Shown: piece by piece, positions 1 through 64,000 of the stretch
Layout: the number at the start of each line of letters is the position of its first letter
How positions within the stretch are numbered: position 1 is the first letter of the stretch
Assembly: GCA_964477695.1 (NCBI GenBank)
Contig: CAYZFN010000212.1
Location: 10,974-74,973, forward strand
Direction of reading: 5' to 3'
From: an uncultured Enterobacteriaceae bacterium
GTDB taxonomy: Bacteria; Pseudomonadota; Gammaproteobacteria; Burkholderiales; SG8-39
DNA length: 64,000 nt
The notes under the pieces: generated by a model
The model's input: only the letters and a program-made list of their open reading frames with translations
Databases searched by the model: none
Told to the model about the DNA's origin: nothing
Position numbers and translations under genes: made by a program

Positions 1-1416
1 TTTATCCTGGCAATTGCCCCCCTGGTGGGGGCCCTTGCCTATGCAGCCTGGAACACGGAGCGGCTGGCCGGTCTTAGCCGCAGCGCGGTCTTCAACGCCT
101 CCCAGGCGGCGCGCGCCAGCCGCTCGCTGGTCGATCGCATTGCCGCCATCGAGCGGATCGCGCAGCAGATGACGCTGCTCAAGGACCCGGAGCTCGCCGT
201 CGACTATGCGCGCATCCATCGCAGCTTCAAGAGCCTCGCCGACGAGATAGCACAGCTGCCGCTCGACGATGCGCAGGCCAGGGCGCTCAGCCGCACGGTG
301 GAGCAGGAGCAGGCGCTGTACGATCTGCTCACCGAGCAGCCGCGCCCGCGCATCACCTCGAAAGAGGTTGGCACGCGCATGGACGGCCTGATCGAGAGCG
401 CGCGCGAGGTGCTCGAGATCAATAACCGCGTCGTCGACCGCGAGGTGCACAGCCTGCGGCTCAAGGCCGAGCAGGTGCAGCGCGGTCTGATCGTGCTGGT
501 GTTCTTCAGCACCGCGGTTGCGCTGACGATCGCGCTTGCGCTCACCCGCTACATCGCGCGCCCGATCACCGAGATCGACGGCGCGATCCGCCAGCTCGGC
601 GGCGCGGACTTCTCGCGCCCGATCGCGGTGCACGGCCCCGAGGACCTGCGCTACCTCGGACGGCGCCTCGACTGGTTGCGCCGGCGCCTGGAGGAGTTCG
701 AGACGCAGAAGAACCGCTTCCTGCGCCACGTGTCGCACGAGCTGAAGACGCCGCTCACGGCGCTGCGCGAGGGCGCGGAGCTCATGCACGACGAGGTCGC
801 GGGCAAGCTCACCGCGATGCAGAAGCAGGTGGTCTCGATAATGCGCGACAATAGCGTCAAGCTGCAGCGCCTGATCGAGGAGCTGCTCGATTACCAGCGC
901 GCGTTGCACGCCGCGGCGTCGCTCGAGGTGCGGCCGGTGCTGCTCGACGAGCTGGTGCTCGAGGCGGCGCATCCGCACGAGCTCGCGGCGCAGGCGAAGG
1001 GCCTCAAGCTCACCGTCGACGCGCAGGCCGCGACGCTCGAAGCCGATCCGGAGAAGCTGCGCTCGATCGTCGACAATCTGGTGTCGAACGCGGTGAAGTT
1101 CACGCCGCCGGGCGGCGCGATCTCGATCCGCGCGCGAGCCTCGCAGGATGCGGCGGGCGAGGTGGTGATCGAGGTGACCGACACCGGTCCGGGCGTGCCG
1201 CCCGAGGAGCAGGAGTCGATCTTCAACCTGTTCTTCCGCGGCCGCACCAAGGCCGAGCGCGGCACGATCAAGAGCTCCGGGCTCGGGCTCGCCATCGCGC
1301 GCGAGCTGGTGGAGGCGCACGGCGGCCAGATCGCGGTGGTGCCGGGCGGCTCGGGCGGCCATTTCCGCGTGACGCTGCCGCGCCGTTCGGCGCGTGCGCT
1401 TGCCGACGCCGCGTAA
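1..1416 (+). CDS. Sensor histidine kinase (HAMP-HisKA-HATPase), N-terminus probably off-window
   Basis: The frame is open from nt 1 (FILAIAPLV.. is hydrophobic). H-box FLRHVSHELKTPLT; N/G boxes LVSNAVKFTPPGG, DTGPGVP, GLGLAIARELVEAHGG. Stop TAA at 1414-1416. Confidence 0.85.
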   Translation, partial: FILAIAPLVGALAYAAWNTERLAGLSRSAVFNASQAARASRSLVDRIAAIERIAQQMTLLKDPELAVDYARIHRSFKSLADEIAQLPLDDAQARALSRTVEQEQALYDLLTEQPRPRITSKEVGTRMDGLIESAREVLEINNRVVDREVHSLRLKAEQVQRGLIVLVFFSTAVALTIALALTRYIARPITEIDGAIRQLGGADFSRPIAVHGPEDLRYLGRRLDWLRRRLEEFETQKNRFLRHVSHELKTPLTALREGAELMHDEVAGKLTAMQKQVVSIMRDNSVKLQRLIEELLDYQRALHAAASLEVRPVLLDELVLEAAHPHELAAQAKGLKLTVDAQAATLEADPEKLRSIVDNLVSNAVKFTPPGGAISIRARASQDAAGEVVIEVTDTGPGVPPEEQESIFNLFFRGRTKAERGTIKSSGLGLAIARELVEAHGGQIAVVPGGSGGHFRVTLPRRSARALADAA

Positions 1417-1452
1417 CGACAACGAGGACAGAATTGCGAGGTTTTATTGCAA

Positions 1453-2828
<1,376 letters not shown>

Positions 2829-2832
<4 letters not shown>

Positions 2833-3497
2833 AGCGATTTTTACTTTGTATTTTCGCGTCGCTCCTCTGCACGGGGATCGCCATGGCGCAGAACCTGTCG
2901 CCCGAGCAACTCGTGCAGAAGATCACCGACGACGTGCTCGCCGCGGTGAAGAGCGACAAGCAGCTCGCCGCGGGCGACAAGCAGAAGGCGATCAAGGTCG
3001 CCGAGGAGAAGGTGCTGCCTTACGTCGACTTCGAGTACGCGACACGGCTCGCGGTCGGCCGCGCCTGGCGCCAGGCTACGCCCGAGCAGAAGAAGGAGCT
3101 GGTCGGCCAGTTCCGCAACATGCTGGTGCGCACCTACTCGAATTCCGTCTCGGCCTACGAGGGCCAGACGCTCAAGATCCTGCCTTCGCGCTCGAACGAC
3201 AAGTCGGCCGACGAGGCGACCGTGCGCACGCAGTTCGTGCGCAGCGGCGGCCAGCCGCTCGGCATCGAGTTCCAGATGCACAAGGCCGGGGACGCCTGGA
3301 AGGTATACGACATCAATGTCGAGGGCGTGAGCCTGGTGCTCACCTACCGCTCGGAATTCGACGCGATCGTCAAGCAGCAGGGCATCGACGGGCTGATCAA
3401 GGCGCTCGCGCAGAAGAACCTTCCGGCCGCCGGAATCGGCGGCACGGCGAGCGGCGAAGCTAAGGGCGGCGCGGCGCCGAAGTCCGGGAGCAAATAG
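2829..3497 (+). CDS. MlaC/Ttg2D-family periplasmic lipid-binding protein
   Basis: Signal peptide MKRFLLCIFASLLCTGIAMA. The body follows the MlaC/toluene-tolerance pattern (..AWKVYDINVEGVSLVLTYRSEFD..). ATGA start/stop overlap with the upstream regulator. Confidence 0.75.
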
Positions 3498-3825
3498 CGC
3501 CCAGGCGCGCGGCGGCGAGCGAGTCGCGCACCAGGCGCTCCAGTGCGCCGCCGAGGTCTTCGCGTGCCACCACCAGGCCGCCGATCGGCGCGCGGTCGCG
3601 AAACTCCAGGCGCGTCGCCCCGCGCGTGAAGCGGCCGGCAGCGACCTGCGCCTCGCTCACCCGCTCGAGCTCGTCGGTCCGCGCATCGCGCGTGTATAGC
3701 GGGATCAGCGCCGAGAGCGCGAGCGCCACCACATCGAGCGATTTCGATTCCTTCACCGAATGACCGGGAAACAGCCGCTCGTGGGCGAGGATCGCGGCTC
3801 GGGCGAGGGGGATGAAGTCTCCCAT
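3460..3825 (-). CDS. Hypothetical protein (no family recognised)
   Basis: This is the only minus frame here with a balanced amino-acid composition (MGDFIPLARAAILAHERLFPGHSVKESKSLDVVALALSALIPLY..). No clear SD. The 3' end overlaps the MlaC-like gene by 38 nt. Start chosen at the internal ATG. Confidence 0.35.
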   Translation of the reverse strand: MGDFIPLARAAILAHERLFPGHSVKESKSLDVVALALSALIPLYTRDARTDELERVSEAQVAAGRFTRGATRLEFRDRAPIGGLVVAREDLGGALERLVRDSLAAARLGAICSRTSAPRRP

Positions 3826-3898
3826 CCGCGAAGGATGCGGCAACTCGGCAATGGACACTGCACGGCCGGGGTGGGCCGTTCGGCACATGTTGTCTTAG

Positions 3899-4045
3899 AT
3901 GCGAGGACGACGCAGCCCGGCTGGGCCGCGGCGTGGCGGTGCACCGGCAGCACTGCGTACCGGCATGCCTGCCTGGGAGTTCCGCCTGCGCGAGGGAGAG
4001 CTTTGGGATCTCGTCGCTTTCCTCAAGGCGCTTGCCGCGTTGTCA
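3899..4045 (+). pseudogene. Possible remnant of a class I c-type cytochrome C-terminus
   Basis: The translation ..GMPAWEFRLREGELWDLVAFLKALAAL resembles the Met-ligand/C-terminal helix region of soluble cytochromes c. No CxxCH heme motif occurs upstream in any frame. Confidence 0.2.
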
Positions 4046-4133
4046 CCTTCCGCCTACCGCGCCCTCAAGGGAAGCCGGCTGGCGTCGGCCGAAGCGCCGC
4101 GACATGGCAGCCTTTCTCGGGGAGCTGCAATAG

Positions 4134-4162
4134 CTGTGCGAAATCGGCTGTGCGAAAATCGG
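4134..4162. repeat. Tandem direct repeat CTGTGCGAAATCGG / CTGTGCGAAAATCGG
   Basis: Two adjacent copies (14 and 15 nt) read directly from the sequence. They end 5 nt before the GTG start of the carbonic anhydrase gene. Confidence 0.8.
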
Positions 4163-4167
4163 CGGGC

Positions 4168-4773
4168 GTGACCGGAGGCATCGCCGATCTGTTCAGCAAC
4201 AACCGCGCGTGGGCACGCCGCATGGTGCAGGCCGATGCGCGGTTCTTCGCCCAGCTCGCGCAGCAGCAGTCGCCGCAGTACCTCTGGATCGGCTGCGCCG
4301 ACAGCCGCGTGCCGGCCAACGAGATCGTCGGCCTGCGGCCGGGCGAGCTGTTCGTGCATCGCAACGTCGCGAACGTCGTAGTGCACACCGACCTGAACTG
4401 CCTCTCGGTCATGCAGTTCGCCGTCGATGTATTGAAAGTCCGCCACATCATCGTGTGTGGCCACTACGGCTGCAGCGGCGTGAACGCCGCGCTCATGAAG
4501 GAGCGCCACGGCCTCGTCGACAACTGGCTGCGCCACATCCAGGACGTGCAGCAGCAGCACGCGGCCGCCCTGGCCGCGATTCCCGATACCCGGAAGAGAG
4601 CCGATCGCCTGTGCGAGCTGAACGTCGTCGACCAGGTGTCGAACGTCTGCCGCACTTCCATCGTCCAGGATGCCTGGGCGCGCGCTCAGGAGCTCGCCGT
4701 GCACGGCTGGATCTACGGCCTGCACGACGGGCTGCTGCGCGATCTCGAGGTGACGGTGAGCGCCGAGCGCTAG
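4168..4773 (+). CDS. can: Beta-class carbonic anhydrase (Can/CynT type)
   Basis: IADLFSNNRAWARRMVQADARFFAQLAQQQSPQYLWIGCADSRVPANEIVGLRPGELFVHRNVANVV..CGHYGCSGV is near-collinear with E. coli Can, including the Zn ligands C..D.R..HxxC. GTG 4168 gives a native-length N-terminus; the upstream part of the 337-aa ORF is Arg/Gly-rich junk. Confidence 0.9.
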   Translation: MTGGIADLFSNNRAWARRMVQADARFFAQLAQQQSPQYLWIGCADSRVPANEIVGLRPGELFVHRNVANVVVHTDLNCLSVMQFAVDVLKVRHIIVCGHYGCSGVNAALMKERHGLVDNWLRHIQDVQQQHAAALAAIPDTRKRADRLCELNVVDQVSNVCRTSIVQDAWARAQELAVHGWIYGLHDGLLRDLEVTVSAER

Positions 4774-4781
4774 CGCATGCC

Positions 4782-6533
4782 TCAGCGCTCGAGCACGTAG
4801 GTCCCCGGCGCGTCGGCGAGCTTCGGGTAGGCGCCGCCCGCGACGGCCGGCGCCGGGCGCGGCGCACCGCAACGCGCGTCCAGCCAGGCGACCCAGTCGT
4901 CCCACCAGCTTCCCGGATGCGGCTCGGCCGAGGCGAGCCACGCCTCGGCGCTCTGCCCGCGGTGCGCGCGACCCACGCGGAAGTCGCGGCGCGGCGGCGT
5001 GACGGGTGAATTGACGATGCCCAGGATGTGACCCGAGCTCGTCAGGACGAAGCGCTTCTCGCCGGTGACATGGCCGTTGATGCGGAAGGTCTGCCGCCAC
5101 GGCGTGATGTGATCGTCCTCCGCGCCCACCTGGTAGAGCGGCACGTGGATCGTCGCGAGATCGATCGGCACGTCGCGGACGCTAAGCGCATTCGGCTTGA
5201 CGAGGCCGTTCTTGAGGTAGAGCTCGCGCAGGTAGAACTCGTGCATGCGCGCCGGCATGCGCGTGCAGTCCATGTTCCAGTACAGCACGTCGCTCGGCGG
5301 CGGCGGCTCGCCGTACAGCCAGCCATGCACCGCGTAGTGCCAGATCAGGCTGTTCGAGCGCAGCAGGCGGAAGGTCGTGGCCATGTCCGCGCCGTCCAGG
5401 TAGCCGCGCGTGCGCATGCTGTCGACCAGCCAGGCGACGCTGCCTTCGTCGATGAAGACCTCGATGTCCCCGGGCGACTGGAAATCGACCAGCGAGCAGA
5501 GCAGCGTCCAGTGCGCGACCGGTACTTCCTCGCGCGCGATGCGCCGGCTCGCCCACGCCATGTACACGGCGAGCAGGGTGCCGCCGATGCAGTAGCCGAC
5601 CGCGTGCACCTTGTCGGAGGACGAAAGCTCGCGCGCGACGCGCAGCGCCTCGTGCACGCCTTCGACGACGTAATCCTCGAAGTCGGTGTCGCGCATGTCC
5701 GCGCCCGGGTTCTTCCAGCTCGTGATGTAGACATCGAAGCCGCGCTCGAGCAGATGGCGCACCAGGCTCTTGTGCGGGGCCAGGTCGAGCACATAGAACT
5801 TGTTGATGCATGGCGTGACGATGACGATCGGCGTGCCCCGCACCTGGTCGCGCATCGGCGCGTAGTGGATCAGCTCGAGCAGGCGGTTTCGGAACACCAC
5901 CGCACCGGGGGTGGTGGCGAGGTTGCGCCCGACGGCGAAGTCCTCGCTTCCGGTCATGCGGATCGTCCCGGCCTGCAGGTCCGCGAGCAGCACCTGCCAG
6001 CCGCGGCGCAGGCTCTCGCCGCGCGACTCGAGCGCCTTGCGCATCGCCACCGGATTGGTGGCGAGGAAATTGGTCGGCGCCATGGCGTTCAGCCATTGCC
6101 GCCACCAGAACGCGGCGCGGCGGCGCTCCCTGGGCGAGAGGCCCGGCGTGCGATAGAGCGCATCCTGCACGTGGCGCGCATGGAAGAGGTACCACTGCTT
6201 GAGGAGGTCCCAGCCCGGCTCGCGCGTCCAGACCGGGTCGGCGAAACGCGTATCGTCGGCCTGCGGCTGCACGGCATCGCCGACCTCCCGGCCGGCAAGC
6301 TTCGCCGCGCTGTGAAGCGCGAGCGCGAGCACGTCCGCCGAATAGCGCGTCGCGAGCTCGCGCAGCTCGAGCGGATGCGCCCACCAGGCGATCTGCGCAT
6401 GGACGATCGGCGCCACGATGCCGAACGGATCGAGCGCGGTCTCGACCGCGCGGCGCAGCTCCCTGGCGAGATCGGCCGGCGCGGCGAAGCGCTCGCCGAT
6501 GCCCATGCCTTCCGGTGCGTTCATGACAGGCAC
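4782..6533 (-). CDS. phaC: Class I poly(3-hydroxyalkanoate) synthase
   Basis: Length of about 580 aa. Lipase-box GYCIGGT (VHAVGYCIGGTLLAVYMAW). Conserved PhaC blocks NKFYVLDL, WNMDCTRMP, GHI(L)GIVNSP. Start at GTG 6533 or ATG 6524. Confidence 0.9.
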   Translation of the reverse strand: MPVMNAPEGMGIGERFAAPADLARELRRAVETALDPFGIVAPIVHAQIAWWAHPLELRELATRYSADVLALALHSAAKLAGREVGDAVQPQADDTRFADPVWTREPGWDLLKQWYLFHARHVQDALYRTPGLSPRERRRAAFWWRQWLNAMAPTNFLATNPVAMRKALESRGESLRRGWQVLLADLQAGTIRMTGSEDFAVGRNLATTPGAVVFRNRLLELIHYAPMRDQVRGTPIVIVTPCINKFYVLDLAPHKSLVRHLLERGFDVYITSWKNPGADMRDTDFEDYVVEGVHEALRVARELSSSDKVHAVGYCIGGTLLAVYMAWASRRIAREEVPVAHWTLLCSLVDFQSPGDIEVFIDEGSVAWLVDSMRTRGYLDGADMATTFRLLRSNSLIWHYAVHGWLYGEPPPPSDVLYWNMDCTRMPARMHEFYLRELYLKNGLVKPNALSVRDVPIDLATIHVPLYQVGAEDDHITPWRQTFRINGHVTGEKRFVLTSSGHILGIVNSPVTPPRRDFRVGRAHRGQSAEAWLASAEPHPGSWWDDWVAWLDARCGAPRPAPAVAGGAYPKLADAPGTYVLER

Positions 6534-6585
6534 TATCGGTCAGCCGCCGGACGGCGGATTGACCCATATCAACGGCGCTCGACGG

Positions 6586-8514
6586 TCAGTGGACCGTCGG
6601 GCCGTTCTTGCCGTTCTTCTCGGTCAGCGCCCTTGCCAGCTCGGCGGCGTCCACCGGCTTGACGAGGTGGAGGTCGAATCCCGCCTCCCGGGAACGCTGC
6701 CGGTCGGCTTCCTGCCCCCATCCGGTCAGCGCGACGATGCGGAACGGGCGCGCCGTGCGCAGCGCGCGCAGCCGGCGCGCCACCTCGTAGCCGTCCATCC
6801 CAGGCATGCCGATGTCGAGCAGCACGACGTCCGGGCGAAAGTCGACCGCCAGCTTGAGCGCCTGCGCGCCGTCGTGCGCGACGGCGGTTTCATGGCCGAG
6901 CGAGCCGAGCAGCAGCTCGATCGTGTTCGCGGCGTCGATGTTGTCGTCCACCACCAGGATGCGCTTCGCGCTCAGCGGCTTTTCGCCCGCGCGGTCGCGC
7001 TGCGGCTGCGGTGGAAGAGAAGCGGCGCGCCGCTCGAGCGGCAGGCGCAGCGTGAACTCGCTGCCCTGACCCTTGCCTTCGCTCGTCGCCTGCAGCGTTC
7101 CGCCGTGCAGCTCGGCGAGACGGCGCGCCAGGGCGAGGCCGATGCCTAGCCCGCCGCCGACCCGCTCTACCGGGTCGCGTCCCTGCACGAACATATCGAA
7201 TACCCGCTCGACCTCGAGCGGCTCGATGCCGCGGCCGCTGTCGCGCACGCGTACCACCGCGGCTTCGTCTTCGGCGCCCGCCCTGACCGCGATGCGGCCG
7301 CCGGGCGCGGTATAGCGCGCGGCGTTGTTCAGGATATTGGCGAGGATCTGCGTCAGGCGATCGGCGTCGCCCGTGACGAGCAGCGGCTCGGCCGGCAGCT
7401 CCACGCTGACGCTGTGCCGCGCGGCTTCGATGCCGGGCGTCGCCGTCTCGAGAGCACGCTGCACGATGTCCGTGACGTTCACCGGGGCATGCTCGATGCT
7501 CAGCGCGCCGCGCGTGATGCGGGCGATGTCGAGCAGGTCGTCGACGATGCGCTTCAGCTGCCGGCTCTGCCGGTCTATGGTCTGGCGCATCGCGAGGTGC
7601 GCCGGGTCGTGCGGCGGCAGGTGGGCCATGACCTCGACGGCGTTGCGGATCGGCGCGAGCGGGTTGCGCAGCTCGTGCGCGAGCATGGCGATGAACTCGT
7701 GAATGTGCTGGCTCGTCTTCTCGAGGTCCTGCAGGTGCTTGCGCTCGGTCAGGTCCTGCGTGACCTTGGCGAAGCCGCGCAAGTGTCCCTGGCTGTCGTG
7801 CAGCGCCGTGACCACGACGCGGGCCCAGAAGCGCTCGCCGCTGCGGCGCACGCGCCATCCCTCGTCCTCGGCCCGGCCGCCGCGCCGCGCGGCAGCGAGC
7901 TCCTGCCAGGGCCTGCCCGCGGCCGTGTCCTCGTCGGCGTAGAAATGCGAGAAATGCTTGCCGAGGATCTCCTCGCGCGCATAGCCGTGGATGCGCTGCG
8001 CGCCGGCATTCCAGCTGCTCACGATGCCTTCCGGATCGAGCATGAAGATCGCATAGTCCATCACGCCCTCGACGAGCAGGCGAAAGCGCTCCTCGCTCTG
8101 GCGCAGCGCCTCCTCGTGCAGCCTGCGCTCGGAGAGGTCGCGCGTGATCTTCGAGAACCCGAGCAGCCGGCCTCCTTCGTCGCGCAGCGCCGTGATGACG
8201 ACGTTTGCCCAGAAGCGCGCGCCGTCCTTGCGCACGCGCCAGCCCTCGTCCTCGAAGCGCCCTTCCTTGGCCGCCATGCGCAGCTCGTGGTCGGGCCAGC
8301 CGGCGGCCACGGCCTCGGCCGTGTAGAACGCCGAGAAATGCCGGCCGATGATCTCCTCGGGCGCATAGCCCTTGATGCGCTGCGCGCCGAGGTTCCAGCT
8401 CATGATCCGCCCGTTCGCATCGAGGAAGAACACCGCGTAGTCGCGCGTCTGCTGGACGATCAGTCGGTAGATGAGCGGGTCGAGGAGCTCGGGCTCGTTG
8501 TCTTTGGGCGGCAT
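6586..8514 (-). CDS. Hybrid sensor histidine kinase (PAS-PAS-HisKA-HATPase-REC)
   Basis: Two PAS repeats (..IMSWNLGAQRIKGYAPEEIIGRHFSAFY.. and ..IVSSWNAGAQRIHGYAREEILGKHFSHFY..). H-box MLAHELRNPLAPI; G-boxes DSGRGIEP, GLGIGLALARRLAELHGG. C-terminal REC ILVVDDN..LLDIGMPGMDGYEV..KP. Start at ATG 8514 (MPPKDNEP). Confidence 0.9.
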   Translation of the reverse strand: MPPKDNEPELLDPLIYRLIVQQTRDYAVFFLDANGRIMSWNLGAQRIKGYAPEEIIGRHFSAFYTAEAVAAGWPDHELRMAAKEGRFEDEGWRVRKDGARFWANVVITALRDEGGRLLGFSKITRDLSERRLHEEALRQSEERFRLLVEGVMDYAIFMLDPEGIVSSWNAGAQRIHGYAREEILGKHFSHFYADEDTAAGRPWQELAAARRGGRAEDEGWRVRRSGERFWARVVVTALHDSQGHLRGFAKVTQDLTERKHLQDLEKTSQHIHEFIAMLAHELRNPLAPIRNAVEVMAHLPPHDPAHLAMRQTIDRQSRQLKRIVDDLLDIARITRGALSIEHAPVNVTDIVQRALETATPGIEAARHSVSVELPAEPLLVTGDADRLTQILANILNNAARYTAPGGRIAVRAGAEDEAAVVRVRDSGRGIEPLEVERVFDMFVQGRDPVERVGGGLGIGLALARRLAELHGGTLQATSEGKGQGSEFTLRLPLERRAASLPPQPQRDRAGEKPLSAKRILVVDDNIDAANTIELLLGSLGHETAVAHDGAQALKLAVDFRPDVVLLDIGMPGMDGYEVARRLRALRTARPFRIVALTGWGQEADRQRSREAGFDLHLVKPVDAAELARALTEKNGKNGPTVH

Positions 8515-8572
8515 GGTCGGAGCGGGGCAGGGCCGATTATGCCGTGCCTGTCTTTCAGCTCTTCGCGTTGGC

Positions 8573-8588
8573 CGGCACGCCGTTTGCA
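8573..8588 (+). promoter_or_regulatory. Sigma-54-type promoter candidate CGGCAC-GCCGT-TTGCA
   Basis: GG (8574-75) N10 GC (8586-87). The -12 element is a perfect TTGCA and the -24 element has GGCAC. Predicted +1 is near 8599, 2 nt before GTG 8601 of the ROK gene, which has no SD. Confidence 0.35.
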
Positions 8589-8600
8589 GAACGTCCGGCC

Positions 8601-9350
8601 GTGGCACGCAAGGCCAACGGTCCCTCCCGCATCCTTGCCGTCGACATCGGCGGCAGCAAGGTCAAGTTCCTCGCGAGCGGGGAAACCCGGCCGCGACGCA
8701 TGCCTTCCGGGCCGCAGCTCGAGCCCGCGCAGATGGTCGAGCGCATCAGGTCGATGGCGCGCGACTGGAAGTACGACGCGGTGTCGATCGGCTACTGCGG
8801 CCTGGTCGGCGGCAGCGGACCGCTCGCCGAGCCGGAAAACCTCGGCTCGGGCTGGGTCGGCTTCGATTTCGCCGCCGCGTTCGGCTGCCCGGTGCGCATC
8901 GTGAACGACGCCGCCATGCAGGCGCTCGGCAGCTACGACGGGGGGCGGATGCTGTTTCTCGGCCTCGGCACCGGCGTCGGCTCGGTGCTCATCATCGACA
9001 ACATCCTCGTGCCCCTCGAGCTGGGCGAGCTGCGCCACAAAGGCGTGCGCAGCTACAGCCGCCGCCTCGGGCGCAAAGCCCTGAAGCGGGTGGGCAAGAA
9101 GGCCTGGCGCCGCCGCGTGCTCGATGTTCTGCCGGCGCTGCAGCGCGCGTTCCTTGCCGATTACGTCGTGCTCGGGGGCGGCAACGCCAAGCTGCTCTAC
9201 GAGCCTTTGCCGCCGGGCGTGCGCCTCGGCCATAACCTCACGGCATTCCGCGGCGGCTTCCGGCTGTGGGGTATCGAGGACGCGCCCACGCACGTGAACG
9301 GTCACGAGGTGCATCGGGCTGCGATGCAGGGCGGCTGGCGTCTCCTTTGA
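8601..9350 (+). CDS. ROK-family sugar kinase (polyphosphate/ATP glucokinase-like)
   Basis: Phosphate-1 motif ILAVDIGGSKVKF, then VRIVNDAAMQALG and LGLGTGVGSVLI. GTG 8601 is preferred over GTG 8544 because the 19 extra codons have a clearly lower GC3 than the body. Confidence 0.8.
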   Translation: MARKANGPSRILAVDIGGSKVKFLASGETRPRRMPSGPQLEPAQMVERIRSMARDWKYDAVSIGYCGLVGGSGPLAEPENLGSGWVGFDFAAAFGCPVRIVNDAAMQALGSYDGGRMLFLGLGTGVGSVLIIDNILVPLELGELRHKGVRSYSRRLGRKALKRVGKKAWRRRVLDVLPALQRAFLADYVVLGGGNAKLLYEPLPPGVRLGHNLTAFRGGFRLWGIEDAPTHVNGHEVHRAAMQGGWRLL

Positions 9351-10026
9351 CGTTGCGCTTCGTCGCCCAGCGCCTGCCAAAGTAGACGAACACGCCGAAC
9401 GCGACGGCGGCGAGCACGGGCAGCCCGTAGTTGATCTGCGACGGGTCGACGAACGCGGTGCGGATCTGCTGCCCGAACGCCGTGATCATCAGCGCCCCGG
9501 GCAGAAGGCTGAGCAGGCTGCCGAGCGCGTATTCCCACAGCCTCATCCGCATCGCTCCGGCGAGGATGCCTTGCACGCCGAAAGGCGGCACCGGCAGCAT
9601 GTTGGCTGCGAAGATGGCGACCACGCCGTGGCCGCACAGCAGCTCCGCCGCCTTGTCGAGCGAGTCGCCGGCAAGCCCGCGCAGCGTCTCTCGCTTCAGG
9701 AACCGGCCGGCCGAGTACGTGGCGAGCGCCGCCACCATGATGCCCGCCATGCTGCAAACCAGCCCGAGCATCGGGCCGAGCGCCAGGATGGTCACGAGTG
9801 TGAGCAGCGGCCGCGGAAACATCAGGAAAGCGCCGGGCGTATAAGCCAGCGCAAGGACGAGCGGCGTCCAGCGGCTGCCGCCGACCGAGCGCGCCCAGCC
9901 GACGATCCTGTGCGGCGTCACGATGTCGGCAAGCGGCGTAAAGCGCCACGCTGCGCCGAGCGCGCAAAGGGCGAGCGCGATGAGCGCAAGCTTCGTCCAG
10001 GCGGGGCCTCGGTGTTTCTTCTTCAT
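9238..10026 (-). CDS. DedA/TVP38-TMEM64 (VTT domain) family membrane protein
   Basis: Multi-TM protein with ..LMFPRPLLTLVTILALGPMLGLVCSMAGIMVAALATYSAGRFLKRE..VVAIFAANMLPVPPFGVQGILAG.., typical of the family. Start at MKKKHRGP. The low-complexity C-terminal tail overlaps the ROK 3' end. Confidence 0.75.
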   Translation of the reverse strand: MKKKHRGPAWTKLALIALALCALGAAWRFTPLADIVTPHRIVGWARSVGGSRWTPLVLALAYTPGAFLMFPRPLLTLVTILALGPMLGLVCSMAGIMVAALATYSAGRFLKRETLRGLAGDSLDKAAELLCGHGVVAIFAANMLPVPPFGVQGILAGAMRMRLWEYALGSLLSLLPGALMITAFGQQIRTAFVDPSQINYGLPVLAAVAFGVFVYFGRRWATKRNVKGDASRPASQPDAPRDRSRAWARPRYPTAGSRRGMP

Positions 10027-10053
10027 CGGCCCCGTTTGCTGCAAGACCGGTGC

Positions 10054-10911
10054 CTAGCGGCGGGTTTCCCTGCGCAGCGAGTAGTAGGTGCCGGCGACGA
10101 TCACCGCGGCGCCGAGCAGCACCCTCGGATCGAAGGGCTCGCCGTAGAAAAGCGCTCCGACCACGGCGATGAGCGGCAGGCGGGTAAAGTCGATCGGCAC
10201 GACGACGGTAGCGTCGGCGTGTCTCATCGCGCGGGTCATGCAGTAATGCGCGGAAAACGACCCCGCGCCGATCGCGGCGATCCACGGGACGTCTATCGCC
10301 GGCGGCAGCACCCAGCCCGGCAGAGCGGCGAGCAGCGTGATGGGCGCCTGCACCGCCGACATCCAGAAAGTCACCGCGATCGCCGAGTCGGTCGCCGCGA
10401 GGCTCTTGGTGAAGATCATGTTGCCGGCATAGAGCAGCGCGCCGAACAGCATGACCAGCGCGGCCGGATGGAACGGTCCGACGCCCGGCCGCAGGATGAT
10501 GGCGATGCCGGCGAGGCCGAGCAGCAGCATGACGATGCGATTTGCGGTCAGCCGCTCGCCGAGAAAGGCGAACGCGAGCAGCGCCGTCCACACCGGCATG
10601 GTGAACTCGATGGCGAAAACCGTCGCCAGGGCAAGCGCGGCGATGGCGTACATCCAGCAGAACTGGCCGCCCAGGTGCAGCAGCGCGCGCGCCGCATGCA
10701 CGGGCAGTCGCCGCGTGCGGATCGTCCCCACGCCGCTGCGCAGCGCCACCGCGGCGGCGATGACGAGCGCGACGAAGGTGCGCCAGGCGAGGATCTCGAG
10801 GATGCCCATGTGGCGCAGCAGCTCGCGCACGGCGACCGCCATGATGGCGAACGACAGCACCGCGCCGCTCATCCAGAGCGCGCCGCGGACGGGATTGTGG
10901 CCGCTCGCCAT
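10054..10911 (-). CDS. EamA/DMT-superfamily transporter
   Basis: About 10 TM helices arranged as two EamA-like halves (..GALWMSGAVLSFAIMAVAVREL.. and ..ITLLAALPGWVLPP..SFSAHYCMTRAMRHADA..). Start at ATG 10911 (MASGHNP). Confidence 0.85.
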   Translation of the reverse strand: MASGHNPVRGALWMSGAVLSFAIMAVAVRELLRHMGILEILAWRTFVALVIAAAVALRSGVGTIRTRRLPVHAARALLHLGGQFCWMYAIAALALATVFAIEFTMPVWTALLAFAFLGERLTANRIVMLLLGLAGIAIILRPGVGPFHPAALVMLFGALLYAGNMIFTKSLAATDSAIAVTFWMSAVQAPITLLAALPGWVLPPAIDVPWIAAIGAGSFSAHYCMTRAMRHADATVVVPIDFTRLPLIAVVGALFYGEPFDPRVLLGAAVIVAGTYYSLRRETRR

Positions 10912-10976
10912 GGAAGGCCGGTATGGTAGGGGCGAACCGGCCGCGCGCCGCTCGGCGGTTCGCAGATAATCGCCGC

Positions 10977-12230
10977 ATGCCGACCTCGAGCGAAGCGGCC
11001 TACCGCGCGCAGATCGCGCGGCTCTTCGAGCGCTCCGCGTTCTACCGCGACAAGCTGTGCGCCGCCGGATTCGCATCCGCGGAGGCCGTCGGTGGCCTGG
11101 ACCGCATCGCCGCGCTGCCCTTCACGGAGAAGGACGAGCTGCGAAAAAGCCAGGCCGGGCATCCGCCGCTCGGCGCGCACGCCGCGATCCCGATCGCCGC
11201 GGCCGCGCGCATCTATTCGACAAGCGGCACCAGCGGCACGCCGCTCTATATTCCGCTCAGCCGGACGGATGTGGAGCAATGGCGCGAGATCGGCCGGCGC
11301 ACCTACTCGCGCAACGGCCTCAAGGCGGGCGAGCGCGTCGTCACCACCTACGGCGCGGGTCCGTTCGTCGCCGGTGCCTCGCTCGCCGCGTTCGAGGCGA
11401 TCGGCTGCGTGCACATTCCGGTAGGCGTGGGCAACACCGAGCGGCTGCTGAACGCGATCGAGAAGCTCGCGCCGGAGGCGCTGGCCTGTACACCGTCCTA
11501 TGCGCTGCATGTCGCAGAAGTGGCAGTACAAAAGGGTATTTCCCTCGGTCAGGTGCAGCGCGTCATCGTGGGCGGCGAGCCGGGCGGCGGAGAGCAGGGC
11601 ATGCGCCAAAAGCTCCAGGCGATGTGGGGCGCGAAGATCTACGAGATCATGGGCATCGGCGACGTCGCCGCTTCGCTCTGGGGCGAGTGCGAGCACCAGG
11701 CGGGGATGCATTTCTCCGCCGACGGCCTGATCCACGCCGAGCTGATCGATCCGGATTCGGGCTCGGCCAAAACGCTGCGCGACGGTGAAACGGGCGAGCT
11801 GGTTTATACCCACCTCGCGCGCGAGGCGGCGCCGTTGCTGCGCTTTCGCAGCCGCGACCATGTGCAGGTCTGGGTCTCGCCCTGCGCCTGCGGCAGCAGC
11901 GCGCTGCGGGTGCGCTGCATCGGCCGCACCGACGACATGCTGATCGTGCGCGGCGTGAACGTCTTTCCTTCCGCGGTTCGCGAGGTTGTGGCGCGTTTCC
12001 AGCCCAAGGTGACGGGGGCGATCCTGATCCGTCCGCGGGCGCGCGGCGTGAAGCAGGAGCCGCCGCTGCCGGTGGTCGTGGAAGGAGATCCGGCGTTGCA
12101 GGAACCGCTGACGCGCGCGATCCGCAGCGCGCTGCTGTTCACGCCCGACGTGCGCATGGTGGCGCCGCAGGCCCTGCCGCGCTCGGATTACAAGGTGAAG
12201 CTGGTCGATTACTCGGAGGCGCAGGGATGA
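10977..12230 (+). CDS. Phenylacetate-CoA ligase family protein (PaaK / coenzyme F390 synthetase-like adenylating enzyme)
   Basis: ..LPFTEKDELRKSQ..IYSTSGTSGTPLYIPLSRTD (AMP-binding P-loop)..TPSYALHVAE..IYEIMGIGD..RTDDMLIVRGVNVFPS, as in the PaaK family. ATG 10977. Confidence 0.85.
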   Translation: MPTSSEAAYRAQIARLFERSAFYRDKLCAAGFASAEAVGGLDRIAALPFTEKDELRKSQAGHPPLGAHAAIPIAAAARIYSTSGTSGTPLYIPLSRTDVEQWREIGRRTYSRNGLKAGERVVTTYGAGPFVAGASLAAFEAIGCVHIPVGVGNTERLLNAIEKLAPEALACTPSYALHVAEVAVQKGISLGQVQRVIVGGEPGGGEQGMRQKLQAMWGAKIYEIMGIGDVAASLWGECEHQAGMHFSADGLIHAELIDPDSGSAKTLRDGETGELVYTHLAREAAPLLRFRSRDHVQVWVSPCACGSSALRVRCIGRTDDMLIVRGVNVFPSAVREVVARFQPKVTGAILIRPRARGVKQEPPLPVVVEGDPALQEPLTRAIRSALLFTPDVRMVAPQALPRSDYKVKLVDYSEAQG

Positions 12231-13183
12231 AGGGGTTGCTCTGGCTGCTGCTCGTCGCGCCGCTCGCCGCGGCCGCGCAAGGCTATCCGGTGAAGCCGGT
12301 GCGCATCGTCGTGCCGTATACCGCCGGCGGGCCGGCCGACCTGCTGGTGCGCGGCCTGGGACAGAAGCTGGCCGATGCCTGGGGGCAGCAGATCGTGGTC
12401 GAGAACCGGCCGGGCGCGAACGAAATCATCGCCGCCCAGGAGATCGCGCGCTCCGCGGCCGACGGCTACAGCTACCTGCTCGCCTCCGACGCGGTGTTTT
12501 CGCTGAACGGCTATCTCTACTCCAGGCTGCCGTACGACCCGGTCAAGGACTTCACCCCCGTGTCGCGCCTCGTGAACGCCAACCTGATGCTCGTCGCCCG
12601 GCCCGATTTTCCCGCCGCCAGCGTGCGCGAGCTGGTCGAGTATGCGAAGAAGAATGCCGGCAAGCTCAACTACGGCTCGGTCGGCGCCGGCGGCGTGAAC
12701 CATCTCGCCATGGCCTGGTTCAACCGCGAGAACGGCCTCGAGATGCAGCACGTGGCCTACAAGGGCCTCGTGCAGGGCCTGCAGGACATCATGAGCAGCC
12801 GCCTCGACGTGATGTTCGCGGTCATCGGCGGCGCCGCGGCGAACCTCAAGGCGGGAAAGATGAAGGGGCTCGCCGTGTCCGGGCGAGCGCGCAACCCGCT
12901 CGTGCCCGACGTGCCGACTTTCGCCGAGGCGGGCTTTCCCGGCTTCGACGCGTCGTTCTATTTCGGACTTGCGGCGCCGGCCGGCACGCCGCACGAGATC
13001 GTGACGAAGATGGCGGCCGAGGCGGGCACGATCGTGCGCAGCGCCGAGTTCCGGGAGAAATACCTCGCCAACCTCGGCTTCGAGGCGCTGGGCGATACGC
13101 CCGAGGCGTTCGCGGCGTTTCTCAAGCGCGACCGCGAGCTCGCGGCGCGCAAGGTGAAGGCGTCGGGCGCGAAACTCGACTGA
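12227..13183 (+). CDS. Bug-family (TctC-like) tripartite tricarboxylate transporter substrate-binding protein
   Basis: Signal peptide followed by YPVKPVRIVVPYTAGGPADLLVR..NYGSVGAGGVNHLA..EAGFPGFDASFYFGLAAPAGTP, the Bug signature. ATGA overlap with the upstream gene. Confidence 0.9.
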   Translation: MKGLLWLLLVAPLAAAAQGYPVKPVRIVVPYTAGGPADLLVRGLGQKLADAWGQQIVVENRPGANEIIAAQEIARSAADGYSYLLASDAVFSLNGYLYSRLPYDPVKDFTPVSRLVNANLMLVARPDFPAASVRELVEYAKKNAGKLNYGSVGAGGVNHLAMAWFNRENGLEMQHVAYKGLVQGLQDIMSSRLDVMFAVIGGAAANLKAGKMKGLAVSGRARNPLVPDVPTFAEAGFPGFDASFYFGLAAPAGTPHEIVTKMAAEAGTIVRSAEFREKYLANLGFEALGDTPEAFAAFLKRDRELAARKVKASGAKLD

Positions 13184-13184
13184 C

Positions 13185-14315
13185 GTGCGCCCGCCCTTCA
13201 GAGCCGATCAAGTCGGCAGCCTGCTTCGCCCCGAGCGCCTGAAGGCGGCGCGCGAGCGCTGCCTTGGTCCGCAGACGCCGACGCACGCCCTGGGTCCGCA
13301 CCGGAACGAGGAGCTGCGCAGCGTCGAGGACCAGTGCATCCGCGAGGTCGTGGCGATGCAGGAGCGCATCGGCCTCGCGGCCGTCACCGACGGCGAGTTC
13401 CGCCGGCGCAGCTGGTGGCTCGAGCTGATCCTCGGCTGGCAAGGCTGCGCGGCCGATCGCACGGGGTCGGCGAAGCTCAAGTGGCGCAACGCCTCGGGCG
13501 AGACGCAGGGGTTCTCGGACCTCAACGTGGTCGGCCCGATCCGCTGGCGCGCCAGCTCCATCGTGCGCGCCTTTTCCTTCCTCGCGGGAATCACGAAAGT
13601 CGTTCCCAAGGTGACCCTGCCCGCGCCGAACTGCGTGCACTACTACACCGGCGGCAAGCTCGGTTACTACGCGAACGACGCGGAGCGGTTCTGGGCCGAC
13701 CTCGTCGCCGCCTACCGGCAGGAGATGGCCGAGCTGGTGCGCGCGGGGGCGCGCTACATTCAGCTCGACGATACGAGCATCGCCTTCATCTGCGATCCGC
13801 AGCATCGCGACTACGTGCGCTCCTGGGGCATCGACCCGATGAAGCTGCTCGAGCGCTACGCCGCGGCGATCAACCAGACGGTCGGCGGGCTGCCGGAGGA
13901 CGTGACGATCACGCTGCACCAGTGCCGCGGCAACCGCGAGGGCAACTGGGCCGCCGAGGGCGGCTACGACCCGGTGGCCGACGTGCTTTTCAACCGGATC
14001 GACGTGCACGGCTACTTCCTCGAGTACGATACCGCGCGCGCCGGCGGGTTCGCGCCGCTGCGCCTGCTGCCGAAGGGAAAGAAGCGCGTCGTGCTCGGCC
14101 TCGTGTCCACGAAGAGCGCGCGGCTGGAGGAGAGCGGCGAGCTGCTGCGCAGGATCGAGCAGGCCGCGCGCTACGCGCCGCTCGATCAGCTCGCCCTCAG
14201 CCCGCAGTGCGGCTTCGCGAGCTCGATCAAGGGCAATCCGCTCAGCCATGCCGAGCAGGAAGCGAAGCTCGCGCGCATCGTGGAGGTGGCGAAACGAGTA
14301 TGGGGACAGGAATGA
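13185..14315 (+). CDS. Cobalamin-independent methionine synthase (MetE C-terminal domain)-like protein
   Basis: N-terminus ..FRADQVGSLLRPERL, plus ..YIQLDDTSIAF.., ..HQCRGN.., and C-terminal ..LSPQCGFAS (Zn-ligand-type Cys), typical of the single-domain Meth_synt_2 family. GTG start 1 nt after the upstream stop. Confidence 0.8.
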   Translation: MRPPFRADQVGSLLRPERLKAARERCLGPQTPTHALGPHRNEELRSVEDQCIREVVAMQERIGLAAVTDGEFRRRSWWLELILGWQGCAADRTGSAKLKWRNASGETQGFSDLNVVGPIRWRASSIVRAFSFLAGITKVVPKVTLPAPNCVHYYTGGKLGYYANDAERFWADLVAAYRQEMAELVRAGARYIQLDDTSIAFICDPQHRDYVRSWGIDPMKLLERYAAAINQTVGGLPEDVTITLHQCRGNREGNWAAEGGYDPVADVLFNRIDVHGYFLEYDTARAGGFAPLRLLPKGKKRVVLGLVSTKSARLEESGELLRRIEQAARYAPLDQLALSPQCGFASSIKGNPLSHAEQEAKLARIVEVAKRVWGQE

Positions 14316-15391
14316 AGCGCCAGGTCGAAAGCAGGCTCGATATCTTCCCGCACATCTTCCCGCAGGCGTTCTTCGAGCGGATGAAGGCGATCGCCGAGGC
14401 GAATCCGGCGCTCGCCGCGTCGCTCAAGCGCTGGATGCACATCCCGGTGCTCTGGGACCTGGAGCGGCGCATCCGCATGATGAAGCGCTGGCCGGGCTAT
14501 CAGCAGGTGCTGACGCTGTCGATGCCGGCGATCGAGTACCTGGGCGCGCCGGAGCAAACGCCCGAGCTCGCCCGGCTGGCGAACGACGGCATGCACGAGA
14601 TCGTGCAGAGCCATCCGCATCTTTTTCCCTGCTTCGTCGCCTCGCTGCCGATGAACAACGTCCCGGCCTCGCTCGAGGAGATGGACCGCGCGATCGGCCG
14701 CCTGGGCGCGAAGGGCATCCAGATCTTCACCAACGTGAACGGCCGGCCGCTCGACGAGCCCGAGTTCTTCCCGATCTTCGAGCGCATGAGCAAGAAGTAC
14801 GACCTGCCGATCTGGGTGCATCCGTCGCGCACCGCGAAGTGGGCGGACTATCCGAGCGAGCAGAAATCGAAGTACGAGCTGTGGTGGCTGTTCGGCTGGC
14901 CCTACGAGACCAGCGTGTTCATGGGACGGCTGGTGTTCTCCGGCATGTTCCAGAAGCTGCCGCAGCTGAAGATCATCACGCACCACCTGGGCGCGATGGT
15001 GCCGTTCCTCGCCAACCGCGTCGGCTATGGCATGGACCAGTTCGGCAGCCGCACCTCGGACGAGGACTACGAGGGGCTGCTGAAGAGGATGGGCAAGCGC
15101 CCGGTCGATTTCTTCAGGAAGTTCTACAACGACACGTCGATCAACGGCTGGGCGAGCGGCATCCGCTGCGGCCTCGATTTCTTCGGCGCCGACCATGTCC
15201 TGTTCGGCACCGACTGCCCTTTCGATCCGGAGGGCGGCCCGCTCTTCATCCGCGAGACCCTGAAAGCGATCGACAGCCTCAAGCTCAAGGAGGGCGACCG
15301 GCGCAAGCTGTACTTCGGCAACGCGGCGCACCTGCTCCGCCTCGAGCTGCCGAAGGCGTCGAAGGGGAAGAAGGCGAAACGCAAGCGTTAG
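14312..15391 (+). CDS. Amidohydrolase-2 family protein (ACMSD/LigW-type decarboxylase-like)
   Basis: ..IFPHIFPQAFF.., ..GIQIFTNVNGRPLDEPEFFPIFE..DLPIWVHPS.., ..ITHHLGAMVPF.., ..HVLFGTDCPFD.., the metal-ligand pattern of the family. ATGA overlap with the upstream gene. Confidence 0.85.
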   Translation: MKRQVESRLDIFPHIFPQAFFERMKAIAEANPALAASLKRWMHIPVLWDLERRIRMMKRWPGYQQVLTLSMPAIEYLGAPEQTPELARLANDGMHEIVQSHPHLFPCFVASLPMNNVPASLEEMDRAIGRLGAKGIQIFTNVNGRPLDEPEFFPIFERMSKKYDLPIWVHPSRTAKWADYPSEQKSKYELWWLFGWPYETSVFMGRLVFSGMFQKLPQLKIITHHLGAMVPFLANRVGYGMDQFGSRTSDEDYEGLLKRMGKRPVDFFRKFYNDTSINGWASGIRCGLDFFGADHVLFGTDCPFDPEGGPLFIRETLKAIDSLKLKEGDRRKLYFGNAAHLLRLELPKASKGKKAKRKR

Positions 15392-15394
15392 CTC

Positions 15395-15721
15395 GTGACC
15401 CTGCGTAAGCTGGCGGTAATCGCGGCGCTCGGCCTTGTCGGTGCGTGCGCCACGCCGCGCGGAAACGAAGTGTTCGTGCGCGTCATGGACAGCCAGGTCG
15501 GCAAGCTGGCGGACGAGCCGGACTTCTACCCGCTCTACTACCGGCTGCCCGCCGTCGACGCAAAGACGCTGGCCAATGGCAATACCGAAGAGCAGTACCG
15601 AGCCGGGCCGCGCGGCGAGTGCCGCGTGTTCTTCGAGCTGACACGGGGCGAGCGGCGCGTGGTGAAGTGGCGCAGCGAAGGCGGCGATCGCGAATGCGCG
15701 ATCCTGCCGCGTCAGCCCTGA
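15395..15721 (+). CDS. Small lipoprotein, unknown function
   Basis: GTG start 3 nt after the upstream stop. Lipobox LGLVGAC. High GC3. Two further Cys residues. Confidence 0.55.
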   Translation: MTLRKLAVIAALGLVGACATPRGNEVFVRVMDSQVGKLADEPDFYPLYYRLPAVDAKTLANGNTEEQYRAGPRGECRVFFELTRGERRVVKWRSEGGDRECAILPRQP

Positions 15722-16425
15722 TCGACGCGCAGGCCGACGTGGCGCTCGAGCAGCGCCTCGTCCGCAGCGAGCGTGCGCGCGCTGCCCTGCCAGGCGATGC
15801 GGCCGCGCTCGACGACCAGCGCCTCGCTGGCGAGCGAGAGCGCGATCTCGGCGTGCTGCTCGACGAGCAGCGTGGCGACGCCCGCCAGGTTCTGCAGCGA
15901 CTGCGCGAGCTCCTCGACGATGATCGGCGCGAGTCCCTCGAGCGGCTCGTCGAGCAGGAGAAGCTGCGGATTGGTCATCAGCGCGCGACCGATGGCGAGC
16001 ATCTGCTGCTCGCCGCCGGAGAGCTGGTTGCCCTTGTTGCGCCGGCGCTCCCCAAGGCGCGGAAAGAGCGCATAGATCTCGTTCAGCTGCCACGGACCGG
16101 CGCGCGCCGCCACGCACAGGTTCTCCTCGACCGAGAGCGAGGGAAACACCTCGCGCTCCTGCGCCACCCAGCCGATGCCCAGGCGCGCGCGCAGGTGCGG
16201 CGCGAGGCGCGAGATATCTCGCCCCTTCCAGCGCACGCTGCCGGCATGCAGCCGCGTGTAGCCCATGATGGTGAGCAGCAACGTCGACTTTCCCACGCCG
16301 TTGCGGCCGAGCAGCGCGAGCCGGCCGCCCTCGGCGATGGCCAACGACGCGCCGTCGACGATCACGGCATCGCCGTAGCCCGCGCGGACGTCGCGCAGCT
16401 CGAGCAGCGGCTCAGCCGGCGGCAC
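15712..16425 (-). CDS. livF: Branched-chain amino acid ABC transporter ATP-binding protein
   Basis: Walker A GRNGVGKST, signature LSGGEQQML, Walker B LLLLDEP. Last gene of the liv-type operon. Confidence 0.9.
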   Translation of the reverse strand: MPPAEPLLELRDVRAGYGDAVIVDGASLAIAEGGRLALLGRNGVGKSTLLLTIMGYTRLHAGSVRWKGRDISRLAPHLRARLGIGWVAQEREVFPSLSVEENLCVAARAGPWQLNEIYALFPRLGERRRNKGNQLSGGEQQMLAIGRALMTNPQLLLLDEPLEGLAPIIVEELAQSLQNLAGVATLLVEQHAEIALSLASEALVVERGRIAWQGSARTLAADEALLERHVGLRVDQG

Positions 16426-17155
16426 GATGCCCTCGCCCGAGATAGACCTCGCGCACCCGCTCGTCGCGGGCGATCTCCCCGGGCGTGCCTTCGGCGAGGA
16501 TCCGGCCGCCCACCATCACGTGGATGCGGCTCGCGAAGCGGAACACCACGTTCATGTCGTGCTCGATGAAGAGCAGCGTCAGCTCGCTCGACAGGCCGGC
16601 GATGGCGGTGAACAGCTGCTGGCTCTCGTCCTTCGGCACCCCCGCCGCCGGCTCGTCGAGCAGCAGGATCTTCGGCCGCGTGGCGAGGGCGAGCGCGATC
16701 TCGAGCAGCCGCTGCTGCCCGTAGGCCAGCTCGCGCGTCTCCCGCTGCGCCGGAACGCGCAGCGAAGCGAGAACGGCGCGCGCTTCGTCGATCGCCGCGC
16801 CGAAGCGCGGCAGGGCGCGCCACCAGTTGTGCGCATGGCCTTCGCGCTCGAGCACCGCGAGGGTCACCGACTCGAGCGCGGTGAGGCGCGGAAACAGCGC
16901 GTTGATCTGGAACGTCCGGGCAAGGCCGCGCCGCACGCGCGCATCCGGCCTGAGGGAGGTGACGTCCTCGCCATCGAGGACGATGGCGCCCGAGTCGGGC
17001 GGCAGCATGCCGGTGATCAGGTTGATCAGCGTCGTCTTGCCGGCGCCGTTCGGGCCGATCAGCGCATGGCGCGCGCCGCGCGGCACCTCGAGGGTGATGT
17101 CGTTCGCGACCACGAGCGAGCCGAAGGCCTTATTGATGCTTCTTGTAGAGAGCAC
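16412..17155 (-). CDS. livG: Branched-chain amino acid ABC transporter ATP-binding protein
   Basis: Walker A GPNGAGKTT, signature-like YGQQRLLEIA, Walker B ILLLDEPAAG. LivG-type C-terminus. Confidence 0.9.
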   Translation of the reverse strand: MLSTRSINKAFGSLVVANDITLEVPRGARHALIGPNGAGKTTLINLITGMLPPDSGAIVLDGEDVTSLRPDARVRRGLARTFQINALFPRLTALESVTLAVLEREGHAHNWWRALPRFGAAIDEARAVLASLRVPAQRETRELAYGQQRLLEIALALATRPKILLLDEPAAGVPKDESQQLFTAIAGLSSELTLLFIEHDMNVVFRFASRIHVMVGGRILAEGTPGEIARDERVREVYLGRGHRAAG

Positions 17156-18092
17156 TCGCGCCGCCGAGGATGCCGTTCGGAAGGAACATCACCACGGCCA
17201 CGAGCAGCAGGCCGATCCAGAAATACCAGTACTGCGGATTGACGCCGGAGAACTGGTCGCGTGCGACCAGGTAGAGGATCGCGCCCAGGAGGCCGCCGTA
17301 CAGGCGTCCGGCGCCGCCGAGAATCAGGATCACCAGCACGTCGGCGGAGCGGCCGAACGACAGGACTTCGAGCGATACCGTGGCAGTGGTCTGGGTGAGG
17401 AGTGCGCCGGCGAGGCCGGCCATGACGGCCGCGAGGGCGTACGCCTTGCGCAGGTGCGCCTGACTCGACGCGCCGATCGCCGGCATGCGAACTGCGTTCT
17501 CGCGGATGCCGCGCAGCGCCAGGCCGAGCGGCGAGTGGATGACGCGCCGCGCGACCAGGAAGCAGACGAACAATACCGCGAGCGAATAGGCGTACGCGGT
17601 GCGCCCGTAAAGGTCGAACTTGAAGCCGAGAAGCGGCGCGATGACGAAGCCCTGCAGGCCGTCGGCGCCGCCGGTGAGCGCGCTCGCGCTGTTCGCCGCC
17701 TCGAAGAGCAGCAGGCCGAAGCCGAGGGTCAGCATGATGAGCGCGAGATGCCTGAAGCGCACGATGACATGGCTCGACAGGTAGCCCACCAGCCCCGCCG
17801 CGATGCCCGACGCCACGAGACCGCTGAGCGGCTCGCCGAGAGCGTACTTGGAAAGCAGCCCCGCGGCGTACGCGCCGACGCCGAAATAGGCGGCATGGCC
17901 GAGCGAGACGAGGCCTGCGTAGCCGAGGATCAGGTCGAGCGAAAGGGCGAACAGCGCCGTGATCGCGATCTGGCTCGCAAGCGAGAGATAGCTCGGGGCG
18001 AGCACGAAGGGCGTGAGCGTCGCAAGCCAGAAAGCGACCTCGAGCGGATGCCAGCGCAGCTGGCGCGCGAGCTGGAGATCAGCGCTTGCCAA
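17130..18092 (-). CDS. livM: Branched-chain amino acid ABC transporter permease
   Basis: Multi-TM protein with the LivM-type motif ..LILGYAGLVSLGHAAYFGVGAY... Confidence 0.9.
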   Translation of the reverse strand: MASADLQLARQLRWHPLEVAFWLATLTPFVLAPSYLSLASQIAITALFALSLDLILGYAGLVSLGHAAYFGVGAYAAGLLSKYALGEPLSGLVASGIAAGLVGYLSSHVIVRFRHLALIMLTLGFGLLLFEAANSASALTGGADGLQGFVIAPLLGFKFDLYGRTAYAYSLAVLFVCFLVARRVIHSPLGLALRGIRENAVRMPAIGASSQAHLRKAYALAAVMAGLAGALLTQTTATVSLEVLSFGRSADVLVILILGGAGRLYGGLLGAILYLVARDQFSGVNPQYWYFWIGLLLVAVVMFLPNGILGGASALYKKHQ

Positions 18093-18942
18093 ACAGGCCG
18101 AGCGGCCGCCACATCAGGAGGCCGACCATGACGAGGTAGATGAGGAACGCGCCGAGCCAGGGAAAGTAGTACTTCCCCGCCATGTCGGTGATGCCGAGCA
18201 GCGCCGCAGCGGCGAGCGAGCCGCCGATCGACCCGAGGCCGCCGACCGCGACGACGATCAGCACGTAGACGAGGTAGGTGAAGGCGAACGAGTGGTCCAG
18301 GCCGATCATCGCCACCGCCAGCGCGCCGCCCAGGCCGGCCAGGCCGCCGCCGAGCGCAAACGTGATCATGAAGGCACGATCCACGTCGATGCCGAGGCCG
18401 CGCGCCATGCGCTGGTTATCCACCGCGGCGCGCACGCGCGCACCGAAGCGCGTGCGCTCGACCCCAGAGACGAGGAGCAGAGCCACTGTCGCCGACACGA
18501 AGATGAGGAACAGCCGATAGGCGGCGAAATTCACGCCGAGCACGCTTACCGTGCCGCGCAGCCACGCGGGCGTCTCGATCGACTGCTGCACGGTGCCGAA
18601 CGAGTAGGCCGCCACCGCCACCGAGATGAACGCTATGCCGATCGTGAAAAGGCACTGGTCGAGGTCGGACGCTCGGTACAGCCGCCGGTAGAGCGTGCGC
18701 TCGAGCACCACGGCGATCGCCGCGCCGGCGGCAAACGCGGCCGGCAGGGCGGCGACGAAGGGCCAGCCGAAGCGGCCGGTCAGCCACACCGCCGCGTAGC
18801 CGCCCGCCATGGCGAAGCTGCAGTGCGCCAGGTTGACGAAGTTCATCATCCCGAGCGTGACCGACAGGCCGACCGACAGCAGGAACAGCAGCATGCCGTA
18901 GGCGAGCCCGTCGAACAGCACGCCCACCACCGAGCCGAGCAT
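18079..18942 (-). CDS. livH: Branched-chain amino acid ABC transporter permease
   Basis: Multi-TM protein with the LivH-type N-terminus ..LFDGLAYGMLLFLLSVGLSVTLGMMNFVNLAH... Confidence 0.9.
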   Translation of the reverse strand: MLGSVVGVLFDGLAYGMLLFLLSVGLSVTLGMMNFVNLAHCSFAMAGGYAAVWLTGRFGWPFVAALPAAFAAGAAIAVVLERTLYRRLYRASDLDQCLFTIGIAFISVAVAAYSFGTVQQSIETPAWLRGTVSVLGVNFAAYRLFLIFVSATVALLLVSGVERTRFGARVRAAVDNQRMARGLGIDVDRAFMITFALGGGLAGLGGALAVAMIGLDHSFAFTYLVYVLIVVAVGGLGSIGGSLAAAALLGITDMAGKYYFPWLGAFLIYLVMVGLLMWRPLGLFGKR

Positions 18943-20109
18943 CTACTTCTTCATGCGCGCCTTGACGGGGTCCTTGACGTTCTCGACCTTGTCGAACTCG
19001 ACGTTCTTCAGCTCGCCGCCCACCTTCTCGACGCGCTGGATGTACACCGTCTGGACGACGTCGCGCGTCTCCGGGTCGATCGCCATCGGGCCGCGCGGGC
19101 TCTCCCATTTCATCCCCTTCGCCGCGCCGATCAGCGCCTCGCCGTCGGTCTTGCCGCCGGTCTTCTTGAGCGCCTCGTAGATGAGGTGCATGCCGTCGTA
19201 GCCGCCGATCGCGAAGAAGTTCGGATTGCGGCCGGCGAGGCCGTGGTAGGCCTTCACGAACTCGCGGTTGAGCGCCGAATCGTGGTTCGGGTCGTAGTGC
19301 GACGAAGTGATGATGCCGATCGCATCGTCGCCCATGGCCTTGCGCGCGTCTTCCTGCGCGAGCTCGAGCTGCCCGAGGATCCTGGTCTTTCTCGCATCCA
19401 TGCCGCGCTCGGCGAGCGCCTTGCCGAGGGCGGCCGGCTGCGCGCCGCCCGGCACGAAAACGAAGATGCCTTCCGGGCCCTGGTCCTTGGCGCGCTGCAC
19501 GAAGGCGGAAAAGTCGGGGTTCGCGACCGGGAAGCGCACCGAGCCCACCACCTCGCCGCCGGCCGCCTTGAACGCTCCCTGGAACGCCTGCTCGGCGTCG
19601 TGGCCCGGCCCATAGTCCGACACCATGGTGTAGATCTTGTGCAGGCCGCCTTTCTTCGCCGCCCAGGTGCCGAGCGTCTCGTTGAGCTGCGGGGTCGTGA
19701 GCGAGGTGCGCGCCATGTACGGCGACTTGGTGGTGATGATGGCCGTGGCCGCGTTCATGACCACCATGAACTTCCTCGCCTCCGCCGAGACGTCGCCGGC
19801 GGCCATGGCGTTGGGCGTGAGCAGGAACCCGGCAAGGATGTCGACCCGGTCGCGCACCACGAGCTCCTGCGCCAGGCGCTTGGCGACGTCGGGCGCGATG
19901 CCGCCGGTATCCTTGCGCACGAACTCGAGCTTCTTGCCGGCTACGGCATCCCCCTGCTGCTGTACGTAGAGCTTGATGGCGTCGTCCATCTGCTTCGCGC
20001 CATCGGCAAATTGGCCGGTGTAGGGCAGGATGATGCCGATCTTGACGGTTTGCTGCGCATGCGCCGTGCAGGCGAGCGCGACGGCGGCTGCGGCAAGGAT
20101 GGTTCGCAT
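18943..20109 (-). CDS. livK: Branched-chain amino acid ABC transporter substrate-binding protein (LivJ/K family)
   Basis: Signal peptide MRTILAAAAVALACTAHA, then VKIGIILPYTGQFADGAK.., a type I periplasmic binding protein fold. ATG 20109 is preceded by GGAGGGGGA. Confidence 0.9.
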   Translation of the reverse strand: MRTILAAAAVALACTAHAQQTVKIGIILPYTGQFADGAKQMDDAIKLYVQQQGDAVAGKKLEFVRKDTGGIAPDVAKRLAQELVVRDRVDILAGFLLTPNAMAAGDVSAEARKFMVVMNAATAIITTKSPYMARTSLTTPQLNETLGTWAAKKGGLHKIYTMVSDYGPGHDAEQAFQGAFKAAGGEVVGSVRFPVANPDFSAFVQRAKDQGPEGIFVFVPGGAQPAALGKALAERGMDARKTRILGQLELAQEDARKAMGDDAIGIITSSHYDPNHDSALNREFVKAYHGLAGRNPNFFAIGGYDGMHLIYEALKKTGGKTDGEALIGAAKGMKWESPRGPMAIDPETRDVVQTVYIQRVEKVGGELKNVEFDKVENVKDPVKARMKK

Positions 20110-20140
20110 GGTCCCCCTCCAAAGGAAGCCCGTACCATAC

Positions 20141-20172
20141 CAAAAATGAACACGGGCGCGTGAGCGCCCGTG
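20141..20172 (-). terminator. Rho-independent terminator of the membrane protein/VWA lipoprotein operon
   Basis: On the minus strand, CACGGGCGC-TCAC-GCGCCCGTG forms a perfect 9-bp GC-rich stem with a 4-nt loop. It is followed by TTCATTTTTG and begins 27 nt after the TAG stop at 20199. Confidence 0.7.
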
Positions 20173-20198
20173 GGAACCGTCCCGCCTGAAGCTGGGTG

Positions 20199-20855
20199 CT
20201 ACGTGCGCGTGAGGATCGCGTCCAGGTGGTCGAGGTCGTTGATCACGCGCCAGTCGCTGGCGCCGGCCTTTTGCACGCGCGCCTTCCACTGGTCGAGCCG
20301 GCCGAGGTAACGGCGCGGATCGACGTTGTCGGTGCGCAGCTTGACCACGTTGACTGCGACGATGCGGATGTTCTTGAGGCTGATCGGGAAGCCGCGCACC
20401 GTGCCGGGGTCGACCTCTTCCTGCATGTCGGAGAAGACGATGATCGTCTTGCTGCCGGCGCCGCCCTCGTTCAGGAACTCGGCGCCCTGGATCAGCGCTC
20501 CGGTGATGTCGGTGTACTTGCTGCCGCGCACGGCCTTGAACGAGGCGTCGATCTTGTCGCGGAACGCGCGCTTCTGGGCGTTCGCCTGCGACGGCCGCGT
20601 ATCGAAGGTCGCCTTGGCGATGATGTCCTTCTCGCTGAAGCTGCGGCTCTCGACCCGCGCCACAGCGAGCGAGTCGCCCGGCTGCAGCGTGCCGAGCAGG
20701 TAGTTGATGATCAGCTGCGCCTTGTTCGCTTCCTGGGCGTAAGTGCCGGACACATCGACCAGCATGTAGACGCCGTGGCTATGGACGCGCGGGTCGCCGC
20801 AGGCGGTGGCGAGGAACGCCGCCGGCAGCGTGGCGAGGAATTGTCTGCGCTTCAT
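20199..20855 (-). CDS. VWA-like domain lipoprotein
   Basis: Lipobox FLATAC. MIDAS-like YMLVDVSGT, ..YTDITGAL.. and ..TIIVFSDMQEE.. are spaced as in a von Willebrand A fold. Confidence 0.7.
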   Translation of the reverse strand: MKRRQFLATLPAAFLATACGDPRVHSHGVYMLVDVSGTYAQEANKAQLIINYLLGTLQPGDSLAVARVESRSFSEKDIIAKATFDTRPSQANAQKRAFRDKIDASFKAVRGSKYTDITGALIQGAEFLNEGGAGSKTIIVFSDMQEEVDPGTVRGFPISLKNIRIVAVNVVKLRTDNVDPRRYLGRLDQWKARVQKAGASDWRVINDLDHLDAILTRT

Positions 20856-20864
20856 GGCTTTCCC

Positions 20865-22322
20865 CTAGGCGTGCGTGCGTTCGATATCGGTATCGTCGAG
20901 CGAGGCGCGCGCGCGTGCCTGACGAGGACGGCGCGGCGCCCGGACGAAGTGCTCCGCGAGAAGCGGCAGCACGATGGCCACGTCGTACAGGCGGATCAGC
21001 ACGCGGCTCGCCTGGCGCGCGGCGTGGCCCAGCATGCGCAGCAGGAGCGCGCTCGCGCGCACCAGGGCCATGAGCAGCACGCCGCCTACGGTGCGCGCCG
21101 AATGGATCAGTGATTCGAGCGGCACGGCGATGAACGCCAGCGCAAACGGCAGCATGAAGCCGAGCAGCATCTGGCCCGCGGTCGGGATGCGCCCGACCCA
21201 GCCTTCGGCCGCCGCGACCTGCACGGTGGCGAGCGACTGCAGCAGCGCCTGCTTGTCCTGGATGAGCAGGTCGCGCATCAGCGCGAGCGCGGCCTCGACG
21301 CCGGCCAGCGTGACGAGCAGCGTGAGCGCGATCCAAAGCATGCGCCGGCGGAGCCGGTCGCTCAGGTTGGCGATGGCCGGGAAGAGGTGCGTGATGCGCA
21401 TCGCCTCGAGCAGGAACAGGCCCATCGACGCTTCGACGAAGATGATCACCAGCGCGGCCACTTCCGAGGTGCGCAGCGAGTTGGTGATGTAATCGCCCGC
21501 GCCGACCATCTCGGACATCGGCAGCGCGATCAGCTTGAAGTTGATGAACGCGCCGCCGGCGGCGATCAGCACGACGAGCGCGGAGATCGCGAATTGGGTG
21601 AAGGCCGAGACGGTCAGGGCGTGCTCGGCCTTGTCGGTGCCGGCGTTGATCGCCTCGTATTTCGCCATGTGCTCGTCCACCGTGGACACGCTCGCCTGCA
21701 GGCCGGCGAGGTTCTTTTCCACCTGCGCCAGGTTCTTGTCGACCGAGCGCCAGAAGGGCATGAAGCCCTCGAGGATGCGGTGGCGCGACTCGTACGCCTT
21801 GCGATACTCCGAGATCGCCTTGTCGTGGATGCCGCTCACCGAGCGTTTGATCTCCTCCAGCACCTTGAGCACGAGCTCGCTGCCCGCCGACTTGATGCTG
21901 GCAACCGCCTTCACGGCTTCCGTCCAGTCGGGCGGCGGCGGCGGCACTTCGCCGCATTTCTTGTAGTCCTCCTCGATCCGCGTAATCTCGTCGAGCAGCT
22001 TGCGCTGCAGCGTCGGATAGCCTTGCAGGTCGCGCGTGACGAGCGCACCCAGGCGCTCGAACTCGCGCTCGATCCGCTGGCCGACTTCCTTGCGTCCATG
22101 CGCGAGCAGAACCGCGCGGTTGCGGTAATGGATGTCGTCCGCGGTGCGCGAGAGCCAGTGGCCGGCCATGCGCAGCGGTCCGCTGAAAGCGTGTCCGACG
22201 CTGCGGATCAGCTCGTGCATCGGCTTGCGCGCCGCGTAGAGCACCGCCATGCCGAGCACGCCGAGGGTCAGTACCGAAAGGGCCACGTTACCGGGCCACA
22301 GCAACCAGGCTTGAGAGCTCAT
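20865..22322 (-). CDS. Unknown integral membrane protein with a central coiled-coil region
   Basis: N-terminal TM helix. An approximately 200-aa heptad-rich soluble segment follows (..LQRKLLDEITRIEEDYKK..PPPPP..LAQVEKNLAGLQASVSTVDEHMAKYE..), then at least 5 TM helices. High GC3 and an AAGGGGAAG SD. Stops 9 nt before the VWA lipoprotein gene. Confidence 0.7.
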   Translation of the reverse strand: MSSQAWLLWPGNVALSVLTLGVLGMAVLYAARKPMHELIRSVGHAFSGPLRMAGHWLSRTADDIHYRNRAVLLAHGRKEVGQRIEREFERLGALVTRDLQGYPTLQRKLLDEITRIEEDYKKCGEVPPPPPDWTEAVKAVASIKSAGSELVLKVLEEIKRSVSGIHDKAISEYRKAYESRHRILEGFMPFWRSVDKNLAQVEKNLAGLQASVSTVDEHMAKYEAINAGTDKAEHALTVSAFTQFAISALVVLIAAGGAFINFKLIALPMSEMVGAGDYITNSLRTSEVAALVIIFVEASMGLFLLEAMRITHLFPAIANLSDRLRRRMLWIALTLLVTLAGVEAALALMRDLLIQDKQALLQSLATVQVAAAEGWVGRIPTAGQMLLGFMLPFALAFIAVPLESLIHSARTVGGVLLMALVRASALLLRMLGHAARQASRVLIRLYDVAIVLPLLAEHFVRAPRRPRQARARASLDDTDIERTHA

Positions 22323-22424
22323 ATTTCTTCCCCTTTTTCTCGAGCATTCAGGTTAGTGCGAAACCGCGTGCGACGGCCGACAAACTCTTGTTCTTCAGGA
22401 ACTTTGCCTTCGCGACGATGCGCA

Positions 22425-22447
22425 ATTTGCCCGCTGTGTGGGCAAAT
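22425..22447. repeat. Inverted repeat ATTTGCCC-N7-GGGCAAAT
   Basis: Perfect 8-bp arms. Located 13 nt downstream of the DUF4383 stop and about 100 nt upstream of the membrane-protein start. No U-tract on the minus strand. Confidence 0.6.
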
Positions 22448-22460
22448 CGCGACCGGCGTA

Positions 22461-22982
22461 TCAGGCAGCGTGCAACGCGGTGAACGCCTCGCGGCGATCC
22501 GCCAGCCCGAAGCGCCGTTCGCGCGCGACCGGGATCATGTGCTGGCGGCGATCCTGGCGGCTGTGCCTGCGCTCGCGGGCGACGGCGCGAGCTCGCCAGC
22601 CGAAATAAGCAGCGGCGACGGCGCTCGCCGCGTGCAGCCAGACGTCATGCGCGTGGATCGGCATCACGCCGAATAGCGTATTGGCGCCGGGCACGACGCC
22701 GAGAAACGCGAGCACGGCGAACAGCACCGCGACCGAGCGGGAGTAGGCGACGGCACTGCATCGTTCCGACCAGGCGCAAAGCCCCCAGAAGCCGATGGCG
22801 ATGTGCAGCGCGCTATGCAGCACGTTCACCGGAAACAGCCCGAACAGGTAGCCGTAGAGGAGGGCGAAATGGGTCGCCGGCGCATCGGCAGGCGGCGGAA
22901 CGAGCGCGGCCGGCACGAGGCCGAGCAGTCCGAGCGCGAGGTAGACGAACCCGGCGAGCAAAGCAAATGTGGAACTCTTCAT
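22461..22982 (-). CDS. DUF4383-like membrane protein
   Basis: MKSSTFALLAGFVYLALGLLGLVP..FPVNVLHSALHIAIGFWGL..NTLFGVMPIHAHDVWLH.. is typical of DUF4383. ATGA overlap with the upstream small gene. Confidence 0.75.
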   Translation of the reverse strand: MKSSTFALLAGFVYLALGLLGLVPAALVPPPADAPATHFALLYGYLFGLFPVNVLHSALHIAIGFWGLCAWSERCSAVAYSRSVAVLFAVLAFLGVVPGANTLFGVMPIHAHDVWLHAASAVAAAYFGWRARAVARERRHSRQDRRQHMIPVARERRFGLADRREAFTALHAA

Positions 22983-23224
22983 GTCTCGAACCTCGTATCG
23001 CCGCTGTTCGCCCGGCGCTCGTAGTCGCGCGCCAGGCGAACCGCATCGTGCTCGACAAGCGCGACGCGGCAGCGCGGCTTCGCCATCGCGACGCGCACGG
23101 CGTGCCGCATCGCGCCCCACTTGCTCGGGAAGTAGGCGACCGCCACGCGGCTCGGGCTGCGCTCGTTGACGCTCCACACGCCGTCGCGCGTGCGCGCCAC
23201 CGAGACGAGCGGCGCGTCGCTCAT
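22979..23224 (-). CDS. Small conserved-looking protein (possibly DUF2188-like)
   Basis: 81 aa (MSDAPLVSVARTRDGVWSVNERSPSRVAVAYFPSKWGAMRHAVRVAM..). ATGA overlaps at both ends couple it to its neighbours. Confidence 0.5.
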   Translation of the reverse strand: MSDAPLVSVARTRDGVWSVNERSPSRVAVAYFPSKWGAMRHAVRVAMAKPRCRVALVEHDAVRLARDYERRANSGDTRFET

Positions 23225-24321
23225 TGGCCGCCTCCCGGCGCCTGCGCGCGGATGACCGCAGGCTTCTCGATCGGCGGGCGGCGGATCTCCTGCTCGAGAC
23301 TCGGCCGCTCGCGCCGCTCGAAGGGCGCGAGCTCGACCGGCGCGCCGCGCTCGATTGCGCGATAGAGCGCCGTGATCACCCGGATGTCGGCCAGGCCTTC
23401 CTCGGCCGAGGGCTCGGGATCGCGGTTCTGCAGCAGGCAATCGGAGAAGTACAGCAGCTCCGGCGCGAACTGATCGCGCTTCGCGAAGCGCCGCTCGCCC
23501 GCCACGTTGCCGTCCAGGGAAAGGCGGTGCTCGAGCGGCTTGGCGTACTCGTAGGCGGGATCGACGGCGAGCTCGCCTTTAGTGCCGATCAGCCGGTACT
23601 CCGAGACCTTGGCCGCGCCGAAGCTGGCGGTGAACGCTGCGAGCCGCTCGTTCGGAAAGCGCAGCACCGCGCTCACCGATTCCTCGACGTCGCCGAGCGC
23701 GCCCGCCGCCACGGCGAATGCCTCGACCGGCTCCTCGCGAAACAACGAGCGCGCCGCGTTGATGCAGTAGATGCCGATGTCGTAGAGGACGCCGCCGCCG
23801 AGCTCGCGCCGGGCGCGGATGTTGTCCGGCACGACCTGCATCGTGAAGGTGGACGTGAACAGGCGCGGCTCGCCGATGCGACCCGAGCGCGCGATCTCGA
23901 TCGCCTCGAGGTTGGCGCGCTCGAAGTGCAGCCGGTAGGCGACCATCAGCTTGACCTTGCTCTCGCGGGCGGCGCGCGCCATCAGCTCGCATTCGGCCTC
24001 GCTGAGCGCCATCGGCTTTTCGCACAGCACGTGGACGCCGGCGCGCGCGGCGCGCTCGGCGTACTCGGCGTGCAGGCTGTTCGGCAGGGCGATGTAGACG
24101 GCATCGATGTCGCCGCTCTTCAGCAGCTCGTCGTATTGCTCGTAGGCGTACACCTTGTCGATCCGGTATTTCTCTGCCAGCGCCTCGCGCTTCAGCGGAT
24201 CTCCCGACACCACGGCGACGAGCTGCGAGTTGCGTCGCGCGTTGCCGAAGGCCGGCAGGACGGCGGCCTGGGCGATGTGCCCGCAACCGACGACCGCATA
24301 ACGAATCAGCCGCTTGGGCAT
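23221..24321 (-). CDS. Gfo/Idh/MocA-family NAD(P)-dependent oxidoreductase
   Basis: N-terminal Rossmann motif IRYAVVGCGHIAQ. EKPMA motif (VLCEKPMALS). Length of about 366 aa. Confidence 0.9.
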   Translation of the reverse strand: MPKRLIRYAVVGCGHIAQAAVLPAFGNARRNSQLVAVVSGDPLKREALAEKYRIDKVYAYEQYDELLKSGDIDAVYIALPNSLHAEYAERAARAGVHVLCEKPMALSEAECELMARAARESKVKLMVAYRLHFERANLEAIEIARSGRIGEPRLFTSTFTMQVVPDNIRARRELGGGVLYDIGIYCINAARSLFREEPVEAFAVAAGALGDVEESVSAVLRFPNERLAAFTASFGAAKVSEYRLIGTKGELAVDPAYEYAKPLEHRLSLDGNVAGERRFAKRDQFAPELLYFSDCLLQNRDPEPSAEEGLADIRVITALYRAIERGAPVELAPFERRERPSLEQEIRRPPIEKPAVIRAQAPGGGQ

Positions 24322-24458
24322 CTAGGCCGCCCGGCGCGCCAGGTCGAGCTCATTCGAGCGCTTGTGCGCCGAATAGAGCTCGACCGGGACGTTGACCAGC
24401 CCGAAGCTGATCGCGCCTTTCCACGGAGCGCGCGCCATTGACCGGTCGCCTCGTCTGG

Positions 24459-24998
24459 CTAGTGGGTCAGGCCCTCGAGCAGCTTCGCCAGATCGTCGGC
24501 GTGCTCTTCCTCCTTGGCGAGGATCTCCTCCATCAGCCGCCGCGTGGTCGGGTCCTCCTGGCCGAAGTAGCTGATCATCTCGCGGTAGCTGTCGATGGCG
24601 ATGCGCTCGGCGACCAGGTCTTCCCGGATCATCTCCTCGAGCGTGTTGCCTTCGACGTACTCCGCATGGCTGCGCGTCACGAGCCCTTCCGGCGCGAAAT
24701 CCGGCGCGCCGCCGAGCTGGGTGATGCGTTCGGCGATCTGGTCGGCATGCTGCTGCTCCTCCTGGGCGTGCTCGAGGAACTCCGCCGCCACGCTTTCCGC
24801 ATGGATGCCTTGCGCCATGTAGTAATGGCGCTTGTAGCGCAGCGTGCAGATGATCTCCGTGGCGAGCGCCTCGTTGAGCAGCCGCAGCACTACGTCCCGG
24901 TCGGCGTGGTAGCCCGGCGTGACCGCGCCCTGGGCGATGTGCTCGCGGGCCCGCCGGCGCAGCGTCTGGATGTCGGAGAGAAAGGCGCCTTGCGTCAT
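24459..24998 (-). CDS. Ferritin-like di-iron protein (bacterioferritin/Dps superfamily)
   Basis: ..LNEALATEIICTLRYKRHY..EFLEHAQEEQQHADQIAERI..EMIREDLVAERIAIDSYRE..EILAKEEEHADDL shows paired E..ExxH-type ligand helices. Start 7 nt after the upstream stop. Confidence 0.85.
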   Translation of the reverse strand: MTQGAFLSDIQTLRRRAREHIAQGAVTPGYHADRDVVLRLLNEALATEIICTLRYKRHYYMAQGIHAESVAAEFLEHAQEEQQHADQIAERITQLGGAPDFAPEGLVTRSHAEYVEGNTLEEMIREDLVAERIAIDSYREMISYFGQEDPTTRRLMEEILAKEEEHADDLAKLLEGLTH

Positions 24999-25005
24999 CG
25001 CGTGC

Positions 25006-25518
25006 TTACTTCGAGGTCGTGGTCGCGCGATTCGCGCCCGCGCCCGTGGCCGCATTGCGCTTGCTGTTGTCGGCCTTCGCGTGCTTCGCCTTGATGTCCG
25101 CCTTGGCGTGGTCGTAGTTCGCCTTCGCTTCCTTCTTGCAGGCGCTCTCTTCCTTGCCCTTCATGCTCTTGCACTTCTGCTCGGCCACCTTGTACTCGTG
25201 CTCGGCCTTCGCTTCGTCGACCTTGCGCTCGTGCGCCGCGGAGGGCTGGTACTTCTGCTCGATCTCGGCCTTCGCGACCTTCTCGTTGCCTTTGGCGTCG
25301 GCTTCGCACACCTCGTGCTCGTTGCCCTTCATCTCCTTGCACTTCGCGATCGCCGCCTTGTAGTCGGCCTTGGCATGGTCCTCGTCGGCCTTCTTCGCCT
25401 GGCGGTCGACCTTCGGCCGGTCCGCGCCGCTCGACGGCGAGGGGGTGGTTTGCGCCTGTGCCGCGCCGGCAAAGGCGAAGGCGACGGCCGCGGCGATGCT
25501 CAACAGTCTGAGTTGCAT
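25006..25518 (-). CDS. Secreted Lys/Ala/Glu-rich protein with two C-x10-C repeats
   Basis: Signal peptide MQLRLLSIAAAVAFAFAGAAQA. Internal duplication DEDHAKADYKAAIAKCKEMKGNEHEVCEADAKGN.. versus DEAKAEHEYKVAEQKCKSMKGKEESACKKEAKAN... AGGAGGA SD. Confidence 0.75.
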   Translation of the reverse strand: MQLRLLSIAAAVAFAFAGAAQAQTTPSPSSGADRPKVDRQAKKADEDHAKADYKAAIAKCKEMKGNEHEVCEADAKGNEKVAKAEIEQKYQPSAAHERKVDEAKAEHEYKVAEQKCKSMKGKEESACKKEAKANYDHAKADIKAKHAKADNSKRNAATGAGANRATTTSK

Positions 25519-25549
25519 GGCTATGTTTCCTCCTAGGTTGTGGGATGCG

Positions 25550-25714
25550 TTAAGGCCTTCTCAGCAGGCCCGCGACGAGCGAGACCAGGAAAAGAACCAC
25601 GAAAACGACGAACAGGATCTTCGCGATCTCCGCGGCTCCCGCGGCGATGCCGGTAAAGCCGAACACGGCTGCGATGATGGCGATGATGAAAAAGGCAAGC
25701 GCCCAGCTCAACAT
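25550..25714 (-). CDS. DUF1328 (YtjA/UPF0391) small membrane protein
   Basis: The 54-aa product [54 protein letters not shown] is near-collinear with E. coli YtjA. GAAGGAG SD. Below the 60-aa ORF-track cutoff as an independent ORF. Confidence 0.85.
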
Positions 25715-25757
25715 GACGAACTCCTTCGTAAATGGTGGGTAAAGCTGGAGAGGGGGC

Positions 25758-25773
25758 AGCAAACCGCGTGCCA
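25758..25773 (-). promoter_or_regulatory. Consensus sigma-54 promoter TGGCAC-GCGGT-TTGCT
   Basis: Perfect match to TGGCACG-N4-TTGCW on the minus strand. Predicted +1 is near 25747, giving a 33-nt leader with an SD before ATG 25714. Confidence 0.6.
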
Positions 25774-25900
25774 AAGCGCGCGGCATGCGCTGGACGGCCT
25801 TTTGTAATCTTGGCGCGCTCGCGGCGGAAGTCGGCCGCGCCGGTAGCGTTTCCGCTACGGGCTGTCCCCGGCATGTCTCCTGCTGCAGGCCAGGTGAGCC

Positions 25901-26926
25901 ATGCGAATCGACGACGACCTGCCGCTGATGGTCTGGACCGCCCGGCCGGACCTCGCGTGCGACTACGTAAGCCGCGCGTGGCTGGATTTCACGGGCTACT
26001 CGCCGGAGCAGGCGCTCGGCCACGGCTGGTCGCGGGCGCTGCATCCTGAAGACCTGGCGCGTTGGCTCGATACATGCGTTCGCGCCTTCGATGCGCGAGA
26101 GCCGTTCGCGCTCGAATACCGCTTGCGCAGGCGCGATGGACAGTACCGATGGGTGCTCGATCGTGCCACACCCCGTGCCGGGAGCGGGCCGTTCGCCGGC
26201 TTCGCCGGCGTATGCGTGGACATCGACGAGGCGAAGCGCGCGCAGCACGAGCTTGCCCGATCGCTCGAGCGCGAGCGCCGGCTGCGCCTCGCGGTGGAGG
26301 AGGCGAGCCGCGCCAAGGACGCGTTCCTCACCGCGGTGCTGAACGAGCTGCAGGCGCCGACGCACGCCATGGCCACGTGGGCGGGGCACTTGCGCAACCG
26401 GCTGAAAGCGGCCGGCGAGGCCGGGGCGCTCGAGTCGATCGAGCGCAACGCCCGGCTGCAGAGCCGCATCATCGCCAACCTGCAGCAGCTTTCGCAGCCC
26501 GGACATGCGCCGCTCGCGCACGCGCTGGAGGAGCCGCTGCTCTCGGGCGTGCGGGTGCTGCTCGTCGAGGATGACGCCGCGGCGCGCGAGCTGCTCGTCA
26601 AGGTGCTGCGTGTCGCGGGCGCCGAAACGCGGGCCGCGGCCTCGAGCGCCGAAGCGCTCGACGCCCTCGGCGAATGGCGACCCGACATCGTGCTATCCGA
26701 TCTCGGCATGCGCGGCGACGATGGTTACGTGCTGATTCGTGCCGTGCGCGCGCTGCCAGCGGAGCGCGGCGGCTGTGTCCCGGCCGCCGCCTTGACCGTG
26801 GCCACGGAACCGCAGGCGCGCAACCGCGCAGCGGCAGCCGGCTACGACGCGCAACTCGCCAAGCCGGTCGAGCCGGTCGCGCTGCTCGCGACGGTGGCAC
26901 GCCTCGTGCAACCGGCAAGCTTTTAG
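25901..26926 (+). CDS. PAS - degenerate DHp (His replaced by Asn, no ATPase domain) - receiver protein
   Basis: PAS domain (..[32 protein letters not shown]..). The DHp-like helix [25 protein letters not shown] sits where hybrid kinases in this window have ..SHELR.P... There are no N/G boxes. An intact REC follows ([26 protein letters not shown]). Confidence 0.85.
26895..26910 (+). promoter_or_regulatory. Sigma-54-type promoter candidate TGGCAC-GCCTC-GTGCA
   Basis: Perfect -24 element, correct GG-N10-GC spacing, and a -12 element GTGCA with one mismatch. Predicted +1 is near 26921, giving a 30-nt leader to ATG 26951. Confidence 0.45.
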
Positions 26927-26950
26927 AGAGACGTCAGCTAAAGGATGGCG

Positions 26951-27118
26951 ATGAATCGAGACAAGCCGCAGGACCGCTGGCCCTTCGATCCGATGCAGCC
27001 CGGCGACCACGAGCCGGCGCGGCCGGCCGAGGAGGTCGAGCCGGTACAGAAGCAGACCGGCCGGGGCAAGACGCAGCCGTCGCCCGACTACCGCAGATCC
27101 GAGGAGAAGCCGAAGTGA
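26951..27118 (+). CDS. Small hydrophilic Pro/Glu/Asp/Lys-rich protein (hydrophilin-like), not in the ORF track
   Basis: MNRDKPQDRWPFDPMQPGDHEPARPAEEVEPVQKQTGRGKTQPSPDYRRSEEKPK. About 90 percent of codons end in G/C. An AAGGA SD lies 5 nt upstream. The stop overlaps the BON start as GTGA. An alternative ATG lies at 26945. Confidence 0.4.
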   Translation: MNRDKPQDRWPFDPMQPGDHEPARPAEEVEPVQKQTGRGKTQPSPDYRRSEEKPK

Positions 27119-27444
27119 GAAGCGTCCTCTTCGCCGCCGCACTCCTGCTCGCCGCCATGTTGGGCGCGACCGGCTGCGCCGGGCCCGCCGATTCGGCCGC
27201 GCACCGCTCGGCCGGTGAATTCACCGACGATGCGGCCATCACCGCCAAGGTGAAGAGCGCGATCGCGACCGACGTGGGAGCGCGCACTGCCGCCGCGGTC
27301 AACGTCGATACCTACCGCGGCTCGGTGCAGCTCACCGGATTCGTCGACGATCGAGAAACGGCGCAGCGTGCAGAGGCGGCCGCGAAAAAGGTGAGCGGCG
27401 TGCGCGCGGTAAAGAACTCGATCCGCCTGAAGTCTTCCTCTTAG
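27115..27444 (+). CDS. BON-domain lipoprotein (OsmY-like)
   Basis: GTG start preceded by GAGGAG. Lipobox LGATGC. BON motif ..DAAITAKVKSAIATD..VNVDTYRGSVQLTGFVDDRETAQRAEAAAKKVSGVRAVKNSI... Confidence 0.8.
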   Translation: MRSVLFAAALLLAAMLGATGCAGPADSAAHRSAGEFTDDAAITAKVKSAIATDVGARTAAAVNVDTYRGSVQLTGFVDDRETAQRAEAAAKKVSGVRAVKNSIRLKSSS

Positions 27445-27471
27445 ACCGCAGTTCCACAAACGGAGGTACTC

Positions 27472-28071
<600 letters not shown>

Positions 28072-28086
<15 letters not shown>

Positions 28087-28623
28087 GGGATTGCGCGGAT
28101 CGAAATCGCGCCATCCGTCGCGCCACTGGCCTTCGGCCCGGCCGACGTCGCGCGCATTGTGCGCGCGCAGGATGTCGAGCGCCGCGCGCTCGCTGCCGGC
28201 CCGGTCGACGCACACGGCGACCATGCGTCCGGCCCTGGGCTCTACGGGATGCTCGACCGAGGCCCAGCGCCGCTCGCCGCCGCGAAACGAGGCGAGCGCA
28301 CCGGCGAAGGCACCGACCAGGGCGCCGAGCAGCGCCGCCAGCGGCACGGTCGGACGGCCGAGGTCGATAGCGCCGACGAAGCCGGCGATCAGGCCGACCA
28401 CCAGGCCGAGCACGGCGCCAATGGCCGCGCCGACGCCGCCACGCTGCGAGCCTTCGCTGCTGTGCGGCGCGTCGCCGCCGGCGGCGGTCATGGCGTGTTG
28501 CCCCGGCGGGCTGACATAGAACGCGTCGACTTCGCTGCGCGAGAAGCCCTCGCGCTTCAGTGCCTCGAGCACCGCATCGGCGTCGAGAGTGCGGTCGAAC
28601 CGGCCAGCGACGATTCGCGACAT
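28072..28623 (-). CDS. Membrane stress protein (YflT/GSP17M-like N-domain plus glycine-zipper TM)
   Basis: MSRIVAGRFDRTLDADAVLEALKREGFSRSEVDAFYV resembles the YflT general-stress domain. A Gly-zipper follows (GVGAAIGAVLGLVVGLIAGFVGA..LLGALVGAFAGAL). GGAGGA lies 7 nt before ATG 28623. The gene starts 20 nt after the rpoN stop. Confidence 0.65.
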
Positions 28624-28643
28624 CGGCATATCCTCCTGAAGAG

Positions 28644-30017
28644 CTAAGCGCCCCGCCGCATATCGGCGCGGCGCACGTCCACGCTGGGCATGCGCATGAG
28701 CGCGCGATACTTGGTGATGGTGCGCCTTGCAACTCTCAGGCCCTGCTGCGCGAGCAGGCGCGCGAGCTCGGCGTCGGAGAGCGGCGCACGCGGATCCTCG
28801 GCGGCGATGAGCTCCTTCATCACCGCGCGCACCGCGGTGGCCGAGGCGGCGCCGCCGTTTTCCGTGGCCAGGCGGCGCGAGAAGAAATGCTTGAACTCGA
28901 AGAGGCCGCGCGGGGTCGCCATGTACTTGTTGTTGGTCACGCGGCACACCGTCGACTCGTGCAGCCCGAGCTCGCCGGCGATGAGCTTCAGCGTGAGCGG
29001 CTTCATCGCCACCTCGCCGTACTCGAAGAACCCGCGCTGGCGCGCGACGATGGCGTCGGCGACGCGCTGGATGGTCGCGAAGCGCTGCTCGATGGAGCGC
29101 AGCAGCCAGCGCGCCTCCTGCAGGTGGCGGGCGAGGGACTGGTTCGAGCCCTTGCTCGAGAGCGCATCGGCATACGCCCGGTTGAGGCGCACGCGCGGCA
29201 GCGAAGCCGGGTTGATGATCGCCACCCAGCGGTCGCGCGCCTTCTTGACGATGACGTCGGGCACGACATAGCGCGCCTCCTGCGGGCCGAAGCGATGGCC
29301 GGGGCGCGGGTCGAGCGAGCGGATGAGCGCCCGCGCCACGTGCAGCATCTTCTCGTCGCAGCCGGCGGCGTGCTGCAGGCGGGCCCATTCGCGGTTGGCG
29401 AGCAGGCTGAGGTTGCCCTTGACGATGCGCAGCGCCACGTCGCGCCCGGCCGTTTCCGGCGGCAGCGCGTTCAGCTGCAGGGCGAGGCATTCCTCGAGCG
29501 AGCGCGCGCCGACGCCGGCCGGGTCGAGGCTTTGCACGAGGCGCAACGCGGCGCCGAAGTCCTCGGCCCGCACGTCCTGTTCCGGCGGCACGAGCGCCGC
29601 CAGCTCGTCGAACGAGAGCTTGAAATAGCCGTCGTCGTCCAGGCTGTCGATGATCATCTGCGCGAGGGCGCGGTCGCGGTCGCCCATCGGCGAGATCATG
29701 AGCTGCTCCCTCAGGTGCTGCTGCAGGGTGGGCTGGCCGTCGGCCGCGCCGCCCCAGTCGTCCTGCTCACGCTCGAGCGATCCACCCGAGCCGGTCGGCT
29801 CCTGCGGCACGACGATGTCGTCGACCGCGGCCGCGTCGCGCAGCGGCGTCGCTTCCGCCGCCTCGGGGTTCTCCTCGAGAAAGGGGTTGGCCGCGAGGGC
29901 CTGTTCCATCTCCTGCGCGAACTCGAGCGCCGACATCTGCAGCAGCTTGAGCGCCTGCTGCACCTGCGGTGTGAGGGTGAGATGCTGGCGAAGACGTAGC
30001 GCGATGGCGGGGGACAT
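28644..30017 (-). CDS. rpoN: RNA polymerase sigma-54 factor
   Basis: Region I LRLRQHLTLTPQVQQALKLLQMSALEF. C-terminal HTH and RpoN box ARRTITKYR. Length of about 457 aa. ATG 30017 with an AAGGA SD. Confidence 0.95.
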   Translation of the reverse strand: MSPAIALRLRQHLTLTPQVQQALKLLQMSALEFAQEMEQALAANPFLEENPEAAEATPLRDAAAVDDIVVPQEPTGSGGSLEREQDDWGGAADGQPTLQQHLREQLMISPMGDRDRALAQMIIDSLDDDGYFKLSFDELAALVPPEQDVRAEDFGAALRLVQSLDPAGVGARSLEECLALQLNALPPETAGRDVALRIVKGNLSLLANREWARLQHAAGCDEKMLHVARALIRSLDPRPGHRFGPQEARYVVPDVIVKKARDRWVAIINPASLPRVRLNRAYADALSSKGSNQSLARHLQEARWLLRSIEQRFATIQRVADAIVARQRGFFEYGEVAMKPLTLKLIAGELGLHESTVCRVTNNKYMATPRGLFEFKHFFSRRLATENGGAASATAVRAVMKELIAAEDPRAPLSDAELARLLAQQGLRVARRTITKYRALMRMPSVDVRRADMRRGA

Positions 30018-30048
30018 GAGTTTCCTTGTTTGCGGTCCCCTTGCGTAC

Positions 30049-30064
30049 TGCAGGGAACGTGCCA
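30049..30064 (-). promoter_or_regulatory. Sigma-54-type promoter candidate TGGCAC-GTTCC-CTGCA upstream of rpoN
   Basis: Perfect -24 element, correct GG-N10-GC spacing, and a -12 element CTGCA with one mismatch. Predicted +1 is near 30038, giving a 21-nt leader containing the SD. Confidence 0.5.
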
Positions 30065-30174
30065 GCCGCCCGCCGAAGGCCCGCGCCGACCGGCTCGCCC
30101 GCTTGCGCTGTAACCGTTTCCCAGGCCCGGTAGCAATTACCGCGCGCGGGCTCGGGTTTTGCTGAGCCGCGCGC

Positions 30175-32598
30175 ATGAGCGACCGGCTCGAGCGCTATCG
30201 GCAGATGCGCGACTTCTCGATCACCCCCGAGCCCTCGGGCGAGAGGACGCGCTCGAGTAAGGTCAAGGCGCTGCGCTACTACGTGCAGCGCCATGCGGCG
30301 ACTCGCCTGCACTACGACTTTCGCCTCGAGCTGGAGGGTGTGCTCAAGAGCTGGGCGGTGCCGAAGGGACCGAGCCTCGATCCGGCCGACAAGCGCCTCG
30401 CGATGCAGACCGAGGACCATCCGCTGGACTATGGCGACTTCGAGGGCGTGATCCCGGAGAAGCAGTACGGCGCGGGTGAAGTGCTGCTTTGGGACCAGGG
30501 CACATGGGTCGTGGAAGACCGCGATGCGCTCGAGGCGCTGCGCAAGGGCCGGCTGCACTTTCATCTCGAGGGCGAGAAGCTGCACGGCTCGTGGATACTC
30601 GCGCGCACGCGCGGTAACGACGACAAGCCGGCGTGGCTGCTCATCAAGCGCAACGACGAGGAGGCACGGCCTGGCTACCAGATCACCCTGGAGCGACCCG
30701 AAAGCGTGAAACGCCAGCCCAAGGCTGCAAAGTACGGCAAGCGCTCGGCGCTGCCGCAGTTCATTACGCCGCAGCTCGCGACGCTGGTCACGTCCCCGCC
30801 GGCGAGCGGCAGCTGGATCTACGAGGTGAAGCACGACGGCTACCGCATGCTCGCGCGGCTTACCAAGCGCGATGCGCGGCTCTTCACGCGCAGCGGCAAG
30901 GACTGGAGCGCAAAGCTGCCGTACCTGGCGAAGGAACTGAAGCAGCTCAAGCTCGAGGAGAGCTGGCTCGACGGCGAGATCGTCGTGCTGCGCGAGGATG
31001 GACGCGCGAGCTTCCAGGCGCTGCAAAACGCGTTCGAGTCGGGCCGCGACAGCCAGATCATCTACTACGTGTTCGATGCGCCTTTTCTCAAGGGGCAGGA
31101 TTTGCGCGGGCTGCCGCTGGCCGAGCGCAAGGCGCGGCTCAAGGCGGCGTTCAGGGCGTCGCGCGCCGTGCGCTTCAGCGACCACCTCGAAGGCGAGGCG
31201 CACGAGGTGCTCGACAAAGCGTGCAAGCTCGGCCTCGAGGGACTGATCGGCAAGCGCACGGACGCGGTGTACGCGGCGGGGCGCACCAAGACCTGGATCA
31301 AGCTGAAGTGCCGCAGCCGCCAGGATTTCGTCATCGCCGGCTACAGCGCGCCGGCCGGCTCGCGCACCGGCTTTGGCGCGCTGCTGCTCGCGTTCTACGA
31401 CCGGCAGATGAAGCTGCGCTACGCGGGCAAGGTCGGCACCGGGTTTGACGAACATCTCCTCGCCACCTTGGCGAAAAGGCTGTCCGGGATGAAGCGGTCC
31501 GATTCGCCGCTCGTCGATCCGCCGCGCGAGCGCGGCATCACGTGGGTGAAGCCGCAGCTCGTGTGCGAGGTGGCGTTCGCCGAGCGCACCGCCGACGGCA
31601 TCCTGCGACAGGCGTCCTTCATGGGGCTGCGCGCGGACATTCCAGCGAAGTCCGTGGGCGAGGAGCGCGCCCAGGACCCGCCCGAGACGAAAGGCGACGC
31701 GAAAAGCGAAGCGCCGCAAGGCGTCAGGATCACGCACCCCGAGCGCATCGTCTATCCGGCGCTCGGCTTCACGAAGCTCGATCTCGCGCGCTACTACGAT
31801 GCAGTGGCCGAGGCGCTGCTGCCGCATCTCGCCGGCCGGCCGCTCACGCTGGTGCGCTGCCCCGACGGCGTCGGCCGCGAGTGCTTCTACCAGCGTCACC
31901 TGGCGATGGGCGCAAGCCCCGGCGAGGTCAAGACGTTCAAGCGGCTTCGCTCGAGCAAGGGTTATTACATCTACGTCGACTCGCAGCGCGGCATCCTTTC
32001 GATGGTACAGAACGGCGCGATCGAAATGCATACGTGGGGTGCGACGCTGCCCGACACGCAGCACCCGGACCGCATCACCCTCGACCTGGATCCCGGCGAG
32101 GATCTGCCGTGGGCCGAACTGCGCCGGGCCGCGGAGATGACACGCAGGGTGGTCGAAGGCCTGGGGCTGAAATCCTTCCTCAAGACCACCGGGGGCAAGG
32201 GGCTGCATGTCGTCGTGCCGATCGCGCGCAAGTGGAATTGGGCCGAGGTGAAGGAGTTCTCGCGCCTCATTGCCGCGTTTCTGGTCAGGGCTGAGCCGGG
32301 ATTCTTCACGGCGCGCATTGCGAAGGCCGAGCGGCCGGGCAAGGTGTTCGTCGATTATTTGCGCAACTCCGAAACGGCGAGCGCGGTCGCCGCATTCTCG
32401 GCGCGCGCGCGGCCGAACGCCGGGGTGTCTACGCCGCTACATTGGCAAGAGCTCGACGACGACCTGCGCGGCCGCTTCACCGTGCTTACCGTGCCGAAGC
32501 GGCTCGCGCAGCTAAGGAAGGATCCGTGGGACGGCTATGCCGCTGCTGCCCGGCAGCCGCTGACCGAGAAGATGCGCGCCGCGCTGCGCGGCGCCTGA
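30175..32598 (+). CDS. ligD: ATP-dependent DNA ligase D (phosphoesterase-ligase-polymerase order)
   Basis: PE domain ..RDFSITPEP..YYVQRHAATRLHYDFRLE..WAVPKGPS... Ligase motif I EVKHDGYR. C-terminal primase-polymerase ..ITHPERIVYP..LTLVRCPDG..DLDP... Confidence 0.95.
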   Translation: MSDRLERYRQMRDFSITPEPSGERTRSSKVKALRYYVQRHAATRLHYDFRLELEGVLKSWAVPKGPSLDPADKRLAMQTEDHPLDYGDFEGVIPEKQYGAGEVLLWDQGTWVVEDRDALEALRKGRLHFHLEGEKLHGSWILARTRGNDDKPAWLLIKRNDEEARPGYQITLERPESVKRQPKAAKYGKRSALPQFITPQLATLVTSPPASGSWIYEVKHDGYRMLARLTKRDARLFTRSGKDWSAKLPYLAKELKQLKLEESWLDGEIVVLREDGRASFQALQNAFESGRDSQIIYYVFDAPFLKGQDLRGLPLAERKARLKAAFRASRAVRFSDHLEGEAHEVLDKACKLGLEGLIGKRTDAVYAAGRTKTWIKLKCRSRQDFVIAGYSAPAGSRTGFGALLLAFYDRQMKLRYAGKVGTGFDEHLLATLAKRLSGMKRSDSPLVDPPRERGITWVKPQLVCEVAFAERTADGILRQASFMGLRADIPAKSVGEERAQDPPETKGDAKSEAPQGVRITHPERIVYPALGFTKLDLARYYDAVAEALLPHLAGRPLTLVRCPDGVGRECFYQRHLAMGASPGEVKTFKRLRSSKGYYIYVDSQRGILSMVQNGAIEMHTWGATLPDTQHPDRITLDLDPGEDLPWAELRRAAEMTRRVVEGLGLKSFLKTTGGKGLHVVVPIARKWNWAEVKEFSRLIAAFLVRAEPGFFTARIAKAERPGKVFVDYLRNSETASAVAAFSARARPNAGVSTPLHWQELDDDLRGRFTVLTVPKRLAQLRKDPWDGYAAAARQPLTEKMRAALRGA

Positions 32599-32775
32599 GC
32601 ACGACGCGAAAACGTCCAACCGGGCGCGCCTGCGGCGCGCGGATGTCGCCGCGCTGCGACGCCGGATACGAGATCGCGAGTAGAACTTCCCGCCGCGGCC
32701 CGGCGGGCTCGCAGCAAGCCGCTGACGCGAAGGCGAAAAATTGCGGCTGAGCCGATCGGACCGGGAGGCGAGCGC

Positions 32776-32791
32776 TGGTACGCAAGTTGCG
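32776..32791 (+). promoter_or_regulatory. Sigma-54-type promoter candidate TGGTAC-GCAAG-TTGCG
   Basis: Correct GG-N10-GC spacing, one mismatch in the -24 element, TTGC at -12. Predicted +1 is near 32802, giving a 35-nt leader with an ACGGAG SD before GTG 32837. Confidence 0.5.
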
Positions 32792-32836
32792 TTCCTCATC
32801 GTATCCATCCTGCAAAAGCTACAACGGAGTGCATAA

Positions 32837-34219
<1,383 letters not shown>

Positions 34220-34262
34220 AGGTTGCTTTTTCGTTGGGCGACTTTTCCTTCAGGAGCAAGCC

Positions 34263-34529
34263 ATGGCTAACGAGCAGACCAGCACCCGTAACCCGCAGCA
34301 GACCGTGGACCGGCTGAGCCAGTCCGCGCACCAGGCCGTCGACCGTGCGGCGAGCGCCGCGTCGGCATATGCCGAGCGCTTCGGCGAGAAGGGCGAGGAA
34401 TGGATGCAGATGCCGCAGGATTGGCTGGAGACGGCGCGCGATTACGTGCGTGAGAATCCGCTGCAGGCGATCGGCATGGCCGCCGCCGCCGGGTACCTGC
34501 TCAGCATCCTGATGCGCAGCCGCGACTAG
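34263..34529 (+). CDS. DUF883 (ElaB/YqjD/YgaM-family) membrane-anchored stress protein
   Basis: Hydrophilic N-terminus and a C-terminal anchor ..ENPLQAIGMAAAAGYLLSILMRSRD, as in E. coli ElaB/YqjD. Confidence 0.85.
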   Translation: MANEQTSTRNPQQTVDRLSQSAHQAVDRAASAASAYAERFGEKGEEWMQMPQDWLETARDYVRENPLQAIGMAAAAGYLLSILMRSRD

Positions 34530-34533
34530 GTTC

Positions 34534-34926
34534 ATGGAGCCCGCACGCAGGGCCGCGCCGGGGCTCGGCGACGCGCTCGCGCGCCTGATCGCCGAGGCGC
34601 GGCAGCTGCTCGCCGACTATGCGCTGCTCACCGTCCTCGACGCGCGGCGCGCGGCGATCCGCCTGGCGTGGATCCTCGGCGCGGTGCTCGTCGGCGCGGT
34701 GCTGATCGTCACTTCCTGGATGGGCCTCGTGTCGGCGGGCATCATGTTCGCGTGGGGCCACGGCGCGTCGTGGCCGGTCGCGCTTGGCATCGCCGCGCTC
34801 ATCAACCTCGTCGCGGCCGGCGTGCTCGTCTGGTTCACGCTCAAGCTTGCCAAGGAGCTGCCCTTCACCGCGCTCCTGCGCCAGCTGCGCGGCGATGCGC
34901 CCGAGCCGCCACAGAAAGTCACATGA
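34534..34926 (+). CDS. YqjE-like (DUF1469 / holin-X superfamily) membrane protein
   Basis: Two TM helices after an amphipathic N-terminus (..LIAEARQLLADYALLTVLDARRAA..). The position directly after the DUF883 gene mirrors E. coli yqjD-yqjE-yqjK. Confidence 0.7.
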   Translation: MEPARRAAPGLGDALARLIAEARQLLADYALLTVLDARRAAIRLAWILGAVLVGAVLIVTSWMGLVSAGIMFAWGHGASWPVALGIAALINLVAAGVLVWFTLKLAKELPFTALLRQLRGDAPEPPQKVT

Positions 34927-35363
34927 TCCCTCCCGACCAAGAGATCTACGAAGTCGAGAAGCGCATCGCCGAGCGCCGGCAGCGCGTCGAGACCGTGTTC
35001 CGGGAAACCGGCCGGCAGAGCGTGCGCGCGCTGACCTCGCCATGGGCGCTGGGCGCCGCGGCGCTGCTCGGCTTCGTCGTCGCGGGCGGCGTGCGCCTGC
35101 GCCACCGCGACAGCGCGCACGTCGCTCCGAGCACCAAGACAGCCGCGCAGGCGGGCACGATCTCGAGCATCGCCATGGCCGCGGCGACCTGGTTCATCAA
35201 GTCGCAATTCGGCTCGCCGGTGGAAATGGCGCGTTTCTTCATCGACAAGGTCCGCGCGAGGAAGGGCAAGCCGTCGATGGCGACGGCGCCCACGCTGCGA
35301 CCGGCGTCGGGTGTTCCCGACAGACTGCGACCGAGGCGTCGAGAAGCAACGACCGCCGGCTAG
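34923..35363 (+). CDS. YqjK-like protein
   Basis: ATGA overlap with the upstream gene. N-terminal helix EVEKRIAERRQRVETVFRETG followed by one TM segment (WALGAAALLGFVVAG). Third position of a yqjDEK-like operon. Confidence 0.6.
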   Translation: MIPPDQEIYEVEKRIAERRQRVETVFRETGRQSVRALTSPWALGAAALLGFVVAGGVRLRHRDSAHVAPSTKTAAQAGTISSIAMAAATWFIKSQFGSPVEMARFFIDKVRARKGKPSMATAPTLRPASGVPDRLRPRRREATTAG

Positions 35364-35390
35364 AAATTCGGACGATAGGCACGCGCGCCG

Positions 35391-35409
35391 CGGGAAGCTA
35401 GGCTTCCCG
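35391..35409. repeat. Perfect hairpin CGGGAAGC-TAG-GCTTCCCG
   Basis: 8-bp stem with a 3-nt loop, ending 5 nt before ATG 35415 of the hybrid kinase. It occupies the space where an SD would sit. No U-tract. Confidence 0.6.
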
Positions 35410-35414
35410 ATCGG

Positions 35415-38300
35415 ATGTCGCCTTCCCCGCTGATTCCCCGGCTGGCCCGCATTTCCAGGACCGCCTATGGCCTCGTCGCGCTGCTCGGCGCGATGGCCAT
35501 TTGGGGCTGGGCCATCGACGTGCCGGTGCTGCGCGATCTCGGCGCGGACTTCGCGCCGATGCCGCCGTCGGGCGCGCTGGCCTTCGTGCTGCTGGCGAGC
35601 AGCTTCTTCGCCGCGCGCGAGGCGCGCCTGCGCGCCTCGCGCGCGGCGGCGGCGCTCGCAGCCGTGATCGCGCTGCTCACGCTCGTCGAGGCGCTCGCCG
35701 GCGTGCGGCTCGGCATGAGCTTCGCGTGGCTCGCGCCGTACCAGAGCGCCGACATGCCGGCGCGCATGTCGATCGCGGCCTGCCTGACGCTGCTTCTCCT
35801 CGCGGCGGCGACGCCGCTCGAGCGTGCGCCGAAGGTGTTCGGCATGTGCGCGAACAGCGTCGCCGCGGGGGTGATCGGCGCGGTGGCGTTCTTCGCGCTG
35901 CTCGGCCTGAGCCTGCGCGTGCTGCGCTTCGACATCGCCGCACCGCTGCTCGGCTTCTCGGCCCCCGCCGCCGTGGCCACGATGCTGGCGGCCATCGCGC
36001 TGGCCGCTGCGCGCCCGACGCCATGGCTCATCGATACGCTGAGCGGCGCGCGGACCGGCGCGGTCGTGACGCGCTGGCTCCTGCCGGCGGCGTTCATCGT
36101 TCCGCTGGCCGTCGGCTGGATGCGCCTGTTCGCCGAGCGCGAGGGCATCTTCGGCGAAGCGTTCGGCATGGCGCTGTTCACCGTGCTGATGATCGTCACG
36201 CTCTCGGCGCTGATCGTCTGGGTCGCGCGCACGCTCGACCAGATCGAGGCGCAGCGCGCGCACGCCGAAGGCGAGGCGACCGAGCAGCGCGAGTGGCTGC
36301 AGGTCACGCTGGCGAGCGTGGGCGACGGCGTGATCGCCACCGACGCGGCCGGCCGCGTGCGCTTCCTCAACCCGGCGGCGCAGCGGCTCACCGGGTGGCG
36401 CGCGGCCGAGGCGGCCGGCCGGCCGATCGACGAGCTGGTGCAGCTCTTCGACGAGCGCAACGGCGGGCCGCTCGCCAATCCGCTGAAGAGCACGCTGCAG
36501 AGCCGCAGCGCGGCCGCGGCGGGCGGCGAGCCGGCGCTGCGCTCGAGGAGCGGCGCGGCGCATCCCGTGGCGGTCAATGCCGCGCCGATCGTCGACGCAG
36601 GCGCCGCGCTGCGCGGCGCGGTGCTCGTGCTGCGCGAGGTGGCGGCGCAGCGCCAGGCCGAGCGCGCGATGCGCGAGGCCTACACCGAGCTCGACCAGCG
36701 CGTCGTGCGCCGGACCGCCGCTCTCGAGCGCGCCAGCGCCGCGCTGCGTGAACGAAACGCGCTGCTCAACGCCATCACCACCGGCACGCCCGACCTCATC
36801 TACGCGAAGGACCGCGAGGGGACGCTGCTCATGGCGAACCCCGCCTGGATGAAGGCGGTCGGCTCGGCCGGGCGCGAGCGCGCGGCGCTCGACGATTCGG
36901 ACCGCCTGGTGCTCGAGTCGGGCGAGACCATGATCCTCGAGGAGATCATCGGCGGACGGACCTACCTCGTCTCGAAGTCGCCGCTGCGCGACGAGCACGA
37001 TCGCGTCATGGGCCTGATCGGCGTCGCGACCGACATCACCGAGCGCAAGCAGGCGCAGCGCGAGCTCGAGAAGCTCGTGGTCGCCGAGCAGCGCCTGCGC
37101 GCCGAGGCGGAGCGCGCCAACCGCGCCAAGGACGAGTTCCTCGCCATCGTCTCGCACGAGCTGCGCTCGCCGCTCAACGCGCTGCGCGGCTGGAGCCACC
37201 TGCTCGCCACCACGCGGCCGCTCGACGGGTCGCTCATCGAGCGCGCCTCGCGCGCGATCAAGCGCAATGTCGACCACCAGACGCGCCTGATCGACGACTT
37301 GCTCGACACATCGCGCATCGTCAGTGGCAAGCTCACCATCGACCGGCGCGTGGTCAACCTGTGCGAGATCGTGATCGCCGCGCTCGACGCGGCGCGGCCG
37401 GTGGCCGCGGCGAAGGCGATCGAGCTGCGCTTCACCCCGGACGACCCGGACATCATGGTGATCGGCGACTCGGGGCGCCTGCAGCAGGTGGTCTCGAACC
37501 TGCTCTCCAACGCGGTCAAGTTCACCCCGGAGAAGGGCGAGGTGTCGGTGCGCCTGATGAAGAACGCCGAGCGGGTGCAATTGCAGGTGAAGGACAACGG
37601 CATCGGCATTGCGCCCGAGTTCCTGCCGCACGTCTTCGACCGCTTCAGCCAGGCGGACACGTCCGCTGCGCGCCGCGCCGGGGGGCTCGGCATCGGCTTG
37701 GCGCTGGTGCGGCATATCGCGCTCCTGCACGGCGGCCAGGTGCGCGCCGACAGCCCCGGCGTCGGGCGCGGCGCGACCTTCACCATCGATCTGCCCGGTG
37801 CGCCGGCGGCGGCGGTGCTGGCGCTGGCCGACGCGCCCTCGCAGAACGAACGGCGCCGCTCGACCGCAGGCGCGCTCGCCGCCGTGCGCGTCTGGATGGT
37901 CGACGACGACACCGACGCGCACGAAGTCGTCTCGTTGACGCTGCACCAGGCGGGCGCCGAGGTGCAGGCGTTCGGCGCGAGCGCGGAGCTGGCCGCGGCG
38001 CTCGAGGCGAAGCTGCCGGCGGGCGGGCCCGTGGTGCTGCTCATCGACCTTGCGATGCCCGGCGAGGACGGCTTCACGGCGCTGCGCCGCGCGCGCGCGA
38101 TCGAGATGGCGCGCGGCTGCGAGCGCACCATTCCTGCCATCGCGCTCACCGCGTTCACCCAGATCGAGCGCGAGCGCCTGACGGCGGCCGGCTTCGCCGA
38201 CCGCGTCGACAAGCCGGTCGACGCCGACAAGCTGATCGCCGCGATCCGCGCCGCGTTGAAGACCGAGCAGCGCGGCGAGCGGCGCTCGGTCGCCTCCTAG
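35415..38300 (+). CDS. Hybrid sensor histidine kinase (multi-TM N-domain, PAS x2, HisKA, HATPase, REC)
   Basis: About 8 N-terminal TM helices and two PAS domains. H-box IVSHELRSPLNAL; G-boxes DNGIGIAP, GLGIGLALVRHIALLHGG. C-terminal REC VWMVDDD..LIDLAMPGEDG..KP. Confidence 0.9.
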   Translation: MSPSPLIPRLARISRTAYGLVALLGAMAIWGWAIDVPVLRDLGADFAPMPPSGALAFVLLASSFFAAREARLRASRAAAALAAVIALLTLVEALAGVRLGMSFAWLAPYQSADMPARMSIAACLTLLLLAAATPLERAPKVFGMCANSVAAGVIGAVAFFALLGLSLRVLRFDIAAPLLGFSAPAAVATMLAAIALAAARPTPWLIDTLSGARTGAVVTRWLLPAAFIVPLAVGWMRLFAEREGIFGEAFGMALFTVLMIVTLSALIVWVARTLDQIEAQRAHAEGEATEQREWLQVTLASVGDGVIATDAAGRVRFLNPAAQRLTGWRAAEAAGRPIDELVQLFDERNGGPLANPLKSTLQSRSAAAAGGEPALRSRSGAAHPVAVNAAPIVDAGAALRGAVLVLREVAAQRQAERAMREAYTELDQRVVRRTAALERASAALRERNALLNAITTGTPDLIYAKDREGTLLMANPAWMKAVGSAGRERAALDDSDRLVLESGETMILEEIIGGRTYLVSKSPLRDEHDRVMGLIGVATDITERKQAQRELEKLVVAEQRLRAEAERANRAKDEFLAIVSHELRSPLNALRGWSHLLATTRPLDGSLIERASRAIKRNVDHQTRLIDDLLDTSRIVSGKLTIDRRVVNLCEIVIAALDAARPVAAAKAIELRFTPDDPDIMVIGDSGRLQQVVSNLLSNAVKFTPEKGEVSVRLMKNAERVQLQVKDNGIGIAPEFLPHVFDRFSQADTSAARRAGGLGIGLALVRHIALLHGGQVRADSPGVGRGATFTIDLPGAPAAAVLALADAPSQNERRRSTAGALAAVRVWMVDDDTDAHEVVSLTLHQAGAEVQAFGASAELAAALEAKLPAGGPVVLLIDLAMPGEDGFTALRRARAIEMARGCERTIPAIALTAFTQIERERLTAAGFADRVDKPVDADKLIAAIRAALKTEQRGERRSVAS

Positions 38301-38390
38301 CCGTATCTGGCTGTCCGCTTTTCGCGGCGCACGGGCGTGCGTCCGCGCGGGGAAGCGCGTTAAGCGATAGAGTGCGCCGGGAAAAAGCCG

Positions 38391-40595
38391 ATGGCGCCAC
38401 AACAAAGCGAACACGCAGACCGCGACGCGCTGCGCCGTTTCCAGGCGGCGATGGACATGTCGGCCGACGCCATTTTCCTCACCGAGCGCGCGAGCATGCG
38501 CTTCATCTACGTGAACGATGCGGTCTGCGCCGAGCTCGGCTACTCACGCGAGCAGCTGCTGCGCATGGGCCCGCAGGACATCTTCGCCAGGTCGCGGGCG
38601 CTTCTCGAAGCTTCCTTCGACGAGCTGATCGCCCGGGGCGGCGACCCCGCGCCCCAGGAGCTGTCCTATCGCGCCGCGAACGGCCACGAGCGCTGGACCG
38701 AGATCCACCGGCGCGCGCTGCGCGCCGGCGACGACTGGATCGTCGTCACGGTCGCGCGCGACATCACTGACCGCAAGATCGCCGAGCAGCGCAGCGCGCG
38801 GCACTTGCGCCGCCAGGAGCGCATCGCGCGCTTCGGCCAGGAGGCGATCGCCACGCGCGATGCCGCGATCCTCGCCGGCGACGCGGTGCAGACGGTCCTC
38901 GAAGCGCTCGGCGCCGAGGCGGTGGGGTACCTGGAGCCCGGGCCGTCCGCCGGGCAGGCGGTGCTGCGCAAGCTCGTCGGCGCGGGCGACCCTACTGCGC
39001 ACGTCGGCGTCGTGCCGCTCCGGCCCGGGCAGGCGCTGGCGCGCGCGTTCGCGGGCGACGCACCGCTGCTCGCCGGCGGGAGCGACCTCGGCATGCACTG
39101 GTGCGCCGGCTGCTCGAGCGTCGCGCTGGTCGGCGTGCGCGGCGAGCAGGCGGTGCGCGGCGTCCTCTGCGCGGGCCACAAGGCGCCCGAGGAATTCGAC
39201 GCCGAGGCGCTGAACTTCCTCGGCGCCGTGGCGAGCGTGCTGTCGGCCGGGCTGCAGCGCATCGACAGCGAAGCGCGCCTGTCCTACCTCGCGCAGTTCG
39301 ACGCGCTCACCGGGCTGCCCAACCGGGCACTGCTGCTCGACCGCTTCTCCCAGGCGCTCGTGCAGGCGCGACGCCGCCAGACGTCGCTCGGCGTGCTGTT
39401 CATCGACCTCGACGAGTTCAAGGCCGTGAACGACACGCTCGGCCACGCGGCGGGCGACGAGCTGCTCAAGCTCACGGCGAGCCGCCTGCAGGAGGCGGTG
39501 CGGGCTGGCGACACGGTGGCGCGCATCGCCGGCGATGAGTTTGCGGTGGTGCTTGCCGACCTTGCCCGCATGGACGACGCCGCGCTGGTAGCCCAGAAGG
39601 TGATCACGCGGCTCGCGCAACCGATCGCCTTGCGCGGGCAGGAGACGCTCGTCACCGCGAGCATCGGCATCGCCACCTTTCCGAGCGACGGGCAGGAATG
39701 CGAAGCGCTGCTCGCCGCGGCCGACGCGGCGATGTACCGGGCGAAGCAGTCGGGCCGCAACATGTACCAGTTCTTCACCGCCGACCTGAACGTGCGCCTG
39801 CGCGCGAGAGTGCAGACCCTGGCAGAGCTGCGGCGCGCGCTCGAGCGCGGCGAGCTCGAGGTGCATTACCAGCCGAAGTTCGATCTGCGCCGGCGCATGC
39901 CGTGCGGCGCGGAAGCGCTGCTGCGCTGGCGCCATCCGTCGCGCGGCCTGACGCCGCCCGCCGAATTCATACCCCTGCTGGAAGAATCCGGACTGATCGT
40001 TCCGGCGGGCGAGTGGGTGCTCGAGCGCGCCTGTCGCGACCTCAAGGAAACGCAGGGGCTCGGCCACGCTGCGCTGCCGGTGGCCGTGAACCTGTCGGCG
40101 CGCCAGTTCCGCCAGCGCGATCTGGCGCCGCGGCTGCGCAGCATCGTCGACGCGGTAGGCGTGGCGCCCGAGCTGATCGACCTCGAGATCACGGAAAGCC
40201 AGCTGATGCAGGACGCCGAGCACGCGGTGGCCGTGTTGCGCGAGCTGCGCGAAGCGGGCATCGGCCTCGCGATCGACGATTTCGGCACCGGCTACTCGAG
40301 CCTCTCGTACCTGACGCGCTTCCCCGTCTCGGCCCTGAAGATCGATCGCTCCTTCGTGCTGCGCTCGCTGGAAGAGCAGGCCGCCGCGGCGATCGTGCGC
40401 ACCATCATCGAGATGGCGCATACGCTCGGCTTCACCGTGATCGCCGAAGGCATCGAGACCGAGGCTCAGGCGGCGTTCCTGCAAGGCCTGGGCTGCGACC
40501 AGGGCCAGGGCTACCTTTTCGCGCGCCCGGCGCCGATCGCCGCGCTGCGCCAGTTGATGCCGCGCTTGCCGGACGAGCCGCTCAGGAGCCCCTAG
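38391..40595 (+). CDS. PAS-GAF-GGDEF-EAL signalling protein
   Basis: PAS domain (..[20 protein letters not shown]..). A GAF-like middle region. GGDEF domain with the variant motif [12 protein letters not shown] domain with [25 protein letters not shown]. Confidence 0.9.
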
Positions 40596-42009
40596 GAGGC
40601 GCTTCGCCGTAGGCGCCGAGCGGCGGCGCTACCGCCTCGAGCGGCTTGCGCTCCGCGTCGACGCCGAGGAACGCGGCGACGAGCGCCGCGCTGCACATCA
40701 GCGCGGCGGCGAAGGCGTACGCGGCGAACAGATGGGTGCGGCTGCCGCCCTCGATCATCGCGCCGAAGAGCGGCGGGCCGGCGAAGCCGCCGAGCGCGGT
40801 GCCCGCCGCATAGAAAAGCGAGATCGCCACCGCGCGCATCTCGAGCGGAAACACCTCGCTCACCGTCAGGTAGGCCGAGCTCGCCGCCGCCGAAGCGACG
40901 AAGAAGATGCTCGACCACGCGAACGCCAGGCCGAGCGGACCGATCAGCGACGCGCTGAAGGCGTAGCCGGTGGCGAACAGCCCGATTCCGGACAGCGCAT
41001 AGGTGCTGGCGATCATCACGCGCCGGCCGAGCGCGTCGAAGAGCCGCCCGAGCACGAGCGGGCCCAGGAAGTTGCCCACCGCGAAGGGAAAGATGTAATA
41101 GCCGACGCTCGCTTCCGGGACGCCGTAGAAGCGCGCGAGGACGAGCCCATAGGTGAAGAAGATGGCGTTGTAGAAGAAGGCCTGCGAAGCCATGAGCGTG
41201 AGGCCGAGCACGGTGCGGCGCCGGTAGCGGCCGAGCAGCACGCGCAGGATCTGCGTCCACGAGGCGCCGCCGAAGGCGCGCAGCGCCATGCCGCCGGGAC
41301 GCGGCTCGTGCGCTACGCCGATCTCGGCTTCGATCGCGCCCACGATCGTCTCCGCTTCTTCGCCCCGGCCGTGCGTCAGCAGCCAGCGCGGGCTTTCCGG
41401 CATGTGCCGGCGCACGAGCAGGATGCCGAAACCGAGCATCGCCCCGAGGCCGAACGCGAGCCGCCAGGCGATGTCCGGGGCAAGCAAGCCCGGCCGCAGG
41501 AGCACGATGCTCAGGGCGGCGCCCAGGGCCGCGCCGACCCAGAAGCTGCCGTTGACCGCGAGATCGACCGTGCCGCGCAGGCGCGCCGGAATGAGCTCGT
41601 CGATCGCCGAATTGATGGCGGCATACTCGCCGCCGATGCCGAAGCCGGTGAGCGCGCGGCACAGGGCGAACGTGAGGAGGCTGAACGAGAGCGAGGTAAG
41701 CACCGTGGCGGCGAGATAGACCGCCAGCGTGGCGAGGAACATGCGCTTGCGGCCGAGCCGGTCGGCGAGCCGGCCGAACACCAGCGCGCCGGCGACCGCG
41801 CCGCCGACATAGGCCGAGGCCGCCCAGCCGATCTCGGCGGCGGAAAGTCCGAGCGTGTCGGCACGCCCGAGCGTCGGGCCAAGGGCGCCGACCACCGTCA
41901 CCTCGAGGCCGTCGAGCAGCCAGCTCACGCCGAGCGCGATCACTACCCGCCAGTGCCAGCGCGACCATGGCAGGCGGTCGAGGCGGGCCGGGATCGCGCT
42001 CTCGAGCAT
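40582..42009 (-). CDS. MFS transporter (metabolite:H+ symporter-like)
   Basis: 12-TM layout with the MFS signature ..[13 protein letters not shown].. and ..PESPRWL... ATG 42009 ([16 protein letters not shown]). Confidence 0.85.
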
Positions 42010-42040
42010 CGGTATAGTCTTGGACCGGGGAGGAGGCGAA

Positions 42041-42904
42041 ATGATCGGCTTCATCGGCCTGGGCGTGATGGGCGAGCCCATGTGCCGCCATCTGGCGGCG
42101 AAAAGCGGAAGCGCCGTGCTTGCTTTCGACCTGCGGCGCGAGCCGCTCGAGCGGCTCGCCGTGCTCGGCGTGGCAGCGGCGTCGGCGGTACGCGACGTCG
42201 CCGAGCGTTGCGAATGGGTGTTCCTGTCGCTGCCCGGCGGCGCGGAGGTGAAGGAGACGTGCGTCGGACACGCGAGCCTGCTCATGCTCCTCAAGCCCGG
42301 CAGTACCGTGGTCGATCTCGGCACCACGCCGGTCGCCACGACGCGCGAGCTGCACGGCCGCTTCGCGGCGCGCGGCATCCATTTCGTCGACGCGCCGGTC
42401 GCGCGGACGCGCGCCGCCGCGCAGGAAGGCAGGCTGTCGGCGATGGTGGGCGCGGCCGAAGCCGATTTTGCGCGGGTGCAGCCGCTGCTCGCGCACTTCG
42501 CGAGCGACGTCACGCGCTGCGGCGGACCCGGCGCCGGACAGGCGATGAAGATCATCAACAACATGGTGCTGTTCCAGAACGTCGTGGCCCTCGCCGAGGC
42601 GCTCGCGCTCGTGCGCGGCCTCGAGCTCGATGCCGCCCTGGCCCTGCAGGTGCTGGCGAAGGGATCCGCGGACAGCTTCGCGCTGCGCAACCACGCGATG
42701 AAGGCGATGCTTCCGGAAGACTACCCCGAGCGTGCCTTCTCGGTGAGCTACGCGCTGAAGGACATCGGCTACGCGCTCGAGCTCGCGCGACTGGTGGGCG
42801 CCGAGCTGAGCGGCGCGGCGAACGCGCAGGCGCTCCTCGAGCGCGCCGCCGCGGCGGGCCATGCCGCGGAATACTTCCCCGTAATCGCAAGAGTGATTCG
42901 ATAA
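42041..42904 (+). CDS. NAD(P)-dependent 3-hydroxyisobutyrate dehydrogenase-family oxidoreductase
   Basis: Rossmann motif MIGFIGLGVMGEPM with an AGGAGG SD. ..GAGQAMKIINNM.. is typical of the HIBADH/6PGDH-NAD-binding family. Confidence 0.85.
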   Translation: MIGFIGLGVMGEPMCRHLAAKSGSAVLAFDLRREPLERLAVLGVAAASAVRDVAERCEWVFLSLPGGAEVKETCVGHASLLMLLKPGSTVVDLGTTPVATTRELHGRFAARGIHFVDAPVARTRAAAQEGRLSAMVGAAEADFARVQPLLAHFASDVTRCGGPGAGQAMKIINNMVLFQNVVALAEALALVRGLELDAALALQVLAKGSADSFALRNHAMKAMLPEDYPERAFSVSYALKDIGYALELARLVGAELSGAANAQALLERAAAAGHAAEYFPVIARVIR

Positions 42905-42915
42905 TCCGGCGCACC

Positions 42916-44355
42916 ATGAACGGAAATCCGCTCGACCTGCGCGCCTGGCTGGCAGCGATCGACAAGCTCGGCGAGCTGCGCGAAGTACGCGGCGCCGACG
43001 CGAAGCTGGAGCTCGGCGCGATCAGCGAGCTCAACGTGAAGCGCGAAGGGGCGCCGGCGCTCCTTTTCGACGAGATCGCCGGCTACCCGAAGGGCTTTCG
43101 CGTTCTGACCTGCAGCACGTCGAGCCCGGCGCGCCTGTCCTCGATCCTGCGGCTGCCGCTGCAGCGCACGCACAAGGGCCTCGTCGAGGCGCTGCGCGGC
43201 CGGCCGGCGCAGTGGCAGGGCGCGGCGCGCGACTTTCCCCGCATGACCGTGCGGCAGGGCGCGGCGCTCGAGAACGTCGAGCGCAAGCCGGACCTGCTGC
43301 GCTTCCCCGCGCCGCTCTGGCACGAGCACGACGGCGGTCCCTATATCGGTACCGGCTGCTCGGTGGTGACCCGCGATCTCGGCTCCGACTGGATCAACGT
43401 CGGCACGTACCGGGTGCAGCTGCTCGACGCCCGGCACGTCGCGCTCGACATGGTTCCGGGAAAGCACGGCCGCATCCATTACGAGAAGCACAAAGCCGCG
43501 GGCAAGCGCTTTCCGGTCGCCATCGTGCTCGGCGCCGATCCGCTGACTTACCTCATCTCCGGCATCGAGGTGCCGTTCGGCATGTGCGAGTACGACTACA
43601 TGGGAGCGATCCTCGGCGAGCCGGTTCAGGTCCTGTCGGGAGAAAAAACCGGCCTGCCGTTCCCCGCCGCGGCGGAAATCGTGCTCGAGGGTTTCGTCGA
43701 GCCGAACGACGAGCGCAGCGAAGGACCGTTCGGCGAATTTCACGGCTACTACCCCGGCAAGGAGGGCAGCGCCCCCGCCGTCACGGTCGAGTGTGTCTAC
43801 TTCAGGAACGAGCCGATCATCATCGGCAGCCCGCCCGCCAAGCCGCCGAACGACTACTCTTATTCCAAGGCGGTGATGCGCTCGGCGCTGCTGCACGACG
43901 CGCTGGTCGCGGCCGGCGTGCCCGACGTTGCCGCTGTCTGGGCGCACGAGATCGGCGGCGCCCGCATGTTCAACGTCGTCGCGATCAAGCAGCGCTACGC
44001 CGGGCACGCGCGCCAGGCGGGGCACATCCTCTCGCAGTGCGGCGTCGGCGCGTACATGTCGCGCTACTCCGTGGTGGTCGACGAGGACATCGATCCAGCC
44101 AACCTCCAGGAGGTCATGTGGGCCGTGGCGACGCGCACCGACCCGGCGATCGACATCGACATCATCCAGCGCGGCATGGGCTCGAAGAACGACCCGATGT
44201 TCGTCGCCTACCCGTACGCGGCGCCGTTCAGCTCCAAGGCCGTGATCGACGCCTGCCGGCCGTGGGATCACCTCGCCGAGTTTCCCGCGGTCGCCGAGGC
44301 GAGCAAAGCGCTGCAGGAGAAGACCCGCGCGAAGTGGAAGGACCTGCTCGGCTAG
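42916..44355 (+). CDS. UbiD-family (prFMN-dependent) decarboxylase
   Basis: ..DLRAWLAAIDKLGEL.., ..GPYIGTGCSVVTRD..NVGTYRVQ.., ..EGPFGEFHGYY.. are hallmark UbiD blocks. Only the last 480 codons of the 1207-aa ORF are real. Confidence 0.9.
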   Translation: MNGNPLDLRAWLAAIDKLGELREVRGADAKLELGAISELNVKREGAPALLFDEIAGYPKGFRVLTCSTSSPARLSSILRLPLQRTHKGLVEALRGRPAQWQGAARDFPRMTVRQGAALENVERKPDLLRFPAPLWHEHDGGPYIGTGCSVVTRDLGSDWINVGTYRVQLLDARHVALDMVPGKHGRIHYEKHKAAGKRFPVAIVLGADPLTYLISGIEVPFGMCEYDYMGAILGEPVQVLSGEKTGLPFPAAAEIVLEGFVEPNDERSEGPFGEFHGYYPGKEGSAPAVTVECVYFRNEPIIIGSPPAKPPNDYSYSKAVMRSALLHDALVAAGVPDVAAVWAHEIGGARMFNVVAIKQRYAGHARQAGHILSQCGVGAYMSRYSVVVDEDIDPANLQEVMWAVATRTDPAIDIDIIQRGMGSKNDPMFVAYPYAAPFSSKAVIDACRPWDHLAEFPAVAEASKALQEKTRAKWKDLLG

Positions 44356-44364
44356 GAGCCGGGT

Positions 44365-44760
44365 TCAGCGGCCGAAGAGCTTGCGCGCGCGCTCGGCGAG
44401 CGGGATGAGCACGCGCAGGAGCTCCTCGGGATCGCATGGCTTCGCGAGGTGGTGGTCGAAGCCGATCTGCTGCGCGAGCAGGCGGTCCGAGCCCTGGGTC
44501 CAGGTGCCCGAGATGGCGACGAGCAGCGGTGCCGGCAGCGGATAAAACATGTTGCGCAGCTCCTGCGCCACCGCGTAGCCGCTCATGCCGGGCATCTGCA
44601 GGTCGATGACGGCGACGTCCGGCCTGAGAAAGCGCGCCGCCTTAAGCACCTCCTCGCCGCGGTGCACCCCCTGCACGCTGTGGCCCTCGTCGCGCAGGAT
44701 CGTGGCGAGCGTCCACACCGTGTCGCGATCGTCGTCGGCAATGAGGATGCGCAGTCCCAA
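44365..44760 (-). CDS. Single-domain response regulator (CheY-like receiver)
   Basis: ILIADDDRD..VAVIDLQMPGMSG..ISG..LAKP. TTG start with no clear SD. Confidence 0.8.
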   Translation of the reverse strand: MGLRILIADDDRDTVWTLATILRDEGHSVQGVHRGEEVLKAARFLRPDVAVIDLQMPGMSGYAVAQELRNMFYPLPAPLLVAISGTWTQGSDRLLAQQIGFDHHLAKPCDPEELLRVLIPLAERARKLFGR

Positions 44761-44795
44761 GCGCGCTGATTGTAGGGACCTCTTTATGACAGGAA

Positions 44796-45170
44796 TTAGC
44801 GCGCGTGCAGCTTCTGCAGCAACGCGACCAGAGCGTGGATCTCGACCGGCTTCACGAGGTAATGGTCGAAGCCCGCCATGCGCGCGGCGAGCTTGTCGGA
44901 GGGCTCGGCCGCGCCGGTCACGGCGACGATCACCGGCTTCGGCGCGCGTTTGTAATCGCGTAGCGCGCGCGCCACATCGAAGCCGGTGGTCTCGGGCATG
45001 CCGATGTCAAGCAGCACGACGTCCGGGCGGGTGCTGTCCGCCTGCCGGATCGCGGAGGCTCCGGAATAGGCGGCCGAGGCGTGGTATCCCTGAACGTTGA
45101 GCAACGCGACGAGCGCGTCTGCGGCATCCTTGTTGTCGTCGACGACGAGAATCGTCAGCGGCGCAGCCAT
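44796..45170 (-). CDS. Single-domain response regulator (CheY-like receiver)
   Basis: ILVVDDNKD..VVLLDIGMPETTG..VTG..LVKP. Confidence 0.85.
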   Translation of the reverse strand: MAAPLTILVVDDNKDAADALVALLNVQGYHASAAYSGASAIRQADSTRPDVVLLDIGMPETTGFDVARALRDYKRAPKPVIVAVTGAAEPSDKLAARMAGFDHYLVKPVEIHALVALLQKLHAR

Positions 45171-45217
45171 TGCGCCCGAGTCTAGCGGAAAAGGTCCTCC
45201 GGCAAACGTCCGAGTAG

Positions 45218-47068
45218 CTAGCGGCCGAGCGCCTGGCGCAGGTCTTCCGCGGAGAGCGGCTTCACGAGGTGCAGGTCGAAGCCGGCCTCGCGCGAGCGCC
45301 GCCGGTCGGACTCCTGGCCAAGGCCGGTGACCGCGGCGAAGCGCACCGCCGCCAGTCCCGGCTGCTCGCGCAGCCGCCGCGCGAGCTCGAAGCCGTCCAT
45401 CCCCGGCATGCTGATGTCGAGCAGCACGACCTCGGGCGGATGCTCTCGCGCGGCGCGCAGCGCGCCCGGGCCGTCGTGCGCCACCTCGACCTCGTGGCCG
45501 AGCTCGCGCAGCACCGCCTCCAGCGTGCGCGCGGCATCGACGTTATCGTCGACGATCAGCACGCGCTTGGGCGCGTCGCTGTTCGGCCGGCCGCCGCGCG
45601 AGGCCGGCCGCGCCTCGCGCTTTGCGGGGGCGAGCGGTAGCCGCACGACGAACTCGCTGCCCCGGCCGCGCCCCTCGCTATGCGCCTCGACGCGTCCGCC
45701 CTGCAGCTCGACCAGGCTGCGCGCGAGCGCGAGCCCGATGCCTAGACCGCCGCGCGAGCGGCCCACGCTGTCCTCGGCCTGGGCGAACATCTCGAACAGC
45801 CTGGGCATCGTGTCGGGCGGAATGCCGATGCCGTTGTCCCGCACGCGGATCACCGCCTCGTTGCCCTCGCGCTCGGCGGCGAGCGAGATCCGCCCGCCCT
45901 CGTCGGTGTACTTGGCGGCGTTGTTCAGAAGGTTGGCGAATACCTGCGCGAGGCGCACGAAATCGGCGTCGACCACGACCGGCTCGGCGGGCAGGTTGAG
46001 CGTGAAGTGGTGCCGTGCCGCCTCGATCGCCGGCCGGCTGGTCTCGACCGCGCTCAGCACCACGGAGGCGAGCTCGACCGGCTCGCGGCGCACCTCGACC
46101 TTGCCGCGCGTGATGCGCGACACGTCCATCAGATCGTCCACCAGCCGCACCAGGTGGTCGACCTGCCGCTCCATGATGGCGCGCGCCCGCGCCGCCGGCT
46201 CGCTCGCCGGGTCGACCATGTGCAGCAGCTGCAGGCCGTTGCGGATCGGTGCAAGAGGGTTGCGCAGCTCGTGCGCGAGCATGGCGAGGAAGCGGTCCTT
46301 CTGCCGGCTCGCCTCCTCGAGCGCGCGCAGCATCTGCCGGCGCTCGCCGATGTCGCGCGCTACCTTGGATGCGCCGACGATGCGGCCCGCCGCGTCGCGG
46401 ATCGGCGAGACGGTGAGCGAGATGTCGAGCCGACGCCCGTCCTTCGCCACGCGCACGGTATCGAAGTGCTCGATGCGCTCGCCCCGGCGCAGCCGGGCGA
46501 GGATCGAGCGCTCCTCCGCGTGCCGCTCCGGCGGGATGATGAGCAGAATCGGCCGGCCGACCGCCTCCCCGGCGGTCCAGCCGAAGATGCGCTGCGCGCC
46601 GGCGTTCCACGACTCGATGATGCCGTCGAGCGACTTGCTGACGATCGCGTCGTCGGAGGATTCGACGATCGCCGCGAGCCGCGCCTGCAGCTCGTCGCGG
46701 CGCTTGAATTCCGTGATGTCGCGGAAGTAGACCGCCACGCCGCCGTTGCTCACCGGCGAGGCGCTGATCTCGAACCAATGCCCGTAGTGCTCGTAGAAGT
46801 ACTCCATGCGCTCCGGCTGCCGGTGCACGATCACGCGCTGGTACATGTGGTCCACCGGGTTGCCCACTGCGTGCGGAAACGCTTCCTGCCAGGTCTTGCC
46901 GAGCACGTCGGCGCGCTTGCGCCCGGTAATGCGCTCGGCCGCCGCATTCATATGGGTCATGCGCCAGTCCGGGCCGTAGGCGACGAACCCTTCGAACAGT
47001 CCCTCGAGGAAATCGCTCGCCTCCGCCTGCAGGCGCCGCGCGCGCTCGAGAGCGGCCTCTTCGCTCAA
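45218..47068 (-). CDS. Hybrid sensor histidine kinase (PAS-PAS-HisKA-HATPase-REC)
   Basis: H-box MLAHELRNPLAPI; G-boxes DNGIGIPP, GLGIGLALARSLVELQGG. C-terminal REC VLIVDDN..LLDISMPGMDG..KP. A paralogue of the 6586-8514 kinase. Proposed TTG start at 47068 forms a TTGA overlap with the MEDS gene stop; the longer 696-aa ORF overlaps that gene by 244 nt. Confidence 0.85.
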   Translation of the reverse strand: MSEEAALERARRLQAEASDFLEGLFEGFVAYGPDWRMTHMNAAAERITGRKRADVLGKTWQEAFPHAVGNPVDHMYQRVIVHRQPERMEYFYEHYGHWFEISASPVSNGGVAVYFRDITEFKRRDELQARLAAIVESSDDAIVSKSLDGIIESWNAGAQRIFGWTAGEAVGRPILLIIPPERHAEERSILARLRRGERIEHFDTVRVAKDGRRLDISLTVSPIRDAAGRIVGASKVARDIGERRQMLRALEEASRQKDRFLAMLAHELRNPLAPIRNGLQLLHMVDPASEPAARARAIMERQVDHLVRLVDDLMDVSRITRGKVEVRREPVELASVVLSAVETSRPAIEAARHHFTLNLPAEPVVVDADFVRLAQVFANLLNNAAKYTDEGGRISLAAEREGNEAVIRVRDNGIGIPPDTMPRLFEMFAQAEDSVGRSRGGLGIGLALARSLVELQGGRVEAHSEGRGRGSEFVVRLPLAPAKREARPASRGGRPNSDAPKRVLIVDDNVDAARTLEAVLRELGHEVEVAHDGPGALRAAREHPPEVVLLDISMPGMDGFELARRLREQPGLAAVRFAAVTGLGQESDRRRSREAGFDLHLVKPLSAEDLRQALGR

Positions 47069-47838
47069 GAACGGGCCCTCACGCCCGCCAGAACCTTTTC
47101 CGCGGTGAGCGGCATGTTCTTCTTCAGCCAGAGCAGCGCCGCCTGGCCGAGCGGCATGTCGGTCGCGCGGCGCTCGCCGGCGGCAAGCGACAGGAGCAGG
47201 CGCGACAGCGGCGTGTCGAGCGCGTCGCGCGCCGCCTGCGCTACCGCTTCGTCGAAGCGCGCATAGTCGCGCGCGGGAATGAGGTGGGTGTGGACCTTGC
47301 AAACGCACTCGAGCGGTCCGCCGTAGGAGCGCTCGTCGAGGTTGTCCATGTAGTACGCGCAGAAGAGCGAAAAGGTCTGCAGGCGCGCGAGCTGGTTCCA
47401 GTACTCCTCCAGGCGAATCGCGGCGTCACGCTGGCCTTGCTGCCACAGCACGTCCACCATCTCACCATAGGCCCGCACGGCGGGATATCGCAGCCGCAGG
47501 CTGGCAATCGCGCCACCGACGGCCGTGTGGAAAGCCGTCCATTCCGGTCGACCGTCGCGCATGAAGCTCGCGAGCGTCTGCTCCGTGTCGAGGAACACCA
47601 GCTGCCCGGCCGCCACGAGGGCCGCCACGTCGGTACCGGATGCGCGCAAGGCGGCTTCGAACGCAGCACGATGCGGCGGCGTCGCGACGAGCAGCGCCGC
47701 GTCGCCGGCCTGCAGGCCGGCGGCGATGTATTGCGTTACCGCTTCGGCGAGGGAATCGACGTCCTGATAGACCTGCACGATGTGGTCACCGAGCGCGGGC
47801 CGCGCGAGCAGCTCGCTCCAGTCACGCCTTGCGCTCAC
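47065..47838 (-). CDS. MEDS-domain (DcmR-like sensory) protein
   Basis: ..GDHIVQVYQDVDSLAEAVTQYIAAGLQAGDAALLVATP..RAYGEMVDVLW.. follows the MEDS pattern. GTG start. Confidence 0.7.
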   Translation of the reverse strand: MSARRDWSELLARPALGDHIVQVYQDVDSLAEAVTQYIAAGLQAGDAALLVATPPHRAAFEAALRASGTDVAALVAAGQLVFLDTEQTLASFMRDGRPEWTAFHTAVGGAIASLRLRYPAVRAYGEMVDVLWQQGQRDAAIRLEEYWNQLARLQTFSLFCAYYMDNLDERSYGGPLECVCKVHTHLIPARDYARFDEAVAQAARDALDTPLSRLLLSLAAGERRATDMPLGQAALLWLKKNMPLTAEKVLAGVRARS

Positions 47839-47927
47839 GAGCCGCTCCCCGAAACAAACGATGCGGCGATTCTATCGAGCACTGCCGTTCCACTTCTATC
47901 GCCGCCCTGTCGGGAAATCCCCGACGG

Positions 47928-50102
47928 CTAGAGCAGCACCTCGACTTCGGCTTTGCCCTCGCGCGACACGAGGTTCACGGCGACGCTCGAATCGTGACGC
48001 CGCACCATCAGGTCGACGCGCGCCTCGCCGAGCGGCAGCCGCTTGATGGAAAGCCACTCGATGAAGTGCGGCAGCCGCGGCCGCCTCATCACCAGGCGTG
48101 AGGCGGCGCAGTCGATGTCGATGCCGAGGCAGGCCTGCAGGAGCGCGAAGGGCGCGACTGCCGCCCACGCCTGCGGCGCGCAGGCGACGGGGTAGAGGGT
48201 CGGCGCCTTGCCGCGCTTGCGCTCGAAGCCGCAGAACAGCTCGGGCAGCCGTCGCAGGTGCATGTGCGAAGCCGCGTCGAAGAGCGCAGTGGTAAGCGCG
48301 AGGGCTTCCTGCGAATGCCCGTAGCGCGAAAGGCCGAGGCCGAGGAGCGCGTTGTCGTGCGGCCATACCGAGCCGTTGTGGTACGAGGCGGGGTTGTAGC
48401 GCCGCTCGCGCGCCGAGACCGTGCGAACGCCCCAGCCGGTGAAGAAGTCGGGCTCGAGCAGTCCCCGGGCGATGCGCGCCGCGCGCTCGGGCGCGGCGAT
48501 GCCGGTGAAGAGCAGCTGCGCGGCGTTGGACGTGCGCACCTCGCAGCGCTGCTTGTGCCCGTCGAGCGCGAGCGCATAGGTCCCGAGCTCGTCGCACCAG
48601 AACGATTCCTCGAAGCGCCGCTGCAGCTTCTCGGCTTTCAGCGCCAGGTCGGCCGACAGCGGATAGTCGTTCATGTCGACGGCGAGTTGCGCCGCGAGGC
48701 GCAGCGCGAGGTAGACATAGCCCTGCACCTCGCACAGTGCGATCGGCGGCTCGGCGAGCCGGCCGTCGGCGTGGAACACCGAGTCGTCGGAGTCCTTCCA
48801 GCCCTGGTTGCAGAGCCCCGTGCTGCGCCGCCTGCCGTACTCGATGAAGCCGTCGCCGTCCCGGTCGCCGTAGCGCTCGATCCATTCGAGCGCGGCGCGC
48901 ACGTTCGGCCAGATCGCCTCCAGCGTCGCGCGGTCGCGCGTACGCTGCCAGTACTGCCCGGCGAGCGCGACGAAGAGCGGCGTCGAGTCGATCGATCCGT
49001 AGTAGCGCGCGAACGGCACCTCGCCGAGCCGCGCCAGCTCGCATTCACGCACCTCGTGCAGGATCTTGCCCGGCTCGGCGTCCGCCGCCGCGTCCTCGTC
49101 CTGCGCCTGGTGCGCGGCGAGGAAGCGCAGCACGCCGCGCGCCACGGCCGGCTCGAGCCACAGCACCTCCATCGCCGTGAGCAGTCCGTCGCGGCCGAAC
49201 GCCGTGGAGAACCACGGCACGCCCGCGTAGGGATAAGGCCCGTACGGCGTCTCGGTCGTGAGCATCTCGACGTCGGCGCTCGAGCGCTCGAGCACGCCGT
49301 TGAAGAGCGGGTTCGAGGTCTCGATGAGCGGCGCCGCAGCGCGCGACGCGGCGAGCTTGCGGCGCGCGGCGCGGCGCGTGACGAAGAAGCGCCGCTCGAC
49401 CGGCGGGCGCGCTGAGCCCTCGACGCACTGCACCGTCATGGAGATCGGGCGGCGCTCCTTTGCGGCGAGCAGCAGCTCGAGCTCGGCCGCTTCCTCGGTG
49501 AGCCGCGCCGGCTGCGGCCCGAACGTGACGCGCGTGCTGCGCGGCAGACCGTCGAGCGATTCGTAGAAAAAGCCGACCTCAGCCGGGCCGAGCACGCGCG
49601 CGCTGACCGTGCCGCGCCGCGCACGCCGGTAGCCGCGGATCTCGAACAGGTCGGCGAAGTCGGCGGCGAACTCGATCGCCAGGCGCAGCCGCTGCCGGTG
49701 GTTGGCATAGCTCGTGACCGTGAACAGCTCGTGGCAGGACGCCTCCCAGAGAAACTTCGCCCGCGCGATGTGGAACGTGTCCTTGGCGAGCGCGAGGCGG
49801 CCTTCGGCATCGAACAGGTCCGGGTTGGTGAGGTCGACGTCGAGTATCACGTTGTCGGTCTGCACCGTCGAGGAGAGGACCAGCGGCCGATGGCCCTCGA
49901 GCGTGAACACTAGGCGCGAGAGGTAGCGCGTGTCGTGGTGGAAGAGTCCCGTCGGGTGATGCTCGAGCGGCAGCACGTCGCCGAACTCGTCGAACATCGC
50001 GAAGGTGTCGTCGTGCTTGAGCGTGCGCCGGCTCGACGCGGCGAGCGACACCACGCCCGGAACGAGCACCGGCCCGGTTGCTTCCTGGGCTTCGCGCTTC
50101 AT
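47928..50102 (-). CDS. Amylo-alpha-1,6-glucosidase / glycogen-debranching-enzyme-like protein (GDE_N_bis plus GDE_C)
   Basis: ..LKHDDTFAMFDEFGD.., ..YAGVPWFSTAFGRDG.., ..GKILHE.., ..NQGWKDS.., ..YHNGSVWPHDN.. are the family blocks. Confidence 0.85.
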   Translation of the reverse strand: MKREAQEATGPVLVPGVVSLAASSRRTLKHDDTFAMFDEFGDVLPLEHHPTGLFHHDTRYLSRLVFTLEGHRPLVLSSTVQTDNVILDVDLTNPDLFDAEGRLALAKDTFHIARAKFLWEASCHELFTVTSYANHRQRLRLAIEFAADFADLFEIRGYRRARRGTVSARVLGPAEVGFFYESLDGLPRSTRVTFGPQPARLTEEAAELELLLAAKERRPISMTVQCVEGSARPPVERRFFVTRRAARRKLAASRAAAPLIETSNPLFNGVLERSSADVEMLTTETPYGPYPYAGVPWFSTAFGRDGLLTAMEVLWLEPAVARGVLRFLAAHQAQDEDAAADAEPGKILHEVRECELARLGEVPFARYYGSIDSTPLFVALAGQYWQRTRDRATLEAIWPNVRAALEWIERYGDRDGDGFIEYGRRRSTGLCNQGWKDSDDSVFHADGRLAEPPIALCEVQGYVYLALRLAAQLAVDMNDYPLSADLALKAEKLQRRFEESFWCDELGTYALALDGHKQRCEVRTSNAAQLLFTGIAAPERAARIARGLLEPDFFTGWGVRTVSARERRYNPASYHNGSVWPHDNALLGLGLSRYGHSQEALALTTALFDAASHMHLRRLPELFCGFERKRGKAPTLYPVACAPQAWAAVAPFALLQACLGIDIDCAASRLVMRRPRLPHFIEWLSIKRLPLGEARVDLMVRRHDSSVAVNLVSREGKAEVEVLL

Positions 50103-50112
50103 GGCGGCGGCT

Positions 50113-51168
50113 TCATACCGCCGCGAGAGCGCGCCGCCGGCCGAGCGCGCGGTAGACCGAGAGATAGTCGCGCGTCATGCGCGCCGCCGAGAAACGCGCC
50201 TCGAAGCGCTCGCGCACGCGGCCGCGGTCGAGACGCGCCGCGCTTTCCAGCGCGGCGGCCGCAGCGTCGATCGAGTCGACGATGAACCCGGTCACGCCGT
50301 GCTCGACGATCTCGGGCACCGCGCCGTTGCGCCAGGCGATCACCGGCGTGCCGCACGACATGGCCTCGATCATGGCCAGGCCGAAGGGCTCGGGCCAGGC
50401 AATCGGAAAAAGGAGCGCCGTCGCGTTGCCGAGCAGCGCCGGCTTGCCGGCCTCGCCCACCTCGCCGAGGAATTCCACGCCGGGGGTCGCGAGCAGCGGC
50501 TCGATGCGCGCATCGAAGTACCCCTGGTCGACGGCATCGATCTTCGCGGCGATGCGCAGGCGCGCGCCGCCGCGGCGCACGATCTCGATCGCCCGCTCGA
50601 GGCCTTTTTCCGGAGACACCCGGCCGAGGAAAGCGAAATAGCCGCCGCGCGGCGGCGGATGAAACGCGGGATTGAACGGGCAGATCTCCTGCGCGAGGCC
50701 GTGATGGACGGTCGCGACCCAGTTGGCAAAGGCGAGCGGCGCGCGCTGGCTGTCGGAGATCGAGACGAGCGGCAGGTCGGCGAACTCGCGGTACAGCGCC
50801 CCGAGCGCGTCGACATCGAGCCGGCCGTGCAGCGTCGTGACGGTCTTGCGCGCGAACGGCCGGAAAAGCGGCAGGTGCAGGTGGTCGGTGTGGAAGTGCA
50901 GCACGTCGAATTCGCCGGCGCGCTGGCGCACCTTCTCCAGCATCAGCGTGTAATGGGGAATCGGATCCTGGACCGCCGAGAGGCGGAGCGAGCGCGGCAC
51001 GCAGGGCACCAGCTCGGCGCTCGTTTCCGAATCGGCCGTGGCGAAGAGCGTCACGTCGTGCCCCAGGCGCACCAGCTCCTCGGTGAGGTACGACACCACC
51101 CGTTCGGTTCCGCCGTAGAGCCGAGGGGGCACGCTTTCGGCGAGCGGGGCGATCTGCGCGATCTTCAT
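50113..51168 (-). CDS. GT4-family glycosyltransferase
   Basis: The N-terminus MKIAQIAPLAESVPPRLYGGTERVVSYL is typical, and the C-terminal E-x7-E region has ..PEPFGLAMIEAMSCGTPVIA... No SD precedes ATG 51168. Confidence 0.9.
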   Translation of the reverse strand: MKIAQIAPLAESVPPRLYGGTERVVSYLTEELVRLGHDVTLFATADSETSAELVPCVPRSLRLSAVQDPIPHYTLMLEKVRQRAGEFDVLHFHTDHLHLPLFRPFARKTVTTLHGRLDVDALGALYREFADLPLVSISDSQRAPLAFANWVATVHHGLAQEICPFNPAFHPPPRGGYFAFLGRVSPEKGLERAIEIVRRGGARLRIAAKIDAVDQGYFDARIEPLLATPGVEFLGEVGEAGKPALLGNATALLFPIAWPEPFGLAMIEAMSCGTPVIAWRNGAVPEIVEHGVTGFIVDSIDAAAAALESAARLDRGRVRERFEARFSAARMTRDYLSVYRALGRRRALAAV

Positions 51169-51186
51169 CGGAACCCAAAACCGATT

Positions 51187-51202
51187 TGCAATCCGCATGC
51201 CC
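51187..51202 (-). promoter_or_regulatory. Weak sigma-54-type promoter candidate GGGCAT-GCGGA-TTGCA
   Basis: Correct GG-N10-GC spacing and a perfect -12 element TTGCA; the -24 element matches only GGCA. Predicted +1 is near 51176, 8 nt before the SD-less ATG 51168. Confidence 0.3.
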
Positions 51203-51417
51203 GGCGCGGCGCTTGCTCGGGCCAGACCCTATTGCATGCGCGCCTCTCCTTTCCCGAGTGGGACCCGTCCCGAGCGCCCGCCGGCGCGGTCAGTTTCGAC
51301 CCCGCGGCCCTCTTGGCGCTGCGGGGGGCTAGTCCCCTGCGGCATAATGGGCTATAAGGTGCCGCTCGCGAGGGCACTTCTCAAAAGGGCGCTGCTGGAC
51401 GCTCGCACACTAAAGCG

Positions 51418-52074
51418 ATGCATATCGAATCGGTAAAAGCGGCTTACCGCCGCTACGCCCGCGTCTATGACGCGGTATTCGGCCCGATGCTGCAGCCGGG
51501 ACGCAAGGCGCTGCTCAAGGCGCTCGACTGCAGGCCCGGCGACCGGGTGCTGGAAGTCGGCGTGGGCACGGGGCTCGCGCTGCCCATGTATCCGCCCGGC
51601 GTGCGCGTCACGGGCATCGACGTGTCGCGCGAAATGCTCGAGCGGGCGCGCGAGCGGGTCGGCCGGCGCGGGCTGAAGAACGTCGAAGCGCTGCACGAGA
51701 TGAACGCCGAGGAGATGAGCTTCCCGGATGCGACCTTCGACAAGGTGGTCGCCATGTATGTCGTGTCGGTGGTCGATCGGCCGGCGCAGCTGATCGAAGA
51801 GCTGCACCGCGTGTGCAAGCCCGACGGCGAGATCTTCCTCGTCAACCACGTGCATTCCAAGAACCCCCTGATGGGCGCGCTCGAGAAAGGCCTGGCGCGC
51901 TTCTCCGACACGCTCGGCTGGCATCCGGACTTCGAGCTGGCGCAGATGGCTTCCGAGGTCGGGCAGGTGACCGAGGTGTCGCGCGTCGCCTTCTTCTGGA
52001 AGGTGATGCGGCTGAAGAACGGCGTCATGCACCGGCGCGCCCAGGCGCGCGACCCGATCGTCGCTAGGACCTGA
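51418..52074 (+). CDS. Class I SAM-dependent methyltransferase (PmtA-like phospholipid N-methyltransferase candidate)
   Basis: SAM motif I VLEVGVGTGLAL, ..VTGIDVSREML.., ..FDKVVAMYVV... The size and N-terminus (..YRRYARVYD..) resemble Rhodobacter-type PmtA. Confidence 0.8.
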   Translation: MHIESVKAAYRRYARVYDAVFGPMLQPGRKALLKALDCRPGDRVLEVGVGTGLALPMYPPGVRVTGIDVSREMLERARERVGRRGLKNVEALHEMNAEEMSFPDATFDKVVAMYVVSVVDRPAQLIEELHRVCKPDGEIFLVNHVHSKNPLMGALEKGLARFSDTLGWHPDFELAQMASEVGQVTEVSRVAFFWKVMRLKNGVMHRRAQARDPIVART

Positions 52075-52918
52075 GCAGGAAGAGCGGCGCGCCGCCGATT
52101 CCCTGCAGCACCGCCGAGAGGCCGTAGAGCAGCGCGGCGGCGGTCGCCTGGTCCGCAGCCACGCCGATCGCGCCGAGCACCACCACGGCCGCGGCTTCGC
52201 GCGCGCCGAATCCTCCCCAGCCGAGCGGCACGGCGCCCATGATGAAGATCGGCGCGGCCGCGGCGAGCATCACCGCATACGAGAGGTTGATGCCGGCGGC
52301 GAAGGCGAAGCACCATAGCGCGGCGGCCGAGAACACCTGCACTAGCACCGAGAGCCAGGCCGAGGCAACGAGCGCGCGGCGCGCGCCGAGCGCCTGGCGG
52401 CGCAGTGTCTCCAGGCGCGCAAAGGGCAGCGGCAGCCACGGCGCCGCCAGCGCGGCGGCGAGTCCTGCTATGTACAGCCCGACCGCCTTGCCCGGCACCA
52501 GGAGATCCGTCGCGAGCGCGGCGAGCAGCGAGACGAGCGACATGGCGCAGAGGATCCACAGGCCGCTCAGCCGGTCGAGCACGACCGAGGCCGCGGCCGC
52601 GCCGCCGGAATTGCCGGGCAGCCGGGCGAGCTGGTAGCCGCGCAGCACGTCGCCCGACACGGTCGCCCCGGGAAGGAGCACGTTCATCGCCATGCCGCGG
52701 AAGTACATCGCTGCAGCGCGCGGCAGCGGCGCCGCGAGGCCGAGCGCGCGCGCGATCGCCGCCCAGCGCGCCGCCGAGAAGAGGTTCGAGACGATGGAGG
52801 CGGCGAGGCCGAGCGCAAAGAAGCCGCGCTCGACGCCCTGCAGCTGCGCGGCGATCGCCACCGGGTCCGCGTACCAGAGCACCGCGCCGAGCAGCACGAG
52901 GCCGCCGGCAATGCGCAG
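52064..52918 (-). CDS. UPF0104 / lysyl-PG-synthase-TM-like (flippase-like) membrane protein
   Basis: About 8 TM helices, with ..RWAAIARALG..MYFRGMAMNVLLPGATVSGDVLRGY.. typical of the family. No ATG/GTG/TTG start is available after the upstream stop; CTG 52918 is assumed. Confidence 0.65.
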   Translation of the reverse strand: MRIAGGLVLLGAVLWYADPVAIAAQLQGVERGFFALGLAASIVSNLFSAARWAAIARALGLAAPLPRAAAMYFRGMAMNVLLPGATVSGDVLRGYQLARLPGNSGGAAAASVVLDRLSGLWILCAMSLVSLLAALATDLLVPGKAVGLYIAGLAAALAAPWLPLPFARLETLRRQALGARRALVASAWLSVLVQVFSAAALWCFAFAAGINLSYAVMLAAAAPIFIMGAVPLGWGGFGAREAAAVVVLGAIGVAADQATAAALLYGLSAVLQGIGGAPLFLLRS

Positions 52919-52920
52919 CG

Positions 52921-53919
52921 CTAGCTTCGGCTTCGGGCCCAGGCTCGCGGTTCTTCTTTCTCTTCCTTCGGGCGCGGGCGCGGCGCGGCGCGCAGCAGGT
53001 ACTGCGCGCGGCCCTGCGGCTCGTGGTAGACGCGGGTGAGCAGCTCGCCGATCAGCCCGGTGGCGACGAGCTGCACGCCGATCAGCACGAGCAGCACGCC
53101 GAGGAGCAATAGCGGCCGGCCGCCGATGTCCTGACCGAGCGCGAGCTTGTCGAACGCGAGCCACGCCAGGATCACGGCACCGGCCAGCCCGAGCGCGAAG
53201 CCCAGGCCGCCGAACGCCTGCATCGGCCGGTGCAGGAAGCGCATCAGGAAGCGGATCCACAGCAGGTCGAGCAGCACGCGCACGGTGCGATCGAGGCCGT
53301 ACTTCGACTTGCCGCGCGTGCGCGCGTGGTGGCGCACCGGCACCTCGACGATGTTCGCGCCGACCTCGGCGGCGAGCGCGGGGATGAAGCGGTGCAGCTC
53401 GCCGTAGAGCCGCAGGTCGCGGATCACTGCCGCGCGGTAGAGCTTGAGCGCGCAGCCGTAGTCGTGCAGCTTTACTCCGGTGACACGCGAAATGAGCGCG
53501 TTCGCCGCCTGCGACGGGATCTTGCGCGACACGGTGCGGTCCTGGCGGTCCTTGCGCCAGCCCGAGATGACGTCGATGTCGGGGCGCGCCTCGAGCATGT
53601 CGAGCAGCGGCGGGATGTCGTCCGGATCGTTCTGCAGGTCGCCGTCGAGCGTGGCGATGACTTCGCCCTGCGCGGCGTCGAAGCCTGCCTGCAGCGCCGC
53701 CGATTGGCCGTAGTTGCGGATGAGGTAGAGCGGCTTCAGCCACGGCCGCGCCGCGGCGAGCTCGGCGAGCACCGCCGCCGAGTGGTCGCGCGAGCCGTCG
53801 TCGACCAGGATGACCTCGAAGCTGCGGCCGGAGCGCCCGAGCGCCGCGCCGACGCGCTCGGCCAGCTCGGGAAGATTTTCTTCCTCGTTATAGACCGGGA
53901 TGACGACCGAGACCTGCAT
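52921..53919 (-). CDS. GT2 polyprenyl-phosphate glycosyltransferase (ArnC/GtrB/DPM1-like)
   Basis: VSVVIPVYNEEENL..ILVDDGSRD..TLDGDLQNDP (DxD). Two C-terminal TM helices. Confidence 0.9.
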   Translation of the reverse strand: MQVSVVIPVYNEEENLPELAERVGAALGRSGRSFEVILVDDGSRDHSAAVLAELAAARPWLKPLYLIRNYGQSAALQAGFDAAQGEVIATLDGDLQNDPDDIPPLLDMLEARPDIDVISGWRKDRQDRTVSRKIPSQAANALISRVTGVKLHDYGCALKLYRAAVIRDLRLYGELHRFIPALAAEVGANIVEVPVRHHARTRGKSKYGLDRTVRVLLDLLWIRFLMRFLHRPMQAFGGLGFALGLAGAVILAWLAFDKLALGQDIGGRPLLLLGVLLVLIGVQLVATGLIGELLTRVYHEPQGRAQYLLRAAPRPRPKEEKEEPRAWARSRS

Positions 53920-53927
53920 GGCCAAGT

Positions 53928-54695
53928 CTAGCATCGCGAAGTTGGCGCACCCCGCCTGCGCCATAGCGCGGTAGCCGCGGAGGCGAGGCATGCGAGGCCG
54001 ATCGCGCGCTCAAACAAGGCCGCGTCGGCGTATTCGCGCCGGGGAAGGCCCAAAACAAGCAAGAGGGCGCAAAGAACAAGGAACACGCCGGTTCCCCACT
54101 GGACGATCGGATGCAGACCGAGACGTCGCGTTCGCTGCGCAAGAGCCAGTCCGGCTGCTGCGGCGAGCCAGCCCCCGAAGGCCCCTGCCAGAATATCGAC
54201 CGGCCAGTGCACGCCGACAACCACACGCGCGAGCGAGGCGAGCATAGCAACCAGGAGGACAAAAGCGGTCAAAGCATGGGCGCGAATGCCAAGGGCCCAT
54301 ATGCCGGCGATTGCAAACGCGGCCGTTGCATGTCCCGATGGGAAGCCGACGGCCGTGCGGGCTGGTCCGATGATGTGCACCGCGCCATTCAGTACGGCGG
54401 GCGGTCGAGCCTCGTCCACCAGGGGTTTCAGTCCACGCGCCCATGCCGTGCCCAGCAGTGCGACAAGAACGAATGCCCAAACCAGGTCGGGACGTCGCCG
54501 CCATAGTGGAAGGCACAGCGTGAAGGCGACGAGCGCATCTCCGATCACGGTGATATTCGCCCACAGCCAGTCGCTCGTCGCGGGGCCGATCCGGTTCAGC
54601 GCGAGAAACAGCATCTGATTGGTGCCGGAAAACAAAACCGCAATGAATGCTGTGCCGGCGACGGCAGGGACGAGCCACAGGCGCAGCGCTTTCAA
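53928..54695 (-). CDS. PAP2-family lipid phosphatase
   Basis: Acid-phosphatase motifs ..KPLVDEARP.., ..FPSGHA.., ..SLARVVVGVHWPVD.. within a 6-TM protein. The TTG start forms a TTGA overlap with the upstream stop. Confidence 0.8.
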   Translation of the reverse strand: MKALRLWLVPAVAGTAFIAVLFSGTNQMLFLALNRIGPATSDWLWANITVIGDALVAFTLCLPLWRRRPDLVWAFVLVALLGTAWARGLKPLVDEARPPAVLNGAVHIIGPARTAVGFPSGHATAAFAIAGIWALGIRAHALTAFVLLVAMLASLARVVVGVHWPVDILAGAFGGWLAAAAGLALAQRTRRLGLHPIVQWGTGVFLVLCALLLVLGLPRREYADAALFERAIGLACLASAATALWRRRGAPTSRC

Positions 54696-56218
54696 GCCTT
54701 GATGCGCGCGAGCACGATGCCGCCGCGCGAGAAGAGGATGTCGAACGCGGTGCCTTTCGGCAGCTCGGAGAGCCGGCTCGCCTTGGTCACGATGATGTCG
54801 CCGGGACGCGGCTCGCGGCTCGGCGTGGGCGCGCCGCGATAGACGCTGAAGCTCGGCGCGTTGAGCCGCCACATCACCACGTCGAAGTGGCGCTCGCGTG
54901 CAAGGAGCGCCGCCTCCTTGAGCGGCGCCTGCAGCTCGCCGGCGACCGGCACGACGAGCGTCGATAGCCCCGCCACGGCGAGCAGGCCGAACAGCGCCAG
55001 CTTGCGCGCCGGCGAGCTGCGGCGCTCGAGCATCGCGTAGACGACCAGCGCGGTCGCGACGCCGAAGTAGGCGAAATACAGCAGATCGAAATTCCCCAGC
55101 GCCGCGCCGAGCGCCTGGCGGTAATAGAGATCGGCGATCTCCGGCACGAGCTGCGCGAGCAGGTTGGGCAGGAAGAGCAGGAAGGCGAAGAAAAACAGCG
55201 CCGGCAGCAGCGCCCAGAACGCCGAGCGCATCTCGTAGCCGCGCACCGCCATGAGCAGCGCGAGCGGCGTATAGCCGTAGAGGAGATAGTGCGGCAGCTT
55301 CGTGCCGGAGAGCGAGAAGAAGACGAACACGAAGCCGAACCAGAGCAGGAGGTACGCCTGCAGCTCGTCGCGCCAGAGCGTGCGCAGCCGCGCCGCGACG
55401 GGGAAGATGAGCGCGGTGAAGGGCAGCGACAGCAGCAGGGCCACGGGAAAGTAGTAGAGCAGGCTGCCGCCGTGGCCCTGCAGCGGGCCGCCGAAGCGCG
55501 CGACGTTATGCTTCAGGAAAAAGCCTTCGACGAACGCGCGACCTTCCTTCGCCAGGATCACCACGTACCAGGGCGCGGCGATGGCGAGGAAGAGAGCGAG
55601 CGCGCGCCAGTCGAACACCGCTCGTGCCCAGGTTCTCAAATCGCGCCTGAAGAGGCAGAAGAGCAGCGTCGTGGCACCGGGAACGAGAATGGCTATCGGG
55701 CCCTTGGCGAGCACGCCGAGCGCGATGGCCGCATGGGTGGCATAAAGCCAGCGCCGCCGGCCGGTCGAGAAGTGAAGCCATGCCGCGAACATCGACGCCG
55801 CGAGCAGCATGTTGAGCAGCGCATCGGCGGTCGCCGCGCGGCCGATGATGTAGACGCCGAGCGAGGTGGCAAGCAGAACTGCGGCGAACAAGGCGCGCTC
55901 TTGCCCATACTCGCGCCTGGCGAACCCGTAGGTGAGCCAAACCCACAAGGCGGCGCACAGCGCCGAGGGCAGGCGAAACGCCCATTCGCCCGGCCCGAGA
56001 GCCGCGACGCCCGCCGCCTGCAGCCAGTAGACGAGGATCGGCTTGTCGTAGCGCGGCGCGCCGTTCAGGTAGGTGGAGAGGAAGTCGCCACGCTGGAACA
56101 TCTCCATCGTGGCCTCGCTGAAGGCGCCCTCGTCGACGTCGAACAGCGGCGCCGCGCCGAGCATCCAGAAGAAGCTCGTCGCCACCACCGCAGCGGCGAG
56201 CCAGCGCGCCCCCTTCAT
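54692..56218 (-). CDS. ArnT/PMT-like (GT39/GT83) lipid-linked-sugar glycosyltransferase
   Basis: N-terminus ..PLFDVDEGAFSEATMEMFQRGDFL..YDKPILVYWLQ.. (DE motif in loop 1). More than 10 TM helices. GGGAGGA SD. Confidence 0.85.
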   Translation of the reverse strand: MKGARWLAAAVVATSFFWMLGAAPLFDVDEGAFSEATMEMFQRGDFLSTYLNGAPRYDKPILVYWLQAAGVAALGPGEWAFRLPSALCAALWVWLTYGFARREYGQERALFAAVLLATSLGVYIIGRAATADALLNMLLAASMFAAWLHFSTGRRRWLYATHAAIALGVLAKGPIAILVPGATTLLFCLFRRDLRTWARAVFDWRALALFLAIAAPWYVVILAKEGRAFVEGFFLKHNVARFGGPLQGHGGSLLYYFPVALLLSLPFTALIFPVAARLRTLWRDELQAYLLLWFGFVFVFFSLSGTKLPHYLLYGYTPLALLMAVRGYEMRSAFWALLPALFFFAFLLFLPNLLAQLVPEIADLYYRQALGAALGNFDLLYFAYFGVATALVVYAMLERRSSPARKLALFGLLAVAGLSTLVVPVAGELQAPLKEAALLARERHFDVVMWRLNAPSFSVYRGAPTPSREPRPGDIIVTKASRLSELPKGTAFDILFSRGGIVLARIKA

Positions 56219-56250
56219 CGTCCTCCCGGGTTCTTGGTCGAGCGCAGATT

Positions 56251-56541
56251 CTACGCGGCCATCGCGTGCGGCCTCAGGCGATTGGTGATGGTGCGCACGC
56301 CGGGGAGCCGGCGCACGACGCCAAGGCAACGCCTGAGCTCGCGATCGCCGATCGGGCCGGAGAGCACGACCTCGCCTTCGCGCGCCTGGATGTCGATCGA
56401 GGCGGACTGCTCGGCCACGCGCTCTAGCGCACGGCGCACCTGGGTGATCAGCACGTCGTCCGGAACGCTCCGCGTGCCGCGCAGGCTGCGCAGCGAGTAG
56501 AAGAGATAGGCAGCGGCGGCAAGGGCAAGCACGGTTCGCAT
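56251..56541 (-). CDS. BON-domain protein with N-terminal membrane anchor
   Basis: MRTVLALAAAAYLFY.. followed by ..LITQVRRALERV..IDIQAREGEVVLSGPIGDRELRRCLGVVRRLPGVRTITNRL (BON). Confidence 0.7.
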   Translation of the reverse strand: MRTVLALAAAAYLFYSLRSLRGTRSVPDDVLITQVRRALERVAEQSASIDIQAREGEVVLSGPIGDRELRRCLGVVRRLPGVRTITNRLRPHAMAA

Positions 56542-56572
56542 GGCGCACCTCGTAGAGTCGGTGCCGGGTGAT

Positions 56573-56588
56573 TGCAAACCGCGTTCCC
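56573..56588 (-). promoter_or_regulatory. Sigma-54-type promoter candidate GGGAAC-GCGGT-TTGCA
   Basis: Correct GG-N10-GC spacing, a perfect -12 element TTGCA, and the same GCGGT spacer as the consensus site at 25758-25773; the -24 element has two mismatches. Predicted +1 is near 56562, giving a 21-nt leader with a GAGGTG SD. Confidence 0.35.
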
Positions 56589-56590
56589 GC

Positions 56591-57544
56591 TCATTCGAAT
56601 TTCAGGTTCGCCTCGCGCGCCACCTTGCGGGTGTTCTCCAGGGCCTGGCGCACGAGCGCGGCGAACGCCTCTGGCGAGCTGCCGACCGGCGTCGCCGAGG
56701 CCGCCTCGAGGCGCTTCTGCACGTCCGGCCGACGCAGCGCCCGGACGAGCGCGCCGTGCAGCTGCGCGACGAGCTCGCCGGAAAGGCCGGCCGGCGCGAT
56801 CAGCCCGAACCACGACGGATCGTTGAGCAGCGGCAGTCCGACCTCGGCGAACGTCGGCACGTCGGGCAGGAGCGCGAGCCGTTTCTCCGAAGCTACGGCG
56901 AGCGCCCGCAGCTTGCCCGCCTGGATCTGTGGCAGCGAGGAAGGCAGGTTGTCGAACAGCACTTGCACCTGTCCGGCGAGCGCGTCGTTGAGCGCGGGTC
57001 CGGCGCCGCGGTAAGGCACGTGGGTGAGGTTCACCCCCGCGGAGTACTTGAACGTCTCGCCGATCAGGTGGCCGAGGCTGCCGGCGCCCGGCGTGCCGTA
57101 GTTGAGCTTGCCCGGGTTGCGCTTCGCATAAGCGATCAGTTCCGCCATGTCGCGCGCCGGCACGGAAGGATGGACCGACACGACGTTCGGCACGGCGGCG
57201 ATCTCCGAGAGCAGCGTGAAATCCTTCAGCGGGTCGTAGCGCAGCTTGGGCTGCACGACCGGGTTCACCACGTGCGTCGAGACCGTCGCGATGCCGAGTG
57301 TATAGCCGTCGGCGGCGGCATCGGCGATCGCCCGCGCGCCGATCGCGCCGCCCGCGCCGCCGCGGTTATCCACCACGAGCGGCTGGCCGAGCTCGTGCGA
57401 CAGGCCCTCCGCGGCGATCCGGCCGACGATGTCGGTCGACCCGCCGGGCGGAAAGGGCACGATGAGGGTGATCGGGCGCGCTGGATAGGGCTGGGCGAAG
57501 GCCGCGCAGGCCGAGAGCAGCGCAAGGCAGAGAAGGGTCTTCAT
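56591..57544 (-). CDS. Bug-family (TctC-like) substrate-binding protein
   Basis: Signal peptide followed by YPARPITLIVPFPPGGSTDIVGR..NYGTPGAGSLGHL..GLIAPAGL... Confidence 0.9.
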   Translation of the reverse strand: MKTLLCLALLSACAAFAQPYPARPITLIVPFPPGGSTDIVGRIAAEGLSHELGQPLVVDNRGGAGGAIGARAIADAAADGYTLGIATVSTHVVNPVVQPKLRYDPLKDFTLLSEIAAVPNVVSVHPSVPARDMAELIAYAKRNPGKLNYGTPGAGSLGHLIGETFKYSAGVNLTHVPYRGAGPALNDALAGQVQVLFDNLPSSLPQIQAGKLRALAVASEKRLALLPDVPTFAEVGLPLLNDPSWFGLIAPAGLSGELVAQLHGALVRALRRPDVQKRLEAASATPVGSSPEAFAALVRQALENTRKVAREANLKFE

Positions 57545-57587
57545 GGGCTGGGGAACGACTATAAAGCTTAAAATCGCGCGCTTTTAC

Positions 57588-59435
<1,848 letters not shown>

Positions 59436-59948
59436 ATGGGACCGTGGCTGAGCGCTGCGGTGCTCGTGCTCGGCGGCTGGGCGGCATTGCGGCCGGCGCC
59501 GATGGCGTGGCTGTACCTGGTCGCGGTGCTCGCGTTCGAAGGCTGGCTGTTCGGGCTGATTCGCTCGAGCGGCCGCGCGCCGGTCCCGGCCGGCGAAGAG
59601 CCCTACCTCTTCACCGAGGAGGAGGCGCGCCTCGTCACGCGCTTCCGTTTCTATTTCGCCTTTCCGGGCATCGCCCGGCATGCCTCCTCGGTGCTCGCCG
59701 CCATCGGCCTCACCACGCTCGGGCTTGCGCCCTGGCTGACTTATAAGGCGGCGTTCGTGCCCGCCGTGCTCGCTGCGCTCAACGTCCTGCCGGTGGCGTG
59801 GCTCACGCGCCGCGTCGCGCCGCTTCTGACCCTGGGTGCATCGGCGACTCGCGGCAATCGCGAGGCGTTGCGGATGATGGAGGCGCACCAGGCGGCGTGG
59901 CAGAAGATCCGCAGGTGTAACATCGATGGCAAGGAGCCAGCGCCATGA
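59436..59948 (+). CDS. Hypothetical 4-TM membrane protein
   Basis: The ATG immediately follows the ABC-F stop, and an ATGA overlap joins it to the downstream gene. High GC3 and clear TM helices. Confidence 0.55.
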   Translation: MGPWLSAAVLVLGGWAALRPAPMAWLYLVAVLAFEGWLFGLIRSSGRAPVPAGEEPYLFTEEEARLVTRFRFYFAFPGIARHASSVLAAIGLTTLGLAPWLTYKAAFVPAVLAALNVLPVAWLTRRVAPLLTLGASATRGNREALRMMEAHQAAWQKIRRCNIDGKEPAP

Positions 59949-60973
59949 ATGCCCCCGCCAAGACCGAAGATTCGTTCCACCAGCTCATCCATCGCAATCA
60001 CATGTGGGGGCTGTGGGAGATCGCGAGCCAGATGACGCCGCATCCCCGGCCCGAGGCCATTCCGTATCAATGGAAGGGCTCGCTGCTCAAGGAAGTGGTG
60101 AAGCAGTCGTCGAGCGCCGTGCCGGTGGGCGACGAGCGGCGCGCGATGCAGCTCTTCAACCCCGGCCTGAACGGCCAGTGGGCGACGACCAATACGCTGA
60201 TCGCCGCGGTCCAGGTCCTCCTTCCCGGCGAGGTTGCCCGTGCCCATCGCCATTCGCCGGCGGCGATCCGCTTCATCATCGAGGGCGACGGCGCGTACAC
60301 CGCGGTCGAGGGCGAGAAGGTGATCATGCATCCCGGCGACTTCATCCTCACGCCGAGCTGGCAATGGCACGACCACGGCAACGAGACGAACGAGACCGTG
60401 GTGTGGATGGACGGCCTCGACGTGCCGCTCACCAAGTCGCTGAACGCGATGTTCTTCGAGATGCACAAGGACATCAAGGCGTCGCACCACAAGCCGGTCA
60501 ACGGCTCGAAGGCGCTCTACGGCCACGGCCGCCTTTCCCCGACCTGGACGAAGGAACGACCGCGCTTTTCGCCGCTCATGATCTATTCCTGGGACCAAAC
60601 GCTGGAAGCGCTCCACGAGCTGCGCGATCACGACGCCAGCCCGCACGACGGCATCACGCTCGAGTACACGCACGCGCTCACCGGCGGGCCGGTGCTGCCC
60701 ACCATGTCGTGCCGCGTGCAGATGATCCGCAAGGGCGAGCAGCTGAAGGCGAAGCGCGTTGCCGGCAGCTCGGTGTTCCTGGTCAAGCACGGCAGGGGGC
60801 GCAGCGTCATCGAAGGCAAGACCTTCGACTGGGAGCCGGGCGACATCATCGCGCTGCCGTCGTGGGCGCAGCACGATTACGCCAACGCCGGCGGCGAGGA
60901 CGCGATCCTGTTCTCGATCAGCGACCGGCCGGTGCTGGAAGCGCTCGGTTTCTACCGCGAAGAGCTGAGCTAA
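59945..60973 (+). CDS. Gentisate 1,2-dioxygenase-like bicupin
   Basis: ..WGLWEI..LFNPGL..ARAHRHSPAAIRFIIEGDGAYTAVEGEK..GDFILTPSWQWHDH.. and a second cupin ..GDIIALPSWAQHDY... Confidence 0.85.
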   Translation: MNAPAKTEDSFHQLIHRNHMWGLWEIASQMTPHPRPEAIPYQWKGSLLKEVVKQSSSAVPVGDERRAMQLFNPGLNGQWATTNTLIAAVQVLLPGEVARAHRHSPAAIRFIIEGDGAYTAVEGEKVIMHPGDFILTPSWQWHDHGNETNETVVWMDGLDVPLTKSLNAMFFEMHKDIKASHHKPVNGSKALYGHGRLSPTWTKERPRFSPLMIYSWDQTLEALHELRDHDASPHDGITLEYTHALTGGPVLPTMSCRVQMIRKGEQLKAKRVAGSSVFLVKHGRGRSVIEGKTFDWEPGDIIALPSWAQHDYANAGGEDAILFSISDRPVLEALGFYREELS

Positions 60974-60976
60974 GAA

Positions 60977-61141
60977 CTACAGGTCGTCGACCCGCTTGTC
61001 CTTCGCAGGCTCGGTCCGCGGGTTGCGGCCCGATTGCCGGGGATCCTGGCCGCGTGGGCCCTTGTCCATCTCCGGCTCGACGGGCAGGTTGTCGGCGGTC
61101 GGCTCGTCCGGGGCGTGCTTGGGATCGCGATCTCGGTCCAT
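60977..61141 (-). CDS. Small hydrophilic Asp/Pro/Lys/Arg-rich protein (hydrophilin-like), not in the ORF track
   Basis: MDRDRDPKHAPDEPTADNLPVEPEMDKGPRGQDPRQSGRNPRTEPAKDKRVDDL. 47 of 54 codons end in G/C. No SD. Lies 25 nt downstream of the cyclase stop. Confidence 0.4.
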   Translation of the reverse strand: MDRDRDPKHAPDEPTADNLPVEPEMDKGPRGQDPRQSGRNPRTEPAKDKRVDDL

Positions 61142-61151
61142 GGCCGCGCGG

Positions 61152-61167
61152 TGCAAGGCTCGTGCCT
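61152..61167 (-). promoter_or_regulatory. Sigma-54-type promoter candidate AGGCAC-GAGCC-TTGCA
   Basis: GGCAC at -24, a perfect TTGCA at -12, correct GG-N10-GC spacing. It overlaps the cyclase stop codon. Predicted +1 falls on the A of ATG 61141. Confidence 0.45.
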
Positions 61168-62701
61168 AAGCCAATGTGAACAGCTCCTGCTCGCCTTCGA
61201 GGTCCTTCAGGCTATGGCGGCCGAGCGAGACCAGCGGTTCCGCGCAGGCCGCCGCGAAGGCCGATGAGGCAACGATGGGACGTCCGAGCACCTTGGTCAT
61301 GCTCTCGACGCGCGCCGCGGCGTTGGCCGCCGAGCCGATCACCGTGAACTCGAGGCGCTGCGGCACGCCGATGTTGCCGTAGGTCACCTCGCCGAGGTGC
61401 AGGCCGATGCCGTAGCGGATCGGCGCACGCTGCGGATGGCCGGCGTTGTCGGATGCGACGCGCTCGCCGGCGAGCCGCGCCGCCGCGAGCGCCTGGTGGC
61501 AGGCGCCGGCCGCGCTCTCGGCGCCGATCGGAAAGATGGCGAGCGCGGCATCGCCGATGAAGCGCAGCACCTCGCCGCCGTTCTCCAGGATCGCGCCGGC
61601 CAGGCAGTTGAAATAGGCGTTCAGGTAGACGAGGTACGCCTCGCGATCCATCGACTGGGAAAGCGCGGTCGACTGGCGCAGGTCGCTGAACCAGACCACG
61701 CTCTCGATGTGCTCGCCGTCGCCGTGCTTCACCAGCCCGTCGAGCACGCGCCCCCCGGTGCGGCGGCCGAGATAGGTCTCGAGCAGCGAAACGGCGGTGC
61801 GCCGTTGCGCAAACACCTCGAACAGGCGACCGAGCATCGGCAGCACCTCGTAGACCTGCCCGAGGTGTGCGGTCGTGAAGCCGCCCTTCGCGAACGAGGT
61901 CATCGACATCACGTTCAGCTGGCCGTCGGCGAAGCGGAACGGCATCGCGACGTAGTCGGTCGCGCCTTCCGCCTTGAGATCCCTGACGACCGGGTAGTCC
62001 AGCTTCACCTCCGGACTTTCCAGCTTGCGCCGCACGCCGCCCGCGCCGCGCAGGATCGGCGCAAACGGGCTCGCCTGGAATCTCGGGTGGTGCAGGACGT
62101 CGTGCGGCTCGTGGATGATCTTCACGCCGCTGTCCTCTCGCCACACGAACACGGTGGCCACGATTTGCGGGTGCAGCGTCGGGATGATTACCGTCATCCG
62201 CGACACCGGAATGCCCGTGGAACGCAGCTCGCGGCAGAACGCGTCGACCAGGCGCTCGGGCGCCGGCAGCTGCCAGGCCTCGCCGAGCAGCCAGTTGGCG
62301 AGCGTGTTGGCATGCATCGCCGGGGCCGCGGAGAGGTGCGGGATCTCCTCGTCGCCGTCGTAGATGGCGCTCACCCGATCGGGATAGAACGAGACGTACT
62401 TGCGGATCGGCCGTCCTTCCTCGTAAGGCTCGTCGTAGGACCAGGCGGCGTTCTCCGCCACCGCGTCGCCCGAGCGGATCGTCCAGTAGGTGGCGTTGCC
62501 GCGGAACGGGCAGTGCGTCACCTGCTCGGTCTTCTCGAGCAGATCGGTGCGCACGTCTTCGCGCGGGAAGTAGTACGACGGCGGCTGGCGCGTCTCGTGC
62601 AGCACGATCACCCGGCGCGAGTCGGCGATCCACACGCCATTGAACTCGACGCGCATCCGGCGCGGGCTCGGCTCGAAGCGGATCTCGTAATCGGTCGCCA
62701 T
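61166..62701 (-). CDS. DUF427 - unknown middle domain - class III adenylate/guanylate cyclase fusion
   Basis: N-terminus ..RRMRVEFNGVWIADSRRVIVLHETRQPPSYYFPREDV..HCPFRGNATYW.. (DUF427). C-terminus ..VVWFSDLRQST..RFIGDAALAIF..GIGLHLGEVTYGNIG..FTVIGSAANAAARVE (cyclase catalytic core). Confidence 0.85.
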   Translation of the reverse strand: MATDYEIRFEPSPRRMRVEFNGVWIADSRRVIVLHETRQPPSYYFPREDVRTDLLEKTEQVTHCPFRGNATYWTIRSGDAVAENAAWSYDEPYEEGRPIRKYVSFYPDRVSAIYDGDEEIPHLSAAPAMHANTLANWLLGEAWQLPAPERLVDAFCRELRSTGIPVSRMTVIIPTLHPQIVATVFVWREDSGVKIIHEPHDVLHHPRFQASPFAPILRGAGGVRRKLESPEVKLDYPVVRDLKAEGATDYVAMPFRFADGQLNVMSMTSFAKGGFTTAHLGQVYEVLPMLGRLFEVFAQRRTAVSLLETYLGRRTGGRVLDGLVKHGDGEHIESVVWFSDLRQSTALSQSMDREAYLVYLNAYFNCLAGAILENGGEVLRFIGDAALAIFPIGAESAAGACHQALAAARLAGERVASDNAGHPQRAPIRYGIGLHLGEVTYGNIGVPQRLEFTVIGSAANAAARVESMTKVLGRPIVASSAFAAACAEPLVSLGRHSLKDLEGEQELFTLA

Positions 62702-62738
62702 GGCCGGCTAGTTTACCGGCGTCCTAGAATGCCGCTCC

Positions 62739-63161
62739 ATGGAGAACTGGTTCGAGCTCTACCGCAACATCGTCATGCCGGCGCAGTGCGACGCGTACGG
62801 CCACCTCAACGTACGCCACTACGCGGGGTTCTTCGACGACGCCGGCTGGCACATACCGCGCATGGCCGGCCTCTCGCTCGACGCGATCCGTGCCGGCGGC
62901 CTCGGCACCGTCGCGGCGACGATCACCATCGATTTCCTGCACGAGCTGCGCGCGGGGCAGCTGCTCGTGATCAAAGGCGCCGTGACGCGCGTCGGCACGA
63001 AGAGCTTCAGCCACGAGATGCGGCTCTACGAGGCGGACGCGATGACCCATTGCGCCACGCAGAAGACGGTCGAAGTGTGCTTCGACACGCGGGCGCGCAA
63101 GGGCATACCCTGGCCCGAAGAGATCAAGCGCAAGCTCGCCGCGATCGCCGTTTCGCTCTAG
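62739..63161 (+). CDS. 4HBT/YbgC-like hotdog-fold acyl-CoA thioesterase
   Basis: ..VMPAQCDAYGHLNVRHYAGFFDDA..ITIDFLHELRAG..GTKSFSHEMRLY.. fits the hotdog thioesterase pattern. Confidence 0.8.
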   Translation: MENWFELYRNIVMPAQCDAYGHLNVRHYAGFFDDAGWHIPRMAGLSLDAIRAGGLGTVAATITIDFLHELRAGQLLVIKGAVTRVGTKSFSHEMRLYEADAMTHCATQKTVEVCFDTRARKGIPWPEEIKRKLAAIAVSL

Positions 63162-63191
63162 CCGAGACTAATTCGGGGACGGAGCCCGAAC

Positions 63192-64000
63192 TCAGGGAAG
63201 CTGCAGGTGCGGGAAGGCGCTGAACGTGTCCGGCGCAGTCACGGCCGGCGCCGGAGCGAGGTGCCGCGGGGTGAGCTCGGCGAACGAGGTGACGCCGAGC
63301 AGGCCGAGGCAGATGCGGATCTCGTCTTCGAGCAGCTCGAGCGCGCGCACGAGGCCTTGGGCGCCGCCCGCGGCGAGCGCAAGGCCGGCGAGGCGGCCGA
63401 GGCCCACCGTGCGAGCGCCCAGCGCGATCGCCTTCACCACGTCGCTGCCGCGCATGAAGCCGCCGTCGACCCAGACTTCCGCCCTTCCGTCGACCGCCTT
63501 CACGACCTCGGGCAGGACGGCGGCGCTGCCCAGCCCGTGGTCGAGCTGGCGGCCGCCGTGGTTCGACACGTACACGACCTCGACGCCGTGCTCGACGGCG
63601 AGCTCGGCATCCTCGGCGGTGGCGATGCCCTTGAGGATGAGGGGCAGGGCGTGCGGTCCGTTGTGTTTATCCTTATACCGCTTGACGTGGTCCCAGGAGA
63701 GCCCGGCCTGGAATGCCGCGCCTTCGATCGCCTTCGCGCGCCAGGGCTTGACGAAGCGCCCGAGGAGGTCGCGCTCGCGGCGGCTGTACGCCGCGACGTC
63801 GACCGTCAGGCAGAACGAGCCGAAGCCCTTGTCCTTCGCGCGGCGCACCCAGTCGTCCACCCACGCGTCGTCGCCGCGCACGTAGAGCTGGAAGGAGCGG
63901 ACGGTGGCCGCGGCGGCCGCGGTCTGCTCGAGGCCGGGCTGGCAGACCGAGGAGAGCATCTGCGGCACGTTGAACTGCGCAGCGCCGCGCGCCGCGGTCG
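63192..64000 (-). CDS. FMN-dependent alpha-hydroxy acid dehydrogenase/oxidase (LldD/glycolate oxidase family), N-terminus off-window
   Basis: ..FQLY.., ..LILKGI.., ..VSNHGGRQLD.., ..VWVDGGFMRGSDVVKAIALGA... The frame remains open to nt 64000. Confidence 0.85.
   Translation of the reverse strand, partial: TAARGAAQFNVPQMLSSVCQPGLEQTAAAAATVRSFQLYVRGDDAWVDDWVRRAKDKGFGSFCLTVDVAAYSRRERDLLGRFVKPWRAKAIEGAAFQAGLSWDHVKRYKDKHNGPHALPLILKGIATAEDAELAVEHGVEVVYVSNHGGRQLDHGLGSAAVLPEVVKAVDGRAEVWVDGGFMRGSDVVKAIALGARTVGLGRLAGLALAAGGAQGLVRALELLEDEIRICLGLLGVTSFAELTPRHLAPAPAVTAPDTFSAFPHLQLP

Follow-up and report, generated by a model that had tools for sequence, protein, structure and literature searches.

A 186-bp divergent intergenic region in the 64,000-nucleotide stretch of DNA analyzed here (henceforth the window), which stems from the MAG of an uncultured soil bacterium, contains a perfect match to the sigma-54 promoter consensus, which raises the question of whether this box, termed P1, is a functional promoter, which sigma-54 protein and which activator would serve it, and to what kind of regulon its transcript would belong. 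Promoters of this class carry a GG-N10-GC element, initiate transcription about 12 nt past the GC, and depend on rpoN as well as on ATP hydrolysis by an activator. A sigma-54 promoter is in itself ordinary; P1, however, gives the clearest access to a conserved module which comprises a second rpoN gene, the gene of an NtrC-type activator, and genes coding for DUF1328, Dps-like, Ku and other proteins.

The P1 box and the genes downstream

P1 (TGGCACGCGGTTTGCT, positions 25758–25773, minus strand) agrees with the 16-nt pattern TGGCACG-N4-TTGCW at each of its 12 specified positions, with the GG (25772–25771) and GC (25760–25759) dinucleotides 10 nt apart. It is the sole zero-mismatch match in the window, where 0.03 matches are expected from 100 shuffles of the window, and one of only four perfect boxes in the 3.94-Mb genome; two of the other three precede genes for type IV pilins, which are classical targets of sigma-54. 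The box ends 43 nt ahead of the ATG of a DUF1328 gene, on the same strand and in non-coding DNA. Transcription is predicted to start at about position 25747 (minus strand), which would result in a 33-nt leader with the Shine-Dalgarno sequence GAAGGAG (25721–25727, minus strand, as read from the letters) 6 nt ahead of the ATG. Promoter box, leader and start are those that had been proposed in a sequence-only reading of this DNA. Neither a sigma-70-like promoter nor an intrinsic terminator was predicted between positions 24200 and 26000, and there was no Rfam match to a structured RNA in the leader or in the rest of the window.

Footprinting was based on an alignment of 23 distinct orthologous loci, taken from MAGs of related Burkholderiales. 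The GGCA and TGCT blocks of P1 are invariant in all 23 (2.0 bits), whereas both the spacer (0.8 bits) and the flanks (0.42 bits) drift; the distance from the box to the DUF1328 start is 39–53 nt in every locus, and the AGGAG of the Shine-Dalgarno sequence is likewise invariant. Because the two blocks are invariant across the orthologous promoters and the spacer and flanks are not, the match exceeds what chance would give, and P1 is very probably a real and conserved sigma-54 promoter.

The first gene downstream of P1 (25550–25714, minus strand) codes for a small membrane protein of 54 aa belonging to the DUF1328/YtjA family (PF07043, E = 1.3e-15, 57.9 bits at a cut-off of 27; NCBIfam PRK13682.1-1 (NF010226), 86.8 bits at a cut-off of 59). 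The second gene (25006–25518, minus strand) encodes a secreted, Lys/Glu/Ala-rich protein of 170 aa with two repeats, each containing a C-x10-C pair. Searches of Pfam and NCBIfam did not assign its product to a family, even at a threshold of E = 5, and none of its 295 metagenomic homologues is named; C60, C71, C116 and C127 as well as the AQAQ end of the signal peptide are invariant among 22 sequences. The 179-aa product of the third gene (24459–24998, minus strand; PF00210, E = 1e-28), formerly described as ferritin-like, can be specified as a Dps-like protein of the Pseudomonas aeruginosa PA4880 type, since its residues 7–177 align with chain residues 6–176 of the “Dps-like protein” in PDB entry 8W1D (E = 1e-77), the solved 12-mer structure of DpsL (PMC11150526).

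The second and third genes start 31 nt (at 25518) and 7 nt (at 24998) after the preceding stop codons, and both the gene order and these distances agree with the sequence-only reading. A single transcript of the three genes, also part of that reading, is supported by the tight spacing, by the lack of a predicted internal terminator or sigma-70-like promoter, and by the gene order, which is kept in relatives. The operon had, however, been delimited too narrowly. A remnant of a Ku gene (38 codons; 24322–24438, minus strand) follows, the first 34 residues of which are 74–85% identical to the starts of the Ku genes located after the Dps-like gene in relatives; there, Ku is full-length (270–295 aa) in 22 of 24 loci, namely those that reach the end of the gene. 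As judged from these alignments, the operon ancestrally consists of the DUF1328, four-Cys protein, Dps-like and Ku genes, the last of which is truncated here. The stop codon of the Ku stub abuts the ATG of a gene for a Gfo/Idh/MocA oxidoreductase (23221–24321, minus strand; PF01408 and PF22725), with no terminator predicted in between, and co-transcription of this gene with the operon is possible. One of the relatives, L048, instead has a CBS-domain gene after Ku.

The palindrome and the divergent promoter P2

Upstream of P1, the intergenic region contains the palindrome GTAGCGGAAACGCTAC (GTAG-N8-CTAC; 25843–25858, no strand), a candidate regulator or enhancer site, the existence of which had been recognized before with its first base placed at 25844 rather than 25843. 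It is conserved as GTAG-N8-C[TG]AC in 22 of the 23 orthologous regions, and GTAG-N8-CTAC occurs only once on the contig. The palindrome lies 70 nt upstream of the P1 box, its center being at about –104 with respect to P1. Upstream activator sequences are usually found 70–150 nt upstream of sigma-54 promoters; the distance is thus typical of an enhancer of P1, the role assigned to the repeat in the sequence-only reading.

A second, divergent sigma-54-type box, P2 (CGGCATGTCTCCTGCT, 25869–25884, plus strand), faces a gene (25901–26926, plus strand) that is divergent from the operon and codes for a PAS – DHp-like – receiver protein (PAS_3 and Response_reg). This protein has Asn at the position expected for the phospho-accepting His, and a domain search did not reveal a HATPase domain. 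A scripted scan recovered the P2 pattern xGGCA[CT][GA]-N4-xTGC[AT] from 21 of 23 relatives; for one of them (L009), the site picked is atypical in lying 27 nt away from the palindrome. The GCA and TGCC columns of the P2 alignment are invariant, and the box is separated from the start codon by 10–12 nt in most relatives and by 16 nt here.

The palindrome keeps a rigid distance to P2 (10–14 nt, mostly 11 nt, in 20 of 21 loci), whereas its distance to P1 varies from 40 to 102 nt among the loci, without helical phasing. Since its spacing is fixed to P2 and not to P1, its assignment as the enhancer of P1 is uncertain. The palindrome could instead be an operator or activator site for P2, with P1 being activated from other sites, namely the GTAr-N3-yTAC / TTACA blocks of relatives, which are degenerate in this genome. 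In support of this, the stretch from the palindrome to P1 in relatives includes GTAGTTCTTAC and GTTACA, blocks which resemble the conserved GGTAATTGCTAC...TTACA upstream of the gene of a second sigma-54 protein, rpoN2. On the other hand, the position relative to P1 is that of a typical enhancer, while about –45 from P2 would be unusually close for a sigma-54 enhancer; moreover, two divergent promoters can share one site, and the strict dyad was found only once on the contig. We regard a role at P2 instead of P1 as a serious possibility, on which our confidence stops just short of even.

An 11-bp dyad found upstream of rpoN2 also occurs in the DUF1328 upstream regions of relatives, but is degenerate at P1 here. 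Genome-wide, there are 18 matches to the dyad GTAr-N3-yTAC, and the contig has just one of them, located in the rpoN2–ligD intergenic region (30065–30174). Since the contig has a single GTAG-N8-CTAC and a single GTAr-N3-yTAC, the idea of one enhancer motif common to all promoters of the rpoN2 region was rejected; blocks of a common activator site are visible in relatives only.

RpoN2, its genomic island and the candidate activators

The rpoN paralogue rpoN2 (28644–30017, minus strand) codes for a protein of 457 aa with Sigma54_AID, CBD and DBD domains that is about 50% identical to the housekeeping RpoN of the same genome, the gene of which is split over two contigs (C25 and C20). RpoN2 orthologues, 80–89% identical, are present in 16 of 24 genomes of the genus. 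Its gene is itself preceded by a sigma-54 box (TGGCACGTTCCCTGCA, 30049–30064, minus strand) 31 nt ahead of the ATG, which is invariant as TGGCA[CT][GA]-N4-xTGCAG in 16 relatives and suggests positive feedback or a cascade. Another box (TGGCACGCCTCGTGCA, 26895–26910, plus strand; one mismatch to the consensus, ATG 34 nt downstream) precedes a hydrophilic ORF of 57 aa and a BON lipoprotein gene (BON domain, E = 1e-16). Of the 28 near-consensus boxes of the genome, seven are located on this 76-kb contig (P = 8e-7), correctly placed ahead of rpoN2, the BON operon and other genes; together with rpoN2, the gene of an NtrC-type activator and genes of hybrid kinases, they belong to what we term the island, in which P1 lies. 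The operon is present in 10 of the 16 RpoN2-positive genomes, six being without it, and in none of the eight RpoN2-negative ones (p = 0.006), and on the eight contigs shared by both it lies 4–8 kb from rpoN2. Six further genomes, from three other families, have a DUF1328 gene at most 7 kb from a second rpoN gene. RpoS was found in none of 19 genomes of the genus.

The genome codes for about nine Sigma54_activat proteins, two of them on the contig. An NtrC-type response-regulator enhancer-binding protein (32837–34219, plus strand; REC, Sigma54_activat, HTH_8), already named as a candidate in the sequence-only reading, has orthologues in 14 of the 16 RpoN2-positive genomes, and in all 13 genomes in which both genes were located, they are on the rpoN2 contig at a distance of 3–5 kb. 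Orthologues are absent from the four near-complete RpoN2-negative genomes (Fisher p = 0.0007); one was detected in an RpoN2-negative genome which is only 64% complete. Co-occurrence and linkage with rpoN2 strengthen its candidacy, suggesting that this protein is most likely the activator of P1. The alternative put forward earlier, a GlrR-like activator (1447–2832), was rejected as an unlikely partner, since RpoN2-negative genomes without the island have orthologues of it, too.

The canonical DNA-recognition motifs are retained in RpoN2, where region I, the HTH and the RpoN box are all intact, and the same promoter box could therefore be recognized by the housekeeping RpoN as well; indeed, the RpoN boxes of the two proteins (ARRTITKYR in RpoN2, ARRTIAKYR in RpoN) are only one residue apart. 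P1 might thus be real but be read by the housekeeping RpoN, or by either of the two proteins, with RpoN2 as a mere neighbor or amplifier. The island boxes resemble ordinary sigma-54 boxes, for instance those of the pilin genes, a second DUF1328 gene outside the island (on contig C14) is also equipped with a box, and expression of rpoN2 in Ralstonia depends on rpoN1 (PMC4371752). However, the confinement of the operon to RpoN2-positive genomes, where it is always near rpoN2, and the recurrence of the rpoN2–DUF1328 neighborhood across families argue for a closer relation, and we consider it rather unlikely that RpoN2 is dispensable in this way; the sigma factor acting at P1 would most likely be the island's own RpoN2. 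That P1 is a fortuitous or vestigial match, and the operon transcribed from an unrecognized sigma-70-family promoter or by read-through, is very improbable, for although a match to the 16-mer arose in three of the 100 shuffles, the alignment of 23 diverged promoters shows P1 to be conserved column by column, the prediction gave no sigma-70-like site nearby, and read-through is impossible with the upstream gene being divergent.

Proposed regulation and relation to known systems

We consider it probable that P1 is functional and gives rise to one mRNA for the operon, most likely through RpoN2 and the activator encoded at 32837–34219, as an output of a stress/dormancy regulon. Transcription from about 25747 would produce an mRNA for the DUF1328, four-Cys and Dps-like proteins, ancestrally also for Ku, and may extend into the Gfo/Idh/MocA gene. 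As is general for sigma-54 promoters, P1 would stay inactive as long as its closed complex is not remodeled by an AAA+ enhancer-binding protein; the regulator would presumably be phosphorylated, upon a putative signal, via the neighboring PAS hybrid kinases, and the conserved box of rpoN2 would reinforce the response or place it in a cascade. The operon would then be one output of a sigma-54-run regulon in an RpoS-less lineage, the scope of which may include iron and DNA protection, end-joining repair, and envelope proteins. This suggests that stationary-phase-type protection can be organized without RpoS by an activator-gated sigma-54 circuit, tightly off until signalled, and ties two families of unknown function, DUF1328 and the four-Cys secreted repeat proteins, to iron/DNA protection and end-joining repair.

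As a more tentative extension, possible rather than probable, a self-promoted RpoN2 and its NtrC-type activator may have taken over the role of the general stress/dormancy sigma factor in this RpoS-less lineage, driving Dps-like, Ku/LigD, BON, DUF883, DUF1328 and hydrophilin genes from –24/–12 promoters, a sizeable share of which would yield leaderless mRNAs, their start codons coinciding with the predicted +1. This module, also seen in Ralstonia and in three or more further families, would account for the RpoN2 of Burkholderiales, so far “enigmatic”.

P1 resembles the glnAp2/NtrC and pspA/PspF promoters in its GG-N10-GC element, in the upstream dyad, a candidate site at enhancer distance, and in the NtrC-type AAA+ activator encoded nearby. 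It differs from them in that its targets are stationary-phase-type protection genes, and the island differs in having two back-to-back sigma-54 promoters within 186 bp and a duplicated sigma factor. The general stress regulon of sigma-S (RpoS) in E. coli includes dps, osmY and yqjD/elaB. Dps-type, BON/OsmY-like lipoprotein, DUF883/YqjD-like and small membrane proteins are functional classes common to both systems, but promoter class and mechanism are entirely different, and the genus is without RpoS. Burkholderia pseudomallei probably has RpoS in addition to a second sigma-54. In this organism, RpoN2 is needed for expression of katE, an oxidative-stress gene of late stationary phase with an RpoN box (Diep et al. 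2015, PMC4745423), so that a second sigma-54 likewise serves a stress gene; unlike the island, however, this concerns a single target, and no island, Dps-like or DUF1328 gene is described in that report. Specialized RpoN paralogues of Rhodobacter sphaeroides (as cited in PMC4371752) and the plasmid-encoded RpoNp of Bradyrhizobium sp. DOA9 (PMC13207237) are also duplicated sigma-54 proteins with restricted, partly stress-related regulons, but belong to other lineages, have other targets, and in these sources are not linked to DUF1328, Dps-like or Ku proteins.

A literature search did not reveal any prior description of DUF1328 in connection with sigma-54, of sigma-54 with LigD or NHEJ, or of rpoN2 regulons in Burkholderiales. 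DUF1328 genes as general sigma-54 targets were rejected: in other families of the order, a box was found ahead of only 4 of 28 DUF1328 genes and was missing from 24, even though this is well above the 1.2% expected. Two of the four genes with a box occur together with a second rpoN, a weak correlation based on one DUF1328 copy per genome sampled.

In Ralstonia solanacearum, rpoN2 resides on the megaplasmid and its role has been called enigmatic (Ray et al. 2015, PMC4371752); with the module described here, the second sigma-54 of Burkholderiales gains a concrete regulon that can be put to the test. Like the island, the Ralstonia locus has a second sigma-54 gene with its own sigma-54 box, adjoined by genes of enhancer-binding proteins, a hybrid kinase, and DUF1328 and DUF883-like proteins; unlike the island, the 19 kb examined contain no Dps-like, Ku or LigD gene. 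Despite only about 50% identity between the two proteins, Ralstonia RpoN2 groups with the island RpoN2, apart from the housekeeping RpoNs (97/89 support, subject to a long-branch caveat). The Ralstonia DUF1328 gene, which follows an activator gene, has a GG-N10-GC box (CGGTACGCGCCTTGCT), missing from the list in PMC4371752, about 60 nt upstream.

Promoter P1 and its conservation

The TGGCACG-N4-TTGCW consensus is matched without mismatch only once in the 64-kb window (0.03 expected), at the sigma-54 box P1 (TGGCACGCGGTTTGCT, 25773..25758 on the minus strand; GG at 25772-25771, GC at 25760-25759), confirming the perfect match claimed by the sequence-only reading. Allowing one mismatch, five sites were found as compared to 0.53 expected from dinucleotide-preserving shuffles of the window, none of which reached five. 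The operon layout described in that reading was also reproduced. The first gene (25714..25550, minus strand) codes for a DUF1328 protein of 54 aa (PF07043, E 1e-15) and has GAAGGAG 6 nt upstream of its ATG; the predicted transcription start at about 25747, approximately 12 nt past the GC, results in a 33-nt leader. Gene 2 starts at 25518, 31 nt past the stop codon of gene 1, and gene 3 at 24998, 7 nt past that of gene 2. Neither a sigma-70-like promoter nor an intrinsic terminator was predicted in the region 24200-26000. Calling P1 a sigma-54 promoter was thus right, and the support for it is good. Taken singly, P1 is a further example of an already known promoter type; its worth lies in the conserved, putative RpoN2 stress module which it brings to light.

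The whole genome contains 28 consensus sites with up to one mismatch and fixed GG/GC, four of them perfect. Of the remaining three perfect boxes, two are located 61-64 nt upstream of genes for type IV pilins, which are classical targets of sigma-54, indicating that the scan recovers true sites. Promoters of relatives were gathered via loci encoding orthologues of gene 3. In every collected locus with a DUF1328 gene preceding gene 3, a GG-N10-GC box is found at a distance of 39-53 nt upstream of the ATG of the DUF1328 gene. In the box-anchored alignment of 23 distinct orthologous sequences, GGCA and TGCT are invariant (2.0 bits), while the four spacer positions reach 0.8 bits and 50 flanking positions 0.42 bits. 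Judged from this alignment, the pattern is the footprint expected from a working -24/-12 promoter, for which general conservation does not account.

Some relatives (loci L010, L011, L038, L047-L049, L051, and L052) have a second perfect or near-perfect box, TGGCACGyGCTTTGCA, separating the DUF1328 gene from the one that follows; this box is absent from the window. The genes downstream of DUF1328 possess a predicted promoter of their own in these relatives.

Operon products and control region

The product of gene 1 belongs to the YtjA family of DUF1328 proteins (NCBIfam PRK13682.1-1, over the cut-off). Gene 2 (25006-25518, minus strand) codes for a protein that carries a signal peptide and contains two repeats rich in Lys, Glu, and Ala; it did not match any family in Pfam or NCBIfam, even with the threshold relaxed to E = 5. 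Its 295 metagenomic homologues are all unnamed, and its four cysteines, arranged as two C-x10-C pairs, are invariant across 22 sequences. Judged by sequence, the Cys-repeat protein and its relatives make up a family without a name, about 295 metagenomic proteins in size; the few members bearing an organism name are from Burkholderiales MAGs. The gene 3 product aligns over its full length (E 1e-77) with the "Dps-like protein" of PDB entry 8W1D, i.e., PA4880 of P. aeruginosa, a 12-mer with Dps fold whose ferroxidase centres are of the bacterioferritin type and for which endonuclease activity has been reported (PMC11150526). Downstream of gene 3, a 38-codon ORF (24438..24322, minus strand) corresponds to the N-terminus of Ku. 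In 24 of 24 relatives' loci examined, the start of a Ku gene is only a few nucleotides away from the stop codon of the Dps-like gene, and Ku is full-length (270-295 aa) in all 22 loci that extend to the gene end. In the present MAG assembly, Ku is broken off after residue 34, and its stop codon is immediately followed by the start codon of a Gfo/Idh/MocA gene; three distant Ku paralogues are encoded elsewhere in the genome (two on contig C144, one on C68). The position of Ku directly after the Dps-like gene in the relatives points to an ancestral unit of DUF1328, Cys-repeat protein, DpsL, and Ku.

Besides P1, the intergenic region of 186 bp holds a second conserved GG-N10-GC element, P2 (CGGCATGTCTCCTGCT, 25869..25884, plus strand), a sigma-54-type box directed toward the divergent gene of a PAS/DHp-like/receiver protein (25901-26926, plus strand). 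P2-type boxes were detected by script in 21 of 23 relatives. The encoded protein carries Asn at the position of the expected phospho-accepting His and has no ATPase domain. The inverted repeat GTAGCGGAAACGCTAC, previously proposed as enhancer of P1, is present 70 nt upstream of the P1 box, albeit at 25843..25858, one base from where it had been placed. It is conserved as GTAG-N8-C[TG]AC in 22 of 23 loci, but its spacing is fixed to P2 rather than to P1, the distance to P2 being 10-14 nt, mostly 11 nt, in 20 of 21 loci, and that to P1 40-102 nt. Blocks GTAGTTCTTAC and GTTACA, found between palindrome and P1 in relatives, resemble the conserved GGTAATTGCTAC...TTACA upstream of rpoN2; in this genome, the first block (GTAGTTCTTAC) is present only in degenerate form, and a single copy of the strict dyad is found on the contig. 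Due to the spacing tied to P2, the degenerate block, and the single strict dyad, the palindrome is no more than a candidate enhancer of P1.

The RpoN2 island

The contig of the window, C212, is part of a 3.94-Mb MAG (83% complete) whose closest named relatives are uncultured Burkholderiales MAGs; owing to the incompleteness of the genome, absences are somewhat uncertain. The contig represents 1.9% of the genome and contains 7 of the 28 near-consensus boxes (P = 8e-7), correctly oriented before rpoN2, a hydrophilic ORF and BON gene, the gene of an EF-hand protein, and other genes. The window also harbors DUF883 and holin-like genes, genes coding for PAS hybrid kinases, a BON lipoprotein, and a DUF4383 protein, and a putative superoxide dismutase gene, assigned by sequence. 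Two small Pro/Glu/Asp/Lys-rich hydrophilic ORFs of 54-57 aa (26945-27118, plus strand, and 60977-61141, minus strand), each following a sigma-54 box, did not match a Pfam family.

The rpoN2 gene (28644-30017) encodes a complete sigma-54; a conserved box is located 31 nt upstream of the start codon. RpoN2 shares about 50% identity with the housekeeping RpoN1, whose gene is split over contigs C25 and C20, and has orthologues (80-89%) in 16 of 24 genomes of the genus; the rpoN2 promoter, TGGCA[CT][GA]-N4-xTGCAG, is invariant in 16 relatives. Since RpoN2 retains region I, the HTH, and the RpoN box (ARRTITKYR vs. ARRTIAKYR in RpoN1), it is expected to recognize promoters of the same class and to remain activator-dependent. 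The intergenic region between rpoN2 and the divergent ligD gene (30049-30174) contains back-to-back GG-N10-GC boxes, TGGCACGTTCCCTGCA toward rpoN2 and GGGCTCGGGTTTTGCT toward ligD, with the dyad GTAATTGCTAC (30130-30140) between them; all three elements are kept in 16 relatives.

Directly supported is a conserved -24/-12 promoter preceding a conserved protection operon within a sigma-54-rich island, and this operon is linked to, and co-occurs with, RpoN2 and one NtrC-type activator. Operon orthologues (>80% identity) are present in 10 genomes of the genus, all RpoN2-positive, and in none of 8 RpoN2-negative genomes (Fisher p = 0.006). On the 8 contigs bearing both, operon and rpoN2 are 4-8 kb apart. 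Of two activators suggested as partners, the NtrC-type response regulator encoded at 32837-34219 is the more likely one: orthologues are found in 14 of 16 RpoN2-positive genomes, on one contig with rpoN2 at a distance of 3-5 kb in all 13 genomes where both were located. It is absent from the four RpoN2-negative genomes that are >90% complete, and the sole RpoN2-negative genome containing it is a 64%-complete MAG (association with RpoN2, p = 0.0007). Orthologues of the GlrR-like protein (1447-2832) also occur in RpoN2-negative genomes, hence it is not island-specific. P1 would stay closed unless opened by the activator, phosphorylated with input from the PAS hybrid kinases; RpoN2 would be the sigma factor in use, amplifying its own expression, and the kinase-dead PAS-receiver protein, presumably made from P2, may modulate the phosphorelay.

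Related loci, RpoS, and further sigma-54 sites

On the megaplasmid of Ralstonia solanacearum OE1-1, rpoN2 adjoins two sigma-54 activator genes, a hybrid kinase gene, and a DUF1328 gene with a DUF883-like gene after it (assigned by reading the sequence). A box, CGGTACGCGCCTTGCT (4841-4856 of locus L144, minus strand), is located about 60 nt before the DUF1328 gene, right after the stop codon of an activator gene. The locus resembles the present island in having activators, a hybrid kinase, a box-preceded DUF1328 gene, and a DUF883-like gene near rpoN2. For Ralstonia rpoN2 itself, a sigma-54 box and dependence on rpoN1 have been shown, its role being called enigmatic; the target list of the same study lacks the DUF1328 gene (Ray et al., PMC4371752), which is a candidate addition to it. 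In B. pseudomallei, katE at 48-72 h needs RpoN2 (PMC4745423). In our tree, the housekeeping RpoNs, which come from many families, group in a single clade (100/99); RpoN2 of the genus, Ralstonia RpoN2, and a ferritin-adjacent paralogue from another family fall on the opposite side (97/89), a placement subject to a long-branch warning. In a sample of the order, a box within 150 nt was present at 4 of the 28 DUF1328 genes belonging to other families vs. 1.2% expected (P = 3e-5 with the window's own gene counted, 5/29), and in six genomes of three further families a DUF1328 gene is located within 7 kb of a second rpoN.

None of 19 genomes of the genus (this one and 18 others) encodes a protein reaching the RpoS cut-off of 379 (TIGR02394), the best match being RpoD with about 275 bits, which fits a stress role of the module. 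Elsewhere in the order, RpoS is encoded by 7 of the 12 genomes examined from other families (429-455 bits); it is also absent from out-group G030, in which an rpoN paralogue adjoins ferritin-like and DUF1328 genes.

Other genomic near-consensus boxes are situated upstream of another DUF883 gene, a hydrophilin-like ORF, a topoisomerase IB gene, and the gene of a protein with a weak, sub-threshold DUF892/YciF-like match. The genome's second DUF1328 gene, which lies outside the island (contig C14, about 17860-18011, plus strand), likewise carries a sigma-54-type box, CGGCATGCCCTTTGCA, about 33 nt upstream of the start codon. Boxes with close start codons occur in the window at 8573-8588, 25869-25884, and 30148-30163 (plus strand) and 61152-61167 (minus strand), and on contigs C46, C157, C39, and C233. 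At 6 of the 28 near-consensus boxes (21%, vs. 3.6% for random GG-N10-GC; P = 4e-4), a start codon lies 10-12 nt past the box, i.e., at predicted +1 to +3. The conserved ligD box likewise has a start codon this close; so does the PAS-receiver box of most relatives, the distance in the window being 16 nt. These positions suggest that leaderless mRNAs may be formed from sigma-54 promoters.

What the first reader, a model, noticed from the sequence alone, without database searches (positions are those of the whole stretch)
28072..30064. rpoN preceded by its own sigma-54-type promoter and followed by a YflT-like membrane stress gene instead of hpf/ptsN
Canonical proteobacterial rpoN lies in lptB-rpoN-hpf-ptsN. 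Here rpoN is flanked by ligD (divergent) and by a glycine-zipper/YflT-like protein 20 nt downstream. This argues for a second, specialised copy or a relocated gene.

TGGCAC-GTTCC-CTGCA lies 21 nt upstream of a plausible leader and SD. This would make the sigma factor dependent on sigma-54 holoenzyme, either by positive autoregulation or by control from a housekeeping RpoN1.
Basis: partly seen in the sequence, partly recalled or inferred. Interest (0 to 1): 0.6.

Follow-up and report, generated by a model that had tools for sequence, protein, structure and literature searches.

The report
Second sigma-54 gene heading stress island
This soil betaproteobacterium carries a second copy of the sigma-54 transcription factor that is switched on from a sigma-54-type promoter, as already shown for rpoN2 of Ralstonia. 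The copy sits in a conserved block of survival genes that nearly all carry the same kind of promoter, which hints at what this poorly understood factor is for.

Summary
Window 28644-30017 (-) encodes a complete sigma-54 (457 aa, all three domains). A 183-aa membrane protein gene follows 20 nt downstream and ligD lies divergently upstream.

- **Second copy.** The housekeeping lptB-rpoN1-hpf-ptsN locus lies on two other contigs.
- **Promoter.** TGGCACGTTCCCTGCA (30049-30064, -) has correct -24/-12 spacing. It is kept in 47 of 48 orthologous loci while its flanks drift.
- **Clade.** All of about 80 non-canonical rpoN loci of Betaproteobacteria have such a site. None of 14 canonical ones does. The clade includes a Ralstonia locus. 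In R. solanacearum, rpoN2 has this promoter and needs rpoN1 (PMC4371752). The finding is therefore a new member of a known kind.
- **Island.** rpoN2 heads an island that is syntenic in about 50 species, with an activator, a hybrid kinase, ligD, DUF1328-ferritin, DUF883, BON and SOD. Seven units carry conserved sigma-54-type promoters.
- **Promoter split.** Regulator promoters keep T 5' of the GG. Effector promoters almost never do.
- **No RpoS.** No genome of the genus has RpoS (0 of 41).

I infer a two-tier sigma-54 stress regulon. No expression data could be obtained. "YflT-like" is not supported for the downstream gene.

The parts
30049..30064 (-). sigma-54-type promoter of rpoN2 (TGGCACGTTCCCTGCA). 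GG is at 30062-30063 and GC at 30050-30051. Predicted start near 30038.
   Evidence: Read directly. Invariant TGGCA/TGCAG in 14 of 14 sequences. Score at least 9 in 47 of 48 genus loci. Present before all non-canonical rpoN loci and absent before canonical ones.
28644..30017 (-). rpoN2, a second sigma-54 paralog (457 aa)
   Evidence: Pfam AID, CBD and DBD; TIGR02395 445 bits. RpoN2 clade. Diagnostic ARRTITKYR RpoN box and NN in the HTH.
28072..28623 (-). Conserved operon partner (P0001, 183 aa): a beta-alpha-beta unit, a glycine-rich two-helix membrane hairpin, then a second beta-alpha-beta unit. Family uncharacterised.
   Evidence: Starts 20 nt after rpoN2 with its own SD. Follows rpoN2 in 47 of 49 genus loci, and also in Azoarcus and Methyloversatilis. 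No Pfam family. 631 homologs; every source name among the 120 listed is 'hypothetical protein'. AF2 pLDDT 78. Best fold match is ActD of alternative complex III, E 1.5e-4, TM 0.30.
30129..30141 (-). Conserved box GGTAATTGCTACC, 65-77 nt upstream of the -24 element. Candidate activator site shared by rpoN2 and ligD.
   Evidence: At least 90% conserved in 47 aligned upstream regions. A related GTAGCGTTTCCGCTAC sits at the same distance from the DUF1328 promoter. Its function is inferred only.
30148..30163 (+). Weaker GG-N10-GC site (GGGCTCGGGTTTTGCT) ending 11 nt before the ligD ATG. Predicts a leaderless ligD mRNA.
   Evidence: Found 24-30 nt before the ATG in 32 of 36 loci. Base profile. A like site with the same geometry precedes a ku gene on C144.
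30175..32598 (+). ligD (3'-phosphoesterase, ligase and primase-polymerase domains), divergent from rpoN2
   Evidence: Pfam. Syntenic in 36 loci.
32776..32791 (+). sigma-54-type promoter of the activator gene (TGGTACGCAAGTTGCG)
   Evidence: Present in 30 of 30 loci, always with T 5' of GG.
32837..34219 (+). NtrC-type response-regulator enhancer-binding protein (REC, AAA+ with GSFTGA, HTH_8)
   Evidence: Pfam. 81-97% identical in 30 syntenic loci. Loop motif.
34212..34227 (+). sigma-54-type promoter (CGGCATAGAGGTTGCT) of the DUF883 operon. It overlaps the activator's stop codon.
   Evidence: Present in 29 of 29 loci, 37-84 nt before the start, never with T 5' of GG.
34263..34926 (+). ElaB/YqjD-like DUF883 gene (34263-34529) and a holin-X/YqjE-like membrane gene (34534-34926)
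   Evidence: DUF883_C at E 1e-8. PF07332 at E 9e-5. Weak ElaB NCBIfam hit.
35415..38300 (+). Hybrid sensor histidine kinase, the probable partner of the activator
   Evidence: NCBIfam kinase models. Syntenic.
25758..25773 (-). sigma-54-type promoter (TGGCACGCGGTTTGCT) of the DUF1328 - secreted 170-aa protein - ferritin-like operon
   Evidence: Genome scan. Present in 23 of 23 loci. GGCA and TTGC invariant in the alignment.
24459..25714 (-). Operon: DUF1328 (25550-25714), secreted 170-aa protein (25006-25518), ferritin-like protein (24459-25055 is the longest ORF)
   Evidence: DUF1328 at E 1.3e-15. Ferritin at E 1.4e-28. Translations checked.
25869..25884 (+). GG-N10-GC site (CGGCATGTCTCCTGCT) 16 nt before the PAS-receiver gene
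   Evidence: Present in 25 of 26 loci, never with T 5' of GG.
25901..26926 (+). PAS - receiver domain protein
   Evidence: Pfam PAS_3 and Response_reg.
26895..26910 (+). sigma-54-type promoter (TGGCACGCCTCGTGCA) before a 57-aa hydrophilic ORF (26945-27118) and a BON lipoprotein gene (27115-27444). SOD (27472-28086) may be co-transcribed.
   Evidence: A strong site lies 35-420 nt upstream of BON in 23 of 27 genus loci with a BON match. SOD Pfam.

Best explanation
The window's rpoN is RpoN2, a specialised second sigma-54.

- **Transcription.** It is transcribed together with a conserved 183-aa membrane protein gene from a -24/-12 promoter. Its expression therefore needs an already present sigma-54 holoenzyme plus an ATP-driven enhancer-binding activator.
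This is most likely the housekeeping RpoN1, encoded in lptB-rpoN1-hpf-ptsN elsewhere in the genome, as shown for rpoN2 of Ralstonia solanacearum.
- **The island.** RpoN2 sits in a conserved island with an NtrC-type activator, a hybrid kinase and a PAS-receiver protein. Its other transcription units are ligD, DUF1328-ferritin-like, DUF883/YqjD-like and hydrophilin-BON-SOD. Each has its own conserved sigma-54-type promoter.
- **Inferred cascade.** A signal acts through the kinase and activator. RpoN1 then starts rpoN2 and the activator gene, whose promoters have the canonical T 5' of GG. RpoN2 has clade-specific changes in the RpoN box and the HTH. It then reads the effector promoters, which avoid that T.
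- **Output.** The output is a survival or stationary-phase programme in a genus that lacks RpoS.

Shown: gene identity, paralogy, promoter conservation, synteny, the promoter base split and the absence of RpoS. Inferred: which sigma reads which promoter, the activator's targets and the physiological trigger.
For: - **Paralogy.** A second, canonical locus exists. The tree splits the canonical and RpoN2 clades at SH-aLRT 99. The window falls in a 23-row subclade (99) whose rpoN mostly keeps the P0001 partner.
- **Promoter of rpoN2.** Correct spacing. Excess over chance. Invariant in 14 of 14 sequences and present in 47 of 48 loci. All non-canonical rpoN loci score at least 8.5 apart from two distant outliers, against at most 8 for the 14 lptB/hpf-flanked ones. 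No sigma-70-like site.
- **Published precedent.** R. solanacearum rpoN2 has TGGCACAGCCTTTGCA and is silent in an rpoN1 mutant (PMC4371752). [quoted passage not shown] Azoarcus BH72 rpoN2 is preceded by an RpoN motif and is induced 18-fold under N2 fixation (PMC3916325). B. pseudomallei katE needs rpoN2 in late stationary phase (PMC4745423).
- **Island.** The same gene order occurs in about 50 species-level genomes. Position-conserved GG-N10-GC sites occur before bEBP (30/30), elaB (29/29), the DUF1328 operon (23/23), PAS-REC (25/26), ligD (32/36) and BON. None occurs before internal operon genes.
- **Base split.** T 5' of GG is 95% for rpoN2 and 100% for bEBP. It is 0/29 for elaB, 0/25 for PAS-REC, 0/33 for ligD and 3/23 for DUF1328. 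It is absent from all 15 scored orthologous promoters of an extra-island iron-permease gene. The canonical targets pilA (two copies) and glnA have T.
- **Other stress genes.** Elsewhere in the genome, CsbD, DUF883, DUF1328, DUF4142 and low-affinity iron permease genes also have such promoters.
- **RpoN2 residues.** RpoN box ARRT[IV]TKYR against ARRT[IV]AKYR, and NN against TQ in the HTH. Single RpoN-box substitutions can retarget -24 recognition (PMC12096077).
- **No RpoS.** 0 of 41 genomes pass the TIGR02394 cut-off. The only hit in this genome other than RpoD-type ones is RpoH, recognised by its QRKLFFNLR box.
Against: - There are no transcript data. No start site, no sigma dependence and no inducing condition is shown for this organism.
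- The ligD and PAS-REC sites are weak matches (GGGCTC, CGGCAT...CTGC). They lie so close to the ATG that they need leaderless or near-leaderless mRNAs.
- In this particular genome the DUF1328 and BON promoters carry T 5' of GG, so the split is a trend across the genus and not a rule at every site.
- The counts across genomes are not phylogenetically independent.
- The activator's GSFTGA loop is shared with NtrC and another activator, so it does not mark a private RpoN2 partner.
- Absence of RpoS is judged by one model's cut-off in draft MAGs.
- Ralstonia and Burkholderia have both RpoS and RpoN2, so RpoN2 is not simply a replacement for RpoS.
Confidence: 0.7

Rival explanations
1. Pure positive autoregulation. 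The rpoN2 promoter is read mainly by RpoN2 holoenzyme itself. This would be a bistable self-amplifying switch seeded by leaky expression, with RpoN1 playing no part.
For: The promoter is a good sigma-54 site and RpoN2 keeps the residues that contact GG, namely RR in the RpoN box. The activator gene next door also carries a sigma-54 promoter, which would fit a self-contained loop.
Against: In R. solanacearum, rpoN2 expression is abolished in an rpoN1 mutant. The rpoN2 and activator promoters share the canonical T 5' of GG with the pilA and glnA promoters, and differ there from the island's effector promoters.
Confidence: 0.2
2. Dose model. RpoN1 and RpoN2 read the same promoters. The second copy only raises the sigma-54 level under some condition. 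The missing T at effector promoters simply makes them weak, so that they fire only at a high sigma-54 level.
For: All island promoters keep the universal GG and GC. In Ralstonia, RpoN2 can replace RpoN1 for growth on C4-dicarboxylates. In this genome two effector promoters do have T.
Against: RpoN2 has clade-wide substitutions in both DNA-reading elements, in 79-92 of 92 sequences. Ralstonia RpoN2 fails to replace RpoN1 for most substrates. At the effector promoters the base varies among A, C and G but avoids T, in 0 of 87 elaB, PAS-REC and ligD sites and in none of 15 iron-permease sites. This looks like selection against T and not mere weakness.
Confidence: 0.25
3. The motif is fortuitous or a relic, and rpoN2 is transcribed from an unrecognised sigma-70-family promoter in 30018-30174.
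For: High-GC genomes throw up GG-N10-GC matches often. There are 53 sites scoring at least 8 in this window.
Against: The exact site is kept in 47 of 48 orthologous loci while its flanks diverge. It recurs before every non-canonical rpoN of the class. No sigma-70-like site was found.
Confidence: 0.03

Closest known systems
rpoN2 (RSp1671) of Ralstonia solanacearum GMI1000, with neighbouring activators RSp1667 and RSp1668 (Ray et al. 2015, PMC4371752; Lundgren et al. 2015, PMC4676750)
   Same: - A second sigma-54 outside the lptB-hpf context.
- Its own consensus -24/-12 promoter with T 5' of GG.
- A neighbouring NtrC-type activator.
- The same RpoN2 clade in my tree, through the Ralstonia flaminis locus L096.
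- Experimentally RpoN1-dependent and not interchangeable with RpoN1.
   Different: - Only about 48% identical, and in a sister subclade.
- In the Ralstonia flaminis locus L096 no P0001 or ligD homologue lies within 6 kb of rpoN.
- Ralstonia also has RpoS.
- The published work found no phenotype and called the role of rpoN2 enigmatic. A stress-gene regulon was not described there.
rpoN2 (azo1790) of Azoarcus sp. BH72 (Sarkar and Reinhold-Hurek 2014, PMC3916325)
   Same: A second rpoN far from the nif cluster, with a predicted RpoN motif upstream and strong induction. The Azoarcus indigens and TTM-91 loci in my set are 58% identical to the window copy, keep the rpoN2-P0001 pair and fall in the same subclade.
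   Different: I did not test orthology of azo1790 itself with L079. It was reported in the context of nitrogen fixation, not stress.
Paralog-specific sigma-54 factors of Rhodobacter (Cereibacter) sphaeroides, RpoN1-4 (Poggio et al. 2006, cited in PMC3916325; details from my own memory)
   Same: Several sigma-54 paralogs, each with its own activators and its own promoter flavour. This is the precedent for promoter discrimination between paralogs.
   Different: Those are alphaproteobacterial paralogs for nif and flagellar genes. As far as I recall the discriminating base lies near -11, not 5' of the GG. No stress regulon is involved.
General stress regulons run by RpoS (Gamma- and Betaproteobacteria) and by EcfG (Alphaproteobacteria; e.g. 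PMC7083833)
   Same: The gene content matches: CsbD, DUF883/YqjD, DUF1328, BON/OsmY, ferritin-like or Dps-like proteins, SOD or catalase, Ku and LigD (own knowledge of these regulons; gene identities).
   Different: The promoter type here is -24/-12 and enhancer-dependent. That is a different mechanism, with no basal transcription and an ATPase activator required.

Membership tests
sigma-54 (RpoN) | Region I activator-interacting domain, core-binding domain, and DNA-binding domain with HTH and RpoN box | tested here: met
   PF00309 53.8 bits, PF04963 190.6 bits, PF04552 201.7 bits; TIGR02395 445 bits against a cut-off of 277. RpoN box ARRTITKYR.
Betaproteobacterial RpoN2-type paralog (Ralstonia rpoN2 kind) | A second rpoN besides a canonical lptB-rpoN-hpf copy | tested here: met
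   Canonical locus on C25/C20, flanked by lptB, hpf and ptsN.
Betaproteobacterial RpoN2-type paralog (Ralstonia rpoN2 kind) | Groups phylogenetically with other non-canonical copies, apart from the canonical clade | tested here: met
   IQ-TREE: 38 non-canonical rows against 14 (13 canonical plus one long-branch outlier), SH-aLRT 99. The Ralstonia flaminis copy is inside.
Betaproteobacterial RpoN2-type paralog (Ralstonia rpoN2 kind) | Its own -24/-12 promoter upstream | tested here: met
Betaproteobacterial RpoN2-type paralog (Ralstonia rpoN2 kind) | Expression depends on RpoN1 | not testable with these tools
   Needs mutants or transcript data.
sigma-54-dependent promoter | GG and GC dinucleotides exactly 10 nt apart within a TGGCAC-N5-TTGCW-like context, correctly oriented upstream of a gene | tested here: met
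   15 of 16 consensus positions match. The site lies 31 nt before the ATG.
sigma-54-dependent promoter | An upstream activator site and a mapped transcription start 11-13 nt after the GC | tested here: inconclusive
   A conserved box GGTAATTGCTACC lies 65-77 nt upstream, but no binding or start-site data exist.
YflT / general stress protein 17M (PF11181), for the downstream gene | Match to the family profile | tested here: not met
   hmmscan at E up to 5 lists no PF11181 hit. The N-terminal beta-alpha-beta unit only resembles it by eye.
Glycine-zipper membrane proteins (PF05433, PF13441, PF13488), for the downstream gene | Match above the gathering score | tested here: not met
   Best hits 15.1 and 14.3 bits against cut-offs of 24.2 and 28.9. 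The glycine-rich two-helix hairpin is seen in the AF2 model.

The most novel reading that the evidence does not exclude
RpoN2 is the master of an enhancer-dependent general stress or dormancy response that takes the place of RpoS in this RpoS-less soil genus. It would be wired as a natural two-tier sigma-54 cascade with a promoter dialect. RpoN1 reads TGGCA-type promoters of rpoN2 and its activator. RpoN2, with T for A in the RpoN box and NN for TQ in the HTH, reads VGGCA-type promoters of dozens of survival genes: NHEJ ligD and ku, DUF1328, DUF883, CsbD, BON, ferritin-like, iron permease. The co-transcribed membrane protein P0001, a split PII/ACT-like domain on a glycine-zipper hairpin, could be a membrane-linked modulator of RpoN2.
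Probability: 0.35. Interest if true: 0.75.

Novelty: new member of a known kind. Interest (0 to 1): 0.5.

Why it matters
A second sigma-54 under sigma-54 control has been documented in Ralstonia since 2015, so the finding itself extends a known arrangement to an uncultured soil lineage. Its value lies in the context. In Ralstonia, deleting rpoN2 gave no phenotype and its role was called enigmatic (PMC4371752).

Here the gene is embedded in a strongly conserved set of survival genes, each with a sigma-54-type promoter, in a genus without RpoS. This gives a concrete and testable proposal for what RpoN2 does. It predicts phenotypes in stationary phase, desiccation, oxidative stress and DNA-break survival. 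The published screens tested nutrient use and virulence instead.

The conserved split at the base 5' of the GG, together with clade-specific changes in the RpoN box, would be a natural counterpart of the engineered orthogonal sigma-54 and promoter pairs (PMC12096077).

Tried and rejected
- **Private activator loop.** I asked whether the island's activator has a GAFTGA-loop variant that marks it as RpoN2-specific. It has GSFTGA, but so do NtrC and the other activator on the contig. Dropped.
- **Natural experiment.** I compared genomes of the genus that lack rpoN2 (G004 and G033, 96-97% complete).
  - They also lack P0001, an orthologous ligD, DUF4142 and the iron permease. Promoter loss therefore could not be scored.
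  - Only the co-absence is informative, with n = 2.
  - The non-orthologous ligD of G004 has no GG-N10-GC site.
- **Rfam.** A scan of 20000-42000 at E up to 0.1 found nothing.
- **Sigma-70 promoters and terminators** around rpoN2: none.
- **YflT or any other family for P0001.** No Pfam or NCBIfam match. The fold search gave only a topology-level match to ActD of alternative complex III and to PII-like domains, at TM about 0.3. This is not enough for a functional call.
- **A common upstream activator motif for all island promoters.** Only the two divergent regions (rpoN2/ligD and DUF1328/PAS-REC) share a G-N-AA-NN-GCTAC-like box at a similar distance. No convincing site was seen for the others.
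- **SOD's own promoter.** A TTGCG-type site about 46 nt upstream exists in some relatives but not in this window. Here SOD is more likely read through from the BON operon.
Full report
**1. What is at the coordinates**

On the minus strand, an ATG at 30017 opens a 457-aa frame that ends at 28644. It has the three sigma-54 domains: PF00309, PF04963 and PF04552. It scores 445 bits on TIGR02395, whose cut-off is 277.

The longest ORF in that frame starts at 30176. The N-terminus MSPAIALRLRQHLTLTPQVQQALKLLQMS, the AAGGA five bases upstream, and the alignment with orthologs all fix the start at 30017.

Twenty bases after the stop, behind AGGAGG, a 183-aa ORF begins (28072-28623). Its 3' end overlaps by 15 nt the 3' end of a convergent Fe/Mn superoxide dismutase gene (27472-28086). 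Upstream and divergent lies a three-domain ligD (30175-32598).

The motif TGGCACGTTCCCTGCA occupies 30049-30064 (-). It matches TGGCACG-N4-TTGCW at 15 of 16 positions with exact GG/GC spacing. The predicted start is near 30038, with a leader of about 21 nt.

**2. More than chance?**

- TGGCAY-N6-TGCW occurs three times in the window against 0.34 expected. None of 100 shuffles reached three. All three sites lie within 4.3 kb of rpoN.
- In the 3.9-Mb assembly, TGGCAC-N6-TGCW occurs 14 times, four of them on this 76-kb contig.
- No sigma-70-like promoter and no intrinsic terminator is found in 27900-30400.

**3. Second copy or relocated gene**

The assembly is a MAG, 83% complete, in 244 contigs. 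It has two further Sigma54_DBD matches at the ends of contigs C25 and C20. The two ends overlap by exactly 141 nt and join into one 473-aa rpoN. This gene is preceded by lptB and followed by hpf and ptsN. It is the canonical locus.

The window copy is thus a true second paralog, 51% identical to RpoN1. In most of the sampled genomes of the genus, both an RpoN2 ortholog (80-89% identical) and an RpoN1 (about 50% identical) are seen.

**4. Conservation of the promoter**

- In an alignment of 14 orthologous upstream regions with 50% mean column identity, TGGCA and TGCAG are invariant with fixed spacing.
- A scan of species-representative genomes returned about 50 soil Burkholderiales or "Betaproteobacteria bacterium" MAGs with orthologs 78-97% identical. 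Of these, 47 of 48 with enough upstream sequence have the site 30-50 nt before the ATG.
- All further non-canonical rpoN loci also have a site scoring 8.5-11 within 30-120 nt of the start, apart from two distant outliers (L112, L113). These loci come from Azoarcus, Methyloversatilis, Dechloromonas, Azonexus, Parapusillimonas, Ralstonia flaminis and Nevskiaceae.
- The 14 lptB/hpf-flanked rpoN genes score at most 8 anywhere in their 200-nt upstream regions.

**5. Phylogeny**

A maximum-likelihood tree of 52 RpoN sequences separates two groups at SH-aLRT 99. One holds the 13 lptB/hpf-flanked copies plus one long-branch outlier. The other holds 38 non-canonical rows.

The window copy lies in a 23-row subclade (99). 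Most of its members keep the downstream 183-aa gene. The subclade spans this genus, Azoarcus and Methyloversatilis. The Ralstonia copy is in a sister subclade.

**6. What is already known**

- Ray et al. 2015 (PMC4371752) listed TGGCACAGCCTTTGCA 63 nt upstream of R. solanacearum rpoN2. They showed that rpoN2 expression is abolished in an rpoN1 mutant. They found no phenotype and called the role of rpoN2 enigmatic.
- Lundgren et al. [quoted passage not shown]
- Azoarcus BH72 rpoN2 has a predicted RpoN motif and is strongly induced (PMC3916325).
- B. pseudomallei katE expression in late stationary phase needs rpoN2 (PMC4745423).

The finding is a new member of a known kind.

**7. The surroundings: a conserved island of sigma-54-type promoters**

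The same gene order recurs in about 50 species:

- hybrid kinase, holin-X-like gene, DUF883 gene and activator on one strand
- ligD
- rpoN2 and P0001
- SOD, BON and a hydrophilic small ORF
- PAS-receiver gene
- DUF1328, a secreted 170-aa protein and a ferritin-like protein

I scored the best GG-N10-GC site upstream of each gene in each locus. Position-conserved sites appeared before the following units.

| Unit | Typical site | Loci with site |
|---|---|---|
| activator (bEBP) | TGGTACGCAAGTTGCG | 30/30 |
| DUF883 operon | [CGA]GG[CT]A[TC]-N5-TTGCT | 29/29 |
| DUF1328 operon | NGGCA[CT]-N5-TTGCT | 23/23 |
| PAS-receiver gene | CGGCA[CT]G-N4-CTGCA | 25/26 |
| ligD | GGGC[GT]C-N5-TTGC[TA] | 32/36 |
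| BON operon | [CGAT]GGCAC-N5-TTGCA | 23 of 27 genus loci |

No such sites appeared before genes internal to the operons: P0001, the ferritin-like gene, the holin-X-like gene and the GFO gene.

The window coordinates are 32776, 34212, 25773 (-), 25869, 30148 and 26895.

The ligD and PAS-receiver sites are weaker. They end 11-16 nt before the ATG, which predicts leaderless or near-leaderless mRNAs. A like site with the same geometry precedes a ku gene on contig C144.

**8. Outside the island**

Good sites also precede genes for CsbD, a second DUF1328, a second DUF883, DUF4142, a low-affinity iron permease, a DedA/VTT protein and small hydrophilic proteins. The expected pilA (two copies), glnA and ntrC also have them.

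The iron-permease promoter recurs in 15 of 26 genus loci.

From my own knowledge, these families are typical members of RpoS regulons and of alphaproteobacterial EcfG regulons.

**9. A split between promoter classes**

The base just 5' of the GG differs by promoter class.

| Promoter | T at that base |
|---|---|
| rpoN2 | 95% of 46 |
| activator | 100% of 30 |
| DUF883 operon | 0 of 29 |
| PAS-receiver gene | 0 of 25 |
| ligD | 0 of 33 |
| iron permease | none of 15 |
| DUF1328 operon | 3 of 23 |

- At the effector sites the base varies among A, C and G. This looks like avoidance of T, not conservation of one base.
- My scoring rewards T, so the method is not biased against it.
- The canonical targets pilA and glnA have T.
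- In this particular genome the DUF1328 and BON promoters do have T, so the split is a genus-wide tendency.
- The counts are not phylogenetically independent.

RpoN2-clade proteins differ from canonical ones at diagnostic positions in both DNA-reading elements. The RpoN box reads ARRT[IV]TKYR instead of ARRT[IV]AKYR (79 of 92 against 15 of 15). The HTH reads RVTNNKYM instead of RVTTQKYM.

Engineered single substitutions in the RpoN box are known to retarget -24 recognition (PMC12096077). That these natural changes explain the promoter split is my inference.

**10. No RpoS**

None of 41 genomes of the genus reaches the TIGR02394 cut-off. Thirteen of them are at least 90% complete. Each has only RpoD-like hits of about 275 bits and a protein of about 300 aa scoring about 160 bits. 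In this genome that protein carries the RpoH box QRKLFFNLR.

**11. The downstream gene**

- P0001 has no Pfam or NCBIfam family. Its glycine-zipper hits are sub-threshold and there is no YflT hit.
- It has 631 homologs; every source name among the 120 listed is 'hypothetical protein'.
- An AlphaFold model (pLDDT 78) shows a beta-alpha-beta unit, a glycine-rich two-helix hairpin and a second beta-alpha-beta unit. Arginines after the second helix put both soluble parts in the cytoplasm.
- Foldseek finds only topology-level matches, to ActD of alternative complex III (E 1.5e-4, TM 0.30) and to PII-like proteins.
- Invariant residues include PPGQ, GGD and the C-terminal W-x3-W-x-DFDPR.
- Its function is unknown. 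Its tight pairing with rpoN2 across orders suggests either an effector or a modulator of RpoN2.

**12. Verdict**

Observation confirmed and interpretation supported. The mechanism I consider most likely has four steps.

1. A hybrid kinase and the NtrC-type activator sense a stress or starvation cue.
2. With RpoN1 holoenzyme they start the rpoN2-P0001 operon and the activator gene.
3. RpoN2 holoenzyme then drives the effector promoters.
4. The output is a survival programme.

Steps 1 to 3 are inferred from promoter anatomy, conservation and the Ralstonia experiments. Nothing was measured in this organism.

Earlier AI notes of this scan describe the same island here and similar ones elsewhere. 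I read them after my own analysis of the island and of the base split. They agree with it but are not independent evidence.

Noticed in passing
window 30148-30177; G000 contig C144 about 6540-6620 (-): ligD and one ku gene both carry a GGGC/CGGC-N-C-N5-TTGCTG site that ends 10-11 nt before the ATG, with no Shine-Dalgarno sequence. If these sites are promoters, the NHEJ genes are made as leaderless mRNAs.
   Followed up: partly
window 32776-32796: The -12 region of the activator gene's promoter lies inside a perfect palindrome, CGCAAGTTGCG. The opposite strand therefore also scores as a sigma-54-like site (AGGAACGCAACTTGCG). This may be an operator for autoregulation.
   Followed up: no
window 25843-25858: A perfect inverted repeat GTAGCG-TTTC-CGCTAC lies between the divergent DUF1328 and PAS-receiver promoters, 70-85 nt upstream of the former. 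It resembles the GGTAATTGCTACC box at the same distance from the rpoN2 promoter.
   Followed up: partly
window 61152-61167 (-) and the 54-aa ORF just downstream: AGGCACGAGCCTTGCA precedes a 54-aa Pro/Asp/Glu/Lys-rich ORF of the same kind as the 57-aa ORF at 26945-27118. This may be a second hydrophilin-like gene under a sigma-54-type promoter, 31 kb from rpoN2.
   Followed up: no
G000 contigs C25 (3' end) and C20 (3' end): The housekeeping rpoN1 gene is split between two contig ends that overlap by exactly 141 nt, the assembler's k-mer. This is an assembly break inside the conserved DNA-binding region and not a disrupted gene.
   Followed up: yes
genomes G004 and G033 (same genus, 96-97% complete): Both lack P0001, an orthologous ligD, DUF4142 and the low-affinity iron permease; G004 also shows no rpoN2 (G033 was not searched for it). 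The regulator and its putative targets thus appear to be lost or gained together.
   Followed up: partly
window 1447-2832 (+) and contig C212:8637 (just upstream of the window): A second NtrC-type activator with a GSFTGA loop lies at the window's start. A consensus site TGGCACGCGCGTTGCT lies 2.3 kb before the window, in front of a 271-aa membrane protein. The contig holds more sigma-54 circuitry than the island alone.
   Followed up: no
window 25006-25518 (-): The middle gene of the DUF1328 operon encodes a 170-aa secreted, highly charged protein with no Pfam family.
   Followed up: no
locus L118 (G015:C8:105622-106131): In genome G015 a DUF4142 gene lies about 1.2 kb downstream of rpoN2. In the window's genome the DUF4142 gene, also behind a sigma-54-type promoter, lies on another contig (C167). 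Island content is therefore shuffled between species.
   Followed up: no
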